From the NCBI GenBank assembly GCA_018818755.1, contig JAHIRL010000148.1, forward strand, positions 1 through 43,213: a stretch of 43,213 nucleotides of DNA, written 5' to 3'. The translations under genes and the position numbers were made by a program. Position 1 is the first letter of the stretch. Every line of letters begins with the position of its first letter. Shown here piece after piece: positions 1-43,213 of this stretch. This DNA comes from Patescibacteria group bacterium. GTDB taxonomy: Bacteria; Patescibacteriota; Gracilibacteria; UBA1369; LOWO2-01-FULL-3. The notes below the pieces were generated by a model. The model had not been told where the DNA came from and ran no database searches. It saw only the letters and a list, made by a program, of their open reading frames with translations.

Positions 1-1383
1 ACATTGGTTTGGACCGTTGCTGATTTGCATTGTGTCAAAACAAACATCGGAGTTTACCCAGTTTGGTTGAGGATTTACTTCAAAAACTTTCAGGTTGCTT
101 ACATCGTTTTCATTTTCAATTCCCAGTGAAACAAGTTCAGCTTTTACCGGTCCGTTTCCTGTGTAGTAAATATCTCTGATGGGGAAAAAGTTTGAAATTG
201 GGGTGTATGCCACATTGGTACGGTTGTTGATATTAACTGCGGCCAGAGGCAGAATTCCAAAAAGTTTCGCATAAAATCTTCCCTCAGGGTCTTCGCTTGT
301 CCATTTGAATTGTTTTCCGTAACTATCAAGATAGTCTTCATCGTTTGTGAATGATAGTGATTCTATGTTCAGTTTGTGTAGCGGTTTGCCGTCTTTGTAG
401 TTGCCGGTAAATTCCCAGTTGGCATCAAGATTTGTACAGATGTTTTCCGGGGGAGTTTCGCGAACGATTTCGGCATCGAAGTAAACTAATCCGCTATAAC
501 GGAAACAGCCGGGAACTTCATCAAAGTGGAGCCACATCATGTTTTGATCGTAAACGCTGTTGGCGTTTGGGTTTACCCTTAGAGGATAGTTTGTTCCGCC
601 GGGATAATCTTCAATGGCTTCCAGACTGATTGTTGTCTGGTCTTTAATATAGTCTTCAAAATTTCGGCCCTGATCAAAATCCAGGTTTGGATTTTTTGTT
701 ACGATTAAAAAGGCGGAATCTTTTACTGGTTTTAGTTTTAGATTTGTATCACTTAATCTTACAACCATATCATCGCTGGCTGTTTTTGCGGGATCTCCCA
801 CTCGTCCATTGTCGGCTCTTGTAAAGATGTAGTCTCCTTCCCGGTAGTTTATAATTTTATTATTACTGTTTTTATATCTGTTGTTATCGGCGTAAATGAA
901 TCCTTTTGGACGGGCGATGTTTTCGTCGTAAATTGAATCTCTTAGATCCACTCCTATATATAGGTTGTCGGCGTTGGTGTTTGCAGATCCGATATTATCT
1001 CCGTCGTAGGGGTCGCTGGAATTGTTGTGAAAGTACATTAAAAATCGCACTTTGTCGCCTTCTACCAATGGATGGTTGGCTGTGGTTTCGTTGGCGTAGG
1101 CGTAGTTGCTATTGTCGCAGTTCGTTCCTTTTTCGCAAAGTTTTCCGGCCAAAAACTCCATTTCGTTGCTTGTCCCCAGATAGCCCATCAGGTAGCTGTT
1201 GTGGCTGAAGTTATTGAAGGTAGTGTAGTCGTAGCCCCTTACTCCATATTCGTATTGGGTTGAAGGTCTTGATGGAGTGTGATTTGAGGCGTAGGCCGCT
1301 TCCGCCGTGTTTTGGGTTGCGGATGTCGGCAAGAGCGAGAGGAGCGTTGCCAGAACTGTTGTTAGTGCTATTTTTACTTTCAT
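1..1383 (-). CDS. secreted hypothetical protein, truncated at its C-terminus by the window edge; absent from the supplied ORF track
   Basis: Manual translation of the minus strand from ATG 1383-1381 gives 461 sense codons with no stop down to base 1 (MKVKIALTTVLATLLSLLPTSATQNTAEAAYASNHTPSRPSTQYEYGVRGYDY...). It has a Sec-type signal peptide (basic n-region, hydrophobic core, AEA/AYA site) and an N/D/Y/T-rich mature part. Codons are A/C-ending as in other minus-strand genes. It starts 26 nt after the stop of the giant gene. Confidence 0.8.
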   Translation of the reverse strand, partial: MKVKIALTTVLATLLSLLPTSATQNTAEAAYASNHTPSRPSTQYEYGVRGYDYTTFNNFSHNSYLMGYLGTSNEMEFLAGKLCEKGTNCDNSNYAYANETTANHPLVEGDKVRFLMYFHNNSSDPYDGDNIGSANTNADNLYIGVDLRDSIYDENIARPKGFIYADNNRYKNSNNKIINYREGDYIFTRADNGRVGDPAKTASDDMVVRLSDTNLKLKPVKDSAFLIVTKNPNLDFDQGRNFEDYIKDQTTISLEAIEDYPGGTNYPLRVNPNANSVYDQNMMWLHFDEVPGCFRYSGLVYFDAEIVRETPPENICTNLDANWEFTGNYKDGKPLHKLNIESLSFTNDEDYLDSYGKQFKWTSEDPEGRFYAKLFGILPLAAVNINNRTNVAYTPISNFFPIRDIYYTGNGPVKAELVSLGIENENDVSNLKVFEVNPQPNWVNSDVCFDTMQISNGPNQC

Positions 1384-1409
1384 TTTATTTTGGTTATTTA
1401 TTTTAGTTT

Positions 1410-4400
1410 TTAGCGATCTGAAGCCGTTCCGGGGGCGACTTTGCCTGCGGTTGGCTTAAGCGGGCTTTTATCAATATTTTTGTCCACTTGTTTTGTTTGG
1501 GTTTCTTTTGCCTTACTTTTTCTTTTTACTCCGATTATCGCGAATAATCCGAAATCATCATTTTCCACCCCTTGTCCGATAATACTTTCGTCCACAAGTG
1601 TCATTTCTCCCGATACCGGTTTTTTGATGCGGATTGTTCCAAGGTCGTTCACGGCGAATGTTGCGTTTCCGCACTTTGAGTAAGCTCCGGATTTAACCGA
1701 TGATCTTCGCATGTCGATGCGTACTTTTAGTGATTTGTCCGGTGAATCCAATTCCAAAACTTGATTGTCGATTTGGGCCGCACGGATTTTATTTACTATT
1801 TGAATGAATTTTCTTAAACTTGCCTCGCTGTTTTGAGGGATTGGTTTGCCTTCTTGTATCGCCTCGACAGCTTTAAGTACATTTTCATAATCCTGACCTT
1901 TAAGCAGGTAGGATATTGCCGGTGTAGCGAGGAGTTTCTTTGCCAATGGGGATTCTTTGATGAATTTTTCCAGGTTTTTGGTTGGTAGCGGACTTCCCAT
2001 TTCGAAAAGAACTCTCATCAGATCTTTTGAAGTTTTGTCATTTCTAAGTAGGTTTTGTTTGTATTCGGTTTGGGAATATTCGAGGAATCCGTGTGCGTAG
2101 GGTAGGGAATCGGGTCTGCTTGAGCTGGCGTAATTTATAAATTTGGTCAATTGTGGTTTTGTTCTTGATCTGCGTGATCCGGAAACCAGGAAGGCTCCAC
2201 GCTCAATTTCATATACATCAAGGCTGAGGAAGCTTTTTGGCGGATCAAGATAATTTAGTTCATCAACATTAGTTATCAGATTATCGTAGATGTTGCTCAT
2301 AAGTTTTTCGGACATTGCTTCGGCTGTGCTTGTGATGCTTTGTCCTCTGGCTTTTAGTCTTTCTTTTGCTTCCTGCATGTGGATTGCAAATTCCGCTTTT
2401 TCATAATTTCGGCGACCTTTTAATCTTTTTAGCACTTCTCTATTTGCTGTTTTAATTTCTATTCTTTGTTTTGCGATCATTTCTCTTAGCGCTTTTATCT
2501 CTGGAGTATTGCCTCTTTTTGTCCATGCTCGTTTGAGGTAGCTTGAATATTCTCCGCTTACAGTGTCGTGAATGATTGCCTGATAGCTATTTGTGAGATA
2601 AATAACTTTGTTGCCGACAGTTCTTTTTGCTGTGATGAAACTGCCTTTTTCGAGTCCGGGCATGTTGAGAATTTCCTCATTTCCCGGTAGTTTTTGAGGA
2701 TATAGAGTTGTGAAGTATTTTACCGTTAGGTAGTTTTGGGCATTGTTTAAAAATACCTGTTTTTCCAGATCATTTAAGTTTGCGATCAAATCCGGCTGGG
2801 CGTCTTTGATATATTTTTCGATTAGTTGTAGAACCTGGATTGGGTCGTCTATGGCTGATCGAAGCGCTTTTTCAAATGTGATGTTTTCTATTTTGTAGTT
2901 GTAGACTGTGTCTAATTTTGCTTGAATTTCTGCTGTGCTTTTTGTTTTTTCTCTAAGTTGTTCAGCATTTTTACCATAGGAATGATCCTGAAGCACTTTT
3001 TCGATTATTTGTTTTTCATTTAGAAGGAAAACTTCCAGTTTAGGGAATGTGCGGGATATTTCATGTCTTTCTTCATATTGCCATCGTTGCAAAATCAGCG
3101 ATTTGCATTTTTTTCTTCTGATTTCAGGATTTTTTTCTTCCATGATCTTTTTGATCTTTTTCGCAAAATTTCCCTGATTCTCGATTGCCGCCAAAGCTCG
3201 AAGAATTTGTGCTGAATCTTTTCCTTCAATAACGATTGTTTCCGGATTTAAGGCTTTCCTCATTCTGCTAAACTGAACTGCGGATTGTAAATCTTTTTCC
3301 AGATTTGGTGTTTTTGCTTGTAGTTCAAGTTCGTTTTGTGAGAGGGTTCCCAGATTTGTTAGTTTTGGGTGATCTGATAATTGGTCCAATGTGCTTGTTT
3401 CCCACTTTTCTCCCGGGAATTTTCTGAGCATTTTGCTGGAATTTTTTTCTATCCAGCTTTCTGAGCGATCTCCTTTCACAGAACTTCTTTTTCTGATGTA
3501 GATAGTGCTTTGCAGGTTTGATGTTCCGCTGGCCATTGGCCTGTTGAATTCAATATTCTTTCTGGTGATTACAAGATCGGATAATTGTCCGGTGATGTAT
3601 ATTTTTCCATCTGTCGGATTTAGGCGGACGCTTGCATTTTTAAGTTCTGGGTCGATATAAATCTGAACGACTTTATCGTCGGCGTCTTCTACAATCAGTT
3701 CGTGTGATTTTCCTGCCGGTTTGATTCCTACCCGTACATTTTCGAAGGCATCGTTGTAGGTGTCGATTGTACCTTTTTCTCTTAGTAGTTCGCTTTCTGT
3801 TGCGCTTGTTATTACTCCGACATCACCGTTTGTACTGAGGTAGGCGTTTGTGCCAAGTTTCCACTCGTTTAGGCCGATGCCTTTTTCCATATTTTCGATT
3901 TTTGCCTGCATTTGTTCGTGCAGATTTCTTTTTGTTGCCTGGTTTAGGACTTTTATTTTGGCACTTCTTTTTGGAATGAATATTTGTCTTTGGTTTGTTT
4001 TTATGAGGATTCCGGCAAGACCGATTGGCATCAGGTGATATTGCTGAGCAAGGGCAAAGGCGATCATTACGCCGATTCCAACAGACATTCCCGGAACAAT
4101 ATCATCCCAGGTGAAGTCTTTTTGGACCTGATTTTGTTGGAGTTTTTCTTTGTACATTGTCAGCATTTTGAAGAAGATGCTGTATTTTTCGGTTTCTGAG
4201 AGTTTGGGATCATTGAAAAATTCCGGCATTTCGTCCGCGAGGTCTTTTAAAATTGCATCCACTTTTGGAATGGATTTTATTTTTTGCATTTTTTCTTTCG
4301 GACTTAGGCTTTGTTCTTGGTCAAGGTATTCCCATAATTCTTTGAGTCCGACTTTTTGAGAAATTTCTTCTTCTCTGGTTCTAAATCTTGCCCGCTGAAC

Positions 4401-7400
4401 TTTGTTTCCCCAGTTAATGTTTAGTCCCACTCCCGGAAGTCCTCCTTTTGCGGTCCAGTCGATTCCGAAGAAAACCGTTCCGGATAAATCCACTCCGTCA
4501 ACATCGCCTCCGATTGTGGTTCCAAGTCCGGCTCCAAGTGTGGAAACTGCCGGTGTTGTTGTCCAGTAAACATTATCATTTTTTAGTAGTGTGATTGTAA
4601 GTCCGATTCCGGCCGCCACATTGGCGGTATGTTTTGCATCTTTGTCGTAACCCAGACTTAACTGTAGTGAGAATCCTTCGCCGAGAGGGATGTTTGCGCC
4701 GCCCCCGGCTCCTTTAAATTTGCCGTTTTCCATGCGGATATAGGCCATTGCTTGTAGGTTTCTGATGGCTTTTTCTACCACAGCTTTGGGCACGCCTTTG
4801 GAGATTAGTTCTGATTGCATTTTGGCTAGTGGCTCAGGAAGTCTTTTTCCCAATATTTCTGCCAGCTTCCTTTCTCCTTCACGATTTTGTAGTTCTTGTT
4901 TTTTCATTTCGCTGACCATGAAGCCAACTTTTAGGTAGTTTTTTGCGTTTGGATCGTTTTTTAGAGCGTTGAAGTAATTGTTAATTTCTGTTTGTGAGTT
5001 CGCAGAAAATTTTGGCAGGTTTAGTTGAGGAAAATCCTTTGTTTCTGCAGTTTCTGCACCGTGTTTTTTTTGCATTATTAGGATTTGTCGTCCCATTTTC
5101 ATTAGTTTTGTGATTCTGTTGTGGAGGTTCTCCATGTTGATTGGTCTTTTTTGTCCTTCTGCGCTTGGTATTGATTCTCCGCAAATTCCTTTTTCGTTCA
5201 GGAGTTTTAGTAAGGCCGAATCTCCATGGTAGTATTTTGTAAATTCGTCTCTGGTCATTACGGATTTTTTGCCGTTGAGATCGATCATTGTTAGTTTGTT
5301 CGGATCTGTATTACTTGCGCTTAGCAATCCGGTGAATGAATCCCAGGGATCTACTTTGCCGGTTTCTGTGAAAACATCGTGCAAGTTATCGATCACTGAG
5401 TCCTGATTGATTCCTTTGTATCCGGCATATAGTTGCGTTCCTTCCGGAGCTTCGGCGTAGCTAAGAGTTTTTAGTGCATCTAAAAGCTCAAAGGTTTTGA
5501 GGATCAATGGTTTCATTTTTTCATATTTTGCTCTTTCGTTTTTTGTTAATTCGATATTTCCTATTACTTTTGTGTGTAATTTTTTAAATTCTTCAACCAG
5601 TTTACTGCGGTGTTTTACTTCCGCTGCGTCGTAGTCTGTTTCGGTCAGTGTCTCTGTTCCTATCGCCTTTACATATTTTTCATCCAGGATTCTTGTAAAT
5701 GTTTTGGTGTTGATAAAGTCGTTGAAGTCTATTCTGTTGTTTCTTCCTTCACTTAAAAATTGAGCAACAAAGTTGGCGGCGTGGGTGGAGTCTATGCAGG
5801 TGAAAGGTTCTGAGGTGAGAATCCTTGTGACCGCTTCTGAGTTTTTGAAATAGATGTAGTTTTTGGCGATGTCTTCTTCGGCGTGTCTTGTGTGAACAAG
5901 ATGGGTGTGTCCGAAGGATTGATCCAGTGTGAAAACTTCTTCGGTGTAGTTTTCGAATTTTTTGTTTAGGTATTCATTTTCTTTTTGGGTTCTTTTGTTT
6001 TCTCTCTGTTTTTCGAAGGAGAGAGTTTTTCTTTTTTCTGTGAATTTTTCCAGATCTTGCACAGTTCTTTCTGCCGGAGTCTTTTTTGATCTTTGTGTTT
6101 CAAAAACTTTTTGTTTCACATCATCCGGCAAAAATGGCATGTTTAGGGTGATTCCGGAGTTGATTTGGTTTTGATTGATTGTGGGGTTGTTGTTGGCTTT
6201 TTTAAATTCTTCAAGACTGAAAGGGTTTTCTTTGTTTCCCCAGACTGTTTTTAGTTCTTTATAAACTTCTTTGATGCTTGTCTTTTTGCTTGTTGTGGCT
6301 ATTCCATTTTGTACTTTTGCATGGTTGAGATTGCGATTTCCCAGTGTGGCCTCAGCTATTTTTTTGTTTGCGATGGCCGAAATTCTGCTTTTTGACAGTT
6401 CGCCACTTTCGCTAACTTGTTTTTCCAGTTTGGTGATTCTTAAAATCAGTTCGGCATTGGATTTTCTAAAATTGCGAATATTGTATTGATTTTGATTGAT
6501 GCTGTTGTCATCGATGATTATCTGTAAAAGGTTTTGATAAACATTTAATCTAACTTTTTCGAGCAAAGTATGAATTGATTTGTTTTGATTCTCTGAGCTT
6601 TTCATGATTGTGTTGAGGAATTGCTCAGCTTTTGATTTGTTGAAACTTCTTTTTGTTGTACCTGGAGTGTTTTGAGGGGGGATATGAAACACGATTGATT
6701 CTCCTTCGAGAATAAAACCGGCGGCCTCAAGTTTTGTATCGGCTTTCATCAGTTCGAAGAAACTGCGCCCCATTTTGTCATTTGCTGAGGTATCGAGAAG
6801 TTGATGAAGGAGAATTTGCTTATTTTTTAGGCCTTCGGAAATGTTTTCGATTTTGATAATTCTGCTGTCCAATGCTTTTAGAATTCTTTTTGTGCTAAAT
6901 TTTTCGAGGTCTATTGTGGCAATTTTGGATTTAAATTTTTGTTTGAGAATTTTTTGAACTTCTCCGGCGGGGGACTCTTCTTTGAACAGAAGGTGCAGGT
7001 CGAAAATTGTGTTTGTGCTTAGCTTTTCAACCAGATTGCCTTTAGTGAAATCTTTGGGGCCTAAAATGTTTTGGTTGTATAGCTCGTGGATAGCTTTTGC
7101 TGAAAACCTGTTTGCGTAGTTTGTTAGTGCAGATGAAATAATTTCTGTTTTGATGTGATTGGCGATGTATTTTGAGAGTTTTTTTTCTCTTTCGCTTCCT
7201 CCTCTAAGTTCTTTTATCACTTCCAGAAGATCGGATAGGCGGGTTGGACTAACGAGAACTGTGTTGAGTAGTTTTTTTTGTTGTTCTTGTTTTTGGATTT
7301 TCTTCAAAAGAGTTTTTATGCTCTCTTTGCCTAGTTGAACTGCATTGATTGGTCCGCTTGGATTGATTTTTTCGAATACTTTTGAGCTTAAGTTGAATTT

Positions 7401-7724
7401 TTCAGCTTTTTGCAGAATTGTGTAAAAGTCTCTTTCGTTGAGATTTTTTAGTTTTATTTCCTGGTGAGAGTTAAGGCCTCGACCGCTTATTTTTTCTTTG
7501 TCGAGGAAGATTTTTAGTTGTTCTTTTGTTTTTAAGTTGGCGATTACAAATTCGGCGGCGGTTTGTTTTAGGGCTTCTTTGGCTGTTTCTCCAGTTTCAA
7601 TTCGACGCTTTTGTCTTTGCCTTTCTTTTAGGACTTCTCTGTTTTTGTTTATTTTGTTTTCTAGTTCACGGTTTATATCCAGTGAAGGTTTTGATTCAGG
7701 GTGTTTGTTTTGTTTGTGAGGCAT
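1410..7724 (-). CDS. giant hypothetical protein (2104 aa), ORFan
   Basis: Uninterrupted 6.3-kb ORF with ATG start and a consensus promoter 28 nt upstream. The N-terminal ~1000 aa are K/E/Q/N-rich and look helical. There is a Gly-rich amphipathic segment at aa 1005-1108 (nt 4401-4712) and a hydrophobic segment at aa 1213-1242 (nt 3999-4088). No signal peptide, and no P-loop or HExxH motif found by eye. Confidence 0.85.
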   Translation of the reverse strand: MPHKQNKHPESKPSLDINRELENKINKNREVLKERQRQKRRIETGETAKEALKQTAAEFVIANLKTKEQLKIFLDKEKISGRGLNSHQEIKLKNLNERDFYTILQKAEKFNLSSKVFEKINPSGPINAVQLGKESIKTLLKKIQKQEQQKKLLNTVLVSPTRLSDLLEVIKELRGGSEREKKLSKYIANHIKTEIISSALTNYANRFSAKAIHELYNQNILGPKDFTKGNLVEKLSTNTIFDLHLLFKEESPAGEVQKILKQKFKSKIATIDLEKFSTKRILKALDSRIIKIENISEGLKNKQILLHQLLDTSANDKMGRSFFELMKADTKLEAAGFILEGESIVFHIPPQNTPGTTKRSFNKSKAEQFLNTIMKSSENQNKSIHTLLEKVRLNVYQNLLQIIIDDNSINQNQYNIRNFRKSNAELILRITKLEKQVSESGELSKSRISAIANKKIAEATLGNRNLNHAKVQNGIATTSKKTSIKEVYKELKTVWGNKENPFSLEEFKKANNNPTINQNQINSGITLNMPFLPDDVKQKVFETQRSKKTPAERTVQDLEKFTEKRKTLSFEKQRENKRTQKENEYLNKKFENYTEEVFTLDQSFGHTHLVHTRHAEEDIAKNYIYFKNSEAVTRILTSEPFTCIDSTHAANFVAQFLSEGRNNRIDFNDFINTKTFTRILDEKYVKAIGTETLTETDYDAAEVKHRSKLVEEFKKLHTKVIGNIELTKNERAKYEKMKPLILKTFELLDALKTLSYAEAPEGTQLYAGYKGINQDSVIDNLHDVFTETGKVDPWDSFTGLLSASNTDPNKLTMIDLNGKKSVMTRDEFTKYYHGDSALLKLLNEKGICGESIPSAEGQKRPINMENLHNRITKLMKMGRQILIMQKKHGAETAETKDFPQLNLPKFSANSQTEINNYFNALKNDPNAKNYLKVGFMVSEMKKQELQNREGERKLAEILGKRLPEPLAKMQSELISKGVPKAVVEKAIRNLQAMAYIRMENGKFKGAGGGANIPLGEGFSLQLSLGYDKDAKHTANVAAGIGLTITLLKNDNVYWTTTPAVSTLGAGLGTTIGGDVDGVDLSGTVFFGIDWTAKGGLPGVGLNINWGNKVQRARFRTREEEISQKVGLKELWEYLDQEQSLSPKEKMQKIKSIPKVDAILKDLADEMPEFFNDPKLSETEKYSIFFKMLTMYKEKLQQNQVQKDFTWDDIVPGMSVGIGVMIAFALAQQYHLMPIGLAGILIKTNQRQIFIPKRSAKIKVLNQATKRNLHEQMQAKIENMEKGIGLNEWKLGTNAYLSTNGDVGVITSATESELLREKGTIDTYNDAFENVRVGIKPAGKSHELIVEDADDKVVQIYIDPELKNASVRLNPTDGKIYITGQLSDLVITRKNIEFNRPMASGTSNLQSTIYIRKRSSVKGDRSESWIEKNSSKMLRKFPGEKWETSTLDQLSDHPKLTNLGTLSQNELELQAKTPNLEKDLQSAVQFSRMRKALNPETIVIEGKDSAQILRALAAIENQGNFAKKIKKIMEEKNPEIRRKKCKSLILQRWQYEERHEISRTFPKLEVFLLNEKQIIEKVLQDHSYGKNAEQLREKTKSTAEIQAKLDTVYNYKIENITFEKALRSAIDDPIQVLQLIEKYIKDAQPDLIANLNDLEKQVFLNNAQNYLTVKYFTTLYPQKLPGNEEILNMPGLEKGSFITAKRTVGNKVIYLTNSYQAIIHDTVSGEYSSYLKRAWTKRGNTPEIKALREMIAKQRIEIKTANREVLKRLKGRRNYEKAEFAIHMQEAKERLKARGQSITSTAEAMSEKLMSNIYDNLITNVDELNYLDPPKSFLSLDVYEIERGAFLVSGSRRSRTKPQLTKFINYASSSRPDSLPYAHGFLEYSQTEYKQNLLRNDKTSKDLMRVLFEMGSPLPTKNLEKFIKESPLAKKLLATPAISYLLKGQDYENVLKAVEAIQEGKPIPQNSEASLRKFIQIVNKIRAAQIDNQVLELDSPDKSLKVRIDMRRSSVKSGAYSKCGNATFAVNDLGTIRIKKPVSGEMTLVDESIIGQGVENDDFGLFAIIGVKRKSKAKETQTKQVDKNIDKSPLKPTAGKVAPGTASDR

Positions 7725-7751
7725 CGGGGCTGTTGTAATAAAAATCTTATT

Positions 7752-7780
7752 ATTATAGCAAAAAATCGCCTATTGGTCAA
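7752..7780 (-). promoter_or_regulatory. sigma70-type promoter of the giant gene: TTGACC-N17-TATAAT
   Basis: Minus strand reads TTGACC (7780-7775), a 17-nt spacer, then TATAAT (7757-7752). The -10 ends 28 nt upstream of the ATG at 7724. Confidence 0.65.
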
Positions 7781-7836
7781 TTTATAATAAAGTGGAAAAT
7801 CTATATTCTGAATGATGAAAATTTAATCTTCAAATT

Positions 7837-8508
7837 ATGGAACTTCCAACAATTATCGTTAATTTTAAAAACTATGAGCAAGCCACTGGTGATAAAGCTG
7901 TTGAGCTTGCAAAAATTCACGAGCGTGTGGCTCAGGAGAGTGGTGTTAGCATTGCTGTTGCGGTTACTGCTTTGGATTTGGGGAGGGTTTGTAGGGCTGT
8001 TTCGATTCCGGTTTTTGCCCAGCATATTGACACTGTTAGGTATGGAAGTGGTACGGGGAAGGTTTTGGCGGAGTTGGTGAAGGAGTATGGGGCCTATGGA
8101 ACTTTATTGAATCATGCTGAATGTGGGCTTGAGGATATGGTTTTGGAGGAAAGTATTGCGAGGGCCAAGGAGGCCGGTTTGTATGTGGTGGCTTGCGCGA
8201 ATACCGCTGAGAAAGCCGCTGAAATTGTGGAAATGAAGCCGGATCTTGTGGCGGTTGAGCCACCGGATTTGATTGGAGGGGATGTGTCTGTATCCAAGGC
8301 GGATCCGAAAATTATTGAGGAAAGTGTGAAATTGGTTGGCGAAAACAGGGTGCTTGTGGGAGCGGGTGTAAAAAATGCGGAGGATGTGAGGATTGCTCTT
8401 GAGCTTGGGGCTGTTGGAGTGCTTTTGGCTTCCGGCGTTACTAAAGCGGATGATCCGTATTCTGTTCTTTTGGATCTTTGTTCAGGGCTAGCGTTAAAAT
8501 CAGAATAA
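7837..8508 (+). CDS. tpiA: triosephosphate isomerase, archaeal-type short form (223 aa)
   Basis: NFKNY near the N-terminus, LLNHAE, VAVEPPDLIGG (archaeal EPPELIG-type catalytic-Glu motif rather than bacterial AYEPVWAIGTG), GAGV, LLASGV. Length is about 225 aa, not about 250. Confidence 0.9.
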   Translation: MELPTIIVNFKNYEQATGDKAVELAKIHERVAQESGVSIAVAVTALDLGRVCRAVSIPVFAQHIDTVRYGSGTGKVLAELVKEYGAYGTLLNHAECGLEDMVLEESIARAKEAGLYVVACANTAEKAAEIVEMKPDLVAVEPPDLIGGDVSVSKADPKIIEESVKLVGENRVLVGAGVKNAEDVRIALELGAVGVLLASGVTKADDPYSVLLDLCSGLALKSE

Positions 8509-9613
8509 ATAAAATCATTAGGTCATTTTTGAAGAGAGGGGTGTCTATTAGGCCGTGGATGAGGAAATAGAGGGCAATGAAAAGTGTTGTTGAAGGATGG
8601 CTGGTTTTTTTGATGCCCGTATAGATTAGGTAGAGTAGGAAAATTAGGCCGGGGAATCCAAATTGGAAGTAAAAAAGAAGAAAAATGTTGTGGGGTTGGA
8701 GAACGATTAAGTCGAGGGGGGGGCGATTGAGAATTTCTTGGGCGTTGGCGGCATAATGGCTTTGAAATTGTCCTAAACCAAGTCCTGTTACAAGGTTTTC
8801 TTTTAGTAGTTGAGTGGATACCTGCCAGATCTCTCCGCGTTCATCCAGGCTGGAATAGTTGGTTTGGATGGTTGGCAAGATTTTTGTATAAAAAATTAGT
8901 GCGGAGATGAGGATGGCTCCGGTTATGATCAGGTATTTTGGTGTTTTTGTTTTGAACCTTTGTTGAGTAAAAAAATAGATCGCTATTGTGGCGAAGGAGC
9001 CGCCAATTGCTCCCATGGAGCGAGTAAATGCAATTAGGATTGCCAATAATATTGCGTAGATGAGATATTGTTTTTTGTGATCTCTGGTACAGCGAAATAG
9101 GAAAAACAGCATGAATGGTGTGAGGTAGAAGGCTAGATATACTGCTGAATCTAGGGGACCAAGTAATCGAAAATCGTGAGTGATGTTGTAGCCCATCAGG
9201 TTGTATACGGCTGAAAATATTCCAAATACCAAAGCTCCTTTTCCCGCGATTTCGAAGGCTTTGATCTTTTCTTCTTTTGTGCGGAAAACTTCAAAAAACA
9301 TCAATACCAAAGCTATTGCGAAGAATAGAAATTTAAGGTGGCGGATTAAATCCAGATTGTTAATGATTTGATTTGTGGCAATTGTAAAAATACTTAAGCC
9401 TACAAAACCCCAAATTACCCAATATTTTTTCAATTCCCTAATGCTTTTCAAGAGTCGTCCTTCTTTTATTGTCCAGGCAAAACAAGATAATGCCGCTATG
9501 CCAATTAGTATTTCCTGTAAATTTGTTGGATATGAGCCCAGACTGAAGCGAATCAGATAGGACTGCAGAAAAAAGAAATTTATGTAGAGTAGGATTTGGG
9601 TGAGATTTTTCAT
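8441..9613 (-). CDS. O-antigen ligase/polymerase-like (Wzy_C-type) polytopic membrane protein
   Basis: 390 aa with about 10 or more hydrophobic segments. The AFTRSMGAIGG segment resembles the Wzy_C loop motif. Assignment rests on topology and a weak motif only. Confidence 0.55.
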   Translation of the reverse strand: MKNLTQILLYINFFFLQSYLIRFSLGSYPTNLQEILIGIAALSCFAWTIKEGRLLKSIRELKKYWVIWGFVGLSIFTIATNQIINNLDLIRHLKFLFFAIALVLMFFEVFRTKEEKIKAFEIAGKGALVFGIFSAVYNLMGYNITHDFRLLGPLDSAVYLAFYLTPFMLFFLFRCTRDHKKQYLIYAILLAILIAFTRSMGAIGGSFATIAIYFFTQQRFKTKTPKYLIITGAILISALIFYTKILPTIQTNYSSLDERGEIWQVSTQLLKENLVTGLGLGQFQSHYAANAQEILNRPPLDLIVLQPHNIFLLFYFQFGFPGLIFLLYLIYTGIKKTSHPSTTLFIALYFLIHGLIDTPLFKNDLMILFILILTLALNKDPKEQNTDHPL

Positions 9614-9650
9614 GCTTTTAGTTTAGTGCAACTTACTTTAAAATGGAAGT

Positions 9651-9986
9651 ATGAAAGGATCAGTAATAAAAGGTAATGGTGTGGGGACGAAGTTGGGTTT
9701 TCCCACTTTAAATATTGCTTACAATGGTGATGAGAGTGGTGTTTTTGTGGCAAAAGTTAATGGGAAGTATCCGGCTGTGGCACATGTGGGTGAGAGACCT
9801 ACCATTGGAGATAAAAAACAAACTTTGGAAGTGCATCTTTTGAACTTTGAAGGAGAGGATTTCCCGCAGACCATTGAGGTTGAGCTTTTGGAAAGGATTA
9901 GGGGGACTGTGCATTTTGGATCTTTAGAGGAGTTAAAAGCTCAAATTGCTCTCGATGTGCAATTTGCTAAAAATTGGTATACTTAA
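9651..9986 (+). CDS. riboflavin kinase domain protein (stand-alone, 111 aa)
   Basis: GVGTKLGFPTLNI, GVF, HVGERPT, LEVHLLNFEGEDF and IRGTVHFGSLEELKAQIALD match the C-terminal kinase half of RibF. There is no FAD-synthetase half. Confidence 0.85.
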   Translation: MKGSVIKGNGVGTKLGFPTLNIAYNGDESGVFVAKVNGKYPAVAHVGERPTIGDKKQTLEVHLLNFEGEDFPQTIEVELLERIRGTVHFGSLEELKAQIALDVQFAKNWYT

Positions 9987-9989
9987 ATC

Positions 9990-11342
9990 ATGCTAGATTT
10001 TTTTAGAAAAATAATTCCCGATACGCATCCGATAAGACTTTTTTATCATAAAGTTATGGCTGTGATTGCCGCTTTGGTTTATAGATATCCGGCCAATGAT
10101 CTTGTTGTTGTGGGAATTACGGGAACAAATGGGAAAACTACTACCGTAAATTACACGGCAAATATTTTGACTGCCGCCGGGTACAAGGTGGGGATGACTT
10201 CGACTATTAATTTTCAAATAGGTTCTCGTAAGTGGGAAAATAACATGAAGCAAACGACTCTCGGGCCTTTTAAATTGCAGAAACTTTTGAGGCAGATGGT
10301 GACTGAGGGGTGCAAATATGCAGTTTTGGAATTGTCGTCGCATTCTGCAACACAGTCCAGAATTCATGGAATCAACATAGATGTGGCGGCTTTCACCAAT
10401 ATTACTTCGGATCATATTGAGTATCATGGTAGTTTTAATAGTTATATATCCGCTAAGGCTGAGATATTCAAAAAAGTTAGTAAGGGAAATCGGAAATTCG
10501 GGGTTGATAGAGCCTTGGTTTTGAATAGAGATGATAAATATTTTGATTTTTTCAATCAACATGTTGCTGATCGAAAGATCAATTATGGAATGAAAGGAAA
10601 CGCTTCTGTGACTGCCAAAGATCTTGTGCGAAGGCCGGATGGTTCGCATTTTGTTCTTCATGTTCCAAACAATTCTATTGCGGTAGATTTAAAAATGCCC
10701 GGAGATTTTAATGTTTATAATGCCCTGACAGCCGCCAGTTGTGCGCTTGCTCTGAATATTGATTTGGAAAGTATAAAGAAAGGTCTTGAAGAAAGTACGG
10801 GGGTGGCTGGGCGATTTGAGACTGTTAAGAAGGGCCAGAAGTACGATATCATCGTGGACTATGCTCATGCAACTGATGCTTTGCAGAGTTTGCTGGAGCT
10901 TTATAAGGGTTTGGTTAGTGGGAAGATATTTTTGGTTTTTGGTGCTACCGGTGGTGGGCGAGATAAGGCTAAGCGGCCAAAGATGGGGGCTATTGCCGAT
11001 AAGTTTGCCGATTATATTGTGGTCACTAATGATGATCCGTATGAGGAGGATGAGTGGCAGATTATTGATCAGGTTTCTGAGGGGATAAATAGGGCACAGG
11101 GGGCTGGGTTTTGGAAGATTCCCGATAGGCGTGAGGCTATTCGTTTGGCTCTTACACTTGCGCGGGAGGGGGATTGTGTGATTGTGGCCGGCAAGGGGGC
11201 GGAAAAGGTAATGATGTTGCGTGGAAAACGAGTGGATTGGAATGATAAGCAGGTGATTGAGGAGTTTTTGACCAGGAAAATTGAGGTGGAGATTGGGTAT
11301 GAGCATTTTGAGGGGCGTGAAAATGTTTGTTTAAAATCTTAA
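9990..11342 (+). CDS. murE: Mur ligase, MurE-like (UDP-MurNAc-L-Ala-D-Glu: diamino acid ligase)
   Basis: GITGTNGKTTT P-loop, LELSSHS..QSR, FTNITSDHIEYHG, DYAHATDAL, GATGGGRDKAKRPKMG. DDPY occupies the place of the DNPR motif. Confidence 0.85.
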   Translation: MLDFFRKIIPDTHPIRLFYHKVMAVIAALVYRYPANDLVVVGITGTNGKTTTVNYTANILTAAGYKVGMTSTINFQIGSRKWENNMKQTTLGPFKLQKLLRQMVTEGCKYAVLELSSHSATQSRIHGINIDVAAFTNITSDHIEYHGSFNSYISAKAEIFKKVSKGNRKFGVDRALVLNRDDKYFDFFNQHVADRKINYGMKGNASVTAKDLVRRPDGSHFVLHVPNNSIAVDLKMPGDFNVYNALTAASCALALNIDLESIKKGLEESTGVAGRFETVKKGQKYDIIVDYAHATDALQSLLELYKGLVSGKIFLVFGATGGGRDKAKRPKMGAIADKFADYIVVTNDDPYEEDEWQIIDQVSEGINRAQGAGFWKIPDRREAIRLALTLAREGDCVIVAGKGAEKVMMLRGKRVDWNDKQVIEEFLTRKIEVEIGYEHFEGRENVCLKS

Positions 11343-11343
11343 A

Positions 11344-12198
11344 ATGGATGGATTTTTATTGATGAATAAGCCGCAGGGGATTAGTTCTTTTGATCTTGTT
11401 CGGGAAGTTAAGCGGCGGTTGGGGGAACGGAAGGTTGGGCATAGTGGGACTTTGGATCCGATGGCTGAGGGATTGATGATTATTGCTCTTGGTCAGGGGA
11501 CGAAGTTGCTGGAATATTTGATTGGTTTGGATAAGCGGTATTTTGTGAAGGCTAAATTTGGGATGATTTCTGACACTTTTGATGCAGAGGGAGAGATTGA
11601 AGAGATGAATCCTTCTGCGGTTTTTGAACGAGAGGAAGTTGAGAAAATTATTGCGGAGAAATTTTTAGGAAAAATTTCGCAAGTGCCGCCAAAATATAGC
11701 GCTTTGAAGGTTGGTGGGAAGCGGGCTTGTGATATTGTGCGGGCAGGTGGAGAAGTTTCGATGCAGGCGCGCGAGGTGCAGATTGATCGCTTTGAGTTAG
11801 TGGATTATTTGTGGCCTACGCTGAGTTTCGAGGTAGATTGTGGGAGTGGCACTTATATTCGATCTTTGATTCATGATTTGGGGCAGGTGCTGGGCTGTGG
11901 CGCTTATGTTATGGAGTTGAGGCGAGATAGGGTGGGAGATTGGATGCTTGGGGATGCTGTTTCTCTTGAGGATTTGAGGGAAGATGATTTGATTTGTTTG
12001 GAGGATTTTGCGAAGAAATTTGAGTGTTTGGATTTGGCTAAGGCGGATCTTGATGCGCTTAGTGATGGGCGAGTTTTGTTGGGCAAAAAAATTGAACAGG
12101 GTGGGGTGAAGATGGCTTTTTTTGAGGGAAAATTCCTTGGAGTTTTGGAGAGTAGTAGTGATCAGACTGGAATTAAGTTTAAAAAAATGATTGTGTAA
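11344..12198 (+). CDS. truB: tRNA pseudouridine(55) synthase
   Basis: GHSGTLDPMAEGL catalytic-Asp motif, QVPPKYSALKVGGKRA, GTYIRSL. Confidence 0.92.
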   Translation: MDGFLLMNKPQGISSFDLVREVKRRLGERKVGHSGTLDPMAEGLMIIALGQGTKLLEYLIGLDKRYFVKAKFGMISDTFDAEGEIEEMNPSAVFEREEVEKIIAEKFLGKISQVPPKYSALKVGGKRACDIVRAGGEVSMQAREVQIDRFELVDYLWPTLSFEVDCGSGTYIRSLIHDLGQVLGCGAYVMELRRDRVGDWMLGDAVSLEDLREDDLICLEDFAKKFECLDLAKADLDALSDGRVLLGKKIEQGGVKMAFFEGKFLGVLESSSDQTGIKFKKMIV

Positions 12199-12228
12199 AG
12201 GTGGGTTTTGGTGTAGAAATTATTCGCT

Positions 12229-13281
12229 ATGGAAATAATACAAATCGCTGCTACATATAGTGTTACTGCTCTTTCTATCTTTTTGATTTCGGTATTTTTT
12301 ACCGGCTTGGCAATTGTTTTTTTCCCAAAGATTGGTTTTTTGGATAGGCCGGAAAAATATAGCTTAAAAAGGGACCCGATCCCTTATTATGGGGGGCTTG
12401 CTATTTTTGCAGCTTTCCTGGTTTCGGTCTTGCTTTTTGTGCCTTTGAGTTGGGAAGTTGCTGGGCTTTTGTTTGCTTCTGCGATTATTGTGGGGCTTGG
12501 ATTCCTGGATGATAGGGAAGGGCTTAGTCCTTTTTTAAGGTTGAGTGTACAGTTTATCGCCGCTTTGGTTTTGGTGATTAGCGGAATTGGTATTTTGTCT
12601 GTGAATTTACCTTTTGTGGGTGTGCTGGATTTTTCCACAATAATTATTGGAGGAGTGATGGTGCTTAGCGCATTTTTTACAATTCTTTGGGTGATGACTA
12701 TCCTGAATGTGATGAATTTTCTTGATGGCGTTAGCGGTCTTAATAGTGGGGTTACTTTTGTGGCGGGGCTTACGCTTTTCTTTTTGAGCATTCATCCGGG
12801 GATTCATGAAAATCCGCAGTCTCAGGTTGCTGTGGCCAGTTTAGCTTTGGTCGTCTCTATGGTGGCTTTGGGCTTTTTGATTTTTGATTTTCCTAAGCCA
12901 AAGATTTTGATGGGTGATACCGGGAGTACATTTTTGGGTTTTATTCTAGCGGCTTTGGCGATTTTTTCCGGTGGAAAGGTGGCGACTGCTTTTATTGTTT
13001 TAGGTGTGCCGATTTTGGATATGATCTGGGTTGTTGTGCGTAGGATTATCAATGGACAGCCGTTTTGGAAGGGAGATTTGAAGCATCTTCATCATCGATT
13101 TTTGGAAATAGGTTTTAGGGAGGATAAGGTTGTGTGGATGTATTTAGGATTATCCGCTGTGTTTGGACTTTTTGCGATATTGCTTGTAAGTAGTTTGCAG
13201 AAGTTTTTTGTGATTATTGCTCTTCTTATTTTAATGCTCATTTTGGGTGCTCTTTTGGTATTTATGCCGAAGAAAAAATGA
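12229..13281 (+). CDS. polyprenyl-phosphate N-acetylhexosamine-1-phosphate transferase (MraY/WecA/TagO family)
   Basis: Polytopic 350-aa protein with NFLDGVSGL, MGDTGSTFLGF and a KHLHHRFLE (WecA/TagO-like HHR) motif. Confidence 0.8.
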   Translation: MEIIQIAATYSVTALSIFLISVFFTGLAIVFFPKIGFLDRPEKYSLKRDPIPYYGGLAIFAAFLVSVLLFVPLSWEVAGLLFASAIIVGLGFLDDREGLSPFLRLSVQFIAALVLVISGIGILSVNLPFVGVLDFSTIIIGGVMVLSAFFTILWVMTILNVMNFLDGVSGLNSGVTFVAGLTLFFLSIHPGIHENPQSQVAVASLALVVSMVALGFLIFDFPKPKILMGDTGSTFLGFILAALAIFSGGKVATAFIVLGVPILDMIWVVVRRIINGQPFWKGDLKHLHHRFLEIGFREDKVVWMYLGLSAVFGLFAILLVSSLQKFFVIIALLILMLILGALLVFMPKKK

Positions 13282-13296
13282 TAAACTGTTTTTACT

Positions 13297-15057
13297 ATGG
13301 CTGATCTTGTTGATGAAATAAAGGCTAAGCTTGATGTTGTTGCTGTAATCTCTCAGTACCTTCCTCTAAAAAAGGCCGGTGCAAATTATAAAGCACTGTC
13401 TCCTTTTACTAGTGAGAAGACTCCCAGCTTTATGGTCAGTCCTCAAAAGCAGATTTGGCATTGTTTTAGTACAGGTAAGGGGGGAGATATTTTTACTTTT
13501 ATTGAAGAGTTGGAGGGAGTGAATTTTGCCGAGGCTTTGCAGATTTTGGCGGACAGGGCTGGGCTTAAAATGGATGATTATCGTAAAAAGAATAATGTTG
13601 CCAATAAGAGTGAGAAGGATGAGTATTTTAAGGCTCATGAGTTGGCGGCGGAATTCTTTGAAAAACAGTTGTATTCGACCAATGATGGGAAAAAGGTTTT
13701 GGAATATTTGCACCGTAGAGGGCTTGATGATGAGATTTTGAAGGAGTTTAGGGTGGGATTTGCTCCCGACAGATACGATGTTTTGAATCCAATGCTTTTG
13801 GATAAGGGCATAAGCAAGACGGTTTTGTTGCAATCTGGTTTAGCATCAACAAAAAACATTGGTGATGAAAGAATCTACGACAAATTTAGGGGCCGTTTAA
13901 TGTTTCCAATTTTTGATTATTTTGGACGAATTTGTGGTTTTGGAGGAAGAGCTTTGAATAAGGATCAGATGCCGAAATATTTAAACTCCGCGGAAAATCT
14001 GATTTATAATAAAAGTAAGGTTTTATATGGATTGTCCCATGCGAAACTGGCTATCAAAGAGCAGAAAAGTGTTGTTTTGGTTGAGGGCTATTTTGATGTC
14101 TTGGTTCCCTATCAAAATGGTATAAAAAATGTGGTGGCTACGAGTGGAACTGCTTTAACGCAGGATCATGTTCGCTTGATAAAACGATTAACAGAAAATG
14201 TTTACACTTCTTTTGATACGGATGAAGCTGGGTTTAAGGCAACGCGCAGGGCTTTTGATCTTTTGATCGGACAGGATATTTCTGTAAAAACTTTGGCTGG
14301 GCTTGATGAAAAAGATCCGGCGGATTATGTGCTCGAACATGGGGGTGAGGCTTATAAAAAGTGCGTAGATGAGGCGATTGATTTTGTTGATTTTTATATA
14401 GGGTCCTTGGCCAAGAAGCATGATGTGGCAACTTTTAGTGGGCGTAAATTTTTAATGGATGAGGTTTTGCCTATATTAAAGCCTCTTTCTGATGCTAAGA
14501 GGATGATTTATGTGGATAAATTAGCTTCTGTTTTGGGGATAAAATCGGACTTATTGTTTAGTGAATTGCAAAATTTGAAGCTTCCTAACGATCATCCTGC
14601 TCGTCAGACTGATGATAATGCTGTTATTTCGGCTAAAAAATTAGATTTGGATGAGATAGCTTTGGGGATTGTTTTGTATAGGCCGGATTTGTTTGAGGGT
14701 TTGCTTGAATTTTTGAATGAAAAGGATTTTTCACAGGAGTATAAAGGTATTTACAAGGAGTTGACTGCTCAGTATAATTTGGCTCGAGAAAATTTGCAGG
14801 CTTGGAATTTTGAAAAAGGTGTTTTGGCCGATAATAAGGCCAAACTTGATGTTCTTAGTTTGTATGCAGAAGATAGGTATTCGCTGTTCACAAGTGAAAT
14901 ACTTAAAGAAGAGCTAGAAAAACTGGTTGACAAGATGCGAAAAAATCGTAAAACACAAACGCTTAAGGGTATACAGTCCGAGATAAAAATGGCCGAAGAG
15001 CAAGGTGATATGGAGAAAGTGAAATTACTGCAAATGCAGTATCTCGAAAATTTTTAA
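13297..15057 (+). CDS. dnaG: DNA primase
   Basis: [13 protein letters not shown]...[10 protein letters not shown] (zinc-ribbon region, ligands degenerate), RLMFPI, TOPRIM motifs VLVEGYFDV and DTDEAG. Classic dnaG-rpoD linkage. Confidence 0.92.
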
Positions 15058-15068
15058 AAAAAACTACT

Positions 15069-16244
15069 ATGGCACGAACTGCGAAATTTATTACAAACCC
15101 AACCGATGATCAGTTGGCAAAGTTTCCAAAGCAGGTGCGGGAATTGGTTGAAAAAGGGCAAAAACAGGGTTTTTTAACACAGGAAGAATTGCTTAAGGCT
15201 ATGCCCAACATTGAGGAGGATTTGCTTCTCTTGGATGAGATTTATAGTCTTTTTATGGATTTGGGCATTGAAGTTATTGATACAAAGGATACGCTTTTGT
15301 TGGATGATAGTGCTTCTAATGCGGGGGCTGATGATGATGGCGATGGAAAGACGAGCTATATTAAGTTTGACCCCAAAGCGAAAAAGGCAAAGAAAGCACG
15401 AGATGAGGCTGAATTTAAGGAAATTGCCAATGATTCTATTCGATTATACTTGTGTGAGATTGGTCGAGAAAAGCTTTTAACTGCCAAGGAGGAGGTTGAT
15501 CTTGCGCGAAGAATTGCAAAAGGAGATCAAGCTGCCAAGAGAAAGCTTGCTGAAGCTAATCTAAGGCTGGTTGTGAGTATTGCAAAAAAATATATAGGTC
15601 GAGGCCTTTCTTTTTTGGATTTGATTCAGGAGGGGAATATTGGCTTGTTTAGGGCGGTTGAAAAATTTGATCCAAATAGAGGTTTTAAGTTCTCAACATA
15701 TGCTACTTGGTGGATTCGTCAGGCTATTACTCGGGCTATTGCAGATCAAGCCAGAACGATTCGTATCCCGGTGCACATGGTTGAGACGATCAATAAGCTC
15801 ACTCATGCGCAGAGACGGCTTGTTCAGGAGCTTGGGCGTGAGCCACTCGTGGAGGAACTTGCTGCTGAAATGGATATGGAAGTTAAGAAGGTGCGTCATA
15901 TTTTAAAAATTTCACAAGATATTGTTTCTCTTGAGGCTCCGGTTGGAACTGAGGAGGATAGCAAGCTTGGCGATTTTATTGAGGATGATGAAGCTCTTTC
16001 ACCTGCGGAATCTACTAATAGACAGTTATTAAAAGAAAATATTCATGAAATGCTTCAATATCTTTCTCCTCGTGAGAGAAAAATTATTGAAATGCGTTTT
16101 GGTTTGACTGATGGTGTTGGTCATACGCTGGAGGAGGTTGGACAGGAGTTTAATGTCACTCGTGAGCGTATTCGCCAGATTGAGGCTAAGGTTTTACAGA
16201 AACTCAAGGAGCATCCCACAAGTGTTAAAATACGGCCTAATTAA
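15069..16244 (+). CDS. rpoD: primary RNA polymerase sigma factor (sigma70 family)
   Basis: Region 1.2, 2, 3 and 4 motifs: [67 protein letters not shown]. Confidence 0.95.
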
Positions 16245-16267
16245 TATTATTTAAATTTACAAATATC

Positions 16268-16828
16268 ATGACTAAAAAAACTGCGAAGCCTAAAAAAACT
16301 CAAAAAAAAGATGATAAAAAAAGTGTTGATCATGATGAGTTCTTTATTGAGGAAGGGAAAAAAGCAACTTTGGTTACTAAGGAAGGTTTGGAGAGGCTTA
16401 AAGAGGAGCTTGAACTTTTAAAAAGTACTCGGCGTAAGGAGGTTGCGGCTAGAATTAAAGAAGCGATTTCTTATGGTGATCTTTCAGAGAACTCTGAATA
16501 TGAGGAAGCAAAGAATGAACAAGCTTTCGTGGAGGGAAGAATTTTGGAGCTTGAGGAAAAGGTTAAAACTGCAAAGATTATTTCTGGAAAGACAACAGTG
16601 AAAACTGTTCAACTTGGGAGTGAGGTTCATTTAAAAAATCTTACCAGAAAAGATGACGAACTTGAGGTTTACACGATTGTTGGTAGTGAAGAGGCCGATC
16701 CTTTTTCAGGTAAAATCTCTAATGAATCGCCGGTTGGTAGTGCTCTTTTGGATAAGGCAAAAGATGACAAAATAAAAGTCCATGTACCTTCAGGTGTAGT
16801 GGAGTATAAGATAGAAAAGCTGGTTTAA
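16268..16828 (+). CDS. greA: transcription elongation factor GreA with a ~35-aa Lys-rich N-terminal extension
   Basis: LKEELELL...RRKEVAARIKEAISYGDLSENSEYEEAK is the GreA coiled-coil signature. The C-terminal domain ends ...SNESPVGSALL. Confidence 0.9.
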   Translation: MTKKTAKPKKTQKKDDKKSVDHDEFFIEEGKKATLVTKEGLERLKEELELLKSTRRKEVAARIKEAISYGDLSENSEYEEAKNEQAFVEGRILELEEKVKTAKIISGKTTVKTVQLGSEVHLKNLTRKDDELEVYTIVGSEEADPFSGKISNESPVGSALLDKAKDDKIKVHVPSGVVEYKIEKLV

Positions 16829-16844
16829 TAACTGCTTTAGCGGG

Positions 16845-17273
16845 TTATTTTCTCTTCTTTTTATTCGGTAGATATTTGTTTTCCTGTTGTTTTGGTGTGA
16901 ATCTTAGCTTGGCGTTCTCTTTTTCTTTTGGATATTTAGTGCGGAAAATTTTGATATATCTATAAACTTGGTAGATAAAAATTGCGAAAACGGTGTAGAG
17001 CCAGAGTCTCATTGCAAAATAGGGGATATTTTCGTAGCGGATTAGTGCTAAAACAATAAAAAATCCACCAAAAATGTATGCGTTTTTGCTGAGGTTTTTA
17101 AATAGGCGTTTGAATGCGAAATCTGTTTTCTTTTTGTGATTGTAAAAATAGGAAAACCCTAAACCTCCAATGATTAAGATTGTGGCTAGGATACTTAAGG
17201 GGATGTAGTAACTAAAGTCTGAGCCTGGTGTGGAATCTATGAGTTTTGAGAGGAACTGTTTTATTACTTCCAT
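16845..17273 (-). CDS. small membrane protein, hypothetical
   Basis: 142-aa ORF with 3 hydrophobic segments and a basic C-terminus. It lies in a tightly spaced co-directional string, 6 nt after lgt. Confidence 0.6.
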   Translation of the reverse strand: MEVIKQFLSKLIDSTPGSDFSYYIPLSILATILIIGGLGFSYFYNHKKKTDFAFKRLFKNLSKNAYIFGGFFIVLALIRYENIPYFAMRLWLYTVFAIFIYQVYRYIKIFRTKYPKEKENAKLRFTPKQQENKYLPNKKKRK

Positions 17274-17279
17274 ATGGGT

Positions 17280-18083
17280 TTAGTTAGATTTTTTCTGGGG
17301 TTTCTTTGTGCGCTTATTATATAGTAAAAATATAAATACTCCAGAGATTATTGCAAGTAGTGGGAAGAAAATTTGAGATATTCTGATACCTAGAATAGTC
17401 CAGGTATCATCTCCGCGGGTACATTCTTCCAGGAATTTTAAAATACTGTAAATGGATATTGTTGAGAGGCCTAAGAGTCCGTTAAAGTTTAGTTGATTGA
17501 ATTTTTTGCTGTCTTGAAAAAGAAAAATTGCTATTACTAATAATCCTGAATAAAGAAAACTATATATTTGGCTGGGGTGGATGGGAACTGTGTATTTTAT
17601 TGCTGGGCTTTCAAAGTTTACTCCCCAGGGCAGAGAAGTTTCATTTCCGTAGGCGGTTCCATCAAAAAAAGAACCGAGCGCGATGATTCCAAATGTTACT
17701 ACTAGGATGGGTGCAAGGAGATCCAGCCATTTTAGGAAGCTCTGTTCTGTTTTTTTGCATTTCCAAAATAAATAGACTATGAAACAAATAACACCGATCC
17801 AAATGTTGTATCCTTTATCCCAGAGAAAAAATACTTGCATTAAGTCGTTGAGTTGAAAAGTGGAAAAATATGTGTGGTAGTTTTCGATTATTCCTCCGAT
17901 TCTTGCTCCCAAAAAAGCTACCAGAAAGAATTTCCAGAAGTTTTGGCTGAAAAAATTTATTTTTAGTCCTTGTTTCGGGGCAAATTTGATCAATAAAAAT
18001 GTTGCTGTAAGGATGGCAAAAATGAAAAATACCCAGAATGTATTGATCGTAAAATAATTTGTTTGGAGAAGTACGGGGTGCAT
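17280..18083 (-). CDS. lgt: prolipoprotein diacylglyceryl transferase
   Basis: Polytopic 267-aa protein with GARIGGI and HPSQIYSFLY (Lgt HPxQLYE-type motif). Confidence 0.75.
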   Translation of the reverse strand: MHPVLLQTNYFTINTFWVFFIFAILTATFLLIKFAPKQGLKINFFSQNFWKFFLVAFLGARIGGIIENYHTYFSTFQLNDLMQVFFLWDKGYNIWIGVICFIVYLFWKCKKTEQSFLKWLDLLAPILVVTFGIIALGSFFDGTAYGNETSLPWGVNFESPAIKYTVPIHPSQIYSFLYSGLLVIAIFLFQDSKKFNQLNFNGLLGLSTISIYSILKFLEECTRGDDTWTILGIRISQIFFPLLAIISGVFIFLLYNKRTKKPQKKSN

Positions 18084-18085
18084 AT

Positions 18086-19480
18086 TTAGGTGTTAAGCAG
18101 GCTAATTATACTTGCTATTAAAAAAAATGGTATAAGGATTAGGTTTGCTGTGTTGCTGTTTTTGAAAAAATTTATTTTTAGTGATGTTGTGATGTGTAGT
18201 AAAAAGATGAAACTGAGTGCATATTTGAAGATGTGGCTTTCGTAGAAATAGAATCCTTTAGGAATACTTCCCAGGTCAAAGTTTTTGCTTGTGAGGTAAA
18301 TGGAGAGGAAATAGTAAAAAATGTAAAAGCCGAGCAGCCATCCGGAAAAGTGACAAATTTCTTTTGTAATTGAGAAAAATACGCTTTCTTCATTTTGAAT
18401 ATCTTCCTCAATTGTTTTTAGTTTTCTTTCTTTTTTGAAATTTTTTAATTTTTGAATTGAAGATTTGCGCATCTTCCAAATAGTTGAGATGGAGCGTTTT
18501 ATTTTGTCTTTATATTCTTTTGTTGGTTCTTTGAAATAGAGCATTGCAAATTGCCATAATTGCTTATTGTAAGTGCTGATCTCTTCTTTCATATAGCTTA
18601 TTTCCAAGGGAGTGGTGAAATAGTCCTTTAATTTTTCAGATAGGTTGCGGAGTTTTTTTACAAAAAAGCTTGGTTCTTTGAGGGTTTGATCCAGGTTGTC
18701 CAGGCGGTCGGTCAGTCGTTCAAAAAGTCCTGTGATTTTGTTTTGTTTCTTGGATTGTCCTCTTTTTAGTGAATCCAGGAGGTCTGAAGTTTGAATTGTT
18801 AGTTTTATTTGCTTGTTGCGTAGGCCCTTTTTTTGAAATTCTTTTTCTTGTGATTGAATGTATTTTAGGAGATCTTCTGCAGAATTGAGGATGTGGGCTA
18901 AGTTTGAGCTGTTTTTTATACGAAGTATTTGATTGATTCTCTTGTTTATTTCGGTTTTTTGGGCATTATTGAAGGATTTATCGTGTTCTTGTAAAATTTC
19001 ATTCACTTTTTTAAGGACATACTCAACCTTTGTTTGAACAATTTGGGCTTCTTTTTTATCTTGGAGCTTTCTTAGGTCATTCTTCGATTTTTCAAGATCT
19101 TCTTTTCTTTCGAATTGTTCTTTGAAATCTTCTACGCCGTTTTTTCTGGCTTTCTCGATTTCTTCTTTTGTAGCACCCTCTTTCCAGATTGCTGTAACCA
19201 TCAAGTTGTATTCTTTTTGTAGGCGATCAAAAGCTTTTTGTGAATCTTGCGCGGGAATTGTGCCACTAACAAATTGTGACCTTTTGTCGTATGCTTCAAA
19301 AACAAATTTCGGTAATTGGTTTTTACTTTCCGTTTCAGAGGGTTGAACTTCCATTAAGCTCAAAACGGAGAAGTTAAGGTTGTTTAACTCGTTTCTTGCT
19401 GTTGTTTCATTAGGGGCTTCAACAACACCGTTTAGCTTTTTACCTTCCTTATTGGCTACGGTGTATTTATATGTTGGCAT
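18086..19480 (-). CDS. membrane protein with two GspF/PilC-type N-terminal modules, a coiled-coil middle and 3 C-terminal TM segments
   Basis: MPTYKYTVANKEGKKLNGVVEAPNETTARNELNNLNFSVLSLMEV matches the M-x-F-x-Y-x-A-x-D-x-x-G-K start of T2SS/T4P platform proteins. A second copy is FVFEAYDKRSQFVSGTIPAQDSQKAFDRLQKEYNLMVTAI. The rest does not resemble canonical T2SSF domains. Confidence 0.6.
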   Translation of the reverse strand: MPTYKYTVANKEGKKLNGVVEAPNETTARNELNNLNFSVLSLMEVQPSETESKNQLPKFVFEAYDKRSQFVSGTIPAQDSQKAFDRLQKEYNLMVTAIWKEGATKEEIEKARKNGVEDFKEQFERKEDLEKSKNDLRKLQDKKEAQIVQTKVEYVLKKVNEILQEHDKSFNNAQKTEINKRINQILRIKNSSNLAHILNSAEDLLKYIQSQEKEFQKKGLRNKQIKLTIQTSDLLDSLKRGQSKKQNKITGLFERLTDRLDNLDQTLKEPSFFVKKLRNLSEKLKDYFTTPLEISYMKEEISTYNKQLWQFAMLYFKEPTKEYKDKIKRSISTIWKMRKSSIQKLKNFKKERKLKTIEEDIQNEESVFFSITKEICHFSGWLLGFYIFYYFLSIYLTSKNFDLGSIPKGFYFYESHIFKYALSFIFLLHITTSLKINFFKNSNTANLILIPFFLIASIISLLNT

Positions 19481-19519
19481 TGGGCGGAAGTGAGGTTCTA
19501 TAGGTCCGTCCCTATTTTA

Positions 19520-21139
19520 TCAGATTTTTTGGCCTTTGGAAGCAGAAATAAAGCCTTGGAAAAGTGGGTGTGGTTTATTTGGTCTGGATTTGAATTCGGG
19601 ATGGAATTGACTGCCGATCATAAATGGATGAAATGAAAGTTCAGCAATCTCTACAAGGTTTTGATCTGGGTTTATTCCTGAAAAAACCATGCCGGCTTTT
19701 TCAAGACTTTCCTTAAATTTATTGTTAAATTCATATCTGTGACGGTGGCGTTCGTTAATTTCTTTTTTGCCGTAGAGTTTTTGAGTTTTTGAATCTTTTT
19801 TAAGTTCACAAGGGTATGAACCTAGGCGTAGTGTACCACCTTTTTCGCCGTCTTTATGTTGGCCTGGTAGAAAGTGAATAATGTGGTTTTCTTTGCCGGA
19901 AACATTGTCTTCATCAAACTCTTCGGAGGTTATTTTAGGGTTTTTTAGTACATGTCTGGCAAATTCTATGGTCATAATTTGCATTCCTAGGCAGAGTCCG
20001 AGGTATGGAACATCGTTTTCACGGCAATATTTTGCAGCTAAAATCTTCCCTTCTGTGCCCCGAATGCCAAATCCGCCGGGAACCACAACTCCATCAATAG
20101 ATTCTAGTTTATTCCAGGTCTCTTTATCTTTTTCTTCTAATTTTTCTGAGGAAATCCAATTTAGTTCCAGTTCGCGGTTTTCGTGGTAGCAAGCTATTTT
20201 TAGTGATTCGATTACGCTAATATATGCATCATCGAGGCCTGTGTATTTACCCACTAATGCTATTTTGATTTTTTCCCGTTTGGTTTTAATTTTTTCTACA
20301 AGTTGCTCCCATTCCTTTAAATCTGGTTTTAGTTTTCCGAGATTTAGTTTTTCGGCAAGTAGTTCGCTAAGATTGTATTTTTGAAATCCAAGTGGAACTT
20401 CGTATATAGATTTCACGGTTGGGGCGGGGAAGACTTCTCTTTCTTCCACATCACAGAAAAGGGCAATTTTTTTGAGATGCTCTTTTTTGATTGGTCGATC
20501 CGCTCTGGCAAAGATGATATCTGGCTGAATACCAATTGAGCGTAGTTCACGAACTGATGCTTGAGTAGGTTTGGTCTTTAATTCTTTTGATGCTTCGAGG
20601 TAGGGGAGCAAAGTTAGGTGAACAAATAATGTGTTCTCTGCTCCGAGTTTGTTTCGTAATTGTCGCAGTGCTTCGAGGAAAGGGAGTCCTTCGATATCTC
20701 CAACTGTTCCTCCAATTTCGCAAAGCATAATATCGCATTCACTTTTTTCTGCGGCTTTTGTTATGCGGTTTTGGATAGCATCAGTAATGTGGGGGATAAT
20801 TTGAATTGTGCGGCCTAAGAATGCACCTTTTCTTTCTTTATCCAAGACTTCCCCGTAAATCTTTCCAGTTGAGACTGAGGATAATTTGCTTAAGTTAGTG
20901 TCGATGAATCTTTCATAATGGCCTAAATCCAAATCGGTTTCACCGCCGTCGTCTGTGACAAAAACTTCTCCGTGTTGAAAAGGGCTCATTGTTCCGGGGT
21001 CGACATTTAGGTAAGGATCAAGTTTTTGGATAAAAACCTTTTGTCCGGATGCTTTAAGAATTGTCCCGATGGATGCCGCAACTATTCCTTTTCCCAAGGA
21101 ACTGCATACTCCACCAGTAACAAAGATGTATTTACACAA
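19520..21139 (-). CDS. pyrG: CTP synthase
   Basis: (M)CKYIFVTGGV..SLGKG, TMSPFQHGEVFVTDDG, GTVGDIE, and glutaminase half GGFGIRG...LGLCLGMQ...HRHRYE. TTG start, TGA stop. Confidence 0.95.
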   Translation of the reverse strand: MCKYIFVTGGVCSSLGKGIVAASIGTILKASGQKVFIQKLDPYLNVDPGTMSPFQHGEVFVTDDGGETDLDLGHYERFIDTNLSKLSSVSTGKIYGEVLDKERKGAFLGRTIQIIPHITDAIQNRITKAAEKSECDIMLCEIGGTVGDIEGLPFLEALRQLRNKLGAENTLFVHLTLLPYLEASKELKTKPTQASVRELRSIGIQPDIIFARADRPIKKEHLKKIALFCDVEEREVFPAPTVKSIYEVPLGFQKYNLSELLAEKLNLGKLKPDLKEWEQLVEKIKTKREKIKIALVGKYTGLDDAYISVIESLKIACYHENRELELNWISSEKLEEKDKETWNKLESIDGVVVPGGFGIRGTEGKILAAKYCRENDVPYLGLCLGMQIMTIEFARHVLKNPKITSEEFDEDNVSGKENHIIHFLPGQHKDGEKGGTLRLGSYPCELKKDSKTQKLYGKKEINERHRHRYEFNNKFKESLEKAGMVFSGINPDQNLVEIAELSFHPFMIGSQFHPEFKSRPNKPHPLFQGFISASKGQKI

Positions 21140-21170
21140 AATGAAAAATTAAAATTTGCCCTTCCCAGAC

Positions 21171-21199
21171 AATTTAGATCAGCTTGAAGAAAAGTTCAA
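21171..21199 (-). promoter_or_regulatory. candidate internal promoter upstream of pyrG: TTGAAC-N17-TAAATT
   Basis: Minus strand reads TTGAAC (21199-21194), a 17-nt spacer, then TAAATT (21176-21171). The -35 lies within a 6-bp inverted repeat CTTGAA/TTCAAG (21183-21200) directly after the trpS stop. Confidence 0.35.
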
Positions 21200-21201
21200 G
21201 A

Positions 21202-22170
21202 TTAAATGTAGCCAATTTTCTTTTTGGCTTCTTCCAGGGTTTTTTCTGCTACTTTTTTGGCTTTTTTTGCTCCTTCGTTTAGGATGTCGTGTACAAAATC
21301 TTTTTTGTTTGAGATTTTCTCGTAGCGTTCTCTGGCTTCGGCAAAATAGCTTAGGATTTTTTGCAACAGTGCGTTTTTTGCTTCACCATAGCCAAAACCT
21401 CCTTTTTGGTATAGATCTTCCATTTCTTTGGTTTCCTTCGGGTCTGCTATTAGCTTGTAAAGGTTGAAAACATTGCAACTCTCGGGGTCTTTGGGGTCTT
21501 CCAATGGTACTGAGCTGGTGACAATACTCATTACTTGTTTTTTGAGTGTTTTTTCGTCAGCGAAAATTTCGATGGTGTTGCCGTAGGATTTGCTCATTTT
21601 CATTCCGTCTGTGCCGGGGACGATGGCTACTTCTTCTTTTATTTCCGCTTCGGGTGTCTTGAATGTTTCGCCAAAGATGTTGTTGAAGTTTTGGGCGATG
21701 TCCCGGGTCATTTCGATGTGTTGTTTTTGGTCTTGTCCTACAGGAACCAGGTCCGGCTGATAGAGCAGGATGTCTGCTGCTTGGAGGATGGGGTAGTTGA
21801 AAAGGCCAACGCTTATATCCTTTTTGCCTTTGTTCTGGGCATCTTTCCAGGCGTGGGCTCTTTCGACAAATGGCATTTTTGTGATGCAGTCGAAAATCCA
21901 GCATAATTCAGCATGTTCGCTTAGGTCGGATTGTTTAAAAAATACTGTGCGAGTGGGATCTAGACCTAAGGCTAGGTAGGAAACTGCCAGGTCGAAAGTT
22001 TGGGAGCGCATATCTTCGGCGTTGCGAACTGTGGTGAGTGCGTGGAGGTCGGCAATAAAAAGAAAGCACTCGAATTTTTCTTGCATTTCTATGTGTTGGC
22101 GCATGGCTCCAAGGTAGTTGCCTAGGTGTGGGCGGCCGCTGGGTTGAATGCCAGAAAGTATTCTTTTCAT
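21202..22170 (-). CDS. trpS: tryptophan--tRNA ligase
   Basis: SGIQPSGRPHLGNYLGA (HIGH-type motif) and KMSKS. The ATG directly abuts the priA stop. Confidence 0.95.
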   Translation of the reverse strand: MKRILSGIQPSGRPHLGNYLGAMRQHIEMQEKFECFLFIADLHALTTVRNAEDMRSQTFDLAVSYLALGLDPTRTVFFKQSDLSEHAELCWIFDCITKMPFVERAHAWKDAQNKGKKDISVGLFNYPILQAADILLYQPDLVPVGQDQKQHIEMTRDIAQNFNNIFGETFKTPEAEIKEEVAIVPGTDGMKMSKSYGNTIEIFADEKTLKKQVMSIVTSSVPLEDPKDPESCNVFNLYKLIADPKETKEMEDLYQKGGFGYGEAKNALLQKILSYFAEARERYEKISNKKDFVHDILNEGAKKAKKVAEKTLEEAKKKIGYI

Positions 22171-24147
22171 TTAAGTTGTGTTTAGAGGATCGATATCTAT
22201 TTTGATTTGTGGGTCCATTATATATTGTTTTGGCAATTTTTCTAATAATTTGTGGATCAGGTCTTTTGAGTTTAGGTCTTTGATGAAGACGATTTGTCGA
22301 TATTTGTTTTTTAGTTTTGTTATGTAAGCGGGATAAGAGTTGATCTCTATGTCTTTTGCTATGTTTTGTTCGCGGGCGATTTTCCAGAGATTAGCTTCCA
22401 GTTCTTTGGTGATTCTAGTGCAGCCGTTGTTGTAGGGATTTTCGATGAGGATTTTTGCGAGTTGGCTGAATGGGGGATAGCGCAGGAGTTTTCTTTGGGT
22501 CAGTTCGTATTTGTAAAAATCTTCGAAGTTGTGGGTGCGGGCGAATTGGAGGGCGATGTTTTCGGGATTGTAGGTTTGGATTAGCACTTTTCCCTGGCCG
22601 GAGTGTCTGCCGGCGCGTCCCGCTACTTGAGTGATGAGTTGGAATGATCTTTCCGAGGTTTTGTAGTCTGGAATGTTTAGTCCGATATCTGCAAGTATTA
22701 CGCCTACAAGGTCTACTTTTGCGATGTCCAGGCCTTTGGCGATCATTTGGGTGCCAACGAGGATATCTGCTTCGTGCTTGCGGAAGGCATCGTAAATGTT
22801 TTTAAAACCGTTTTTTGTTGAAGTTGTGTCTTTGTCTGCTCGAAGTACTCTGGCTTGAGGGAATTCTATTTTTAGGGCTTCTTCAATTTTTTGAGTGCCG
22901 ATGCCGAGTTGTCTAATATTTTGGCTTTTGCAGTTGGGACAGGTGTTGGGGATTTTGCCAAATTTACCACAGTGGTGGCAGATAAGAGTGGGTTGGGAAA
23001 TAGTGCTTTTGTGGTAGGTCATCGGAATTTCGCAATCTGGGCAGATGATTTTGTCTCCACAATCTCTACAGACGATTGCTGATGCTGAGCCCCGACGGTT
23101 TAGGAGCAGGATTGCTTGTTTTTTTTGGGCTAGAATGTTGATTAATTCTTCGCGTAGGCGGTCTGAGAATATGGAAAAATTCTTCTTTTTGAATTCGTCC
23201 CTTAGGTCTATTAGTTCTACTTCCGGAAGTTCGGCTTTTCCGATGCGCTCGTGGAGGAAGATTACTTTCTTTGTGTATTTGGACTCTATGCTAGGAGTTG
23301 CACTTCCGTATATTGCTTTAATTTTTGGATTGTTCTTTTGTATTTGTTCAATGATCTTTTTTGTACAGTATCTTGGGGAGTTGTCTTGTTTGTATGATGA
23401 TTCGTGTTCCTCATCGATAATTATCATTCCCAGGTCTTGGAATGGGGCAAAGATTGCCGAACGGGAGCCTATTATCAGCTTGCTTTTGTTGTTCCAGATG
23501 TTTTCCCAAGCTTTGTAGCGTTCGCCTTCGGATTGCTTGCTGTTTATTACGGTGGCTTTTTGTTGGAGACCGGATTGGAAGTAATTGATTGTCTGTGGAG
23601 TTAGGGCGATTTCCGGGACGAGAATTAGCACTTGCTTATTGTTTTTGATTTGCTCTTTTGTGAGTTGTAGGTAGAGTTCCGTCTTTCCTGATCCTGTAAT
23701 TCCTTGTATTAAAAAATTGTTCTCCTTTGAGTTGCTTATTTCTTGATATGCGGCTTCTTGTTCTTTGTTTAGTTTTTTTGAACTTGTATCAAATTTTTGT
23801 TCTTTATCCTTTGGGAGTCTTTTGAATTCTTTGTTTTCAAAAATTCGCTTGGGAATGAAGAGTTTGAGGATGATGTGGAGGGGACAAAGATAATATTCAC
23901 TCATCCAAGCTATAAGTTTTAGCTGATCTGAGGTGAGTAGGGGTTTGTCTTTGAGTATATGCAGGATGTCCAGGGTTTTGAAATCTGGTTTGTTTTCGGT
24001 GTTGCTCCAGACCAGGCCGCTTTTTAGGCGGTTTCTGAAGGGGACTGTGATTAAACTACCCTCTTTGATGGGGGAGTGGTGTTGGTAGGTGAGAAATTCT
24101 TGTTTGTCTCCGACTTTCTGTTGAAAGAGTACATTTATGTATGCCAT
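22171..24147 (-). CDS. priA: primosomal protein N' (replication restart helicase PriA)
   Basis: GITGSGKTE Walker A, IIDEEH, and Cys-rich insertion CRDCGDKIICPDCEIPMTYH...CHHCG...CPNCKS. Confidence 0.93.
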   Translation of the reverse strand: MAYINVLFQQKVGDKQEFLTYQHHSPIKEGSLITVPFRNRLKSGLVWSNTENKPDFKTLDILHILKDKPLLTSDQLKLIAWMSEYYLCPLHIILKLFIPKRIFENKEFKRLPKDKEQKFDTSSKKLNKEQEAAYQEISNSKENNFLIQGITGSGKTELYLQLTKEQIKNNKQVLILVPEIALTPQTINYFQSGLQQKATVINSKQSEGERYKAWENIWNNKSKLIIGSRSAIFAPFQDLGMIIIDEEHESSYKQDNSPRYCTKKIIEQIQKNNPKIKAIYGSATPSIESKYTKKVIFLHERIGKAELPEVELIDLRDEFKKKNFSIFSDRLREELINILAQKKQAILLLNRRGSASAIVCRDCGDKIICPDCEIPMTYHKSTISQPTLICHHCGKFGKIPNTCPNCKSQNIRQLGIGTQKIEEALKIEFPQARVLRADKDTTSTKNGFKNIYDAFRKHEADILVGTQMIAKGLDIAKVDLVGVILADIGLNIPDYKTSERSFQLITQVAGRAGRHSGQGKVLIQTYNPENIALQFARTHNFEDFYKYELTQRKLLRYPPFSQLAKILIENPYNNGCTRITKELEANLWKIAREQNIAKDIEINSYPAYITKLKNKYRQIVFIKDLNSKDLIHKLLEKLPKQYIMDPQIKIDIDPLNTT

Positions 24148-24177
24148 GCTGGAAAGCTACCCTATTTTTGGCATAAT

Positions 24178-27100
24178 TTAAAGTGCGTTTTTTCTTTCCA
24201 TTCGGTAATAGAGAACCGGAATAACAACTAAAGTGAGTATTGTTGAAAATGCCAGGCCAAAAATTAGGGAAAAGCCTAATCCGGACCAAAATTCATTTGT
24301 AATTGCTAGCGGCAAAATACCTACAATCGTTGTTACGGAAGTCATTATAATCGGCTGTAAGCGGGCGTTGGATGCTTCTGCGATTGCTCGCGCAAATTCC
24401 ATTTTGCTGGCTCTGTTGGAATTAATACGATCAACTAAAACTATGGCATCATTTACAACTACTCCAGCCAGAGCAACTACTCCCAAAAATGCCGGGAAGG
24501 AGAGTTTGAGTCCTACCAGCATAAGTCCGGGGAATACACCGATTAGAGCTAATGGCAGTGTTGCCAGAATAACAAAAGCCTGACGGAATGAGTTGAACAT
24601 CAGGATTAAGGTAAATCCGATTAAAACAACAGCCACTATCATTGATTTAAACAAATCCTGAAAGGACTCGTTTATTTCTTCCATGTCTCCACCAAATTCG
24701 ATGTTGTAGCCTATTGGTAAATTTAAATTTTTAACTTTTTCTTCTATTTGATTGTTGATTGTAACCGCGTCGGCGTCTTTTTCGATATCACTTGTAACTT
24801 TTATTATTCTTTTTTCGTCTTCCCGCTGGATGCTGGAAAGGCTTTCTTCGAAGCTGTATTTGCCCAGTTCGCCAAGTGAAACCATATAGCCTTTAGGTGA
24901 AGCTATCTCGAAGTTTTCAATATCGTGAATTGAAAGATTAATCTTTTCGTTTTCTGTAGGAAGATTATATTTTGTATAGATGTCCAGTTCGTCATCCCCG
25001 AAAGTTATTGTGTCGGTTTTTACACCCTGAATTATGTTTCTTATTGTGCCGGCAACCTGCATTGAAGAAAGTCCGTGGTAGGCGAGGATTTCTTTGTCGA
25101 GGTTGAATACAAATTCGTTTACGCCTGATTTTAGGCTTTGTTGAGTGTTTGTTGTTCCGGGGATATCGTTAATCATTTTTTCGACTTCGTTGGCGATTTC
25201 TTTTAGTGAATCCAGGTCTTTTCCGGTAATTCTGGCTGTAATCGCGGCGTCGCTTGGAGGGCCTTCGCTGATTTGTTCAATTCGGATTTTTGCCTTTGTG
25301 TATGAGCTTAGTTCTTCTTCAAGTTCTTGGGCGATTTCGTAACTTTTCACATCCCGTTCTTCTTTATCTGTGAGGTTTATTGTGATGTTTGCTACATTGG
25401 AATCTGAGGTGGCACCTGCTGATCCGAAGTTGTCGTTTTCGGAAATCCCGCCGGAAGCGGTTGTTCCGATGTTTGTCAGGAAGTTTTCTACTTCCGGCAT
25501 TTTATATACATATTCCTCGATTTCTTCAGCGATTTTTTTTGTTTCTTCCAGGACGGTTCCTTTTGGAGTCTCAATTCTGACTATAAAATAGTTTTGATCG
25601 GTTTGGGCAAACATTTCCACTTTGAGCATCCCGCTAATGGGCAGCATCAGACTTAAGATAAATGCGATGATTGATGCGAAGATTATCATTAATCTGGTTT
25701 TTTTTGTTTCGATAATTCTTTGAATGAGGGGGGCAAATTTTGCGCCAATTTTCTTAAAAATCGGTTCCAGATAGCTACCGTGTTCTTTGTTGGGATCTCT
25801 TTTTACGAATCCAGTTGCCAGTGCAGGAGCGATTGTAAGGGAAATAAAGAGTGATCCGAGTAGGGCGGCGGAAATTGTTAAGGGAAGGGTTTTTAAAAAT
25901 TCTCCAAGGATTCCGCTAACTAGAAGCATGGGGAAAAAGGCGAAAACTGTTGTGAATGTCCCTGCGATCAGCGGCCATTTGTAGGTGTAAACGGAGAGAA
26001 TGGCTGCATCTGTGGGGGAGAGTCCTCTGCTTAGGTTTTCATAAATTCCTTCCATTATCACAATGGTTGTGTCTACCATCAACCCTAAAGCGATTACCAG
26101 AGAGAATAAGGAAAGACTGTTTATTGATAGTCCTTCAATGTCTAAAACTATAAAACTGAACAGGAAGATTATAGGAATTGAGAGTCCGGAAATTAGGCCG
26201 GCTTTGAAACCGAGAGCCAAAAATAGAATAACTATAATTATGATTGTTGTTTGGATTCCGTTTTGAGTTAGCACTCCAAGATCGGATTTTATCCAGACGG
26301 AATTGTCTGTGGTGACGGTTACTTTTGTGTTTTGAGGGATTGAACCTTCTGCCACGAGTTCATCTATTCTTGCTTTGGAATCTTCGGCAATGCCAATAAG
26401 ATCCGCTCCGGCTTTTTTGAAAACCTGTAAAGAAACGGATTGTAGTGATTTTTCACCATCGCTGGAAACTTTGCTGATTATGGTTTTTTCTGGATATACT
26501 TCTCTAATTTCGGCGATATCTTTTAGTAAAATGGTCGTGAATGAATCTTGGTCGGGGATTAGTTGCAGGGGAATATTTTGGATGTCTTTTAGTGATTGGT
26601 ATCGGTCATCCAGGCGTACCGAATAGTTTAATTTGTCGGAACTGATCAGTCCGATGGGAAGGTTGTTATTGCTGTATTTTATTTGATCGGAAATTGTATT
26701 GATGTTGAATCCGTATTTTTCGACTTTCTTCTGATCGAGGGTGATGTCGATTTGTTTTTCCTGGTCTCCTAAAATGGGCACTTTTGAAACTCCGGGAATT
26801 TTTTCCAGCTCGTCTTTTATTCTTTTGGCTTCCTGGCTCAGAATGTAGAGGGGTTTGTCTCCGCTTACGGAGAAAGTGATGATAGGAAAGCTGTTTGCTT
26901 CGGCTTTTGCGACCATTGGGTCTGTTGCGTCGTCCGGTAGGCTTCCTTTCACCATATCGACTTTGTCTTTTACTTCTTGAACTGCTTTGTCTATATCGGT
27001 GCCGGATTCAAATTCTATAAAAATTGAGGAAAAACCGAATCCTGAGGTTGAGGATAGGCTTTTTATATTATCTACATCGGCAATTTCTTTTTCTAGTGGT

Positions 27101-27333
27101 TCTGTGAGTAAGGATTCTGTGTCTGTGGGGCTGGCGCCGGGAAGGACTGCGGATACTCCGGCAAAAGGGATTTCGATTTCCGGTTGTAGTTCTCTTGGCA
27201 GGGTGCCCCAGGCAAGAGAACCAAAAAGAATGATGGTTAGAACCAAAAGCCAGGCTATTGGTCTTCTTTTTATTAAGAAGCTCCAAGCTGAATTTTTTGC
27301 TTCTTCAAGTTGTTCTTTTAGGTAATCAGTCAT
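24178..27333 (-). CDS. RND-family efflux transporter permease (AcrB-like)
   Basis: 1051 aa with the 12-TM, two-large-loop layout. N-terminus ...FLIKRRPIAWLLVL...LPRELQPEIEIP and C-terminal AGVVVNDAIVLVDRIN are typical of AcrB/HAE proteins. Confidence 0.88.
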   Translation of the reverse strand: MTDYLKEQLEEAKNSAWSFLIKRRPIAWLLVLTIILFGSLAWGTLPRELQPEIEIPFAGVSAVLPGASPTDTESLLTEPLEKEIADVDNIKSLSSTSGFGFSSIFIEFESGTDIDKAVQEVKDKVDMVKGSLPDDATDPMVAKAEANSFPIITFSVSGDKPLYILSQEAKRIKDELEKIPGVSKVPILGDQEKQIDITLDQKKVEKYGFNINTISDQIKYSNNNLPIGLISSDKLNYSVRLDDRYQSLKDIQNIPLQLIPDQDSFTTILLKDIAEIREVYPEKTIISKVSSDGEKSLQSVSLQVFKKAGADLIGIAEDSKARIDELVAEGSIPQNTKVTVTTDNSVWIKSDLGVLTQNGIQTTIIIIVILFLALGFKAGLISGLSIPIIFLFSFIVLDIEGLSINSLSLFSLVIALGLMVDTTIVIMEGIYENLSRGLSPTDAAILSVYTYKWPLIAGTFTTVFAFFPMLLVSGILGEFLKTLPLTISAALLGSLFISLTIAPALATGFVKRDPNKEHGSYLEPIFKKIGAKFAPLIQRIIETKKTRLMIIFASIIAFILSLMLPISGMLKVEMFAQTDQNYFIVRIETPKGTVLEETKKIAEEIEEYVYKMPEVENFLTNIGTTASGGISENDNFGSAGATSDSNVANITINLTDKEERDVKSYEIAQELEEELSSYTKAKIRIEQISEGPPSDAAITARITGKDLDSLKEIANEVEKMINDIPGTTNTQQSLKSGVNEFVFNLDKEILAYHGLSSMQVAGTIRNIIQGVKTDTITFGDDELDIYTKYNLPTENEKINLSIHDIENFEIASPKGYMVSLGELGKYSFEESLSSIQREDEKRIIKVTSDIEKDADAVTINNQIEEKVKNLNLPIGYNIEFGGDMEEINESFQDLFKSMIVAVVLIGFTLILMFNSFRQAFVILATLPLALIGVFPGLMLVGLKLSFPAFLGVVALAGVVVNDAIVLVDRINSNRASKMEFARAIAEASNARLQPIIMTSVTTIVGILPLAITNEFWSGLGFSLIFGLAFSTILTLVVIPVLYYRMERKNAL

Positions 27334-27334
27334 T

Positions 27335-28819
27335 TTAATCGTTTACGATTTTGATTTTGTCTCCTTCTTCAAGAAAAGCGGTGGAGGCTTTGATGATTTT
27401 TTCGTTTCCGTTGAGCCCACCTAAAATTTCAATGTAGTCTCCAAAAACTTTCCCGACTTCCACCGTTTTTATGGCGATGCTGTCATTTTCGACGAGGCGG
27501 ACATAGTTTTCTCCTTTTGCAGTGAATATACTATTTAGTGGAATGTATATCGCTGATTTTGTGTCGGGGTTGAAATTAATTTTGATAAATGATCCGGGGA
27601 TAATTTTTTCTGGTTCTTCAACGATTATTTCTAAATCGATCTTTTTCGTCTGACTGTTTGCACTGGGTAGGATTGCGCTTATTTCTCCTTCTACCGTTTT
27701 TCCATCGGCTTCAATAGTCACTGTGTCTCCAATTGCTACAAGTTCTTTTTCATCAAAGTTGATGCCGGTTTTTATTAAGAGTGAATCCTGGCTTTCGATT
27801 GTCATTAAAACTTGTCCGGGTGAAGCCATGTTTCCTTCTTCTGCTGAAATTTCGGTGATTATTCCGGCGATAGGAGCTTTAATATTTCGGTATTGTTGTT
27901 GAAGTTGTGTGGTTTTTGCGCTGGTCTCCGCCTGAAGTAACGCGCTTTCGGATTGAATTTTTTGTAAATCCGCGGAATTGGCTGCTTGATAATATTGTTT
28001 GCGAGCGATTTGATATTGGCTATATGCGTTGTTTATTGCGAAATCCAGTTGATTCAGTTGGGCATCAAAGTTTTCTTCAAGTAGGTCGATGGCGTTTTCG
28101 GCTTGCTCAACTCCGTTGTCTGCGGCGTTTTTTGCCATGCGAAGACTGCTAAGTTGTGATTCTGCCTGATCCAGAGAACTTTCTATTTGACTGTATCCCG
28201 CATCATTAGGGGATAGGCGATAAAGGTCGTTTTCCAGATCGTCAATTGTATCCTGAAGGTCGTTATAGTTATCTTTTGCTGTGCGATAGTTTTCCTCGGC
28301 GTTGTCTAGGGCTAAAAGTGCGTTGTCGTATTGGAGGTCAAAAGTGTTTTCTGCGTTTGTCTTTGTCTGGACTGCGTTTAGATAGGAGTTGTAAGCTGTA
28401 TATACTCCGTCTGAAGCTGTGGATAAGCTGTATTTTATCGAATCCTCTGTGATTGTTTTTGCCTGTTCACTTAGTGAAAGTCCTTCTTTTGCGCTTTGGT
28501 ACTGGATATTGGAGATATCTGTACTCAGTGATTCTCCCAGGCTAACTAAAGTTTGTCCTTTTTCAACTTTGTCTCCCCCTTTCACCTTAATATCGGTTAT
28601 ATTTCCGCTAACTTGAGGCATCACATAACTTGAGCTTTCAGAGTTTGCGATGGCTGTTTTGGTAAAGGTTAATTGCGCTTTTTCTCTGCTTAAATCAAAA
28701 ATTTCCACCTCTTTTGCGGTTTGTTGTACGGATGTTTCTCTGGCTACTTTTTCCTCTCCACATCCGCCAAGTGTAAATGCTAGGAGTAGGGTGGCTATTA
28801 GTAGGGTGTATTTTTTCAT
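27335..28819 (-). CDS. efflux membrane-fusion (HlyD/AcrA-family) lipoprotein
   Basis: Signal peptide with lipobox LGGC. It has a lipoyl-like half (VSGNITDIKVKGGDKVEKGQTLV ... IKAPIAGII), a long Q/A/N-rich coiled-coil hairpin and a beta-barrel C-terminus. There is a 1-nt gap to the RND gene. Confidence 0.85.
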   Translation of the reverse strand: MKKYTLLIATLLLAFTLGGCGEEKVARETSVQQTAKEVEIFDLSREKAQLTFTKTAIANSESSSYVMPQVSGNITDIKVKGGDKVEKGQTLVSLGESLSTDISNIQYQSAKEGLSLSEQAKTITEDSIKYSLSTASDGVYTAYNSYLNAVQTKTNAENTFDLQYDNALLALDNAEENYRTAKDNYNDLQDTIDDLENDLYRLSPNDAGYSQIESSLDQAESQLSSLRMAKNAADNGVEQAENAIDLLEENFDAQLNQLDFAINNAYSQYQIARKQYYQAANSADLQKIQSESALLQAETSAKTTQLQQQYRNIKAPIAGIITEISAEEGNMASPGQVLMTIESQDSLLIKTGINFDEKELVAIGDTVTIEADGKTVEGEISAILPSANSQTKKIDLEIIVEEPEKIIPGSFIKINFNPDTKSAIYIPLNSIFTAKGENYVRLVENDSIAIKTVEVGKVFGDYIEILGGLNGNEKIIKASTAFLEEGDKIKIVND

Positions 28820-28842
28820 TGGTTTTGTTTATATGAAGTTAA

Positions 28843-28871
28843 ATTATAATCAATTTTAGAGCCTGTGTCAA
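28843..28871 (-). promoter_or_regulatory. consensus sigma70 promoter of the MFP-RND string: TTGACA-N17-TATAAT
   Basis: Minus strand reads TTGACA (28871-28866), a 17-nt spacer, then TATAAT (28848-28843), 24 nt upstream of the ATG at 28819. Confidence 0.7.
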
Positions 28872-28879
28872 TATTGATC

Positions 28880-28907
28880 TTGACAATAATGTTTTTTGTG
28901 GTAGTAT
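28880..28907 (+). promoter_or_regulatory. sigma70 promoter of the 196-aa gene: TTGACA-N16-TAGTAT with a TG extension
   Basis: TTGACA at 28880-28885 and TGgTAGTAT ending at 28907, 22 nt upstream of the ATG at 28930. Confidence 0.55.
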
Positions 28908-28929
28908 TGCAGGCTTAATTATTTATGCT

Positions 28930-29520
28930 ATGAATATACAGGATAAAAATATGCTATTGCAAAGGTATGCTTTGGGGCGTGAAGCCGAGCTTATTGAAGC
29001 CTATATTTTGAATGGGCCGACAGCTTTGAAGGTGGCGGAAGGTTTTAGTCCGGAACAGTGGCAGGTTATCTTTGATTATTTGGTTTTTGAGCATAATCTT
29101 TTGTATAAAACTGTTTTGAATAGTGATGATTTTTTTATTGATGAGTATGTGAAAAGTGGAATGGCTCATGTGCGTGAGATTTTGGATGTTGTTGATAATA
29201 AATATAATTTAATTTGGGAGATTTGTAAGGATTATATAATGATTTCACAGGATGGCCTTTATGCTCATGTGTTTGAGCATAGAAATAGATATATGACGGC
29301 TTTTAAGGCTCGAGGTGGGGATTTTGTGAGGAAAGTTTTGGGTATTTGGGATTTGAAATATACCCAAAGTTGGGAAAGGGTGCTTGATATTCTTTTGAAT
29401 GCGGTTTGTGATGGTTTGTTCAGCGAAAGAACTTTTGATAATGGTTTGGAAACTTTCACCAGGATTTGGAGTGGAGTGCGTGAGCATCGGCCTATTTCCA
29501 AGTTTTTAAAGTCTATTTAG
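28930..29520 (+). CDS. hypothetical protein (196 aa, helical, W/F/Y-rich)
   Basis: ORF with its own promoter, divergent from the efflux operon. No motif recognised. Confidence 0.6.
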   Translation: MNIQDKNMLLQRYALGREAELIEAYILNGPTALKVAEGFSPEQWQVIFDYLVFEHNLLYKTVLNSDDFFIDEYVKSGMAHVREILDVVDNKYNLIWEICKDYIMISQDGLYAHVFEHRNRYMTAFKARGGDFVRKVLGIWDLKYTQSWERVLDILLNAVCDGLFSERTFDNGLETFTRIWSGVREHRPISKFLKSI

Positions 29521-30351
29521 GACTTCCAGTGTGCAGATCAGTTGAATTATGCCTTTCATCCCGCTATGCCATGTTGGAGATTTTTTTAGTAATTCGCTTT
29601 TGGGTATGAGAATTGCGGCTAGTGCTTCAATTTGTTTTTTTGAGACTGTTCCGGTGAGGGTGAGAGCTTTTCCTTCGAGCATGGCTCTTAGGGTTTTGTT
29701 TTGGAGGGATTTTTTGATTATTTGCAGGCTGTATTTTGGTCTTTTTTTGAATATCAGGCTAAGGCCAAGTTCCATTTCTTTAGTGTTGTCTGTATCACCG
29801 ATTTCGAAATATTTTAACAAAAGGTCGGCATATTGTTCCTGGGCGTGGATGTATCCGAAGGAGTCTGGTTTTCTTTGGCTTAGTATTTTGAGAACAGATT
29901 TTTTGTTTTTGTATCCGCGTTTGCTCATATCGCGATGGACTTTCCATTTTTTACGGACATCTTCGTCCGGCGAGATAAAGAGTTTCAGGTCGAAAAGCCT
30001 GCGCATCAATTTGCGATGATAGGGATGCAAGCCGGTTATGATTATCAGTTTTTTGGGAGAGACTGCGGCTGGTGGGGTGAAAAGTCCGGTGGAATGGTCG
30101 TAAATCACTTTTTTTATGGTTTTACCTTCTTTGAGATCTTTTAGGTGATCTTCGGCCAGGCGCAGATTGTTGGCTTTGGGATTTAGGTGGGTTAGAGTTT
30201 GTTTGCGCATCTCGTACCTATTCCATTTGTGATAGGCGTCCATGCTGATTGTGAGGAGATTTTTTTCGTCGAAAACATCCAGAAGAAGTCTTCCGATTGT
30301 TCCTTTCCCGCTGCCGCTATCGCCTCCAAGTCCGATTATGAAAGGGTGCAT
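29506..30351 (-). CDS. prk: phosphoribulokinase homologue (class II, plant/cyanobacterial/archaeal type; PRK/uridine kinase family)
   Basis: Co-linear with class II PRK: IIGLGGDSGSGKGT (P-loop with Asp), SMDAYH, LNPKANNLRL...LKEGKTIKKVIYDHSTGLF...KLIIITGLHP, KKWKVHRDMSKRGY, SQRKPDSFGYIHAQEQYADLLL. Confidence 0.8.
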   Translation of the reverse strand: MHPFIIGLGGDSGSGKGTIGRLLLDVFDEKNLLTISMDAYHKWNRYEMRKQTLTHLNPKANNLRLAEDHLKDLKEGKTIKKVIYDHSTGLFTPPAAVSPKKLIIITGLHPYHRKLMRRLFDLKLFISPDEDVRKKWKVHRDMSKRGYKNKKSVLKILSQRKPDSFGYIHAQEQYADLLLKYFEIGDTDNTKEMELGLSLIFKKRPKYSLQIIKKSLQNKTLRAMLEGKALTLTGTVSKKQIEALAAILIPKSELLKKSPTWHSGMKGIIQLICTLEVLNRL

Positions 30352-30352
30352 T

Positions 30353-30375
30353 ATCGTTTGTTATGTTCAAACGAT
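30353..30375 (-). promoter_or_regulatory. intercistronic RNA hairpin filling the spacer before the prk start
   Basis: Perfect 8-bp inverted repeat ATCGTTTG / CAAACGAT with a 7-nt loop. Minus-strand RNA reads UAA-A-[AUCGUUUG AACAUAA CAAACGAU]-A-AUG. Confidence 0.5.
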
Positions 30376-30376
30376 T

Positions 30377-30607
30377 TTATTGTAGCTGATTCATTACATC
30401 TTGTGAACGGGAGTTTGCGTCGTTGAGGATCTGAATGATGTCTACATGTCCTGTAGAAGATCTTTCTACAATGGCTTGTGTTGGAGAGTTTTTTAAATCC
30501 GGATTTGCTTCAAGTTCAACATCGCTGGGGATGTGGTAGAATTTGCCATCAAAAGGAACTCCGTTTCCTTCTGTTGTTTCTATTGCAGGGGTTTTAATTC
30601 TTTGCAT
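30377..30607 (-). CDS. small hypothetical protein (76 aa, acidic/polar, no Cys)
   Basis: ORF 7 nt after the receiver gene and 25 nt before prk. Minus-strand-type codon usage. Confidence 0.5.
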   Translation of the reverse strand: MQRIKTPAIETTEGNGVPFDGKFYHIPSDVELEANPDLKNSPTQAIVERSSTGHVDIIQILNDANSRSQDVMNQLQ

Positions 30608-30614
30608 GGTTTTT

Positions 30615-31031
30615 TTAAAAAATCCGTGCTTTTATTTTAACATCTTTGAACATAATGTCAACGACAGGTTGGGGATTTTCTTTAATTTTTTCTATAATTT
30701 GTTTCAGCCCGTCTAATCCGACTTCGTATATTCCTGCGCATTTTGCTCTTACATCATCTGCGACAGCGTTGATATTGGCGTTAAAGGTGATTACGGGTAT
30801 TTCATATTTGAATGCTATTCTCGCAACTTCGTTGCCATTAGCCTTAGGCATATTGATATCTGTGATTACCAGAGATATTTCGTTTGCGGTTTTTTCTATG
30901 ATTTCGATTGCTTTTTCTCCGTTTGATGCCTCGAGGAAATCAATGTCTTCCTTTATTGCTCTTTTTAAACGCATTACTGCCATTTTCCTCCATGAATTGT
31001 CGTCGTCCGCGTATAGTATTTTGGGGGGCAT
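30615..31031 (-). CDS. stand-alone response-regulator receiver (CheY-like) domain protein
   Basis: KILYADDDNS acidic pocket, VITDINMP phospho-acceptor Asp, IPVITFNAN. There is no output domain and no histidine kinase in the window. Confidence 0.8.
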   Translation of the reverse strand: MPPKILYADDDNSWRKMAVMRLKRAIKEDIDFLEASNGEKAIEIIEKTANEISLVITDINMPKANGNEVARIAFKYEIPVITFNANINAVADDVRAKCAGIYEVGLDGLKQIIEKIKENPQPVVDIMFKDVKIKARIF

Positions 31032-31109
31032 GTGTTTTAAGTTAAAGGTTGTTTAGTTTATAGTGTTTTTTTAGAAATGCAAAGATTAAAATGTATGAGC
31101 GTTTAGTGT

Positions 31110-31138
31110 TTGACAGGATGTTTGAAATGCTATTTAAT
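31110..31138 (+). promoter_or_regulatory. sigma70 promoter of the radical-SAM megaprotein gene: TTGACA-N17-TTTAAT
   Basis: TTGACA at 31110-31115, a 17-nt spacer, then TTTAAT at 31133-31138, about 25 nt upstream of the GTG 31163 / ATG 31166 start. Confidence 0.6.
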
Positions 31139-31162
31139 AACTCTCCGTATTTGTTAATTTAA

Positions 31163-34100
31163 GTGATGTCAAAAGAGGGATGTCCGCATAATTGCGAGGT
31201 GCCTGCTAATGTGGAAAAAGTGTCTGAGGTTGGGCGTGGTGGTAGTGATGAGTTGCGTATTATAAAATCTAGCAATTCTGAGCTTAATCTGGTTTTGGAT
31301 GGATTGAATTCGCCTTTTCCGCATGCTCTTTTGGAATTTTCTAAAACCCTTTATCGGGATGATGTTACTTTTGATGAAGTTCAAAGACAGTTTGAGAAAG
31401 AGAATTTTGAGCTGGATAAGAAAAAATACCCTTATTCATCGGTTATGCTTAATACTGTTTTTTTAGACCAAGAAGGTTGGTTGAAATTGGATTGTACCAT
31501 GATCCAATATCGTTATAAGGCTGGGGATATTGTTAAGTGTAAGAATGAACATAGTAAGCATTATGGCAAATATCTTTTTGTTGAGGGTTTTCTTTATCGA
31601 TCTTTGAGTTGTTCCACTTTGGTTTATTTTAGTGTTTTAGATTCATCGGGGAATGTAGAGAAGCAGTTGTGTGAAGGATGGAGCATAGGGGCTTTTGAGG
31701 AGGAGTGTGAATTGGTTCATAGGTGGGGAGAGTATGATCCTGAGGAGTTTGGGGTTGATATTTCAAAAAGAGATAATGTTTTCGCGATTGATACTGTTAA
31801 AGGTGAGAGAAGAAGTAGTGAGGATGGGATGATAAGGGTTACTAATTCGGAATTTGTAGAAAATTTTTTTGAAGCAAGGAATTTTAATAAAATTTCTGCT
31901 GAAGACGAGCCGTTTAAACTGGAAAATGTCTTTGATGAGTATGTTGAAATGCTGATGCGTGTGGAATTTAAGGATTTACTTCAACGCTTGAATCACATTT
32001 TTCCGCTTAAAAATTATGATCGGATAATTGAGAAAGTTGATTTATGTAAGACTTCTGTGGAAATTCAGGATTATAACCATGTTTTCTTTGCCGGACTGAA
32101 GGAGAATTTTAAGGATGATTATAGTGATGAGCAGTTGTCCAAGATCGCCGATTATCTGAGGGAACAGAGGGAACGGTTTGATTTGGAGAAATTACTGAGA
32201 GAGTCTTGCACCTATATGCGGACTTCTGCAGAGCATAAAATCGGTGGCAACCTGAGACATGTTGAAGTTCCCAGGGAAAATATCATTGAAAAGTTCCCGG
32301 ATTTTGTGAATGATTTGGTTTTAAATGTGGCTAAGTATCTGGTTCCTTTGTTTGGAAGGAATGAGGATTATTATATGAATCCGGATTTGTTTCGAAAAAG
32401 ATCGACATATTTTTCAAACTTGCTGGGTGATTATGCTAATCCGTTGGATGCGGCGCGGCATGTTGTGGGAGTTGGGTTTAATGGGGTTAGTGAGATGTTT
32501 GATAGGGCAATGAATCGTGAATTTAAGTATTTTGTAAATGGAAAACCGGCTTTTGAAAAACCGGAAGAGCAGGAAGCTTATTATGAATTGTTTTTTGCGG
32601 ACAAAAAGACTGAACTGAGGGCGCATGTTTCTGATGCAATGTCTTTGATAAGAGAGATTTTTGATGAGTTTGATGTTACTGCTCTTATTATGAAAGAGGT
32701 TTATGGAGAAAATGGCTTTGAAATTCGGAGTGATATGAGTTTTTCGGATGTGAATAATAAGTTGTCTACTATCAATAAAAACCTGGCACAGGCTTTTTCC
32801 GGCTTGAAGAAGAAGTTTTTTGATCGTGCGGGTAGTGTTTTTGATAAAATTGATCCGGAATTGAAAAATTCTTTTAGTGGGATTTTTGACGCTATGGTGG
32901 ATTCTTTCTTTGCTAATTGTGGAATTAATGATGAAATTATCAAAACTGTTCATGGTATTTTTGATCAGTTTCTTAAAAATTCGGGGATGGATGTTTGTGT
33001 TGTTGAGGAACCGAAAACTTATCCGATAAGAACTTTGGAGTTTGATGGCGAGTTGGTTGATTGTCAGAGTGAAAAAGGTGGTTTTAAGGGTGGAGACATT
33101 ATTAGTATTAATAATCGTGGTTCTATTAAAAAATATCTTGTTGAAGGTATTGGAGTGAAGAATGGCCGTGTGTACATCAGAGATCTTACTTTTGGTGTTA
33201 CAGCCAAGACTGTTGATTATTTTGAGCTGAAAGACTTTGAGAATGATGATCCGCGGTATAAGGTGGAATTACTTGCCCGATGGGGGAATTATGATCCTGC
33301 TGATTATTCATATGGTCTTTTGAATAGAGTTGAAAATTCCAAGCCGGTTTATGAAGGGGTGCTTGGAGGGTATGATTACACCTTTTTGATGGATGATTTT
33401 ATGGGAAAGTTATTGGGGCCATTAAGGAAAATGGAGGTAGAGTTTAACGATCATGACCATAGAATTGATAATAAATTCGGAGAATATATTTGTGAGCATA
33501 TTATCAGGGATATAAAGTATACCGAGGGTAAGGCTTTGCTTCCAACCAGGCTGTTGTATTTTGATAGAGATATTTATTCGGTGTATCCCGCTGCTCCGCC
33601 AAGTTCTTCCGGGTCTAATGTGATTCGATTTGAGATTTCGACGGGTTGTAGTCACGGAAAATGTTCATATTGTAATTTGTACGAAAATGAAGATTATTCT
33701 TTGAAAAACTTTGAGGATTTTGAGAAGCATTTTGATTTGATTTGGGAGTATTTGGGAGCAAGGGTGATGAAAAAACAGTTTAAAAGAGTATTTTTGAGTG
33801 GAGGTAACGGTTTATCTATGAAAACGGATGATCTGTGCAAGATTTTGAAGTATGCTCGTAAAAATTTGGGGGTTTTGAGGAGGATTGAATCATATGCGAA
33901 TACTTTGGCTATAAAAAAGCATGGAGAGGAAGGTTTGAAAAGGTTAAAAGAAAGTGGATTGAATATGGTTTATTGGGGAGTGGAAAGTTGTAATGATGGT
34001 GTTCTTAAATTGAGCAGGAAAGGATATAGGTCAAAATCTGTTTCGCAGGCCGGGAAAATGCTTAATGATGCCGGTATTGGGATGTCGATTACTGTTATGC

Positions 34101-34438
34101 CGGGATTGGGTGGAGAGAAATTTTCTGAGCGGCATGCTGAAGATACAGGAAAAATATTGGGAGAGTTGGCGCCTGAGTTTTTGACTTTGATGAGTGTACA
34201 TGCTCCGGGCAGTCTTTGGGAGCAGGACATGAATGATGATATGGATAATAGGGCTTTGAATGAGAACGAACTGAAGGAAGAAATTTTGCTTATGCGAAAA
34301 GTTTTTTTACAAACAGCCAAGAAAAATCCTAACGGTTTCAAAAGGAAGGTCAGTATTGCTGCTCATGGTCCGAATATAACTCCCGTTTCTAATAATCCAA
34401 CAAGTTTTCAAACCAGAATTGAATTGGAGAAAAAGTAG
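31163..34438 (+). CDS. 1091-aa protein: unknown ~800-aa N-terminal region plus a C-terminal radical-SAM domain
   Basis: GCSHGKCSYC (C829-x4-C834-x2-C837, nt 33647-33673), FLSGGNG (nt 33791-33811), GVESCND, VMPGLGGE. The N-terminal part has no recognisable motif but contains two copies of a ~95-aa module. The true start may be ATG 31166. Confidence 0.85.
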   Translation: MMSKEGCPHNCEVPANVEKVSEVGRGGSDELRIIKSSNSELNLVLDGLNSPFPHALLEFSKTLYRDDVTFDEVQRQFEKENFELDKKKYPYSSVMLNTVFLDQEGWLKLDCTMIQYRYKAGDIVKCKNEHSKHYGKYLFVEGFLYRSLSCSTLVYFSVLDSSGNVEKQLCEGWSIGAFEEECELVHRWGEYDPEEFGVDISKRDNVFAIDTVKGERRSSEDGMIRVTNSEFVENFFEARNFNKISAEDEPFKLENVFDEYVEMLMRVEFKDLLQRLNHIFPLKNYDRIIEKVDLCKTSVEIQDYNHVFFAGLKENFKDDYSDEQLSKIADYLREQRERFDLEKLLRESCTYMRTSAEHKIGGNLRHVEVPRENIIEKFPDFVNDLVLNVAKYLVPLFGRNEDYYMNPDLFRKRSTYFSNLLGDYANPLDAARHVVGVGFNGVSEMFDRAMNREFKYFVNGKPAFEKPEEQEAYYELFFADKKTELRAHVSDAMSLIREIFDEFDVTALIMKEVYGENGFEIRSDMSFSDVNNKLSTINKNLAQAFSGLKKKFFDRAGSVFDKIDPELKNSFSGIFDAMVDSFFANCGINDEIIKTVHGIFDQFLKNSGMDVCVVEEPKTYPIRTLEFDGELVDCQSEKGGFKGGDIISINNRGSIKKYLVEGIGVKNGRVYIRDLTFGVTAKTVDYFELKDFENDDPRYKVELLARWGNYDPADYSYGLLNRVENSKPVYEGVLGGYDYTFLMDDFMGKLLGPLRKMEVEFNDHDHRIDNKFGEYICEHIIRDIKYTEGKALLPTRLLYFDRDIYSVYPAAPPSSSGSNVIRFEISTGCSHGKCSYCNLYENEDYSLKNFEDFEKHFDLIWEYLGARVMKKQFKRVFLSGGNGLSMKTDDLCKILKYARKNLGVLRRIESYANTLAIKKHGEEGLKRLKESGLNMVYWGVESCNDGVLKLSRKGYRSKSVSQAGKMLNDAGIGMSITVMPGLGGEKFSERHAEDTGKILGELAPEFLTLMSVHAPGSLWEQDMNDDMDNRALNENELKEEILLMRKVFLQTAKKNPNGFKRKVSIAAHGPNITPVSNNPTSFQTRIELEKK

Positions 34439-34493
34439 TTTCTCGCAATTGCTGAAGTTTTTTTGGAAATGGAGTTCGCATTCGCTCACAGTT

Positions 34494-34550
34494 GCGCTTG
34501 TCCGAATTTCCCAAGGGGCAAGCGGCAAATTTTGCTTTGCAAAATTTGTG
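34494..34550 (-). repeat. structured repeat unit, copy L (3' of tRNA-Arg): GC stem plus AT-rich hairpin
   Basis: Stem CGCTTG (34495-34500) pairs with CAAGCG (34519-34524). Hairpin CAAATTTTGC-TTT-GCAAAATTTG lies at 34526-34548. Shares the AGCGGCAA core and terminal GTG with copy R. Confidence 0.55.
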
Positions 34551-34627
34551 TGGTACGCCCGACAGGATTCGAACCTGTAACCCCCGGTTCCGAAGACCGG
34601 TGCTCTATCCAGTTGAGCTACGGGCGC
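34551..34627 (-). tRNA. tRNA-Arg (anticodon UCG), CCA encoded
   Basis: Reverse complement folds as a cloverleaf: GCGCCCG TA GCTC AACTGGATA GAGC A CCGGT CTTCGGA ACCGG GGGTT ACAGG TTCGAAT CCTGT CGGGCGT A CCA. All stems pair (G1-U72 wobble), the T-loop is TTCGAAT, and anticodon positions 34-36 are TCG. Confidence 0.93.
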
Positions 34628-34648
34628 AAGTTTTGGGATAAGGAGCTC

Positions 34649-34666
34649 GTCCCGCAGTAGCGGGAC
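34649..34666 (-). other. GC-rich stem-loop 21 nt upstream of the tRNA 5' end
   Basis: GTCCCGC-AGTA-GCGGGAC, a perfect 7-bp stem. Confidence 0.45.
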
Positions 34667-34672
34667 TCGCTT

Positions 34673-34729
34673 GCGCTCGCAGGATTTCCTATGTGCGAGC
34701 GGCAAGTTTTTTCTCCGCAAAAACTCGTG
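34673..34729 (-). repeat. structured repeat unit, copy R (5' of tRNA-Arg)
   Basis: Stem CGCTCGC (34674-34680) pairs with GCGAGCG (34695-34701). Hairpin AGTTTTT-TCTCCGC-AAAAACT lies at 34705-34725 and gains a G-U pair only in the minus-strand RNA. Shares the AGCGGCAA core and terminal GTG with copy L. Confidence 0.55.
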
Positions 34730-34731
34730 AA

Positions 34732-34756
34732 GAGCGACCCAGGATTTGGGCCGCTC
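34732..34756 (-). other. 10-bp stem-loop 35 nt downstream of the secDF stop (terminator-like, no adjacent U-tract)
   Basis: Minus-strand RNA reads GAGCGGCCCA-AAUCC-UGGGUCGCUC. One position is a G-U wobble on the minus transcript but an A-C mismatch on the plus transcript. Confidence 0.4.
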
Positions 34757-34791
34757 AAATTTTATTGTATTTGTTCCAGTTTTGCAATGAT

Positions 34792-37700
34792 TTATGCCTC
34801 GTCAGTGCGTTCTTTTTTCTTTTCGGCTCTAAGTGTCCATTTAATAAGCAATGGAGTCGCTGTGAATATTGATGAATAAGTACCGACGATTGTTCCCAAA
34901 GTTAGAGCCAGAATGAAGTAAAAGATCGATGGGCTTCCCAATAATAATACTGCAACAAGTGTGAATAATGTTGAAAGAGAAGTGTTGATTGATCTTGTGA
35001 AGCTTTGGCGAAGGGCTTGGTTGGCCACATGCTCCAAAGTTTCGTCTCTTTCTTTTGTAATTAGTCTTTCACGCAGTCTGTCGAAAATAACGATGGTGTC
35101 GTTTACGGAATAACCGAATACTGTGAGCATCGCGGTTATGAAAAGGGCGTCGATTTCTACATTGAAGAATTGTCCGAGGATAACAAAAACTCCTGTGACA
35201 ATGAGCATGTCGTGGGCTAGTGCGGCGATTGCGCAGGCTCCGAAACGCCATGGGCTTACCTCTTTTGGGACTTTTCTAAAGGCGATTGCTACATAGATAA
35301 TGATCATTACCAATGCGAATATTATGGCAATTACAGCTTTTTCCAGTAGAGTTTTTCCGATAACCGGCCCTATTGTTGTAAATCTTGGTTCTGTGAATTC
35401 CGGAAGAGTCTCTTTCATTTTTTCTACGATGGTTTTGTGGGCTGATGAATCCAGGTATTTGGTTTTTACAACGAAGGAGTTTTCTTCTGATGCTAGTATC
35501 TGGATGTTTGTTAGATCTATTTTCGTTGTAGGGTCTGCGCTAATTACGGTTTCTCCTTCAACAGTTTCTTTCGGGCTTTCATTTACAACTGCAATGGATC
35601 CGTCTTGCATTTCTTCTTCGATGCTAACAAGTGTGTCTGCCAAAACTTGTTTTTCTACCGGTTCTGAAAATTTGAATTCCATCAAGCTTCCTCCCGTAAA
35701 GTCCAGTCCGAGGTTGAGACCAAAGATGATGATTGCGGCTAGGGAGGCAGTTACGAGTCCACCGGATACTGTGAGCCAAGTTTTTGAATTTTTGATGAAG
35801 TTGAATTTGTTTTCTTTTTTAGCCGGATTAACTCCAAAGGCTTTTAGGTTTTCGGCAAGTTTTGTTCCGATGAAGCTTTGCAATAAAGTTTTTGTAACAG
35901 TAATTGCTGTGAACATGGAGACCAAAATACCTGCGGCCAGGTTGAAGGCAAATCCTTTGATGATTGAAGAACCGAAGTAGAAAAGGATTGCACATGTTAG
36001 GAGTGTTGAAAAGTTTGAATCTCGAATGGCGCTCCAGGCTCTATTAAATCCGGATTCGACAGCGGATTTATATGGTTTTCCTTCTTTTAGTTCTTCCTTA
36101 AATCTTTCGAAAATAAGGATGTTGGCATCTACGGCCATACCTATTGATAAGATAATTCCCGCTACACCAGCAAGTGTTAGCACTATTCCGGTTTTGAGTA
36201 GGAATATTAGGAAGAAGAATCCCACACAACTCAGTAGGAAGGAAAGAGTTTTTTCCCATGCGGAATCTTTGTTGTTGATGATTTTAAATACCAGAAATCC
36301 AAATACGGCTAGTGCTCCTAGCAAGGCAATTCCCACATGTAGCTCGGATTTTATTAGGAAAAGGAAAATTGAGGCATAAACAACTAGAGCGATTGCGGCC
36401 ATAATTCCGGCGGCTCTGTAATATAGAACCATGAAGATTATTACTAATGCTAGGCCGATAAGGCCTGCTGTAAGACTTTTTGTAAGAGCTTCGTGTCCGA
36501 GAGTGGCTCCGATTGTATATTCTCCGGTTAAGACGATTGGAGCGGGGATTGCGCCTGTGTTTAGATCTCGTGCCAGGTTTTTTGCTTCGTCTGTTGTGAA
36601 TTCACCGGTGATTTGTGCCGATCCTCCTGCAATTTTCCCTTGTACTTCAGGGGCGGAAATCTGATCTCCTCCCACGAAAATCGCTACTCTTTTCCCGACA
36701 TTTCTTTCTGTTATTTCCTCGAAAAGTTTGGCTCCTTCATCGTTAAATTGGATTGTTACATATGGTTGGTAGAACTGATCAAGTTGAACATCCGCATGAA
36801 TAAAGTGTTTTCCTGTTAATCCGGTTTCTTTCCAGGGATTTGGAAGAGTTGAGTAAGTTAGTAATTCGTATTTGTATTGTTTTTCTTTGATATCAGTAAG
36901 GACTTCGTCGGCTTTAATGATGTGGTATCCAAATTTAGTGTTGACGATGTCACTTATATCTCCGCTTTTTTCAAAGGCCAAAGCGGCTTGTTCGAAATCG
37001 TAAACATAAGTTCCGTCTCCTGTTACGGGGGTGGAAAGTCTTCCTCCCTGGTCTTTATTGCTGGCATCGTCCGAATTTTCTTGGGCTAGAATTGCGAAAT
37101 CTTCTCCTTGATCCACTTTTGCTTTTATTTCTTTTGCAAGTTCGTAGGCTTCTTCTTTTGTGCGGGTAATACTTTCATCGGCTTGTTCACTTCCCGCATA
37201 AGCTATTAAAATGTGGCTTACTGCTACTTCTTTTTCATCTTTTACGGCTTCGTCAACATCAACGAGTTTTACAATTCCATAACCGCTATCTTCGACGGCT
37301 TGTCCGGATTCGTTAATTACAAAAGTTCCGCCGGTTTCTATTAGGCCGTAAAACTCACCAATCTCCATTGTTGTAAGCTTTTCTTTTAAATAAGAGGGGA
37401 GTTCGCTTTCAAAGACATATTCCGAAGTATCGTGTTTTGCGAGTCCCGGAAAGGCCTGAACCTCTTCCTGTGCGACAACTTCGTAATCTGCTCCTTCTTT
37501 GATTTTATTTAGTGTTTTTTGGGCGTCCTCATGGATACGATCTTTTTCTTCGGGATCTATTTGTTGTTTTTCTTCTTTAAATTCCAATTGGATGGTTTTT
37601 CCGACTGTTGCTTTTGCTTTTTCCAAACTGACTAATTTTTTCTGATCGTCCGTTAGTTCTCCCACTTTCACTCCTTCTTTTCCGAGGTATGTATCTACAT

Positions 37701-38061
37701 CTTCCTGGCTTATTGTAGCTGATTCTGCTAGTTCTACCACAATGTGGTTTTCACCGGCAATTTCTGATGTGTAAATGTTTGGTTCGGCAACTCCCAGTCC
37801 GTTTACACGCCTTTCAATAACTTCCAGCACACCATCAATAATGTCTTCCCGATCGGCTTCGGGCACTTTTCTCAGATCAATCTTATAATCCAGTTGGGAT
37901 CCTCCCTGAAGGTCTAGCCCTAGGTGAATTTTGGTGTTTGTGATTGAGTCCGGCAGAAATGGAAGAATTGTTTTTTGAGTTTGTTGGGGGAGACTGTAAA
38001 AACCAAAGACCAATACTAATAGAAGTGTGGCGATAATTTTCCAGTTTAGAAATCTTTTCAT
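34792..38061 (-). CDS. secDF: SecD-SecF fusion protein with a parvulin-type PPIase module inserted in the SecD periplasmic P1 domain
   Basis: SecD motifs are GLDLQGG, NGLGVAEPNIY..ENHIVVEL, then LTGKHFIHA...VAIFVGGDQISAPEV...ITGEFTTDEAKNLARDLNTGAIPAPI plus TM bundle. The SecF half is FNFIKNSK...GLDFTGG...FDRLRE. Between the SecD motifs sits a canonical parvulin domain: SHILIAY...GEDFAILAQENSDDASNKDQGG...FEQAALAF...GDISDIVNTKFGYHIIK. I prefer ATG 38061 (MKRFLNWK...) over the track start 38139, which overlaps the upstream gene. Confidence 0.88.
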   Translation of the reverse strand: MKRFLNWKIIATLLLVLVFGFYSLPQQTQKTILPFLPDSITNTKIHLGLDLQGGSQLDYKIDLRKVPEADREDIIDGVLEVIERRVNGLGVAEPNIYTSEIAGENHIVVELAESATISQEDVDTYLGKEGVKVGELTDDQKKLVSLEKAKATVGKTIQLEFKEEKQQIDPEEKDRIHEDAQKTLNKIKEGADYEVVAQEEVQAFPGLAKHDTSEYVFESELPSYLKEKLTTMEIGEFYGLIETGGTFVINESGQAVEDSGYGIVKLVDVDEAVKDEKEVAVSHILIAYAGSEQADESITRTKEEAYELAKEIKAKVDQGEDFAILAQENSDDASNKDQGGRLSTPVTGDGTYVYDFEQAALAFEKSGDISDIVNTKFGYHIIKADEVLTDIKEKQYKYELLTYSTLPNPWKETGLTGKHFIHADVQLDQFYQPYVTIQFNDEGAKLFEEITERNVGKRVAIFVGGDQISAPEVQGKIAGGSAQITGEFTTDEAKNLARDLNTGAIPAPIVLTGEYTIGATLGHEALTKSLTAGLIGLALVIIFMVLYYRAAGIMAAIALVVYASIFLFLIKSELHVGIALLGALAVFGFLVFKIINNKDSAWEKTLSFLLSCVGFFFLIFLLKTGIVLTLAGVAGIILSIGMAVDANILIFERFKEELKEGKPYKSAVESGFNRAWSAIRDSNFSTLLTCAILFYFGSSIIKGFAFNLAAGILVSMFTAITVTKTLLQSFIGTKLAENLKAFGVNPAKKENKFNFIKNSKTWLTVSGGLVTASLAAIIIFGLNLGLDFTGGSLMEFKFSEPVEKQVLADTLVSIEEEMQDGSIAVVNESPKETVEGETVISADPTTKIDLTNIQILASEENSFVVKTKYLDSSAHKTIVEKMKETLPEFTEPRFTTIGPVIGKTLLEKAVIAIIFALVMIIIYVAIAFRKVPKEVSPWRFGACAIAALAHDMLIVTGVFVILGQFFNVEIDALFITAMLTVFGYSVNDTIVIFDRLRERLITKERDETLEHVANQALRQSFTRSINTSLSTLFTLVAVLLLGSPSIFYFILALTLGTIVGTYSSIFTATPLLIKWTLRAEKKKERTDEA

Positions 38062-38071
38062 TTTTTTAAAG

Positions 38072-38488
38072 TTAATTATTATTTTGTTGAGATAGTTGGC
38101 GATCCAGGTCTTCGTTGTTGCCTTTTCCGTCTCTGCCATAGTCGTCGGAAAGTTTTACAACATCGTCCAGTTCGGGCGTAGAAACCTCAAAAATCTCGCT
38201 ATCTTCAAGAGCTTCAAGGCGGTGGATAGTATAGGGATGAACATCAATTTTGTCACCTTCGTTTAAAATTTTGTCTTGCAGGTTGTTTTCATCTGTGCCG
38301 TAAGTAAATTTCACTTTTCCTTTATAGATGTACTGAGTTTCGATTTTTTTCTCGTGATATTGCAGGCTGTAGCGGTGTCCTTTGCTTACTTTGAGGATTT
38401 TGCCAGCGTATTTGTCGTTGTGGGCAAACCAGATTTCTTCGCCCCAGGGTTTTGGTTTTATTTGAACTTGATGCGGGGAATCGTTCAT
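38072..38488 (-). CDS. cupin-domain protein, type II phosphomannose isomerase C-terminal-like
   Basis: KPWGEEIWF..., GHRYSLQYHEKKIETQYIYKG, and IHRLEA... resemble the cupin half of bifunctional ManC/PMI. Confidence 0.75.
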   Translation of the reverse strand: MNDSPHQVQIKPKPWGEEIWFAHNDKYAGKILKVSKGHRYSLQYHEKKIETQYIYKGKVKFTYGTDENNLQDKILNEGDKIDVHPYTIHRLEALEDSEIFEVSTPELDDVVKLSDDYGRDGKGNNEDLDRQLSQQNNN

Positions 38489-38550
38489 ATGTGGTCTTTA
38501 CAAAATTCCCCAATAATATATAGGAAAAAAAGGGCAATTGGAAGTTAAGA

Positions 38551-39573
38551 TTAGAGGAGTTTCTTAATATTTTTGGCTTCTTCCATACTACAATTCAGCA
38601 GACCTGTCGGGCTGTCGATTATTACCTGGTTTTTGAGGCCAATTAGTTTGAGGGGTTTTTGGTTGTCGGCGTAAATTAGGCAGCCTTCGCAGTCTTCTAG
38701 GCTTACGGGGCCGCGGGTGATGTTTTCTCCGGGAGTCTTTGCCAGTTCTTTATAAATAGCTTCCCAGTTGCCGGCATCGACTATTTCTAGGTTTGCTTTG
38801 ATGATTCTTACTTGAGATGGATCAACTTTTTCCATGATAGCGTAGTCGATGGAGATTTTTTCGAGAGTGGGGTAGAGGTCGTGGCAGGTTTCGGGGTTTT
38901 TGATGATTTTTTGGAGGATTTCGTAGGTTTTTGGTTGGTGGATGCGGAAAGCTTCGAGTAGTGTACTTCCTTTCCAGACATAAAGACCGGTGTTCCAGAG
39001 GTAATTACCTTCTTCGATGAATTTTTTGGCAGTTTCTTCGTTTGGTTTTTCTACGAAATGGTCGAGCTTGTAAACTTCCGTTTCACCGATTTTTTGATCA
39101 AGCTCTTTTAGTTTAACATATCCGTAGTTTGGGTTTGGAGAGGCGGCTGGAATTTCGATGATGTTTAGGGTGCCTTGTTTTTCGGCTACTTCTACAGCTA
39201 TACGGAGTTTTTCCTGGAATTCGGTTTTATTTTTGATTATTTGATCGGCGTAGATGGTTGCGATGGCTTCTCCTGGGTGTTTTTGTTCGATTACTGCTGC
39301 TGCATATCCGAGGCAAGGGGCTGTGTCTCGCAGGGCGGGTTCGATTATGTAGTTTTGCTCGGAGATGTTGGGGGCGAGTTCTTTTATAAGTTCAATGTGC
39401 TTTTCGTTCAGGGCGATGAATATGTCTTTGGGATCAAGAAAATTCACTAATTCAAGTGCTTCCTCAAACATTGTTTTATCTGAGATTAATTTTTGAAATT
39501 GTTTGGGTTTTTCGGGGGTGGAAAGGGGCCAAAGTCTGGTACCGCCGCCTCCGGCTAGGATTAGTGCTTTCAT
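38551..39573 (-). CDS. manC: mannose-1-phosphate guanylyltransferase (NTP-transferase domain)
   Basis: MKALILAGGGGTRLWPLS N-terminus, YIIEPALRDTAP, NYGY. Confidence 0.85.
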   Translation of the reverse strand: MKALILAGGGGTRLWPLSTPEKPKQFQKLISDKTMFEEALELVNFLDPKDIFIALNEKHIELIKELAPNISEQNYIIEPALRDTAPCLGYAAAVIEQKHPGEAIATIYADQIIKNKTEFQEKLRIAVEVAEKQGTLNIIEIPAASPNPNYGYVKLKELDQKIGETEVYKLDHFVEKPNEETAKKFIEEGNYLWNTGLYVWKGSTLLEAFRIHQPKTYEILQKIIKNPETCHDLYPTLEKISIDYAIMEKVDPSQVRIIKANLEIVDAGNWEAIYKELAKTPGENITRGPVSLEDCEGCLIYADNQKPLKLIGLKNQVIIDSPTGLLNCSMEEAKNIKKLL

Positions 39574-39586
39574 TTTTGAGTTGTTG

Positions 39587-41083
39587 TTATTTCTTTAATA
39601 TTAAGGATTTTCCGGTCATTGCTTTCGGTGGCTTAATGCCGAGGGTCTGCAGGATTGTGGGGGCGATGTCTCTTAGTCCTAGGGTGCGCCCCTGGCGTAG
39701 TTTGATTTTTGGATTGTTTGAGATATAGATGAATGGAACTGGATTTAGGCTGTGGGCAGGGCAATCTTCTTTGTTGGGGTATGTCATCATGTCGGCGTTG
39801 CCGTGATCTGCTGTTAGGAGAATTTCGTAGCTTTTTTCCAGAGCTAGGGGAATTATTTGAGAAAGGCAGTCGTCTAGGGTTTCGACGGCTTTTACAGTAG
39901 CTTCAAAATTGCCGCTATGGCCGACAAGGTCGCAGTTTGCAAAATTTAGGGCGATGAAGTCGTAGACCTTTCGAGATTTTAGTTCTTTGATTAGAGTTTT
40001 TGTTATTTGAGGTGCGCTCATTTCCGGTTTGTCGGCGTAGGAGGGAACTTTTGGAGATGGGATGAGGATGCGTGATTCGCCTTTGTAGGGTTTTTTGATT
40101 TGTGAGTTGAAGAAGAAGGTTACATGGGCGTATTTTTCGGTTTCGGCGATGCGTAGTTGTTTTTTACCCTTGGATGCAAGAACTTCAGAAAGATTATTTT
40201 TTACGGTGTTTGTGGGGAAGAGAATAGGTGCTGTGTGGCTGTATGGGCCGAAGCAAACGAAGTGTGGTTTTAATTCTTTTGTAAACATTTCTGTTAGCTG
40301 GGCGGCTCGATCCGTTCTGTAGTTAAAAAATACAACAGAGTCTTTTTTCTCGATAATTCCATCCTTTTCCAGAATTATTGGGTTGATGTAATAGTCGGTT
40401 TCGGTGCCGCGTTTGTATTCTTTGGCAATGGCTTTTAGGGCATCTTTTTCTTTGAGGCCGGAGCCTTGTGTGTATAGTTTGTAGGCTTTGCGGGTTCTGC
40501 TGAGATTTTTGTCTCTGTCCATAGCAAAGTATCGTCCGACAATTGTGGCGATTTTCCCAAGTTTGAGTTTTTTGATGTGTTTTTGAATGGATTTGATAAA
40601 TTCGTCTGCACTGCGTTCCCGAACATCCCGCCCGTCTGTAATGGCATGAATGTATACTTTTTTAAGTTTTTGCTGTTTTGCAAATTCCAGAAGAGCAAAA
40701 AGATGATCGATGTGCGAGTGAACGCCTTTATCTGAAATCATTCCCAGGATGTGGAATTTAGAATCATTTTCTTTGCAGTTCTTTGCGGCTTTTAGTAGAT
40801 CCGGTTTTTTGAAAAATGTTTTCTTTTTTATTGAACGATTAATTTCTTCCAATGATTGATAAACAATTCGACCTGCGCCCATTGTGAAATGGCCCACTTC
40901 GCTGCCTCCCATACTGTTTTTCGGCAATCCGACATGTTCACCAATACATTGCAATGTGGTGTGGGGATAGTTTTTTCGCAGGTCATCTATAAAAGGTGTG
41001 TTGCTTTGGGTTATGGCGTTACCAGGGTAATCTTTTCCTTCACCATATCCATCCAGAACAATTAGTAAGGCTTTTTGCTTCAT
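39587..41083 (-). CDS. gpmI: 2,3-bisphosphoglycerate-independent phosphoglycerate mutase
   Basis: LIVLDGYG, GGSEVGHFTMGAGRIVYQ (catalytic Ser), ITDGRDV, NFANCDLVGHSG, LLTADHGNA. Confidence 0.93.
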   Translation of the reverse strand: MKQKALLIVLDGYGEGKDYPGNAITQSNTPFIDDLRKNYPHTTLQCIGEHVGLPKNSMGGSEVGHFTMGAGRIVYQSLEEINRSIKKKTFFKKPDLLKAAKNCKENDSKFHILGMISDKGVHSHIDHLFALLEFAKQQKLKKVYIHAITDGRDVRERSADEFIKSIQKHIKKLKLGKIATIVGRYFAMDRDKNLSRTRKAYKLYTQGSGLKEKDALKAIAKEYKRGTETDYYINPIILEKDGIIEKKDSVVFFNYRTDRAAQLTEMFTKELKPHFVCFGPYSHTAPILFPTNTVKNNLSEVLASKGKKQLRIAETEKYAHVTFFFNSQIKKPYKGESRILIPSPKVPSYADKPEMSAPQITKTLIKELKSRKVYDFIALNFANCDLVGHSGNFEATVKAVETLDDCLSQIIPLALEKSYEILLTADHGNADMMTYPNKEDCPAHSLNPVPFIYISNNPKIKLRQGRTLGLRDIAPTILQTLGIKPPKAMTGKSLILKK

Positions 41084-41086
41084 CTT

Positions 41087-41914
41087 TTAGGGGATTAAGA
41101 TGTTTAGATAAAAATTCATAATTATGTCTCCGTAAAATAATGTTCCAATTAAACCGATAACCAGAAATGGCCCTAGGGGGATTTGGGTTTTTCCTTTGGC
41201 TTTTTTATGTATGAGCAAATAGATGCTGATTATTGTTCCCAGGATGTAGGCGACGGCTAGAGCCAGTAATGTTTTTTCCCAGCCGAGCAGTACTCCCATT
41301 AATGCTCCCATTCTCAAGTCTCCTCCGCCGATCCAGCGGCCTTGGGAAACGATGTATTGCAGGAAGAAGAAGAGGAATCCGAGAGCGCCTCCCAAGAGCA
41401 TGTTGAGCCAAGTTGGATCTCCAAAAATCAATCCTCCGGCGATACCGATTGCGATGGCTGATAGTGAAAAGGTGTCGGGAATGATGCGATAAATCAGATC
41501 GTAGAAAAAAATTCCTATTAGTAGTGAAAATTCGATTATGTAGAAAAGGAATTGTTGAAGAATGTACCAATCTACTGTGTAGAGTAGGATACTTGAGTCT
41601 ATGATTGAGGGGATGGCTTGTAGGAAGTTAAATTCCAGGAATGTAACTAAAAATGTGAGGCCGGTTGTGATTTCCAAAAGTAGGTAGTGTGCTGAGATTT
41701 TTTTACTGCAATATGCGCATTTTCCTCTTAAAAATAGCCAGCTAAAAATTGGAACCATGTGTCGCCATTTGAGGCGTTTCTTGCAGTGTGGGCAGATTGA
41801 GCGCGAAAATATGATTCCTTTTTTGTTGTTGTGCAATCGATAAATGATAACGCTTAAAAAACTGCCGATTGCGGTACCAAGGACGAAAGCTAGTGTGGCG
41901 AATAATAGATTCAT
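41087..41914 (-). CDS. pilD: type IV prepilin peptidase / N-methyltransferase (A24 family)
   Basis: N-terminal CPHCKKRL...GKCAYCSKKI zinc motif, polytopic body, and catalytic-Asp contexts IPD and GGGDLRMG. Confidence 0.9.
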   Translation of the reverse strand: MNLLFATLAFVLGTAIGSFLSVIIYRLHNNKKGIIFSRSICPHCKKRLKWRHMVPIFSWLFLRGKCAYCSKKISAHYLLLEITTGLTFLVTFLEFNFLQAIPSIIDSSILLYTVDWYILQQFLFYIIEFSLLIGIFFYDLIYRIIPDTFSLSAIAIGIAGGLIFGDPTWLNMLLGGALGFLFFFLQYIVSQGRWIGGGDLRMGALMGVLLGWEKTLLALAVAYILGTIISIYLLIHKKAKGKTQIPLGPFLVIGLIGTLFYGDIIMNFYLNILIP

Positions 41915-41926
41915 AGTGTGGGAGGG

Positions 41927-43213
41927 TTAAGGTGAGCTTATGTTAGCTTTTAGGTTTTTATTTTGTTCGGAATTAAGTTTATCATATTTTTCTTGTGCTA
42001 GTTCTGAAATTGAATTTCCATGCCCAAGAGTGATAGCTTTTTGATAGTAGTCTTTCGCAATTTCCAGTGACCCTTTTTTTTCGTAAAGTCTGCCGAAATT
42101 AAGGTGGGCTGCGTCGAAATCGGGCTGAAGTCTTAGTGCGGCTTCGAGATTTTTCTTAGCGGTTTTGTAATCTTCAAGTTCTATTTGGGCCCAAGCTATG
42201 AGGTTGTAGCTCATGGGATTGTCGGGGAAAAGGTTAAGGGCTTGTTCGGCGTAGCTTAAAGCTTTTTCCGGGCGGGAGAGTTTTTCGATGTTTAGATATA
42301 CAACTTTTATAAAAGCGTCGATGTTGCTTTTGTTTAGGGTTATGAGCATTTCGTATCTTTGGGCGGCTTTTTGGCTTTTTTTCTGAAGTTCGTAGATTTC
42401 GCCGAGTTTTAGATGGATGATATCTTTGGGTTCAAATCCGGTTTTTTCCGCTTCTTCCAGATAGTAAGCGGCTCTTTCTAAATTGCTGTTGGCGTAGTAG
42501 GCGAGTCCGAGGAAGAAAAGGGTTTGTGGGTTTGATGGGTTAAGTGTTTCGGCTTGTGAAAGGGAATCTATTGCGTCGGTTATTTTGTTGGTTTTGAGGT
42601 AGGCGTAACCGAGGATGATCCAGGCATCACGGTAGTTGTTTTTTTGGTTAATTACATCGTAGAGTAAGGGGATTGCGGCATCATATTCTTCGGATTCAGT
42701 TAGGGCTTTTGCCAGGAGGGTTTGAATATAGAGGGGGTCTCCTTCGCGAAAATAACTAAAGAGTCGGGATTTTTCGCTAAAATTTTTGGTTTTTTCCAGG
42801 ATTTCTGATGATGGCGGAGTATCGGATTCTGCACTCTTTTCTATTTCGTTGAAAATTTTGTTGGCTTCTTCAAAATTTTTGTAGATTATTTCCAAAATTC
42901 CTTTGTAGTATTTTGTGATGTATTGATCTTGGTCCAAACTTTCCAGTTGAGTTTTTGCGCCTTCAAAATCGCGAAGATTTATCAAGGTTCTTATATAGAT
43001 GATGCTTTGGGTATTTTCTTCTTGGATTAGGACTTGTTTGGCTAGGGCGGGCTGGTTGTCCTCAAGGTATTGTTCTGCGCTTTTGGGATTTGTTATTGAT
43101 TCTTTTTCTTCTGTGCGTGGGATTTCGGGGTTAGTGGCTTCTTCTTTTTGAGTTTGTTCGGGGGTCGTGATGGGTTCTTTGTCTTTTTTAAGATGGTAGC
43201 CCAAAAATATTAT
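41927..43213 (-). CDS. TPR-repeat protein, N-terminus probably beyond the window
   Basis: Multiple 34-aa TPR-like repeats (e.g. AWIILGYAYLKTNKITDAIDSLSQAETLNPSNP, TLFFLGLAYYANSNLERAAYYLEEA). The frame stays open to base 43213, and the track start at 43204 is only a TTG. Confidence 0.8.
   Translation of the reverse strand: MIFLGYHLKKDKEPITTPEQTQKEEATNPEIPRTEEKESITNPKSAEQYLEDNQPALAKQVLIQEENTQSIIYIRTLINLRDFEGAKTQLESLDQDQYITKYYKGILEIIYKNFEEANKIFNEIEKSAESDTPPSSEILEKTKNFSEKSRLFSYFREGDPLYIQTLLAKALTESEEYDAAIPLLYDVINQKNNYRDAWIILGYAYLKTNKITDAIDSLSQAETLNPSNPQTLFFLGLAYYANSNLERAAYYLEEAEKTGFEPKDIIHLKLGEIYELQKKSQKAAQRYEMLITLNKSNIDAFIKVVYLNIEKLSRPEKALSYAEQALNLFPDNPMSYNLIAWAQIELEDYKTAKKNLEAALRLQPDFDAAHLNFGRLYEKKGSLEIAKDYYQKAITLGHGNSISELAQEKYDKLNSEQNKNLKANISSP

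What the first reader, a model, noticed from the sequence alone, without database searches (positions are those of the whole stretch)
29506..31031. Operon of orphan receiver domain, 76-aa protein and class II phosphoribulokinase homologue, divergent from the radical-SAM gene
Three minus-strand genes are spaced 7 and 25 nt apart. They are a stand-alone CheY-like receiver with no kinase or output domain in the window, a 76-aa acidic Cys-free protein, and a 281-aa protein co-linear with plant/cyanobacterial/archaeal-type PRK (GDSGSGKGT, DAYH, LNPKAN...KEGK...IYDHSTGL...GLHP, KWKVHRDM..RG, RKPD...QYADLL). PRK is not expected housekeeping for a small-genome heterotroph. It implies ribulose-1,5-bisphosphate production for a RuBisCO encoded elsewhere, or a diverged sugar/nucleoside kinase activity. 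Direct coupling of PRK to a phospho-relay receiver and a tiny partner protein is not an arrangement I know. A functional link to the divergent radical-SAM gene is speculation.
Basis: partly seen in the sequence, partly recalled or inferred. Interest (0 to 1): 0.62.

Follow-up and report, generated by a model that had tools for sequence, protein, structure and literature searches.

The report
Peregrinibacteria PRK beside unrelated inserted genes
A small-genome groundwater bacterium carries a phosphoribulokinase that most likely feeds its RuBisCO, as already reported for this group; the signalling-type gene and mini-gene in front of it are a lineage-specific insertion, not a conserved regulatory operon.

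Summary
The three minus-strand ORFs exist exactly as described, with 7-nt and 25-nt gaps. The 281-aa protein is a full-length class II/archaeal-type PRK homologue. PRK-diagnostic residues are present, the AF2 model has TM 0.87 to solved PRKs, and it is separated from Udk with 100% support. It lies in a Peregrinibacteria clade already reported by Jaffe et al. 2019. The same 1.12-Mb genome encodes a form II/III RuBisCO, an adjacent AMP phosphorylase and R15P isomerase, and an RpiB/RPE/transketolase cluster. A Ru5P-to-RuBP-to-3-PGA route is therefore plausible.

The coupling to the receiver is not supported. Two relatives keep the backbone SecDF, tRNA-Arg, PRK, 196-aa gene. One has about 51 nt between the tRNA and PRK, and the other has unrelated cargo there. 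None of five other PRK contexts has a receiver, the 76-aa gene or the radical-SAM gene. Window 30364-34549 is therefore variable cargo at a tRNA-Arg hotspot.

The receiver is the only REC domain in the genome. No histidine kinase was found, and the conserved Thr and Lys are missing. The 76-aa ORF has no orthologue and only an ankyrin-like segment.

Verdict: an ordinary new member of a known kind, with a fortuitous neighbourhood.

The parts
29506..30351 (-). 281-aa phosphoribulokinase homologue of the Peregrinibacteria clade within the class II/archaeal PRK superfamily
   Evidence: Pfam PRK 9e-39. NCBIfam NF005655 scores 222.8 bits against 95 for udk. PDB 5B3F scores 164 bits and Udk 67. The AF2 model has pLDDT 94 and TMq 0.87 to 9QKP/9QKO. 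Tree placement is and the residue table. A 149-nt perfect metatranscriptome contig lies at 29725-29873.
30353..30375 (-). 8-bp perfect hairpin (AUCGUUUG-7 nt-CAAACGAU) that fills the spacer between the 76-aa stop and the PRK AUG
   Evidence: Sequence. Fold energy is -8.3 kcal/mol with z = -2.0. Homology to relative L002 begins inside it, at 30363.
30377..30607 (-). 76-aa acidic Cys-free ORF with no orthologue; residues about 30-70 resemble one ankyrin repeat
   Evidence: No homologue was found in 5.8e9 proteins. A full phmmer run against 1.84e9 representatives returned only multi-repeat proteins, and all 7 tested are ankyrin proteins. Shuffle control: 62.9 bits against a maximum of 14.4. The coding score is ambiguous. 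The AF2 single-sequence model has pLDDT 55, with helices at 42-51 and 57-75.
30615..31031 (-). 138-aa stand-alone atypical receiver (REC) domain, the only one in the genome
   Evidence: PF00072 38.6 bits. It is the sole PF00072 hit in the genome. D9/D10 and D58 are present, but the T87-equivalent is N84 and the K109-equivalent is G105. The word-index search found no close homologue.
30364..34549 (.). 4186-bp lineage-specific variable segment (cargo) between the 3' end of tRNA-Arg and PRK. It holds the rSAM gene, the receiver and the 76-aa ORF.
   Evidence: blastn against L002 shows homology stopping at 34550 (tRNA end) and resuming at 30363. L002 has an unrelated 3466 bp there. In relative P0003 the tRNA lies about 51 nt before the PRK start. 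GC is 0.374 against 0.413 for the genome.
31163..34438 (+). 1091-aa protein with a C-terminal radical-SAM domain, part of the cargo and divergent from the receiver
   Evidence: PF04055 3.2e-14 at residues 824-989. Full-length or partial homologues occur in only 2 of 205 genomes of the order, with other neighbours.
34551..34627 (-). tRNA-Arg(TCG), the conserved left border of the variable site
   Evidence: ARAGORN and Rfam 69.7 bits. It is 97% identical to the tRNA-Arg of L002.
28930..29520 (+). 196-aa protein of unknown function, convergent with PRK and overlapping its 3' end by 15 nt. It is the conserved neighbour of PRK in this sub-lineage.
   Evidence: Homologues lie next to PRK in L002 and L003 (phmmer 1e-54), and a 198-aa overlapping gene is in the same place on the P0003 contig. 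It has no Pfam, NCBIfam or PADLOC family.
30379..30407 (-). sigma-70-like promoter match (TTCACA-17-TACAAT, 10/12) just upstream of PRK, inside the end of the 76-aa ORF
   Evidence: Consensus scan only. A second match at 30634-30661 (11/12, with TG) lies before the 76-aa ORF.

Best explanation
The 281-aa gene encodes a soluble phosphoribulokinase of the Peregrinibacteria clade. It most likely phosphorylates ribulose-5-phosphate, which the genome's RpiB and RPE can make from pentose phosphates. The product, ribulose-1,5-bisphosphate, would be split by the form II/III RuBisCO into 3-phosphoglycerate for lower glycolysis and Pta-AckA fermentation. This route would run in parallel with the AMP phosphorylase/R15P isomerase route. 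That is the role already proposed for Peregrinibacteria PRK. The receiver, the 76-aa ORF and the giant radical-SAM gene are not ancestral partners of PRK. They are lineage-specific cargo in a variable site between the 3' end of tRNA-Arg and PRK. PRK transcription in this genome must now start inside, or read through, that cargo, so the operon-like spacing is a by-product of the insertion. Shown here: homology, fold, residues, the genome's gene inventory and non-conservation of the arrangement. Inferred: Ru5P kinase activity, the direction of flux, and independence of PRK from the receiver.
For: PRK identity:
- NF005655 scores 222.8 bits, against 95 for udk and 41 for class I PRK.
- The best PDB matches are M. 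hungatei PRK 5B3F at 164 bits and cyanobacterial PRKs at 141-150 bits, with Udk at 67 bits or less.
- The AF2 model has pLDDT 94. Its TMq is 0.84-0.87 to 9QKP/9QKO/9QKN, 0.71-0.75 to other PRKs and 0.55-0.58 to Udk.
- The tree separates all PRK-type rows from Udk-like rows with 100% support and puts the window protein in an 11-row Peregrinibacteria clade at 99%.
- Residues called strictly conserved or catalytic in PRKs (Gurrieri et al.) are present: R45, Y84, H86, R140, D141, R145.
- States that differ between PRK and Udk rows are all of PRK type: H41, R45, N61, H86, H109, K137, R160, D163, Q171.

Pathway:
- A RuBisCO fragment lies on C123 and is of form II/III type (335 bits to 8VGS/5MAC, 214 to form II).
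- AMP phosphorylase (532 bits) is adjacent to an IF-2B-type R15P isomerase, in one string with Pta and AckA.
- An NDK, TKT, PRPP synthetase, RpiB, RPE cluster is present.
- All 3 genomes with clade-type PRK have RuBisCO, against 13 of 61 relatives overall.
- Jaffe et al. 2019 report the same association.

Transcription: a perfect 149-nt metatranscriptome contig lies inside PRK.

Non-conservation:
- The P0003 contig reads SecDF, PRK, 198-aa gene, RND pair. The called N-terminus of its PRK is a translated tRNA.
- L002 reads SecDF, tRNA-Arg, 85-aa, 58-aa, 943-aa TPR+HD_5 protein, PRK, p196 homologue, PriA.
- DNA homology breaks exactly at the tRNA end and 12 nt before the PRK ATG.
- No receiver, 76-aa or rSAM homologue lies in 7 loci covering 4 other PRK contexts. 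The annotated P0003 contig gives a fifth.
- The receiver and the 76-aa protein have no orthologues.
Against: - The activity has not been assayed.
- The NF005655 score is 13 bits under its curated cut-off.
- The Walker-B Glu of classical PRK and Udk is Thr here and Met/Thr/Arg across the clade. The cbb-linked Dormiibacterota/Actinomycetota PRKs also lack it (Gln).
- The nearest sister clade consists of PRK-like proteins from genomes without RuBisCO, several of them fused to 7-8 TM segments. Substrate specificity in this part of the tree is therefore not secure.
- The RuBisCO gene is cut by a contig end and its N-terminal domain was not found in the assembly. The bin has 4.6% estimated contamination, although C123, C124 and C81 fit the bin's 4-mer profile.
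- The tight same-strand spacing (7 and 25 nt) and the fact that PRK's native upstream DNA was replaced mean co-transcription with the receiver remains possible. RNA coverage is too thin to test it.
Confidence: 0.7

Rival explanations
1. The three genes form a real, recently assembled regulatory unit. They are co-transcribed. The orphan receiver, phosphorylated by acetyl phosphate from the genome's Pta-AckA pair or acting without phosphorylation, and/or the acidic ankyrin-like 76-aa protein modulate the basic (pI 9.9) PRK, in the way CP12 does in phototrophs.
For: The genes share a strand with gaps of 7 and 25 nt. PRK's ancestral upstream DNA is gone, so its transcription must come from within the cargo. 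The genome makes acetyl phosphate through Pta and AckA, and the receiver keeps the acidic pair and D58. The 76-aa protein is acidic and carries a protein-interaction-type repeat. A hairpin abuts the PRK AUG.
Against: The arrangement occurs in no relative. The receiver lacks the conserved Thr and Lys. The 76-aa protein has no orthologue, an ambiguous coding score, no CP12 motif and no Cys. Promoter-like sites exist directly before the 76-aa ORF and before PRK. The only RNA contig lies on PRK.
Confidence: 0.1
2. The 281-aa protein is a PRK-fold kinase with a different substrate (another pentose or pentulose phosphate, a nucleoside or a cofactor precursor). Its co-occurrence with RuBisCO is coincidental.
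For: Its sister clade (99% support) comes from Lysobacter, Clostridium, Pseudobdellovibrionaceae, Obscuribacterales and CPR genomes that mostly lack RuBisCO: 0 of 6 non-cyanobacterial genomes, and 0 of 5 CPR genomes with the long form. Several of those proteins are fused to polytopic membrane domains. The score is below the curated NCBIfam cut-off and the Walker-B Glu is lost.
Against: All residues that bind the Ru5P phosphate or catalyse transfer in solved PRKs are kept. Three of 3 clade genomes have RuBisCO against a 21% background. The next outgroup clade sits within about 1-7 kb of form I RuBisCO genes. The full-length fold matches solved proteins deposited as PRK.
Confidence: 0.15
3. PRK and RuBisCO operate in a complete Calvin-Benson-Bassham-like cycle, making this CPR bacterium a facultative autotroph.
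For: PRK, RuBisCO, a transketolase N-terminal subunit and pyrimidine-binding fragment, RPE, RpiB and TIM are confirmed by Pfam; GAPDH rests on a motif candidate only. Jaffe et al. note one Peregrinibacteria genome that lacks only FBPase.
Against: No energy-conserving system that could supply autotrophy with reductant was looked for or seen. The AMP-pathway genes sit in a string with Pta and AckA, which points to fermentation. The genome is 1.1 Mb. FBPase/SBPase and FBA were not tested here.
Confidence: 0.05

Closest known systems
PRK homologues of Peregrinibacteria (and Gottesmanbacteria) described by Jaffe et al. 2019, Mol Biol Evol (PMC6389311)
   Same: Same phylum-level group and the same association with form II/III RuBisCO and the deoA/e2b2 genes. 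The protein clusters with a sequence that NCBI names 'phosphoribulokinase [Candidatus Peregrinibacteria bacterium]' (P0005, 51% identity). The same proposed role applies: extra RuBP from pentose phosphates.
   Different: It is a new sequence, at most 61% identical to any protein in the 5.8e9 collection. It sits in a different genomic context, and that paper describes no receiver or small-ORF neighbourhood.
Archaeal PRK of Methanospirillum hungatei (PDB 5B3F; Kono et al. 2017, reductive hexulose-phosphate pathway)
   Same: It is the best sequence match among solved structures (164 bits over residues 4-191). It shares the P-loop, the D-x-x-H...R motif, the Y-x-H motif and the K..RD...R motif, and has no regulatory Cys pair.
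   Different: Identity is about 30%. TMq is 0.74, against 0.87 for the 9QK* proteins. The Walker-B Glu is replaced by Thr, and the protein is shorter (281 against about 320 aa).
'Cyanobacteria-specific PRK' of Hyella disjuncta PCC 6712 and Gloeocapsa PCC 73106 (PDB 9QKO, 9QKP, 9QKN, released 2026)
   Same: It is the best structural match over the full length, C-terminal domain included (TMq 0.84-0.87, 28-31% identity).
   Different: No paper on these entries is in the searchable library, so their substrate and role are unknown to me. They are second PRK-like genes of phototrophs, whereas this is the only PRK of a CPR heterotroph.
CP12 (small acidic regulator of PRK and GAPDH in phototrophs)
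   Same: About 76-80 aa, acidic, and largely predicted as disordered or helical.
   Different: It has no Cys pairs, no AWD_VEEL-type core and no detectable homology. It resembles an ankyrin repeat instead. PRK here also lacks the Cys residues used in CP12/thioredoxin control (S14 in place of Cys).
Single-domain CheY-like response regulators
   Same: REC fold match above the Pfam cut-off, with the acidic pair and phospho-acceptor Asp present and no output domain.
   Different: The conserved Thr/Ser is Asn and the conserved Lys is Gly. No histidine kinase or CheA exists in the genome, and no close relative was found by the word-index homology search.

Membership tests
Phosphoribulokinase, class II/archaeal type (PF00485; EC 2.7.1.19) | P-loop NTPase of the PRK/Udk family, with profile scores favouring PRK over Udk | tested here: met
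   PF00485 9e-39. The PRK subfamily model NF005655 scores 222.8 bits against 95 for udk TIGR00235. PDB PRKs score 124-164 bits against 67 or less for Udk.
Phosphoribulokinase, class II/archaeal type (PF00485; EC 2.7.1.19) | Score above the curated NCBIfam cut-off for PRK (NF005655, 236 bits) | tested here: not met
   222.8 bits, 13 bits short. The best stretch matched covers residues 3-259 and profile positions 8-276 of 326, so the last ~50 profile positions are unmatched.
Phosphoribulokinase, class II/archaeal type (PF00485; EC 2.7.1.19) | Ru5P-phosphate binding and catalytic residues (CrPRK R64, Y103, H105, R159, D160, R164) | tested here: met
   R45, Y84, H86, R140, D141 and R145 are present and invariant across all PRK clades in the alignment.
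Phosphoribulokinase, class II/archaeal type (PF00485; EC 2.7.1.19) | Phylogenetic placement inside PRK and outside uridine kinases | tested here: met
   The split between PRK-type and Udk-like rows has 100% SH-aLRT support. The window protein lies in the Peregrinibacteria clade at 99% (quick IQ-TREE, 100 rows).
Phosphoribulokinase, class II/archaeal type (PF00485; EC 2.7.1.19) | Full PRK fold including the C-terminal sheet domain | tested here: met
   AF2 pLDDT 94 and pTM 0.90. Foldseek TMq is 0.87 to 9QKP/9QKO, 0.74 to 5B3F and 0.55-0.58 to Udk, where only the N-terminal domain aligns.
Phosphoribulokinase, class II/archaeal type (PF00485; EC 2.7.1.19) | Walker-B acidic residue (E of xxEGLH) | tested here: not met
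   T106 here and M/T/R across the clade. The residue is Q or E in the RuBisCO-linked Dormiibacterota/Actinomycetota clade, so it is not strictly required in PRK-context genes.
Phosphoribulokinase, class II/archaeal type (PF00485; EC 2.7.1.19) | ATP-dependent phosphorylation of Ru5P to RuBP | not testable with these tools
   Needs an enzyme assay.
RuBisCO-dependent pentose-bisphosphate (AMP) pathway of CPR and archaea | Form II/III or III RuBisCO, AMP phosphorylase and R15P isomerase in the same genome | tested here: met
   RuBisCO C-terminal 256 aa on C123, of form II/III type. AMP phosphorylase scores 532.4 bits (cut-off 535), directly next to an IF-2B-family isomerase at 199.9 bits. The RuBisCO is truncated by a contig end.
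Two-component response regulator receiver (PF00072) | REC domain match above the gathering threshold, with the acidic pair and phospho-acceptor Asp | tested here: met
   38.6 bits against a 30.2 cut-off. D9/D10 and D58 align with CheY D12/D13 and D57.
Two-component response regulator receiver (PF00072) | Conserved Thr/Ser (CheY T87) and Lys (K109) switch residues | tested here: not met
   N84 and G105 occupy the aligned positions. The Pfam match ends at profile position 92 of 111.
Two-component response regulator receiver (PF00072) | Cognate histidine kinase in the genome | tested here: not met
   The only HATPase_c hits are GyrB, MutL and an RsbW-like protein. The genome is 91% complete, so absence is probable but not proven.
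Conserved operon (receiver, 76-aa gene, PRK) | Same strand with short intergenic gaps | tested here: met
   Gaps of 7 and 25 nt.
Conserved operon (receiver, 76-aa gene, PRK) | Gene order recurs in relatives | tested here: not met
   Absent from the P0002, P0003, P0005/G049, G159 and L124 contexts. The segment is variable cargo.
Conserved operon (receiver, 76-aa gene, PRK) | Co-transcription | tested here: inconclusive
   One metatranscriptome contig lies inside PRK and none spans the junctions. Coverage of the organism is sparse.
CP12 | Cys pair(s) and the conserved AWD_VEEL-type core | tested here: not met
   The protein has no Cys and the motif is absent (sequence). No family hit was found.

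The most novel reading that the evidence does not exclude
The insertion rewired PRK. It would now be expressed from a transcript that starts at the sole, kinase-less receiver gene. That receiver would sense acetyl phosphate from the Pta-AckA fermentation branch. The receiver, or the acidic ankyrin-like 76-aa protein, would gate PRK and so couple RuBP synthesis to fermentative carbon flux. This would be a non-redox analogue of CP12 control in a CPR bacterium.
Probability: 0.05. Interest if true: 0.6.

Novelty: new member of a known kind. Interest (0 to 1): 0.27.

Why it matters
The result adds one more, fairly divergent Peregrinibacteria PRK (at most 61% identity to anything known). It comes with a genome inventory that fits the published idea that some CPR bacteria feed RuBisCO from pentose phosphates as well as from nucleotides: RpiB, RPE, transketolase, AMP phosphorylase, R15P isomerase, form II/III RuBisCO, and Pta-AckA.

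It also gives two cautions for anyone annotating such genes. First, the clade's nearest relatives are PRK-like proteins in RuBisCO-less organisms, so the activity should be assayed before a CBB-like role is claimed. Second, tight gene spacing in these small genomes can arise from cargo insertion next to a tRNA gene and does not by itself indicate a functional operon.

Tried and rejected
- **CP12-like identity of the 76-aa protein.** Rejected: no Cys, no core motif and no family hit.
- **Mobile island with att sites.** No direct repeat of the tRNA 3' end lies at the other border, and the segment holds no integrase. The mechanism of insertion stays unknown.
- **Defence system.** PADLOC gives no hits for any of the five proteins.
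- **Receiver as a conserved partner of the giant rSAM gene.** Rejected: the G044 and G146 homologues have other neighbours.
- **Conserved 5' hairpin before PRK.** The window hairpin is moderately better than shuffles (z = -2.0). Relatives L002, G049 and G159 show nothing above shuffles.
- **Riboswitch or known RNA in the region.** Only the tRNA was found.
- **Co-transcription from public RNA.** Three metatranscriptomes give one contig inside PRK only.
- **Loss of the Walker-B Glu as evidence of inactivity.** Rejected: cbb-linked PRKs also lack it.
- **Literature on the 9QK* 'cyanobacteria-specific PRK' entries.** Nothing is in the searchable library.
- **Coding-potential test of the 76-aa ORF.** Inconclusive: 7.6th percentile of real coding pieces, but above 86% of spurious ORFs.
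Full report
**Observation.** The gaps are 25 and 7 nt. A 1091-aa ORF starts divergently at 31163. Pfam assigns PRK/Udk (9e-39) to the first, nothing to the second even at E <= 10, Response_reg (38.6 bits, cut-off 30.2) to the third, and Radical_SAM to residues 824-989 of the large protein. The quoted motifs, the acidity of the 76-aa protein (pI 4.67) and its lack of Cys are confirmed.

**Organism and genome.** The window is contig C78 of a 1.12-Mb, 165-contig assembly, 91% complete with 4.6% contamination. The nearest PRK relatives carry the name Candidatus Peregrinibacteria. The rest of the window is housekeeping: TIM, MurC-like ligase, TruB, DnaG, RpoD, GreA, PriA, SecDF, iPGM and an RND pair.

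**What the 281-aa protein is.**
- Profile scores favour PRK over uridine kinase. NF005655 scores 222.8 bits, 13 bits under its cut-off. udk scores 95 and class I PRK 41.
- Among solved structures the best sequence matches are the archaeal PRK of M. hungatei (5B3F, 164 bits), a 'cyanobacteria-specific PRK' (9QKO, 150 bits) and classical cyanobacterial and plant PRKs (124-147 bits). Udk scores 67 bits or less and class I PRK 28.
- An AF2 model built on 18 sequences is confident (pLDDT 94, pTM 0.90). It superposes over its full length on 9QKP/9QKO/9QKN (TMq 0.84-0.87) and on other PRKs (0.71-0.75). Udk covers only the N-terminal domain (0.55-0.58).
- In a 100-row tree, all PRK-type rows separate from Udk-like rows with 100% support, and the window protein lies in an 11-row Peregrinibacteria clade at 99%.
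- The residues that Gurrieri et al. describe as binding the Ru5P phosphate or catalysing transfer are present here as R45, Y84, H86, R140, D141 and R145. Ten positions that differ between PRK and Udk rows all have the PRK state.
- Two departures stand out. The Walker-B Glu is Thr here and Met/Thr/Arg in the clade, but it is also Gln in the RuBisCO-linked Dormiibacterota/Actinomycetota clade. The regulatory Cys of phototroph PRKs is Ser.

**Is there a RuBisCO to feed?** Yes.
- Contig C123 ends inside a RuBisCO large-subunit gene (251 bits). Its 256 C-terminal residues match form II/III enzymes best: 8VGS and 5MAC at 333-335 bits, form II at 214 and form III at 137. The N-terminal half is missing from the assembly.
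- C124 carries AMP phosphorylase (532 bits, cut-off 535) directly next to an IF-2B-type R15P isomerase. They lie in one string with phosphotransacetylase, acetate kinase and a deaminase.
- C81 carries NDK, a split transketolase, PRPP synthetase, RpiB and RPE, so Ru5P can be made.
- These contigs fit the bin's tetranucleotide profile.
- RuBisCO is in 13 of 61 relatives overall. It is in all three genomes with the clade-type PRK: G000, G049 and G159, the last two from one family.
- This is the association Jaffe et al. 2019 published for Peregrinibacteria, with the same proposed role of extra RuBP from pentose phosphates.
- One 149-nt metatranscriptome contig matches the PRK interior perfectly. 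It comes from a run in which only about six short pieces of this 40-kb region are seen.

**A caveat on function.** The sister group of the Peregrinibacteria clade (99% support) is a set of PRK-like proteins from Lysobacter, Clostridium, Pseudobdellovibrionaceae, Obscuribacterales, an alphaproteobacterium and CPR genomes. None of the six non-cyanobacterial genomes in it has RuBisCO. Five CPR genomes with the long (~700-aa) PRK-like form also have none. Two of the CPR members examined, one of which is placed in that clade by the tree, are about 700-aa proteins with 7-8 hydrophobic segments in front of the kinase domain. The next clade out (Dormiibacterota, a myxobacterium, Dactylosporangium) lies within about 1-7 kb of form I RuBisCO genes, judged from coinciding coordinates. 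Ru5P specificity is therefore probable but not secure.

**The neighbourhood.**
- The closest relatives share a backbone. On the 736-kb contig encoding P0003 (58% identity) the order is iPGM, NTP-transferase, a 137-aa gene, SecDF, PRK, an overlapping convergent 198-aa gene, RND adaptor and RND pump.
- The called N-terminus of P0003 (VAQLDRASVFGTEGYRFESCRAYH...) is a translated tRNA, like the frame over the window's tRNA-Arg. This places that tRNA about 51 nt before the PRK start.
- L002 (P0002, 61% identity) has SecDF, then tRNA-Arg(TCG), then 85-aa and 58-aa ORFs and a 943-aa TPR+HD_5 protein, then PRK, the 196-aa homologue, PriA, a class-I tRNA synthetase and CTP synthase.
- blastn between L002 and the window finds SecDF (70%), the tRNA (97%), PRK from 12 nt before its ATG, and the 196-aa gene. 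It finds nothing between window 30364 and 34549.
- The more distant clade members (G049 type, G159, L124) have still other neighbours.
- A phmmer screen of seven loci found no receiver, 76-aa or rSAM homologue.
- The 4186-bp segment holding the rSAM gene, the receiver and the 76-aa ORF is therefore variable cargo at a site bounded by the tRNA-Arg 3' end and PRK.
- It has slightly low GC (0.374 against 0.413) but an ordinary 4-mer profile. It has no integrase and no att-like repeat.

**The cargo genes.**
- The rSAM protein has true homologues in 2 of 205 genomes of the order, with unrelated neighbours.
- The receiver is the only REC domain in the genome. The only HATPase_c proteins are GyrB, MutL and an RsbW-like kinase beside a STAS protein.
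- The receiver keeps D9/D10 and D58 but has Asn and Gly at the positions of the conserved Thr and Lys. The word-index search found no close homologue.
- The 76-aa ORF has no orthologue in 5.8e9 proteins.
- An exhaustive phmmer search finds only long repeat proteins that match residues about 30-70 several times each. All seven tested are ankyrin-repeat proteins. The signal is not compositional: 62.9 bits against at most 14.4 for 200 shuffles.
- Its codon-usage score is ambiguous, and a single-sequence AF2 model is weak, with two helices at 42-51 and 57-75. It is either a small ankyrin-like protein or a remnant of a larger one.

**Expression signals.** Because PRK's native upstream DNA is replaced, its promoter must lie in the cargo. 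Consensus scans give sigma-70-like matches at 30661-30634 (11/12) before the 76-aa ORF and at 30407-30379 (10/12) before PRK. The genome encodes RpoD. A perfect 8-bp hairpin fills the 25-nt spacer (z = -2.0), and relatives show nothing comparable. Read-through from the receiver is possible but untested.

**Verdict.** It is best explained as an accident of cargo insertion next to a tRNA gene. I rate it a new member of a known kind, with low-to-moderate interest.

**What remains worth an experiment.** Three things are open: the substrate of this PRK clade, given its RuBisCO-less sister group; whether the kinase-less, atypical, sole receiver does anything; and what creates the variable site.

Noticed in passing
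window 30364-34549; L002 2242-5707: The site between the tRNA-Arg(TCG) 3' end and PRK holds different cargo in each of three related lineages: the rSAM gene, receiver and 76-aa ORF here; 85-aa and 58-aa ORFs plus a 943-aa TPR+HD_5 protein in L002; and only about 51 nt in the P0003 contig. No integrase and no att repeat were seen.
   Followed up: partly
window 28930-29520 (+): A 196-aa protein with no known family is convergent with PRK and overlaps its 3' end by 15 nt. It is kept next to PRK in L002 and L003 (E 1e-54), and the P0003 contig has an overlapping 198-aa gene in the same place. It is the only conserved PRK neighbour in this sub-lineage.
   Followed up: partly
L009 (G008:C33), L117 (G453:C159); also G383, G236: CPR genomes without RuBisCO encode proteins of about 670-730 aa in which 7-8 hydrophobic segments precede a C-terminal PRK-like kinase domain. 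The one included in the tree (L009, G008) falls in the clade sister to the soluble Peregrinibacteria PRKs. Their function is unknown.
   Followed up: partly
G000 contig C124 (L033 6429-11869): One co-directional string holds phosphotransacetylase, a 157-aa ORF, acetate kinase, AMP phosphorylase, R15P isomerase and a cytidine/dCMP deaminase. Nucleotide salvage through RuBisCO is thus linked by gene position to acetate fermentation.
   Followed up: partly
G000 contig C81 (L127 495-4319): A cluster holds NDK, a transketolase N-terminal subunit, a short 150-aa transketolase pyrimidine-binding fragment, PRPP synthetase, RpiB and RPE. The second transketolase piece looks truncated, and another transketolase C-terminal fragment sits at the start of C147.
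   Followed up: no
window 34490-34552 and 34669-34731: Two imperfect copies of a hairpin-rich unit of about 60 nt flank the tRNA-Arg. About 36 of 65 aligned columns are identical. The 3' copy lies inside the variable segment and is absent from L002.
   Followed up: partly
G349 and G532 (same class): PRK-like and RuBisCO reading frames in these genomes contain 5-11 and 2-4 in-frame TGA codons. This fits lineages of the class that read TGA as a sense codon.
   Followed up: no
window 7936-8651: In the one metatranscriptome that holds this organism, the triosephosphate isomerase region is the best-covered part of the window. The contigs are perfect matches with word depth up to 10.6.
   Followed up: no
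G000 contig C98 (L016 1366-2705): An RsbW-like HATPase_c_2 protein is followed by a STAS protein with a long Pro/Gln/Glu-rich repeat tail (PEQPAQPEP...). It is the only kinase-like signalling pair seen in the genome.
   Followed up: no

What the first reader, a model, noticed from the sequence alone, without database searches (positions are those of the whole stretch)
31163..34438. 1091-aa megaprotein: unrecognisable ~800-aa N-terminal region fused to a radical-SAM core with a non-canonical CX4CX2C motif
Only about 270 aa near the C-terminus (about nt 33620-34230) look like a radical-SAM core: GCSHGKCSYC, FLSGGNG (GGE-type SAM motif), GVESCND and VMPGLGGE. The three Cys are the only ones nearby, and their spacing is C-x4-C-x2-C rather than C-x3-C-x2-C. 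From memory, that spacing is known from a minority of enzymes such as archaeal Elp3. I see no SPASM/twitch Cys cluster after the core and no B12-binding motif before it. The preceding ~800 aa match nothing I recognise. The gene has its own near-consensus promoter (31110-31138). Its T/G-ending codon usage matches resident plus-strand genes, so it does not look like a recent insertion. It sits back-to-back with a receiver-domain/PRK operon. An enzyme of this size and architecture with no assignable substrate is the best candidate for new biochemistry in the window.
Basis: partly seen in the sequence, partly recalled or inferred. Interest (0 to 1): 0.78.

Follow-up and report, generated by a model that had tools for sequence, protein, structure and literature searches.

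The report
Rare giant radical-SAM enzyme, novel N-terminus
This is a real, resident gene of a Patescibacteria (CPR) bacterium that fuses an Elp3-like radical-SAM catalytic domain to about 800 residues built from two previously undescribed domain types; only 17 sequence clusters of this kind exist among 1.84 billion, and its substrate is still unknown.

Summary
ORF 31163..34438 (+) encodes a 1091-aa protein. Only residues ~809-1091 are recognisable, as a radical-SAM core with Cys829-x4-Cys834-x2-Cys837 and no SPASM/twitch, B12 or GNAT domain.

New findings:
1. The x4 spacing is a clade trait. It is shared by unnamed stand-alone radical-SAM proteins (~290-410 aa) and by archaeal Elp3, the closest solved relative (profile E 3e-17). 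Within the fusion family it drifts to x3 or x9.
2. The N-terminus is modular. A ~105-aa beta-barrel module occurs twice (internal repeat, E 9e-8). One ~210-aa conserved all-helical domain carries invariant or near-invariant E268, D271, K359, Y416 and H433. A variable helical spacer lies between that domain and the second barrel.
3. Neither module matches Pfam, PDB sequences, PDB folds or viral folds.
4. An exhaustive HMMER search finds 17 clusters, 13 of which have the radical-SAM domain. Named members are from Patescibacteria, Peregrinibacteria/Peribacteria and WOR-1.
5. Collinear orthologues from independent assemblies rule out a chimera, and codon usage is native.
6. The receiver/PRK neighbours are not conserved. 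One lineage places the gene among pyrD/pyrK/pyrC.

Verdict: a new variant of a known kind. It is very probably an active radical-SAM enzyme with a built-in substrate-handling apparatus. The chemistry is unassigned.

The parts
31110..31138 (+). Putative sigma-70-type promoter, TTGACA-17 nt-TTTAAT, 25 nt upstream of the start codon
   Evidence: Read directly. Not listed by the consensus scanner because the -10 hexamer lacks A at position 2. No Rfam element lies in the short leader.
31163..34438 (+). CDS of the 1091-aa protein, stop codon included. The GTG at 31163 or the adjacent ATG at 31166 may be the start.
   Evidence: Collinear orthologues at 23-38 % identity over the full length. Native codon usage.
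31310..31363 (+). Short conserved N-terminal motif (residues ~50-67, SPFPHALLEFSKTLYRDD; family pattern [YF]P..[FL]..[LI]....[YF].[ED][DE]). Residues 1-49 are not conserved.
   Evidence: Alignment A4, columns 101-127.
31448..31777 (+). Beta-barrel module, copy 1 (residues 96-205). Motifs LDC, AGDIV (GD-box-like), FVEGF, RWGEYDPEEFG.
   Evidence: Internal repeat, blastp E 9e-8. Module HMM i-E 3.6e-30. AF2 predicts a 6-stranded beta unit at pLDDT ~75-89. Only weak, non-significant fold hits, to SH3-like barrels. Translation.
31907..32542 (+). Conserved all-helical domain (residues 249-460). E268, D271, K359, G361, P395, Y416, A430 and H433 are invariant or nearly so. Present in every family member with an intact N-terminus.
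   Evidence: Alignments A4, A5, A6. AF2 pLDDT 85-94. No match in PDB sequences, Foldseek PDB or BFVD or Pfam. Translation.
32543..33016 (+). Variable helical spacer (residues 461-618). Absent from the short family members P0050, P0052, P0053 and P0055.
   Evidence: Alignment A4, columns ~720-900. Helical in both AF2 runs, though the full-length run has low confidence.
33017..33337 (+). Beta-barrel module, copy 2 (residues 619-725). Motifs VDC, GGDII, LVEGI, RWGNYDPADYSYG.
   Evidence: Translation.
33338..33586 (+). Conserved linker before the radical-SAM core (residues 726-808), including LLYFDRDIYSVYP with invariant D803 and nearly invariant D801 and Y805.
   Evidence: Alignment A4. Present in both long and short family members.
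33587..34435 (+). Radical-SAM domain of an Elp3-related CX4CX2C clade (residues 809-1091). Includes the APPSSSG pre-motif, which corresponds to RPPSEA in the stand-alone relatives, and the conserved tail IAAHGPNITPVSNNPTSF.
   Evidence: PF04055 E 3.2e-14. Stand-alone relatives at 26-36 % identity. Clade profile against archaeal Elp3 6IAD, E 2.9e-17.
33647..33673 (+). [4Fe-4S]-binding motif C829-x4-C834-x2-C837 (CSHGKCSYC), with the usual aromatic residue (Y836) before the last Cys
   Evidence: Invariant in all 13 aligned members and in all 12 stand-alone relatives aligned.
33791..33811 (+). FLSGGNG, a GGE-type SAM amino-group-binding motif with Asn in place of Glu
   Evidence: G880, G881 and N882 are invariant in the nine closest members.

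Best explanation
The gene encodes a self-contained, multidomain radical-SAM enzyme.

Shown:
- The C-terminal ~280 residues are a radical-SAM core of an Elp3-related clade. The three cluster cysteines, the aromatic residue before the third Cys, a GGN (GGE-type) motif, and the GxE and MPGLGG strands are all conserved across the family.
- The N-terminal ~800 residues are an ordered, conserved array: a short N-terminal motif, beta-barrel module 1, a conserved helical domain, a variable helical spacer, beta-barrel module 2 and a conserved linker.
- The minimal family architecture is barrel + helical domain + linker + radical-SAM.
- The gene has no conserved partner gene.

Inferred:
- C829, C834 and C837 hold a [4Fe-4S] cluster that reductively cleaves SAM to a 5'-deoxyadenosyl radical.
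- The radical abstracts a hydrogen from a substrate or co-substrate presented by the N-terminal apparatus. The logic is that of Elp3, where a second domain of the same polypeptide binds the co-substrate and hands it to the radical-SAM site.
- The conserved helical domain, with polar invariants on five different helices, is the best candidate for that second binding or catalytic site.
- The duplicated small barrels are docking modules for a macromolecular partner, either a protein substrate or the electron donor.

The identity of the substrate is not established.
For: Radical-SAM core:
- PF04055 E 3.2e-14, above the Pfam cut-off.
- Cys triad invariant in 13 family members and in all 12 stand-alone relatives aligned, of 44 found.
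- Clade profile hits archaeal Elp3 at E 2.9e-17, and that Elp3 itself has CX4CX2C.

Fusion is ancient and obligatory:
- 12 of the 15 further cluster representatives found with an N-terminus-only profile carry the same C-terminal radical-SAM domain.

N-terminus is under constraint and modular:
- Repeat E 9e-8. There are 21 module copies in 17 proteins.
- The helical domain has invariant E268, D271, K359, G361, Y416, A430 and H433 and a confident AF2 model at pLDDT 85-94.

Self-contained:
- No neighbour is shared between the window, L001, L007, L008, L014, L027, L032 and L033.

Real resident gene:
- Native codon usage, a housekeeping neighbourhood, and collinear orthologues from independent assemblies in three candidate phyla.
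Against: - No biochemical data exist for any member or for the stand-alone sister clade.
- The SAM motif is GGN rather than GGE, and two divergent members (P0054, P0056) alter it further.
- One relative (P0057) appears to have lost the Cys motif, so some members may be non-catalytic.
- The two-site, Elp3-like logic is an analogy only. The helical domain has no detectable similarity to GNAT or to any cofactor-binding fold.
- The invariant residues could be structural rather than catalytic.
- The AF2 model coordinates could not be inspected, so I could not check whether the invariants cluster in a pocket.
Confidence: 0.55

Rival explanations
1. It is an RNA (tRNA or rRNA) modification enzyme, a functional analogue of Elp3 or MnmL/YhcC. 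The radical-SAM domain modifies a nucleoside, and the N-terminal barrels and helices act as the RNA-binding platform.
For: The closest solved relative of the radical-SAM clade is Elp3. The weak NCBIfam hits include Elp3 and, for the stand-alone relatives, MnmL/YtqA. Some stand-alone relatives carry PF16199 (Radical_SAM_C), a domain I recall as also present in Elp3 and YhcC-type proteins. SH3-like and KOW-like barrels often bind RNA (established knowledge). A lone gene in a housekeeping context is typical of RNA-modification enzymes.
Against: The N-terminal modules are acidic in most members: barrel 1 pI ~4.7-6.4, helical domain pI ~4.6-6.7. That is the opposite of what an RNA-binding surface needs. 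No GNAT/KAT domain is present, and all Elp3/MnmL model scores are far below cut-off (19 against 350 bits). The family is extremely rare and evolves much faster than its neighbours, unlike core translation-related enzymes.
Confidence: 0.15
2. It is a protein- or peptide-modifying radical-SAM enzyme. The duplicated small barrels recognise a protein substrate, or the enzyme's own conserved N-terminal motif or C-terminal tail. The radical-SAM domain then installs a modification such as a methyl group, a crosslink or an epimerisation.
For: SH3-like, Tudor and BAH barrels are classical peptide-recognition modules, and the weak fold hits include BAH and Tudor-like readers. The next-best solved relatives after Elp3 are MgmA (9CCB), which methylates a protein, and OxsB. 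Acidic surfaces suit a basic protein partner. The conserved terminal motifs, [YF]P..F..L....Y.ED at the N-terminus and IAAHGP.VTP...NP..F at the C-terminus, could be cis-substrates or latches. Fast evolution suits co-evolution with a partner.
Against: No conserved adjacent precursor peptide or partner gene exists. There is no SPASM/twitch or RiPP-recognition element. The fold matches are not significant (best E 0.16 in PDB, 0.018 in BFVD). The module occurs in no other ORF near the gene.
Confidence: 0.15
3. It acts on a pyrimidine or other nucleotide, or on an enzyme of nucleotide metabolism. Examples are a radical-SAM partner or maturase of the PyrD/PyrK flavo-iron-sulfur dihydroorotate dehydrogenase, or a viperin-like nucleotide modifier.
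For: In the Peregrinibacteria locus L007 the gene lies between carA-pyrB-pyrC and pyrD-pyrK. In L028 it abuts pyrK-pyrD-pyrC and a PRTase. In WOR-1 it lies 1.2 kb from NrdR and two NrdD genes with no NrdG called nearby. In the window a udk/PRK-family kinase is 0.8 kb away. GuaA and CarB are near P0056.
Against: L007 and L028 are syntenic by descent. Their PyrD, PRTase and PyrK share 61, 64 and 48 % identity, so they count as one observation. L027, L032, L033 and L008 show no such genes. By my rough estimate, about one nucleotide-metabolism gene is expected by chance in any +/-8 kb of a ~1 Mb genome. There is no similarity to viperin or NrdG, and no PADLOC hit.
Confidence: 0.1
4. It is a non-catalytic or chaperone-like radical-SAM-fold protein in the manner of HemW, or a rapidly decaying lineage-specific gene. 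The large N-terminus would serve a structural or scaffolding role.
For: The best NCBIfam hit is to HemW, though far below cut-off. A HemW-like gene lies near one member (L032) and next to the Desulfobacterales stand-alone relatives. The protein evolves fast. One relative lacks the Cys motif (P0057). The SAM motif is GGN rather than GGE.
Against: The Cys triad and other core motifs are invariant over 23-38 % identity. No HemN_C domain is present. Full-length intact ORFs are maintained in at least three candidate phyla spanning GC 34-60 %. Codon usage is native and there are no frameshifts.
Confidence: 0.05

Closest known systems
Elp3 (tRNA U34 carboxymethylation; radical-SAM + KAT/GNAT), especially archaeal Elp3 (PDB 6IAD, 6IAZ, 6IA8)
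   Same: It is the closest solved relative of the radical-SAM domain: profile E 2.9e-17 over the second half of the barrel, and single-sequence E 0.005. It has the same CX4CX2C spacing (CPHGKCIFC against CSHGKCSYC). The drift of the first spacer within this family (x3, x4, x9) resembles, from my own recollection, the difference between archaeal and eukaryotic Elp3. It is also a single polypeptide in which a second domain is fused to the radical-SAM core.
   Different: There is no GNAT/KAT domain. The domain order is reversed, with the extra domains N-terminal here. The TIGR01211 score is 19 bits against a cut-off of 350. The extra domains are acidic and match nothing known. The taxonomic range is tiny, whereas Elp3 is very widely distributed.
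Unnamed stand-alone CX4CX2C radical-SAM clade (~290-410 aa; for example P0003, P0018 from Marinisporobacter, P0028 from Desulfosalsimonas propionicica). JGI auto-labels them 'YgiQ/UPF0313'.
   Same: These are the nearest sequence relatives of the C-terminal domain, at 26-36 % identity and E down to 2e-30. They share CX4CX2C, a proline-rich pre-motif (RPPSEA against APPSSSG), VFL..[GD][AG]N, the GxES motif, VMPGLGG and an (S/A)xH motif after the core.
   Different: They lack the entire ~800-aa N-terminus. Most have an extra ~80-aa C-terminal extension that the fusion proteins lack. They are themselves uncharacterised, with no NCBIfam model above cut-off and no consistent neighbours. They therefore transfer no function.
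Class B (B12-dependent) radical-SAM methylases such as MgmA (9CCB), OxsB (5UL2), PhpK and HpnJ
   Same: They give weaker but consistent similarity of the core, including the cluster-binding strand (profile E ~4e-10; sub-threshold NCBIfam hits). Like this protein, they have a large N-terminal accessory domain preceding the radical-SAM core.
   Different: No B12-binding (Rossmann, PF02310) domain or motif is found in the N-terminus. The N-terminal fold is predicted as a beta-barrel plus an all-alpha domain.
HemN/HemW family
   Same: It gives the best, but far sub-threshold, NCBIfam hit for the core (TIGR00539, 30.6 bits).
   Different: The cut-off is 205 bits. There is no HemN_C domain, and HemN and HemW use CX3CX2C (my own knowledge).

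Membership tests
Radical SAM superfamily (PF04055) | Sequence match to the core half/three-quarter TIM-barrel model above the curated threshold | tested here: met
   PF04055 at 53.9 bits against a cut-off of 29.5, residues 824-989. The same holds for 12 further family representatives.
Radical SAM superfamily (PF04055) | Three-cysteine motif (canonically CX3CX2C) near the start of the core, with an aromatic residue before the third Cys, conserved among orthologues | tested here: met
   C829-x4-C834-x2-C837 with Y836. The three Cys are invariant in 13 members. The spacing is x4 in ten, x3 in two and x9 in one. This is a variant spacing, as documented for other subgroups in RadicalSAM.org (PMC9477430).
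Radical SAM superfamily (PF04055) | SAM-binding motifs (GGE-type motif and downstream strands) | tested here: inconclusive
   FLSGGNG has Asn in place of Glu. GVES and VMPGLGG are conserved. The sequence is compatible with SAM binding, but binding cannot be shown with these tools.
Radical SAM superfamily (PF04055) | Reductive cleavage of SAM at a [4Fe-4S] cluster | not testable with these tools
   Requires anaerobic purification, UV-vis/EPR and a 5'-dA assay.
Elp3 (TIGR01211) | Whole-protein score above the NCBIfam cut-off | tested here: not met
   19.1 bits against a cut-off of 350.
Elp3 (TIGR01211) | C-terminal GNAT/KAT acetyl-CoA-binding domain fused to the radical-SAM domain | tested here: not met
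   No GNAT hit in Pfam or NCBIfam. The protein ends ~100 residues after the core.
HemN/HemW (TIGR00539; HemN_C PF06969) | Score above cut-off and a HemN_C domain | tested here: not met
   30.6 bits against 205.4. No PF06969.
B12-dependent (class B) radical SAM | N-terminal cobalamin-binding Rossmann domain (PF02310) | tested here: not met
   No hit in the query or in any of the 12 N-terminal cores at E <= 10. AF2 predicts a beta-barrel plus all-alpha, not alpha/beta.
SPASM/twitch radical SAM | Cys-rich auxiliary-cluster domain after the core | tested here: not met
   Only C892 and C943 follow the triad, and neither is conserved.
Stand-alone CX4CX2C clade (unnamed) | RPPSEA-type pre-motif, CX4CX2C, VMPGLGG and (S/A)xH after the core | tested here: met
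   Alignment A3. The C-terminal domain is a diverged member or sister of this clade. The clade has no known function.
RadicalSAM.org Megacluster-4-11 (the only CX4CX2C cluster named in PMC9477430) | Membership in that sequence-similarity-network cluster | not testable with these tools
   The paper gives only the motif and no sequences are to hand. Elp3/YhcC are in Megaclusters 2-4 and 2-5, so the mapping is uncertain.
Prokaryotic viperin / known defence radical-SAM systems | Match to PADLOC models | tested here: not met
   No PADLOC hit. No relatives in IMG/VR. No PHROG hit.

The most novel reading that the evidence does not exclude
The N-terminal ~700 residues comprise two previously undescribed domain families. 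One is a GD-box-containing small beta-barrel. The other is an all-alpha domain with an invariant E/D/K/Y/H constellation. Together with an Elp3-like core they would form a new class of two-site radical-SAM enzyme confined to CPR and WOR-1 bacteria. The helical domain would bind or activate a co-substrate that is handed to the 5'-deoxyadenosyl radical site, catalysing a reaction not yet known. That reaction might act on a pyrimidine nucleotide or on the PyrD/PyrK system, given the Peregrinibacteria gene neighbourhood.
Probability: 0.2. Interest if true: 0.75.

Novelty: new variant of a known kind. Interest (0 to 1): 0.5.

Why it matters
Radical-SAM enzymes are a large source of unusual chemistry, and new reactions have often come from members with odd accessory domains.

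This family offers a compact, self-contained test case. It is one polypeptide with no partner genes, an Elp3-type core, and two accessory domain types that no sequence or fold library on hand recognises. It comes from the poorly understood, reduced-genome CPR bacteria.

Defining its substrate would give functions to two new domain families. It would give a first functional foothold for the larger stand-alone CX4CX2C clade. It would also say something about what ultra-small symbiotic bacteria spend more than 3 kb of a ~1 Mb genome on.

On the other hand, the family is tiny and fast-evolving, and nothing ties it to a long-standing open question. It is a worthwhile but not exceptional target.

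Tried and rejected
1. AF2 of the full-length protein with a 2-sequence alignment gave mean pLDDT 36. It was unusable and was not sent to Foldseek.
2. The third word-indexed homologue search, using the N-terminal core alignment A5, returned nothing, not even the query's own family. This is unexplained and the search was wasted.
3. The search for related loci with A5 failed because no stretch was conserved enough. It was repeated with A6.
4. Conserved-neighbour hypothesis (receiver / 76-aa / PRK; the 196-aa ORF matching a same-length ORF in L001): rejected. No neighbour homology was found by blastp or phmmer.
5. Glycyl-radical activase for the adjacent NrdD pair in WOR-1: considered only. NrdD is not near the gene in any other locus.
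6. Phage or defence origin: rejected. No IMG/VR relatives, no PADLOC hit, no PHROG hit, native codon usage.
7. Riboswitch or leader RNA: none in Rfam. The leader is only ~25 nt.
8. Remote homology of the N-terminus was sought by:
   - PDB profile search;
   - a permissive Pfam scan of all members;
   - Foldseek on PDB and BFVD;
   - hhalign against the radical-SAM clade.
   All were negative. The PsaE/NdhS (ferredoxin-docking SH3) and double-psi-barrel (GD-box) resemblances are too weak to use: E 0.16-1, and E 0.002 with non-significant domains.
9. Pyrimidine-cluster association: downgraded after showing that L007 and L028 are syntenic by descent.
10. Assigning the clade to RadicalSAM.org Megacluster-4-11 is not possible from the paper text.

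Full report
OBSERVATION

The ORF is there exactly as described: 31163..34438 on the + strand, 1091 codons from a GTG. The public record for the same contig starts one codon later at the ATG and calls the product simply 'radical SAM protein [Patescibacteria group bacterium]' (P0001).

Pfam recognises only residues 824-989 (PF04055, E 3.2e-14). Nothing credible matches residues 1-820. NCBIfam gives only far-sub-threshold hits to HemW, STM4012, PhpK and Elp3.

The quoted motifs are real: GCSHGKCSYC at nt 33644-33673 and FLSGGNG at nt 33791-33811. The cysteines are C829, C834 and C837, and only C892 and C943 follow them. So there is no SPASM/twitch cluster, and no B12 or GNAT domain is detected.

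The promoter-like TTGACA-17-TTTAAT at 31110-31138 exists. It lacks the conserved A2 of the -10 box and was not listed by the scanner.

Codon usage matches the other + strand genes (r = 0.97) and not the - strand genes (r = 0.13). The gene is therefore resident.

The window is otherwise an ordinary CPR chromosome segment. It carries a Mur ligase, TruB, MraY, DnaG, RpoD, GreA, PriA, PyrG, an RND pump, SecDF, iPGM and a prepilin peptidase.

THE RADICAL-SAM DOMAIN

A search with residues 789-1091 alone finds 44 stand-alone proteins of 290-410 aa at 26-36 % identity. All 12 that were aligned share C-x4-C-x2-C, preceded by an RPPSEA-type motif (APPSSSG in the query), and share the downstream strands. 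They have no NCBIfam assignment and no consistent neighbours.

A profile of this clade hits archaeal Elp3 (6IAD) at E 2.9e-17, then MgmA (9CCB; identified in PMC11796369) and OxsB at ~4e-10.

The x4 spacing is thus a clade trait rather than a peculiarity of this protein. RadicalSAM.org already notes several variant spacings, including one CX4CX2C cluster (PMC9477430).

THE N-TERMINUS IS MODULAR

Self-comparison reveals a ~105-aa module present twice, at residues 96-205 and 619-725 (blastp E 9e-8). Both copies are also present in the orthologue P0002.

An HMM built from the copies finds 21 copies in 17 proteins, and none in any other ORF of the window or of the fetched loci. The consensus is ΦDC..FGΦ+AGDIΦ ... 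ΦΦEGY ... +WGxYDPxxΦGΦ.

Between the copies lie two helical regions:
- A conserved ~210-aa helical domain (residues 249-460). E268, D271, K359, G361, P395, Y416, A430 and H433 are invariant or nearly so.
- A variable helical spacer (residues 461-618), which short family members lack.

A conserved linker (LLYFDRDIYSVYP) joins the array to the radical-SAM core.

HOW RARE, AND WHERE

An exhaustive HMMER search of 1.84 billion cluster representatives with an N-terminus-only profile finds 17 proteins. Of the 15 new ones, 12 end in the same radical-SAM domain. One (P0060) is just two tandem barrels. P0057 seems to have lost the Cys motif.

Within the family the first Cys spacer is x4 in most members, x3 in P0055 and P0056, and x9 in P0048.

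Named sources are Patescibacteria (this window), Candidatus Peregrinibacteria and Peribacteria, and candidate division WOR-1. Loci span GC 34-60 %.

No relatives occur in IMG/VR, PADLOC or PHROGs. The literature search found nothing on the family.

Collinear full-length orthologues from independent assemblies exclude an assembly chimera.

STRUCTURE

AF2 on the full-length protein with two sequences failed (pLDDT 36).

AF2 on the conserved core (residues ~98-474) with 12 sequences gave mean pLDDT 75.8. It predicts a six-stranded beta unit, a disordered linker and an all-helical domain at pLDDT 85-94.

Foldseek found nothing significant in PDB (best E 0.16) or BFVD (best E 0.018). The weak hits cover only the ~70-residue barrel and are all small SH3-like barrels: PsaE, NdhS, BAH and tiny phage proteins. 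The helical domain matches nothing.

Other homology tests were equally negative:
- Profile searches of PDB sequences found nothing for the core.
- For the barrel, they found only a GD-box-type local match to designed double-psi barrels.
- A permissive Pfam scan of all 12 cores showed no recurring family.
- hhalign against the radical-SAM clade was negative.

Within the reach of these tools, both N-terminal domain types are undescribed. AlphaFold DB was not available.

CONTEXT

The receiver, the 76-aa ORF, the PRK/udk kinase and the 196-aa ORF next to the gene in the window have no counterparts in any other locus.

In Peregrinibacteria (L007) the gene sits between carA-pyrB-pyrC and pyrD-pyrK. 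In L028 it abuts pyrK-pyrD-pyrC and a PRTase.

Those neighbours are 48-64 % identical between the two loci, while the megaproteins share only 23-29 %. The two loci are therefore syntenic by descent and count once.

Other loci show different neighbours:
- L001/L009: NrdR and two NrdD genes.
- L027: BrnT and a methyltransferase.
- L032: a HemW-like gene and a GH3 glycosidase.
- L033: an unknown 307-aa ORF overlapping the start.
- P0056: housekeeping genes.

The nucleotide-metabolism theme is a lead, not a finding. The same comparison shows that the protein evolves much faster than adjacent housekeeping genes. Within the protein, the N-terminus (27 % identity to P0002) evolves faster than the radical-SAM domain (48 %).

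MECHANISM

Shown:
- An intact, conserved radical-SAM core of Elp3-like type.
- A conserved, modular N-terminal array.
- No obligatory partner gene.

Inferred:
- The Cys triad binds a [4Fe-4S] cluster that cleaves SAM to the 5'-deoxyadenosyl radical.
- The conserved helical domain, with polar invariants on five helices, is a second binding or catalytic site that presents a substrate or co-substrate, as the KAT domain does in Elp3.
- The barrels dock a macromolecular partner.

The N-terminal modules are acidic in most members. This argues against a generic RNA-binding platform and mildly favours a protein or small-molecule substrate.

Confidence that it is an active radical-SAM enzyme with a built-in substrate-handling apparatus is ~0.55 for the model as a whole, and higher (~0.85) for the core chemistry alone.

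The rivals are RNA modification (0.15), protein or peptide modification (0.15), nucleotide or pyrimidine-linked chemistry (0.10) and a non-catalytic or chaperone role (0.05).

COMPARISON AND NOVELTY

The protein works like, and is related to, the Elp3 radical-SAM domain, but it fails Elp3 membership: no GNAT domain, and 19 against 350 bits. It also fails membership of HemN/HemW, class B and SPASM radical-SAM families.

Its C-terminal domain belongs with an unnamed stand-alone CX4CX2C clade. The fusion architecture and both accessory domain types are new. The appropriate label is 'new variant of a known kind'.

Interest is moderate at 0.5. This is a clean and rare target with two unknown domains in CPR bacteria. 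However, uncharacterised radical-SAM fusions are numerous, and no specific new reaction is yet indicated.

Noticed in passing
window 1-43213 (whole window): Strand asymmetry is extreme. Third codon positions of + strand genes are T/G-rich (T 0.44, G 0.31), and those of - strand genes are A/C-rich (A 0.41, C 0.30). Synonymous codon usage of the two gene sets is essentially uncorrelated (r = 0.07). Cumulative GC skew rises almost monotonically across the window. Codon 'preference' here is dominated by strand-specific mutational bias.
   Followed up: partly
window 1410-7724 (-): A 2104-aa ORF with no Pfam hit at E <= 0.001. It is a second, even larger unannotated protein in the same window.
   Followed up: no
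window 34792-38139 (-): A fused SecD-SecF protein (1115 aa) carries a PpiC/parvulin-type peptidyl-prolyl isomerase domain (residues ~288-412, PF13616 E 7.5e-25) between the SecD N-terminal P1 segment and the P1 head. This would be a translocon subunit with a built-in foldase.
   Followed up: partly
window 29506-31031 (-): A divergent three-gene unit: an orphan receiver domain (138 aa, no output domain), a 76-aa ORF with no hits, and a 281-aa PRK/uridine-kinase-family protein. The kinase scores just under the NCBIfam phosphoribulokinase subfamily cut-off (222.8 against 236 bits). It is not conserved next to the megaprotein elsewhere.
   Followed up: partly
window 34551-34627 (-): tRNA-Arg (anticodon TCG) lies ~115 nt downstream of the megaprotein stop, on the opposite strand. 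No intrinsic terminator was predicted between the stop codon and this tRNA gene.
   Followed up: no
L001 10480-15189 (same as L009 4673-9382), candidate division WOR-1: NrdR is followed by two tandem NrdD-family (PF13597) genes of 710 and 699 aa, with no NrdG-like activase called nearby. The megaprotein orthologue lies 1.2 kb upstream.
   Followed up: no
L004 6001-8306, L030 6001-8306 (Desulfobacterales); L032 135-1148: The stand-alone CX4CX2C radical-SAM gene is translationally coupled (stop/start overlap) to a HemW-like radical-SAM gene in two Desulfobacterales loci. A HemW-like gene also lies 1.8 kb upstream of the megaprotein orthologue P0048. This may be a functional link or a coincidence.
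   Followed up: no
P0060 (292 aa), P0058 (791 aa), P0057 (574 aa), metagenomic proteins: The N-terminal modules also occur without a functional radical-SAM domain. P0060 is two tandem barrel modules only. P0058 is the helical region plus a barrel. P0057 keeps the helical domain but has a remnant radical-SAM start that lacks the Cys motif. The contigs were not examined, so truncation by contig ends is not excluded.
   Followed up: partly
L033 2231-3154 (+): A 307-aa ORF with no Pfam hit overlaps the start of the megaprotein orthologue P0055 by 4 nt, which suggests an operon partner. It has no homologue in the other loci.
   Followed up: partly

What the first reader, a model, noticed from the sequence alone, without database searches (positions are those of the whole stretch)
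36829..37722. SecDF fusion carries a PrsA/SurA/PpiD-like parvulin module inserted in the SecD periplasmic P1 domain
The SecD P1 region runs from TM1 (aa ~33-50 of the track ORF) to the TM bundle at aa ~555, about 500 aa. I recall roughly 230 aa for the compact Thermus SecDF. The extra sequence sits between the conserved ...ENHIVVEL and LTGKHF... blocks. It contains a textbook parvulin domain at aa 305-412 (nt 36904-37227): SHILIAY, GEDFAILAQENSDDASNKDQGG, FEQAALAF, GDISDIVNTKFGYHIIK. It is preceded at aa ~183-297 (nt ~37249-37593) by a segment with the same spacing but degenerate motifs (...KEGADYEVVAQEEV...MEIGEFYGLIETGGTF...GYGIVKLVDV). That would give a SurA-like pair of one inactive and one active parvulin. 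Parvulin chaperones such as PpiD and PrsA are known to act on proteins emerging from the Sec translocon. A covalent SecDF-foldase fusion would be a Rosetta-stone style link between translocation pulling and folding.
Basis: partly seen in the sequence, partly recalled or inferred. Interest (0 to 1): 0.72.

Follow-up and report, generated by a model that had tools for sequence, protein, structure and literature searches.

The report
SecDF translocase with built-in parvulin foldase
A protein-export motor (SecDF) of a Peregrinibacteria-type bacterium carries two prolyl-isomerase-type folding modules spliced into its outward-facing arm; the design is conserved in at least 200 related species but is not described in the papers I could search, and it links protein export physically to protein folding.

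Summary
The ORF at 34792-38139 (-) is an intact 12-TM SecDF fusion. Its P1 domain is interrupted, exactly between Pfam SecD_1st and SecDF_P1_head, by a ~250-aa cassette. Module 2 (aa 298-415) is a canonical parvulin (Rotamase_3, E 7.5e-25). Its catalytic His/Asp/His equivalents are kept in 90-97% of 201 relatives. Module 1 (aa ~191-297) is a degenerate parvulin that lacks those residues. Evidence for this: profile-profile comparison (96%, E 2e-9), a blind search of 1.84 billion proteins whose non-SecD hits are mostly parvulin chaperones, and best PDB hits to SurA's inactive P1 domain. Two AlphaFold models (pLDDT 91 and 93.5) keep both the P1 base and head, so the cassette decorates the head rather than replacing it. 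No SurA/PrsA/PpiD chaperone core is present. The architecture is clade-wide: 201 GTDB species, mostly Peribacteria/Peregrinibacteria, and it is not an artefact. Public records label it SecD or "peptidylprolyl isomerase". Seven full-text searches found no description of it. The most likely function is a foldase/holdase riding on the proton-driven P1 head. This would be a covalent version of the proposed SurA-SecDF, PpiD-SecYEG and Mycoplasma "dome" contacts. I could not test whether it replaces free-standing parvulin chaperones.

The parts
34792..38139 (-). SecDF fusion ORF (1115 aa as listed; the probable true start is ATG at 38061, i.e. M27, giving 1089 aa).
   Evidence: ORF list. Pfam SecD/SecF domains. 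NCBIfam TIGR01129 secD scores 352 bits (cut-off 244) and TIGR00966 SecF scores 299 bits (cut-off 160). Start inferred from the homologue consensus MKRF... and the sequence around 38061.
37981..38055 (-). TM1 (aa ~29-53), which anchors the P1 domain outside the cytoplasm.
   Evidence: Hydropathy scan. Helix 2-48 in the model.
37720..37836 (-). P1 base, N-terminal part (Pfam SecD_1st, aa 102-140, profile positions 2-37).
   Evidence: Aligns to T. thermophilus SecDF residues 28-109.
37630..37719 (-). Lineage-specific extra segment of 27-28 aa (aa ~141-170) inside SecD_1st. It is not part of the parvulin cassette.
   Evidence: The segment between aa 141 and 182 is 41-42 aa here and in P0001, P0002, P0007 and P0057, but 13-14 aa in nearly all other relatives.
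37573..37605 (-). Canonical SecD strand VGKTIQLEFKE (aa 179-189), the end of SecD_1st. The cassette begins right after it. It may also serve as the first strand of module 1.
   Evidence: L185, E186 and F187 are invariant in 113 sequences. SecD_1st profile matched 2-59/60 through this strand in P0020. Strand E185-190 in the model.
37249..37569 (-). Module 1 (aa ~191-297): degenerate parvulin-like domain without the catalytic His/Asp/His.
   Evidence: Pfam alone is weak: Rotamase E 0.004, profile 10-92/97. hhalign against module 2: 96.3%, E 1.9e-9. Profile against PDB: best hits are SurA P1, PpiD parvulin and 8hm3 PPIase, E 0.015-0.07. Blind search of 1.84e9 proteins: 133 hits, and 52 of 60 tail hits carry Rotamase. 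Predicted order strand-helix-helix-strand-helix-strand-strand.
36895..37248 (-). Module 2 (aa 298-415): canonical parvulin PPIase domain with H309, D357 and H406.
   Evidence: Rotamase_3 E 7.5e-25. PrsA 6vj6 E 2e-14. Foldseek to the Pin1 PPIase domain: rmsd 1.2-1.3 A over 114 columns, TM 0.85-0.88. In 201 relatives, H309 is kept in 195, D357 in 181 and H406 in 195.
36829..36894 (-). Connector (aa 416-437). A long predicted strand runs from the last strand of module 2 into the P1 head. W436 is invariant.
   Evidence: DSSP strand E404-430. W436 invariant.
36541..36828 (-). P1 head subdomain (aa 438-533), retained.
   Evidence: SecDF_P1_head E 1.2e-27, profile 18-114/114. Aligns to T. thermophilus SecDF 159-275.
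35881..36492 (-). SecD TM2-TM6 bundle (aa ~550-753), with the GMAVDAN Asp (aa 671) that aligns with T. thermophilus D340.
   Evidence: D671 is nearly invariant.
34792..35805 (-). SecF half (aa ~779-1115): TM7, P4 domain and TM8-12. The Asp of YSVNDT and the Arg of SFTRSI align with T. thermophilus D637 and R671.
   Evidence: TIGR00966 match at aa 779-1101. Alignment to 3aqp.

Best explanation
This is a genuine, functional SecDF proton-driven export factor. Its extracytoplasmic P1 domain has acquired a tandem parvulin cassette at the junction between the P1 base (SecD_1st) and the P1 head.

Shown by the evidence:
- The SecDF core is complete, including the proton-path residues.
- Module 2 is a canonical parvulin with its catalytic signature under purifying selection.
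- Module 1 is a degenerate parvulin without that signature.
- The P1 base and head are both retained.
- The arrangement is conserved across a whole Peregrinibacteria/Peribacteria-centred clade.

Inferred mechanism:
- The cassette rides on, or next to, the mobile P1 head. In SecDF this head grips the emerging polypeptide and swings under proton flow.
- Module 1 acts as a peptide-binding (holdase) surface, like SurA's inactive P1 domain.
- Module 2 catalyses prolyl cis/trans isomerisation of the chain as it leaves SecYEG.
- The fusion thus builds into one polypeptide the chaperone recruitment that other bacteria achieve non-covalently (SurA-SecDF, PpiD/YfgM-SecYEG, PrsA, and the Mycoplasma PrsA-like dome on SecDF).
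For: Domain calls with strong statistics.

SecDF integrity:
- 12 hydrophobic segments.
- Equivalents of T. thermophilus D340, D637 and R671 are present.

Cassette inserted, not replacing:
- SecD_1st and P1_head are both matched.
- T. thermophilus residues 28-109 and 159-275 flank the insert.
- The isolated T. thermophilus P1 domain (3aqo) aligns with TM 0.65-0.67 across the split.
- Models are confident: pLDDT 91.4 / pTM 0.70 and pLDDT 93.5 / pTM 0.78.

Module 2 active-site conservation in 201 relatives: H309 97%, D357 90% (plus 5% Glu), H406 97%; G366, G404, L368 and F382 at 98% or more.

Module 1 is a parvulin.

Clade-wide conservation of both the insert and the SecD-SecF fusion.

Functional precedent:
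- AlphaFold models place SurA's two parvulin domains on the SecDF P1 head (PMC9987972).
- PrsA-like PPIase lipoproteins form a folding dome on SecDF/SecYEG in M. pneumoniae (bioRxiv 10.1101/2025.04.25.650208 and 10.1101/2024.09.05.611430).
- Peribacteria genomes are noted for many large exported proteins (PMC4736985).
Against: - No biochemical evidence exists for any member.
- PPIase activity is dispensable for the chaperone function of SurA and PpiD (established knowledge), so conserved catalytic residues do not prove that catalysis matters in vivo.
- I could not inspect model coordinates. The position of the active site relative to the P1-head groove or the SecY exit is therefore unknown.
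- The rigid coupling to the head is inferred only from long continuous predicted strands (E281-312, E404-430) and the pTM values.
- The cassette evolves faster than the SecD core: mean pairwise identity is 0.32 for module 1 and 0.46 for module 2, against 0.64 for the core.
- It is unknown whether these genomes also keep free-standing parvulin chaperones.
Confidence: 0.65

Rival explanations
1. Holdase or clamp only. The two parvulin folds merely enlarge the polypeptide-gripping surface of the P1 head, giving better pulling and less back-sliding of very long substrates. Prolyl isomerase catalysis is irrelevant, as it is for SurA and PpiD.
For: Module 1 has lost the catalytic residues yet is retained everywhere. 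Its nearest solved relatives are the inactive, peptide-binding SurA P1 domain and the PpiD parvulin. Some relatives add a third, truncated and non-catalytic parvulin-like module.
Against: H309, D357 and H406, together with the G366/G404/L368/F382 signature of module 2, are kept in 90-99% of 201 relatives, while the domain overall is only 46% identical pairwise. This pattern is expected if catalysis is under selection.
Confidence: 0.2
2. Docking or spacer module. The cassette mediates contacts with another envelope component (SecYEG/YidC, sortase, the cell wall, or the surface of a host cell), or simply lengthens P1 to span a thicker envelope. It does not act on translocating chains.
For: Parvulin folds are used as protein-protein interaction modules; for example, SurA's parvulin domains are predicted to contact SecDF. 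The predicted long beta-ribbons would suit a rigid spacer.
Against: This does not explain conservation of the catalytic signature. No conserved partner gene was seen next to secDF. No second parvulin lies in the flanks of the 80 loci; other neighbouring genes were not compared.
Confidence: 0.1
3. Assembly or annotation artefact. A PPIase gene and secD are joined by a chimeric contig or a frameshift.
For: None beyond the general caution that the window is probably metagenome-derived.
Against: The same in-frame architecture, with the same insertion point and module lengths (116 and 118 aa), occurs in 120 of the 120 best protein clusters and in 201 GTDB species representatives from many independent studies.
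Confidence: 0.01

Closest known systems
SecDF of Thermus thermophilus (PDB 3AQP, 5YHF, 5XAN)
   Same: Single-chain 12-TM SecDF. It shares the P1 base and head, the P4 domain, the Sec_GG motifs, and the conserved Asp/Asp/Arg of the proton path.
   Different: In T. thermophilus a connector of about 49 residues (110-158) links the LEFR strand to the LTG motif of the head. Here that stretch is ~285 aa (aa 155-439). It contains two parvulin modules and, upstream of the LEF strand, a 27-28-aa extra segment.
SurA (E. coli; PDB 1M5Y, 2PV1)
   Same: Tandem of an inactive and then an active parvulin domain. Module 1 aligns to SurA P1 (residues 166-239) and module 2 to SurA P2 (278-362). Foldseek aligns ~240 columns across both modules.
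   Different: There is no SurA N-terminal/C-terminal chaperone core (no SurA_N hit). The cassette is not a soluble periplasmic protein but is embedded in a membrane transporter. The host clade is described as having sortase-type (Gram-positive-like) surface-protein handling (PMC4736985).
PrsA foldase lipoprotein of Firmicutes (PDB 6VJ6, 4WO7, 5HTF)
   Same: Closest solved sequence relative of module 2 (E 2e-14; 31-38% identity in the Foldseek alignments). It is a non-phospho-specific parvulin with Asp at the Pin1 C113 position, and it acts on proteins leaving the Sec channel.
   Different: PrsA has one parvulin flanked by an N+C chaperone-like domain, is lipid-anchored, and is a separate gene. 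Here there is no NC domain, and SecD itself provides the anchor.
PpiD/YfgM at SecYEG (PDB 8ZHT)
   Same: A membrane-tethered parvulin-containing chaperone stationed at the translocon exit. Foldseek aligns 252 columns. PpiD's parvulin is among the module 1 hits.
   Different: PpiD has a single inactive parvulin plus a SurA_N-like domain and its own TM anchor. Its association with SecYEG is non-covalent (PMC9643414, seen).
Mycoplasma pneumoniae 'dome' complex (Mpn444/Mdp proteins with SecDF-SecYEG)
   Same: PrsA-like PPIase domains are held directly on SecDF over the translocon exit, forming a translocation-folding unit (bioRxiv 10.1101/2025.04.25.650208 and 10.1101/2024.09.05.611430).
   Different: There the foldases are separate lipoproteins with SurA-type helical domains that form a trimeric chamber. 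Here two bare parvulin folds are spliced into SecD.

Membership tests
SecDF (SecD/SecF protein-export factor, RND superfamily) | SecD and SecF signature domains: two SecD_SecF_C TM bundles, Sec_GG motifs, and the P1 base and head. | tested here: met
   Pfam. TIGR01129 scores 352 bits (cut-off 244) and TIGR00966 scores 299 bits (cut-off 160). Full-length SecDF equivalog models fall below their cut-offs (for example NF009583, 574 against 721), as expected for an interrupted, divergent P1.
SecDF (SecD/SecF protein-export factor, RND superfamily) | 12 TM segments with large extracytoplasmic loops after TM1 and TM7. | tested here: met
   Hydropathy segments at aa 29-53, 550-753 (TM2-6), 787-814 and 923-1085 (TM8-12). 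Helices in the model.
SecDF (SecD/SecF protein-export factor, RND superfamily) | Conserved charged residues of the proton path (T. thermophilus D340, D637, R671; residue roles are from my knowledge of the SecDF structure papers). | tested here: met
   The alignment to 3aqp places Asp, Asp and Arg at those positions. D671 is nearly invariant in the family.
SecDF (SecD/SecF protein-export factor, RND superfamily) | Proton-motive-force-dependent stimulation of protein export. | not testable with these tools
   Needs genetics or biochemistry.
Parvulin PPIase (Pfam Rotamase / Rotamase_3): module 2 | Significant match to the family profile, and the parvulin fold. | tested here: met
   E 7.5e-25. Foldseek to the Pin1 PPIase domain: rmsd 1.2-1.3 A, TM 0.85-0.88.
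Parvulin PPIase (Pfam Rotamase / Rotamase_3): module 2 | Catalytic His...Asp/Cys...His set (Pin1 H59, C113, H157). | tested here: met
   H309, D357 and H406 are aligned to the Pin1 positions. They are conserved in 195, 181 and 195 of 201 relatives.
Parvulin PPIase (Pfam Rotamase / Rotamase_3): module 2 | Measured cis/trans isomerase activity. | not testable with these tools
   Needs an enzyme assay.
Parvulin fold: module 1 (degenerate) | Homology to parvulin domains. | tested here: met
   Below the Pfam cut-off on its own (18.4 bits against 21.7). However, hhalign gives 96.3% / E 1.9e-9 against module 2. The top PDB profile hits are parvulins. Of 60 weaker blind-search hits, 52 carry Rotamase domains.
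Parvulin fold: module 1 (degenerate) | Catalytic residues. | tested here: not met
   The position equivalent to H406 (aa 288) is variable (Y/L/A/N/F/G). The strand equivalent to SHILI is TIQLEF.
SurA | N-terminal chaperone domain (SurA_N) plus a C-terminal helix enclosing P1 and P2; a soluble periplasmic protein. | tested here: not met
   No SurA_N, SurA_N_2 or SurA_N_3 hit at E <= 1. The cassette is only two modules of about 115 aa each.
PrsA | Lipoprotein with an N+C chaperone-like domain flanking one parvulin. | tested here: not met
   No sequence is left for an NC domain: module 1 fills the space before module 2 and is itself parvulin-like. The protein is anchored by the SecD TM helices, not by a lipobox.
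PpiD | Own N-terminal TM anchor, a SurA_N-like domain and a single inactive parvulin. | tested here: not met
   No SurA_N-like domain. There are two parvulin modules, one with an intact catalytic set.

The most novel reading that the evidence does not exclude
In Peregrinibacteria-type CPR bacteria, SecDF has become a proton-driven 'pull-and-fold' machine. The parvulin cassette is rigidly coupled to the swinging P1 head. Each proton-powered stroke would then present the emerging chain to a peptide-binding parvulin and a catalytic parvulin. The fusion would also have replaced free-standing PrsA/PpiD/SurA-type chaperones in these reduced genomes. If so, it would be the first case of an extracytoplasmic foldase mechanically coupled to an energy source. 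It would also be natural Rosetta-stone evidence that parvulin chaperones work on the SecDF P1 head in bacteria generally.
Probability: 0.3. Interest if true: 0.8.

Novelty: new variant of a known kind. Interest (0 to 1): 0.6.

Why it matters
How proteins leaving SecYEG are handed to extracytoplasmic chaperones, where there is no ATP, is an open question. Current evidence for a SecDF-chaperone link is indirect:
- low-resolution EM and AlphaFold models of SurA's parvulin domains on the SecDF P1 head;
- PpiD/YfgM cross-links to the translocon;
- an in-cell tomography model of PrsA-like proteins on Mycoplasma SecDF.

A covalent SecDF-parvulin fusion that has been kept in at least 200 species is independent evolutionary evidence that this is a functional pairing, located at the P1 head. 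It also offers a compact single-chain system, with predicted structures of high confidence, for testing whether P1 movements are coupled to folding catalysis. For annotation, it explains why these genes are inconsistently named 'SecD' or 'peptidylprolyl isomerase'.

Tried and rejected
1. My first alternative for aa 141-297 was a helical PrsA/SurA-type NC chaperone domain rather than a parvulin. I rejected it. hhalign, the predicted secondary-structure order and the blind search all point to a parvulin fold, and no SurA_N model matches.

2. I tried to test whether a free-standing parvulin chaperone is missing.
- The window and the +-10-kb flanks of 80 related loci hold no second parvulin. This covers too little of any genome to be meaningful.
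- One free-standing SurA_N-like + Rotamase protein (P0207) carries a 'Peregrinibacteria' label. The same 90% cluster is also labelled Magasanikbacteria. Its family is tiny, and its only other organism-labelled relative is Magasanikbacteria.
- Result: inconclusive.

3. Foldseek with the 780-aa model is dominated by SecDF and RND pumps. A separate model of the cassette was needed.

4. Alternative genetic code 25 (Gracilibacteria). I rejected it for this window: ORFs are intact under table 11 and TGA ends 2 of 25 ORFs. One related locus (L066) has in-frame TGA codons. I did not resolve this.

5. I considered whether the insertion site coincides with the extra P1 sequence of E. coli SecD. From memory of the E. 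coli sequence it does not. I did not test this and make no claim.

6. Seven literature searches for any description of a SecD/SecDF-parvulin fusion found none. The library lacks most subscription-journal papers, so this is absence of evidence only.


Full report
**What is there**

The finding lies in the ORF 34792..38139 on the minus strand (1115 aa). Pfam finds, in order:
- SecD_1st (aa 102-140)
- Rotamase_3 / Rotamase (aa 288-412; E 7.5e-25 and 1.1e-22)
- SecDF_P1_head (aa 438-533; E 1.2e-27)
- two SecD_SecF_C membrane domains and two Sec_GG motifs

NCBIfam confirms SecD (TIGR01129, 352 bits against a cut-off of 244) and SecF (TIGR00966, 299 against 160) in one chain. The parvulin match is far beyond chance.

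The window is ordinary chromosomal sequence of about 41% GC. It carries housekeeping genes: PriA, an aminoacyl-tRNA synthetase, CTP synthase, Lgt, DnaG, RpoD, a Mur ligase, MraY and iPGM. It is read with the standard code.

**Exact anatomy**

Relatives without the local 27-28-aa extra segment match the SecD_1st profile 2-59/60, right through the strand VGKTIQLEFKE. L185, E186 and F187 are invariant in 113 aligned sequences. That strand (aa 179-189) is therefore canonical SecD, and the cassette starts directly after it.

Against T. thermophilus SecDF, residues 28-109 align with ORF aa 66-154, and residues 159-275 align with aa 440-556. The ~49-residue connector of the Thermus protein is thus replaced by ~285 aa. 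These consist of:
- a lineage-specific segment (aa 141-170), shared only with the closest relatives and lying upstream of the canonical strand noted above;
- module 1 (aa ~191-297);
- module 2 (aa 298-415);
- a 22-aa connector ending in the invariant W436.

The likely true start is M27 (ATG at 38061). It lies 10 nt after the upstream gene's stop, and homologues begin at that point.

The rest of SecDF is intact:
- There are twelve hydrophobic segments.
- The Asp/Asp/Arg that align with T. thermophilus D340, D637 and R671 are present. That these are the proton-path residues comes from my knowledge of the SecDF structural papers.

**Module 2**

Its best solved sequence relatives are PrsA proteins (6vj6, E 2e-14), followed by Pin1 and the P2 domain of SurA. 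In the Pin1 alignment, H309, D357 and H406 occupy the positions of Pin1 H59, C113 and H157. The Asp is typical of non-phospho-specific parvulins such as PrsA.

Counts in 201 family members (120 database proteins, 80 genome loci and the window protein) are given:
- H309: 195
- D357: 181 (plus 10 Glu and 9 Asn)
- H406: 195
- G366, G404, L368 and F382: 198-200

The domain as a whole is only 46% identical pairwise. A separate AlphaFold model of aa 181-450 (pLDDT 93.5, pTM 0.78) superposes on the Pin1 PPIase domain at 1.2-1.3 A over 114 columns.

**Module 1**

On its own it only grazes Pfam (Rotamase E 0.004, although over profile positions 10-92 of 97). Four further tests agree that it is a degenerate parvulin.
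1. The family profile of module 1 matches the family profile of module 2 (hhalign 96.3%, E 1.9e-9, 82 columns).
2. Searched against PDB sequences, its best hits, though marginal (E 0.015-0.07), are parvulins. They include the inactive P1 domain of SurA (2pv1; 1m5y residues 166-239), the inactive PpiD parvulin (2kgj), and a 427-aa PPIase (8hm3).
3. A blind search of 1.84 billion representative proteins gave only 133 hits.
   - 50 of the 52 strong hits have SecD flanks.
   - Of 60 mostly weaker hits chosen for scanning, 52 carry Rotamase domains and many carry SurA_N-type domains.
4. The predicted secondary structure has the parvulin order strand-helix-helix-strand-helix-strand-strand. Foldseek aligns ~240 columns of the cassette to SurA, spanning both parvulin domains.

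The catalytic positions are not conserved in module 1.

The cassette is not a SurA, PrsA or PpiD homologue as a whole. No SurA_N-type chaperone domain is detected, and there is no room for one.

**Decorate or replace?**

Both the P1 base and the P1 head are retained. The isolated T. thermophilus P1 structure (3aqo) aligns to the model with TM 0.65-0.67 across the interruption. The 780-aa model is confident (pLDDT 91.4, pTM 0.70).

Predicted strands run without a break from the last strand of module 1 into the first strand of module 2 (E281-312). They also run from the last strand of module 2 towards the head (E404-430). Together with the pTM of 0.78, this suggests a rigid stack attached to the head.

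This is an inference from predictions. I could not inspect the coordinates.

**Distribution**

- All 120 best protein clusters found with aa 100-560 have the same SecD_1st-Rotamase-P1_head architecture. Module lengths are nearly fixed at 116 and 118 aa.
- A scan of one genome per GTDB species found 201 species encoding the cassette. The 80 best are almost all labelled Peribacteria, Peregrinibacteria, Gracilibacteria or Patescibacteria.
- In the 80 kept loci the gene is, in nearly all loci that reach the SecF region, a fused SecDF ORF of 1040-1150 aa, as here.
- Other sublineages have SecD alone (681-688 aa). Another group of ~780 aa carries a third, truncated parvulin-like module.

A frameshift or chimera is thus excluded. 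The trait is ancient within this clade.

Sources name these proteins 'protein translocase subunit SecD', 'peptidylprolyl isomerase' or 'MMPL family transporter'.

**Comparison with the literature**

Seven full-text searches found no description of a covalent SecD/SecDF-parvulin fusion. The Peribacteria genome paper does not mention it. It does stress the many large exported proteins and a sortase in these genomes (PMC4736985).

Three lines of work make the fusion meaningful.
- Troman et al. showed SurA binding to the holo-translocon. Their AlphaFold models place SurA's P1 and P2 parvulin domains on the SecDF P1 head (PMC9987972).
- PpiD/YfgM sits at SecYEG (PMC9643414, listed).
- In M. pneumoniae, PrsA-like PPIase lipoproteins form a folding dome on SecDF-SecYEG. 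Substrate density there contacts the catalytically intact PPIase domain (bioRxiv 10.1101/2025.04.25.650208 and 10.1101/2024.09.05.611430).

**Mechanism (inferred)**

The P1 head of SecDF binds the emerging chain and swings under proton flow (established model). A tandem parvulin mounted at the base-head junction would meet the chain at the exit. Module 1 would act as a binding surface and module 2 as an isomerase.

The main rival is a pure holdase or clamp role in which catalysis is dispensable, as in SurA and PpiD. The strong conservation of the catalytic signature argues against that rival but cannot exclude it.

Whether the fusion replaces free-standing parvulin chaperones could not be tested.

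**Verdict**

It is a new variant of known components: SecDF plus a parvulin tandem. It is visible in databases but apparently not described. Its value is as a natural Rosetta-stone link between translocation and folding.

Interest: 0.6.

Noticed in passing
window 37630-37719 (-), aa 141-170 of the ORF: A 27-28-aa extra segment, predicted to be helical, lies inside the SecD_1st part of P1. It is shared only with the closest relatives (P0001, P0002, P0007, P0057) and is separate from the parvulin cassette.
   Followed up: partly
relatives P0030, P0056, P0076, P0086 and others (34 of the 120 hits): SecD variants of ~780 aa carry a third, truncated parvulin-like module of ~64 aa between modules 1 and 2 (hhalign 86%, E 5e-6 against module 2). 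They also have ~35 extra residues after module 2.
   Followed up: partly
window 38061-38139 (-): The listed ORF start overlaps the upstream cupin-like gene (38072-38488) by 68 nt. Homologues start at the internal ATG at 38061 (M27), 10 nt after that gene's stop, so the listed N-terminus is probably 26 aa too long.
   Followed up: yes
window 34551-34627 (-): A tRNA-Arg(TCG) gene lies immediately downstream of secDF. The mechanical '137-aa ORF' at 34307-34720 is just this tRNA region being translated.
   Followed up: no
window 24178-28819 (-): An AcrB-type RND pump (1051 aa, E 1.7e-197) sits next to a HlyD-type membrane-fusion protein (494 aa). The lineage is described as having Gram-positive-like surface-protein handling. 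No outer-membrane channel gene was seen among the window ORFs of 150 aa or more that I scanned with Pfam.
   Followed up: no
window 31163-34438 (+): A 1091-aa protein has a radical SAM domain only at aa 824-989. About 800 N-terminal residues have no Pfam match.
   Followed up: no
window 1410-7724 (-) and 18086-19480 (-): A 2104-aa ORF and a 464-aa ORF have no Pfam match at E <= 1e-5. The large one is lysine/glutamate-rich at its N-terminus, is not cysteine-rich (4 Cys), and shows no obvious signal peptide.
   Followed up: partly
loci L006, L010, L041: Contigs deposited as Nitrospirae/Nitrospirota MAGs carry this Peregrinibacteria-type SecDF-parvulin gene at 55-59% identity to the window cassette. 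The contigs are probably mis-binned or the MAGs mislabelled.
   Followed up: no
proteins P0151, P0178, P0193: Free-standing proteins of 363-436 aa consist of three consecutive Rotamase domains and have no SecD or SurA_N part. P0151 matches the module 1 profile at E 2e-15. These may be relatives of, or a source for, the cassette. Their organisms are unknown.
   Followed up: partly
locus L066 (Gracilibacteria STL-PAT5), 9653-12765: The cassette-bearing secD region and the downstream secF-like region contain in-frame TGA codons, and secF lies in another frame. This may reflect UGA recoding (code 25) or a split gene.
   Followed up: partly
whole window: GC skew is positive in nearly every 2-kb window (up to 0.42), and the cumulative skew rises steadily. 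This holds even though most long ORFs are on the minus strand.
   Followed up: no
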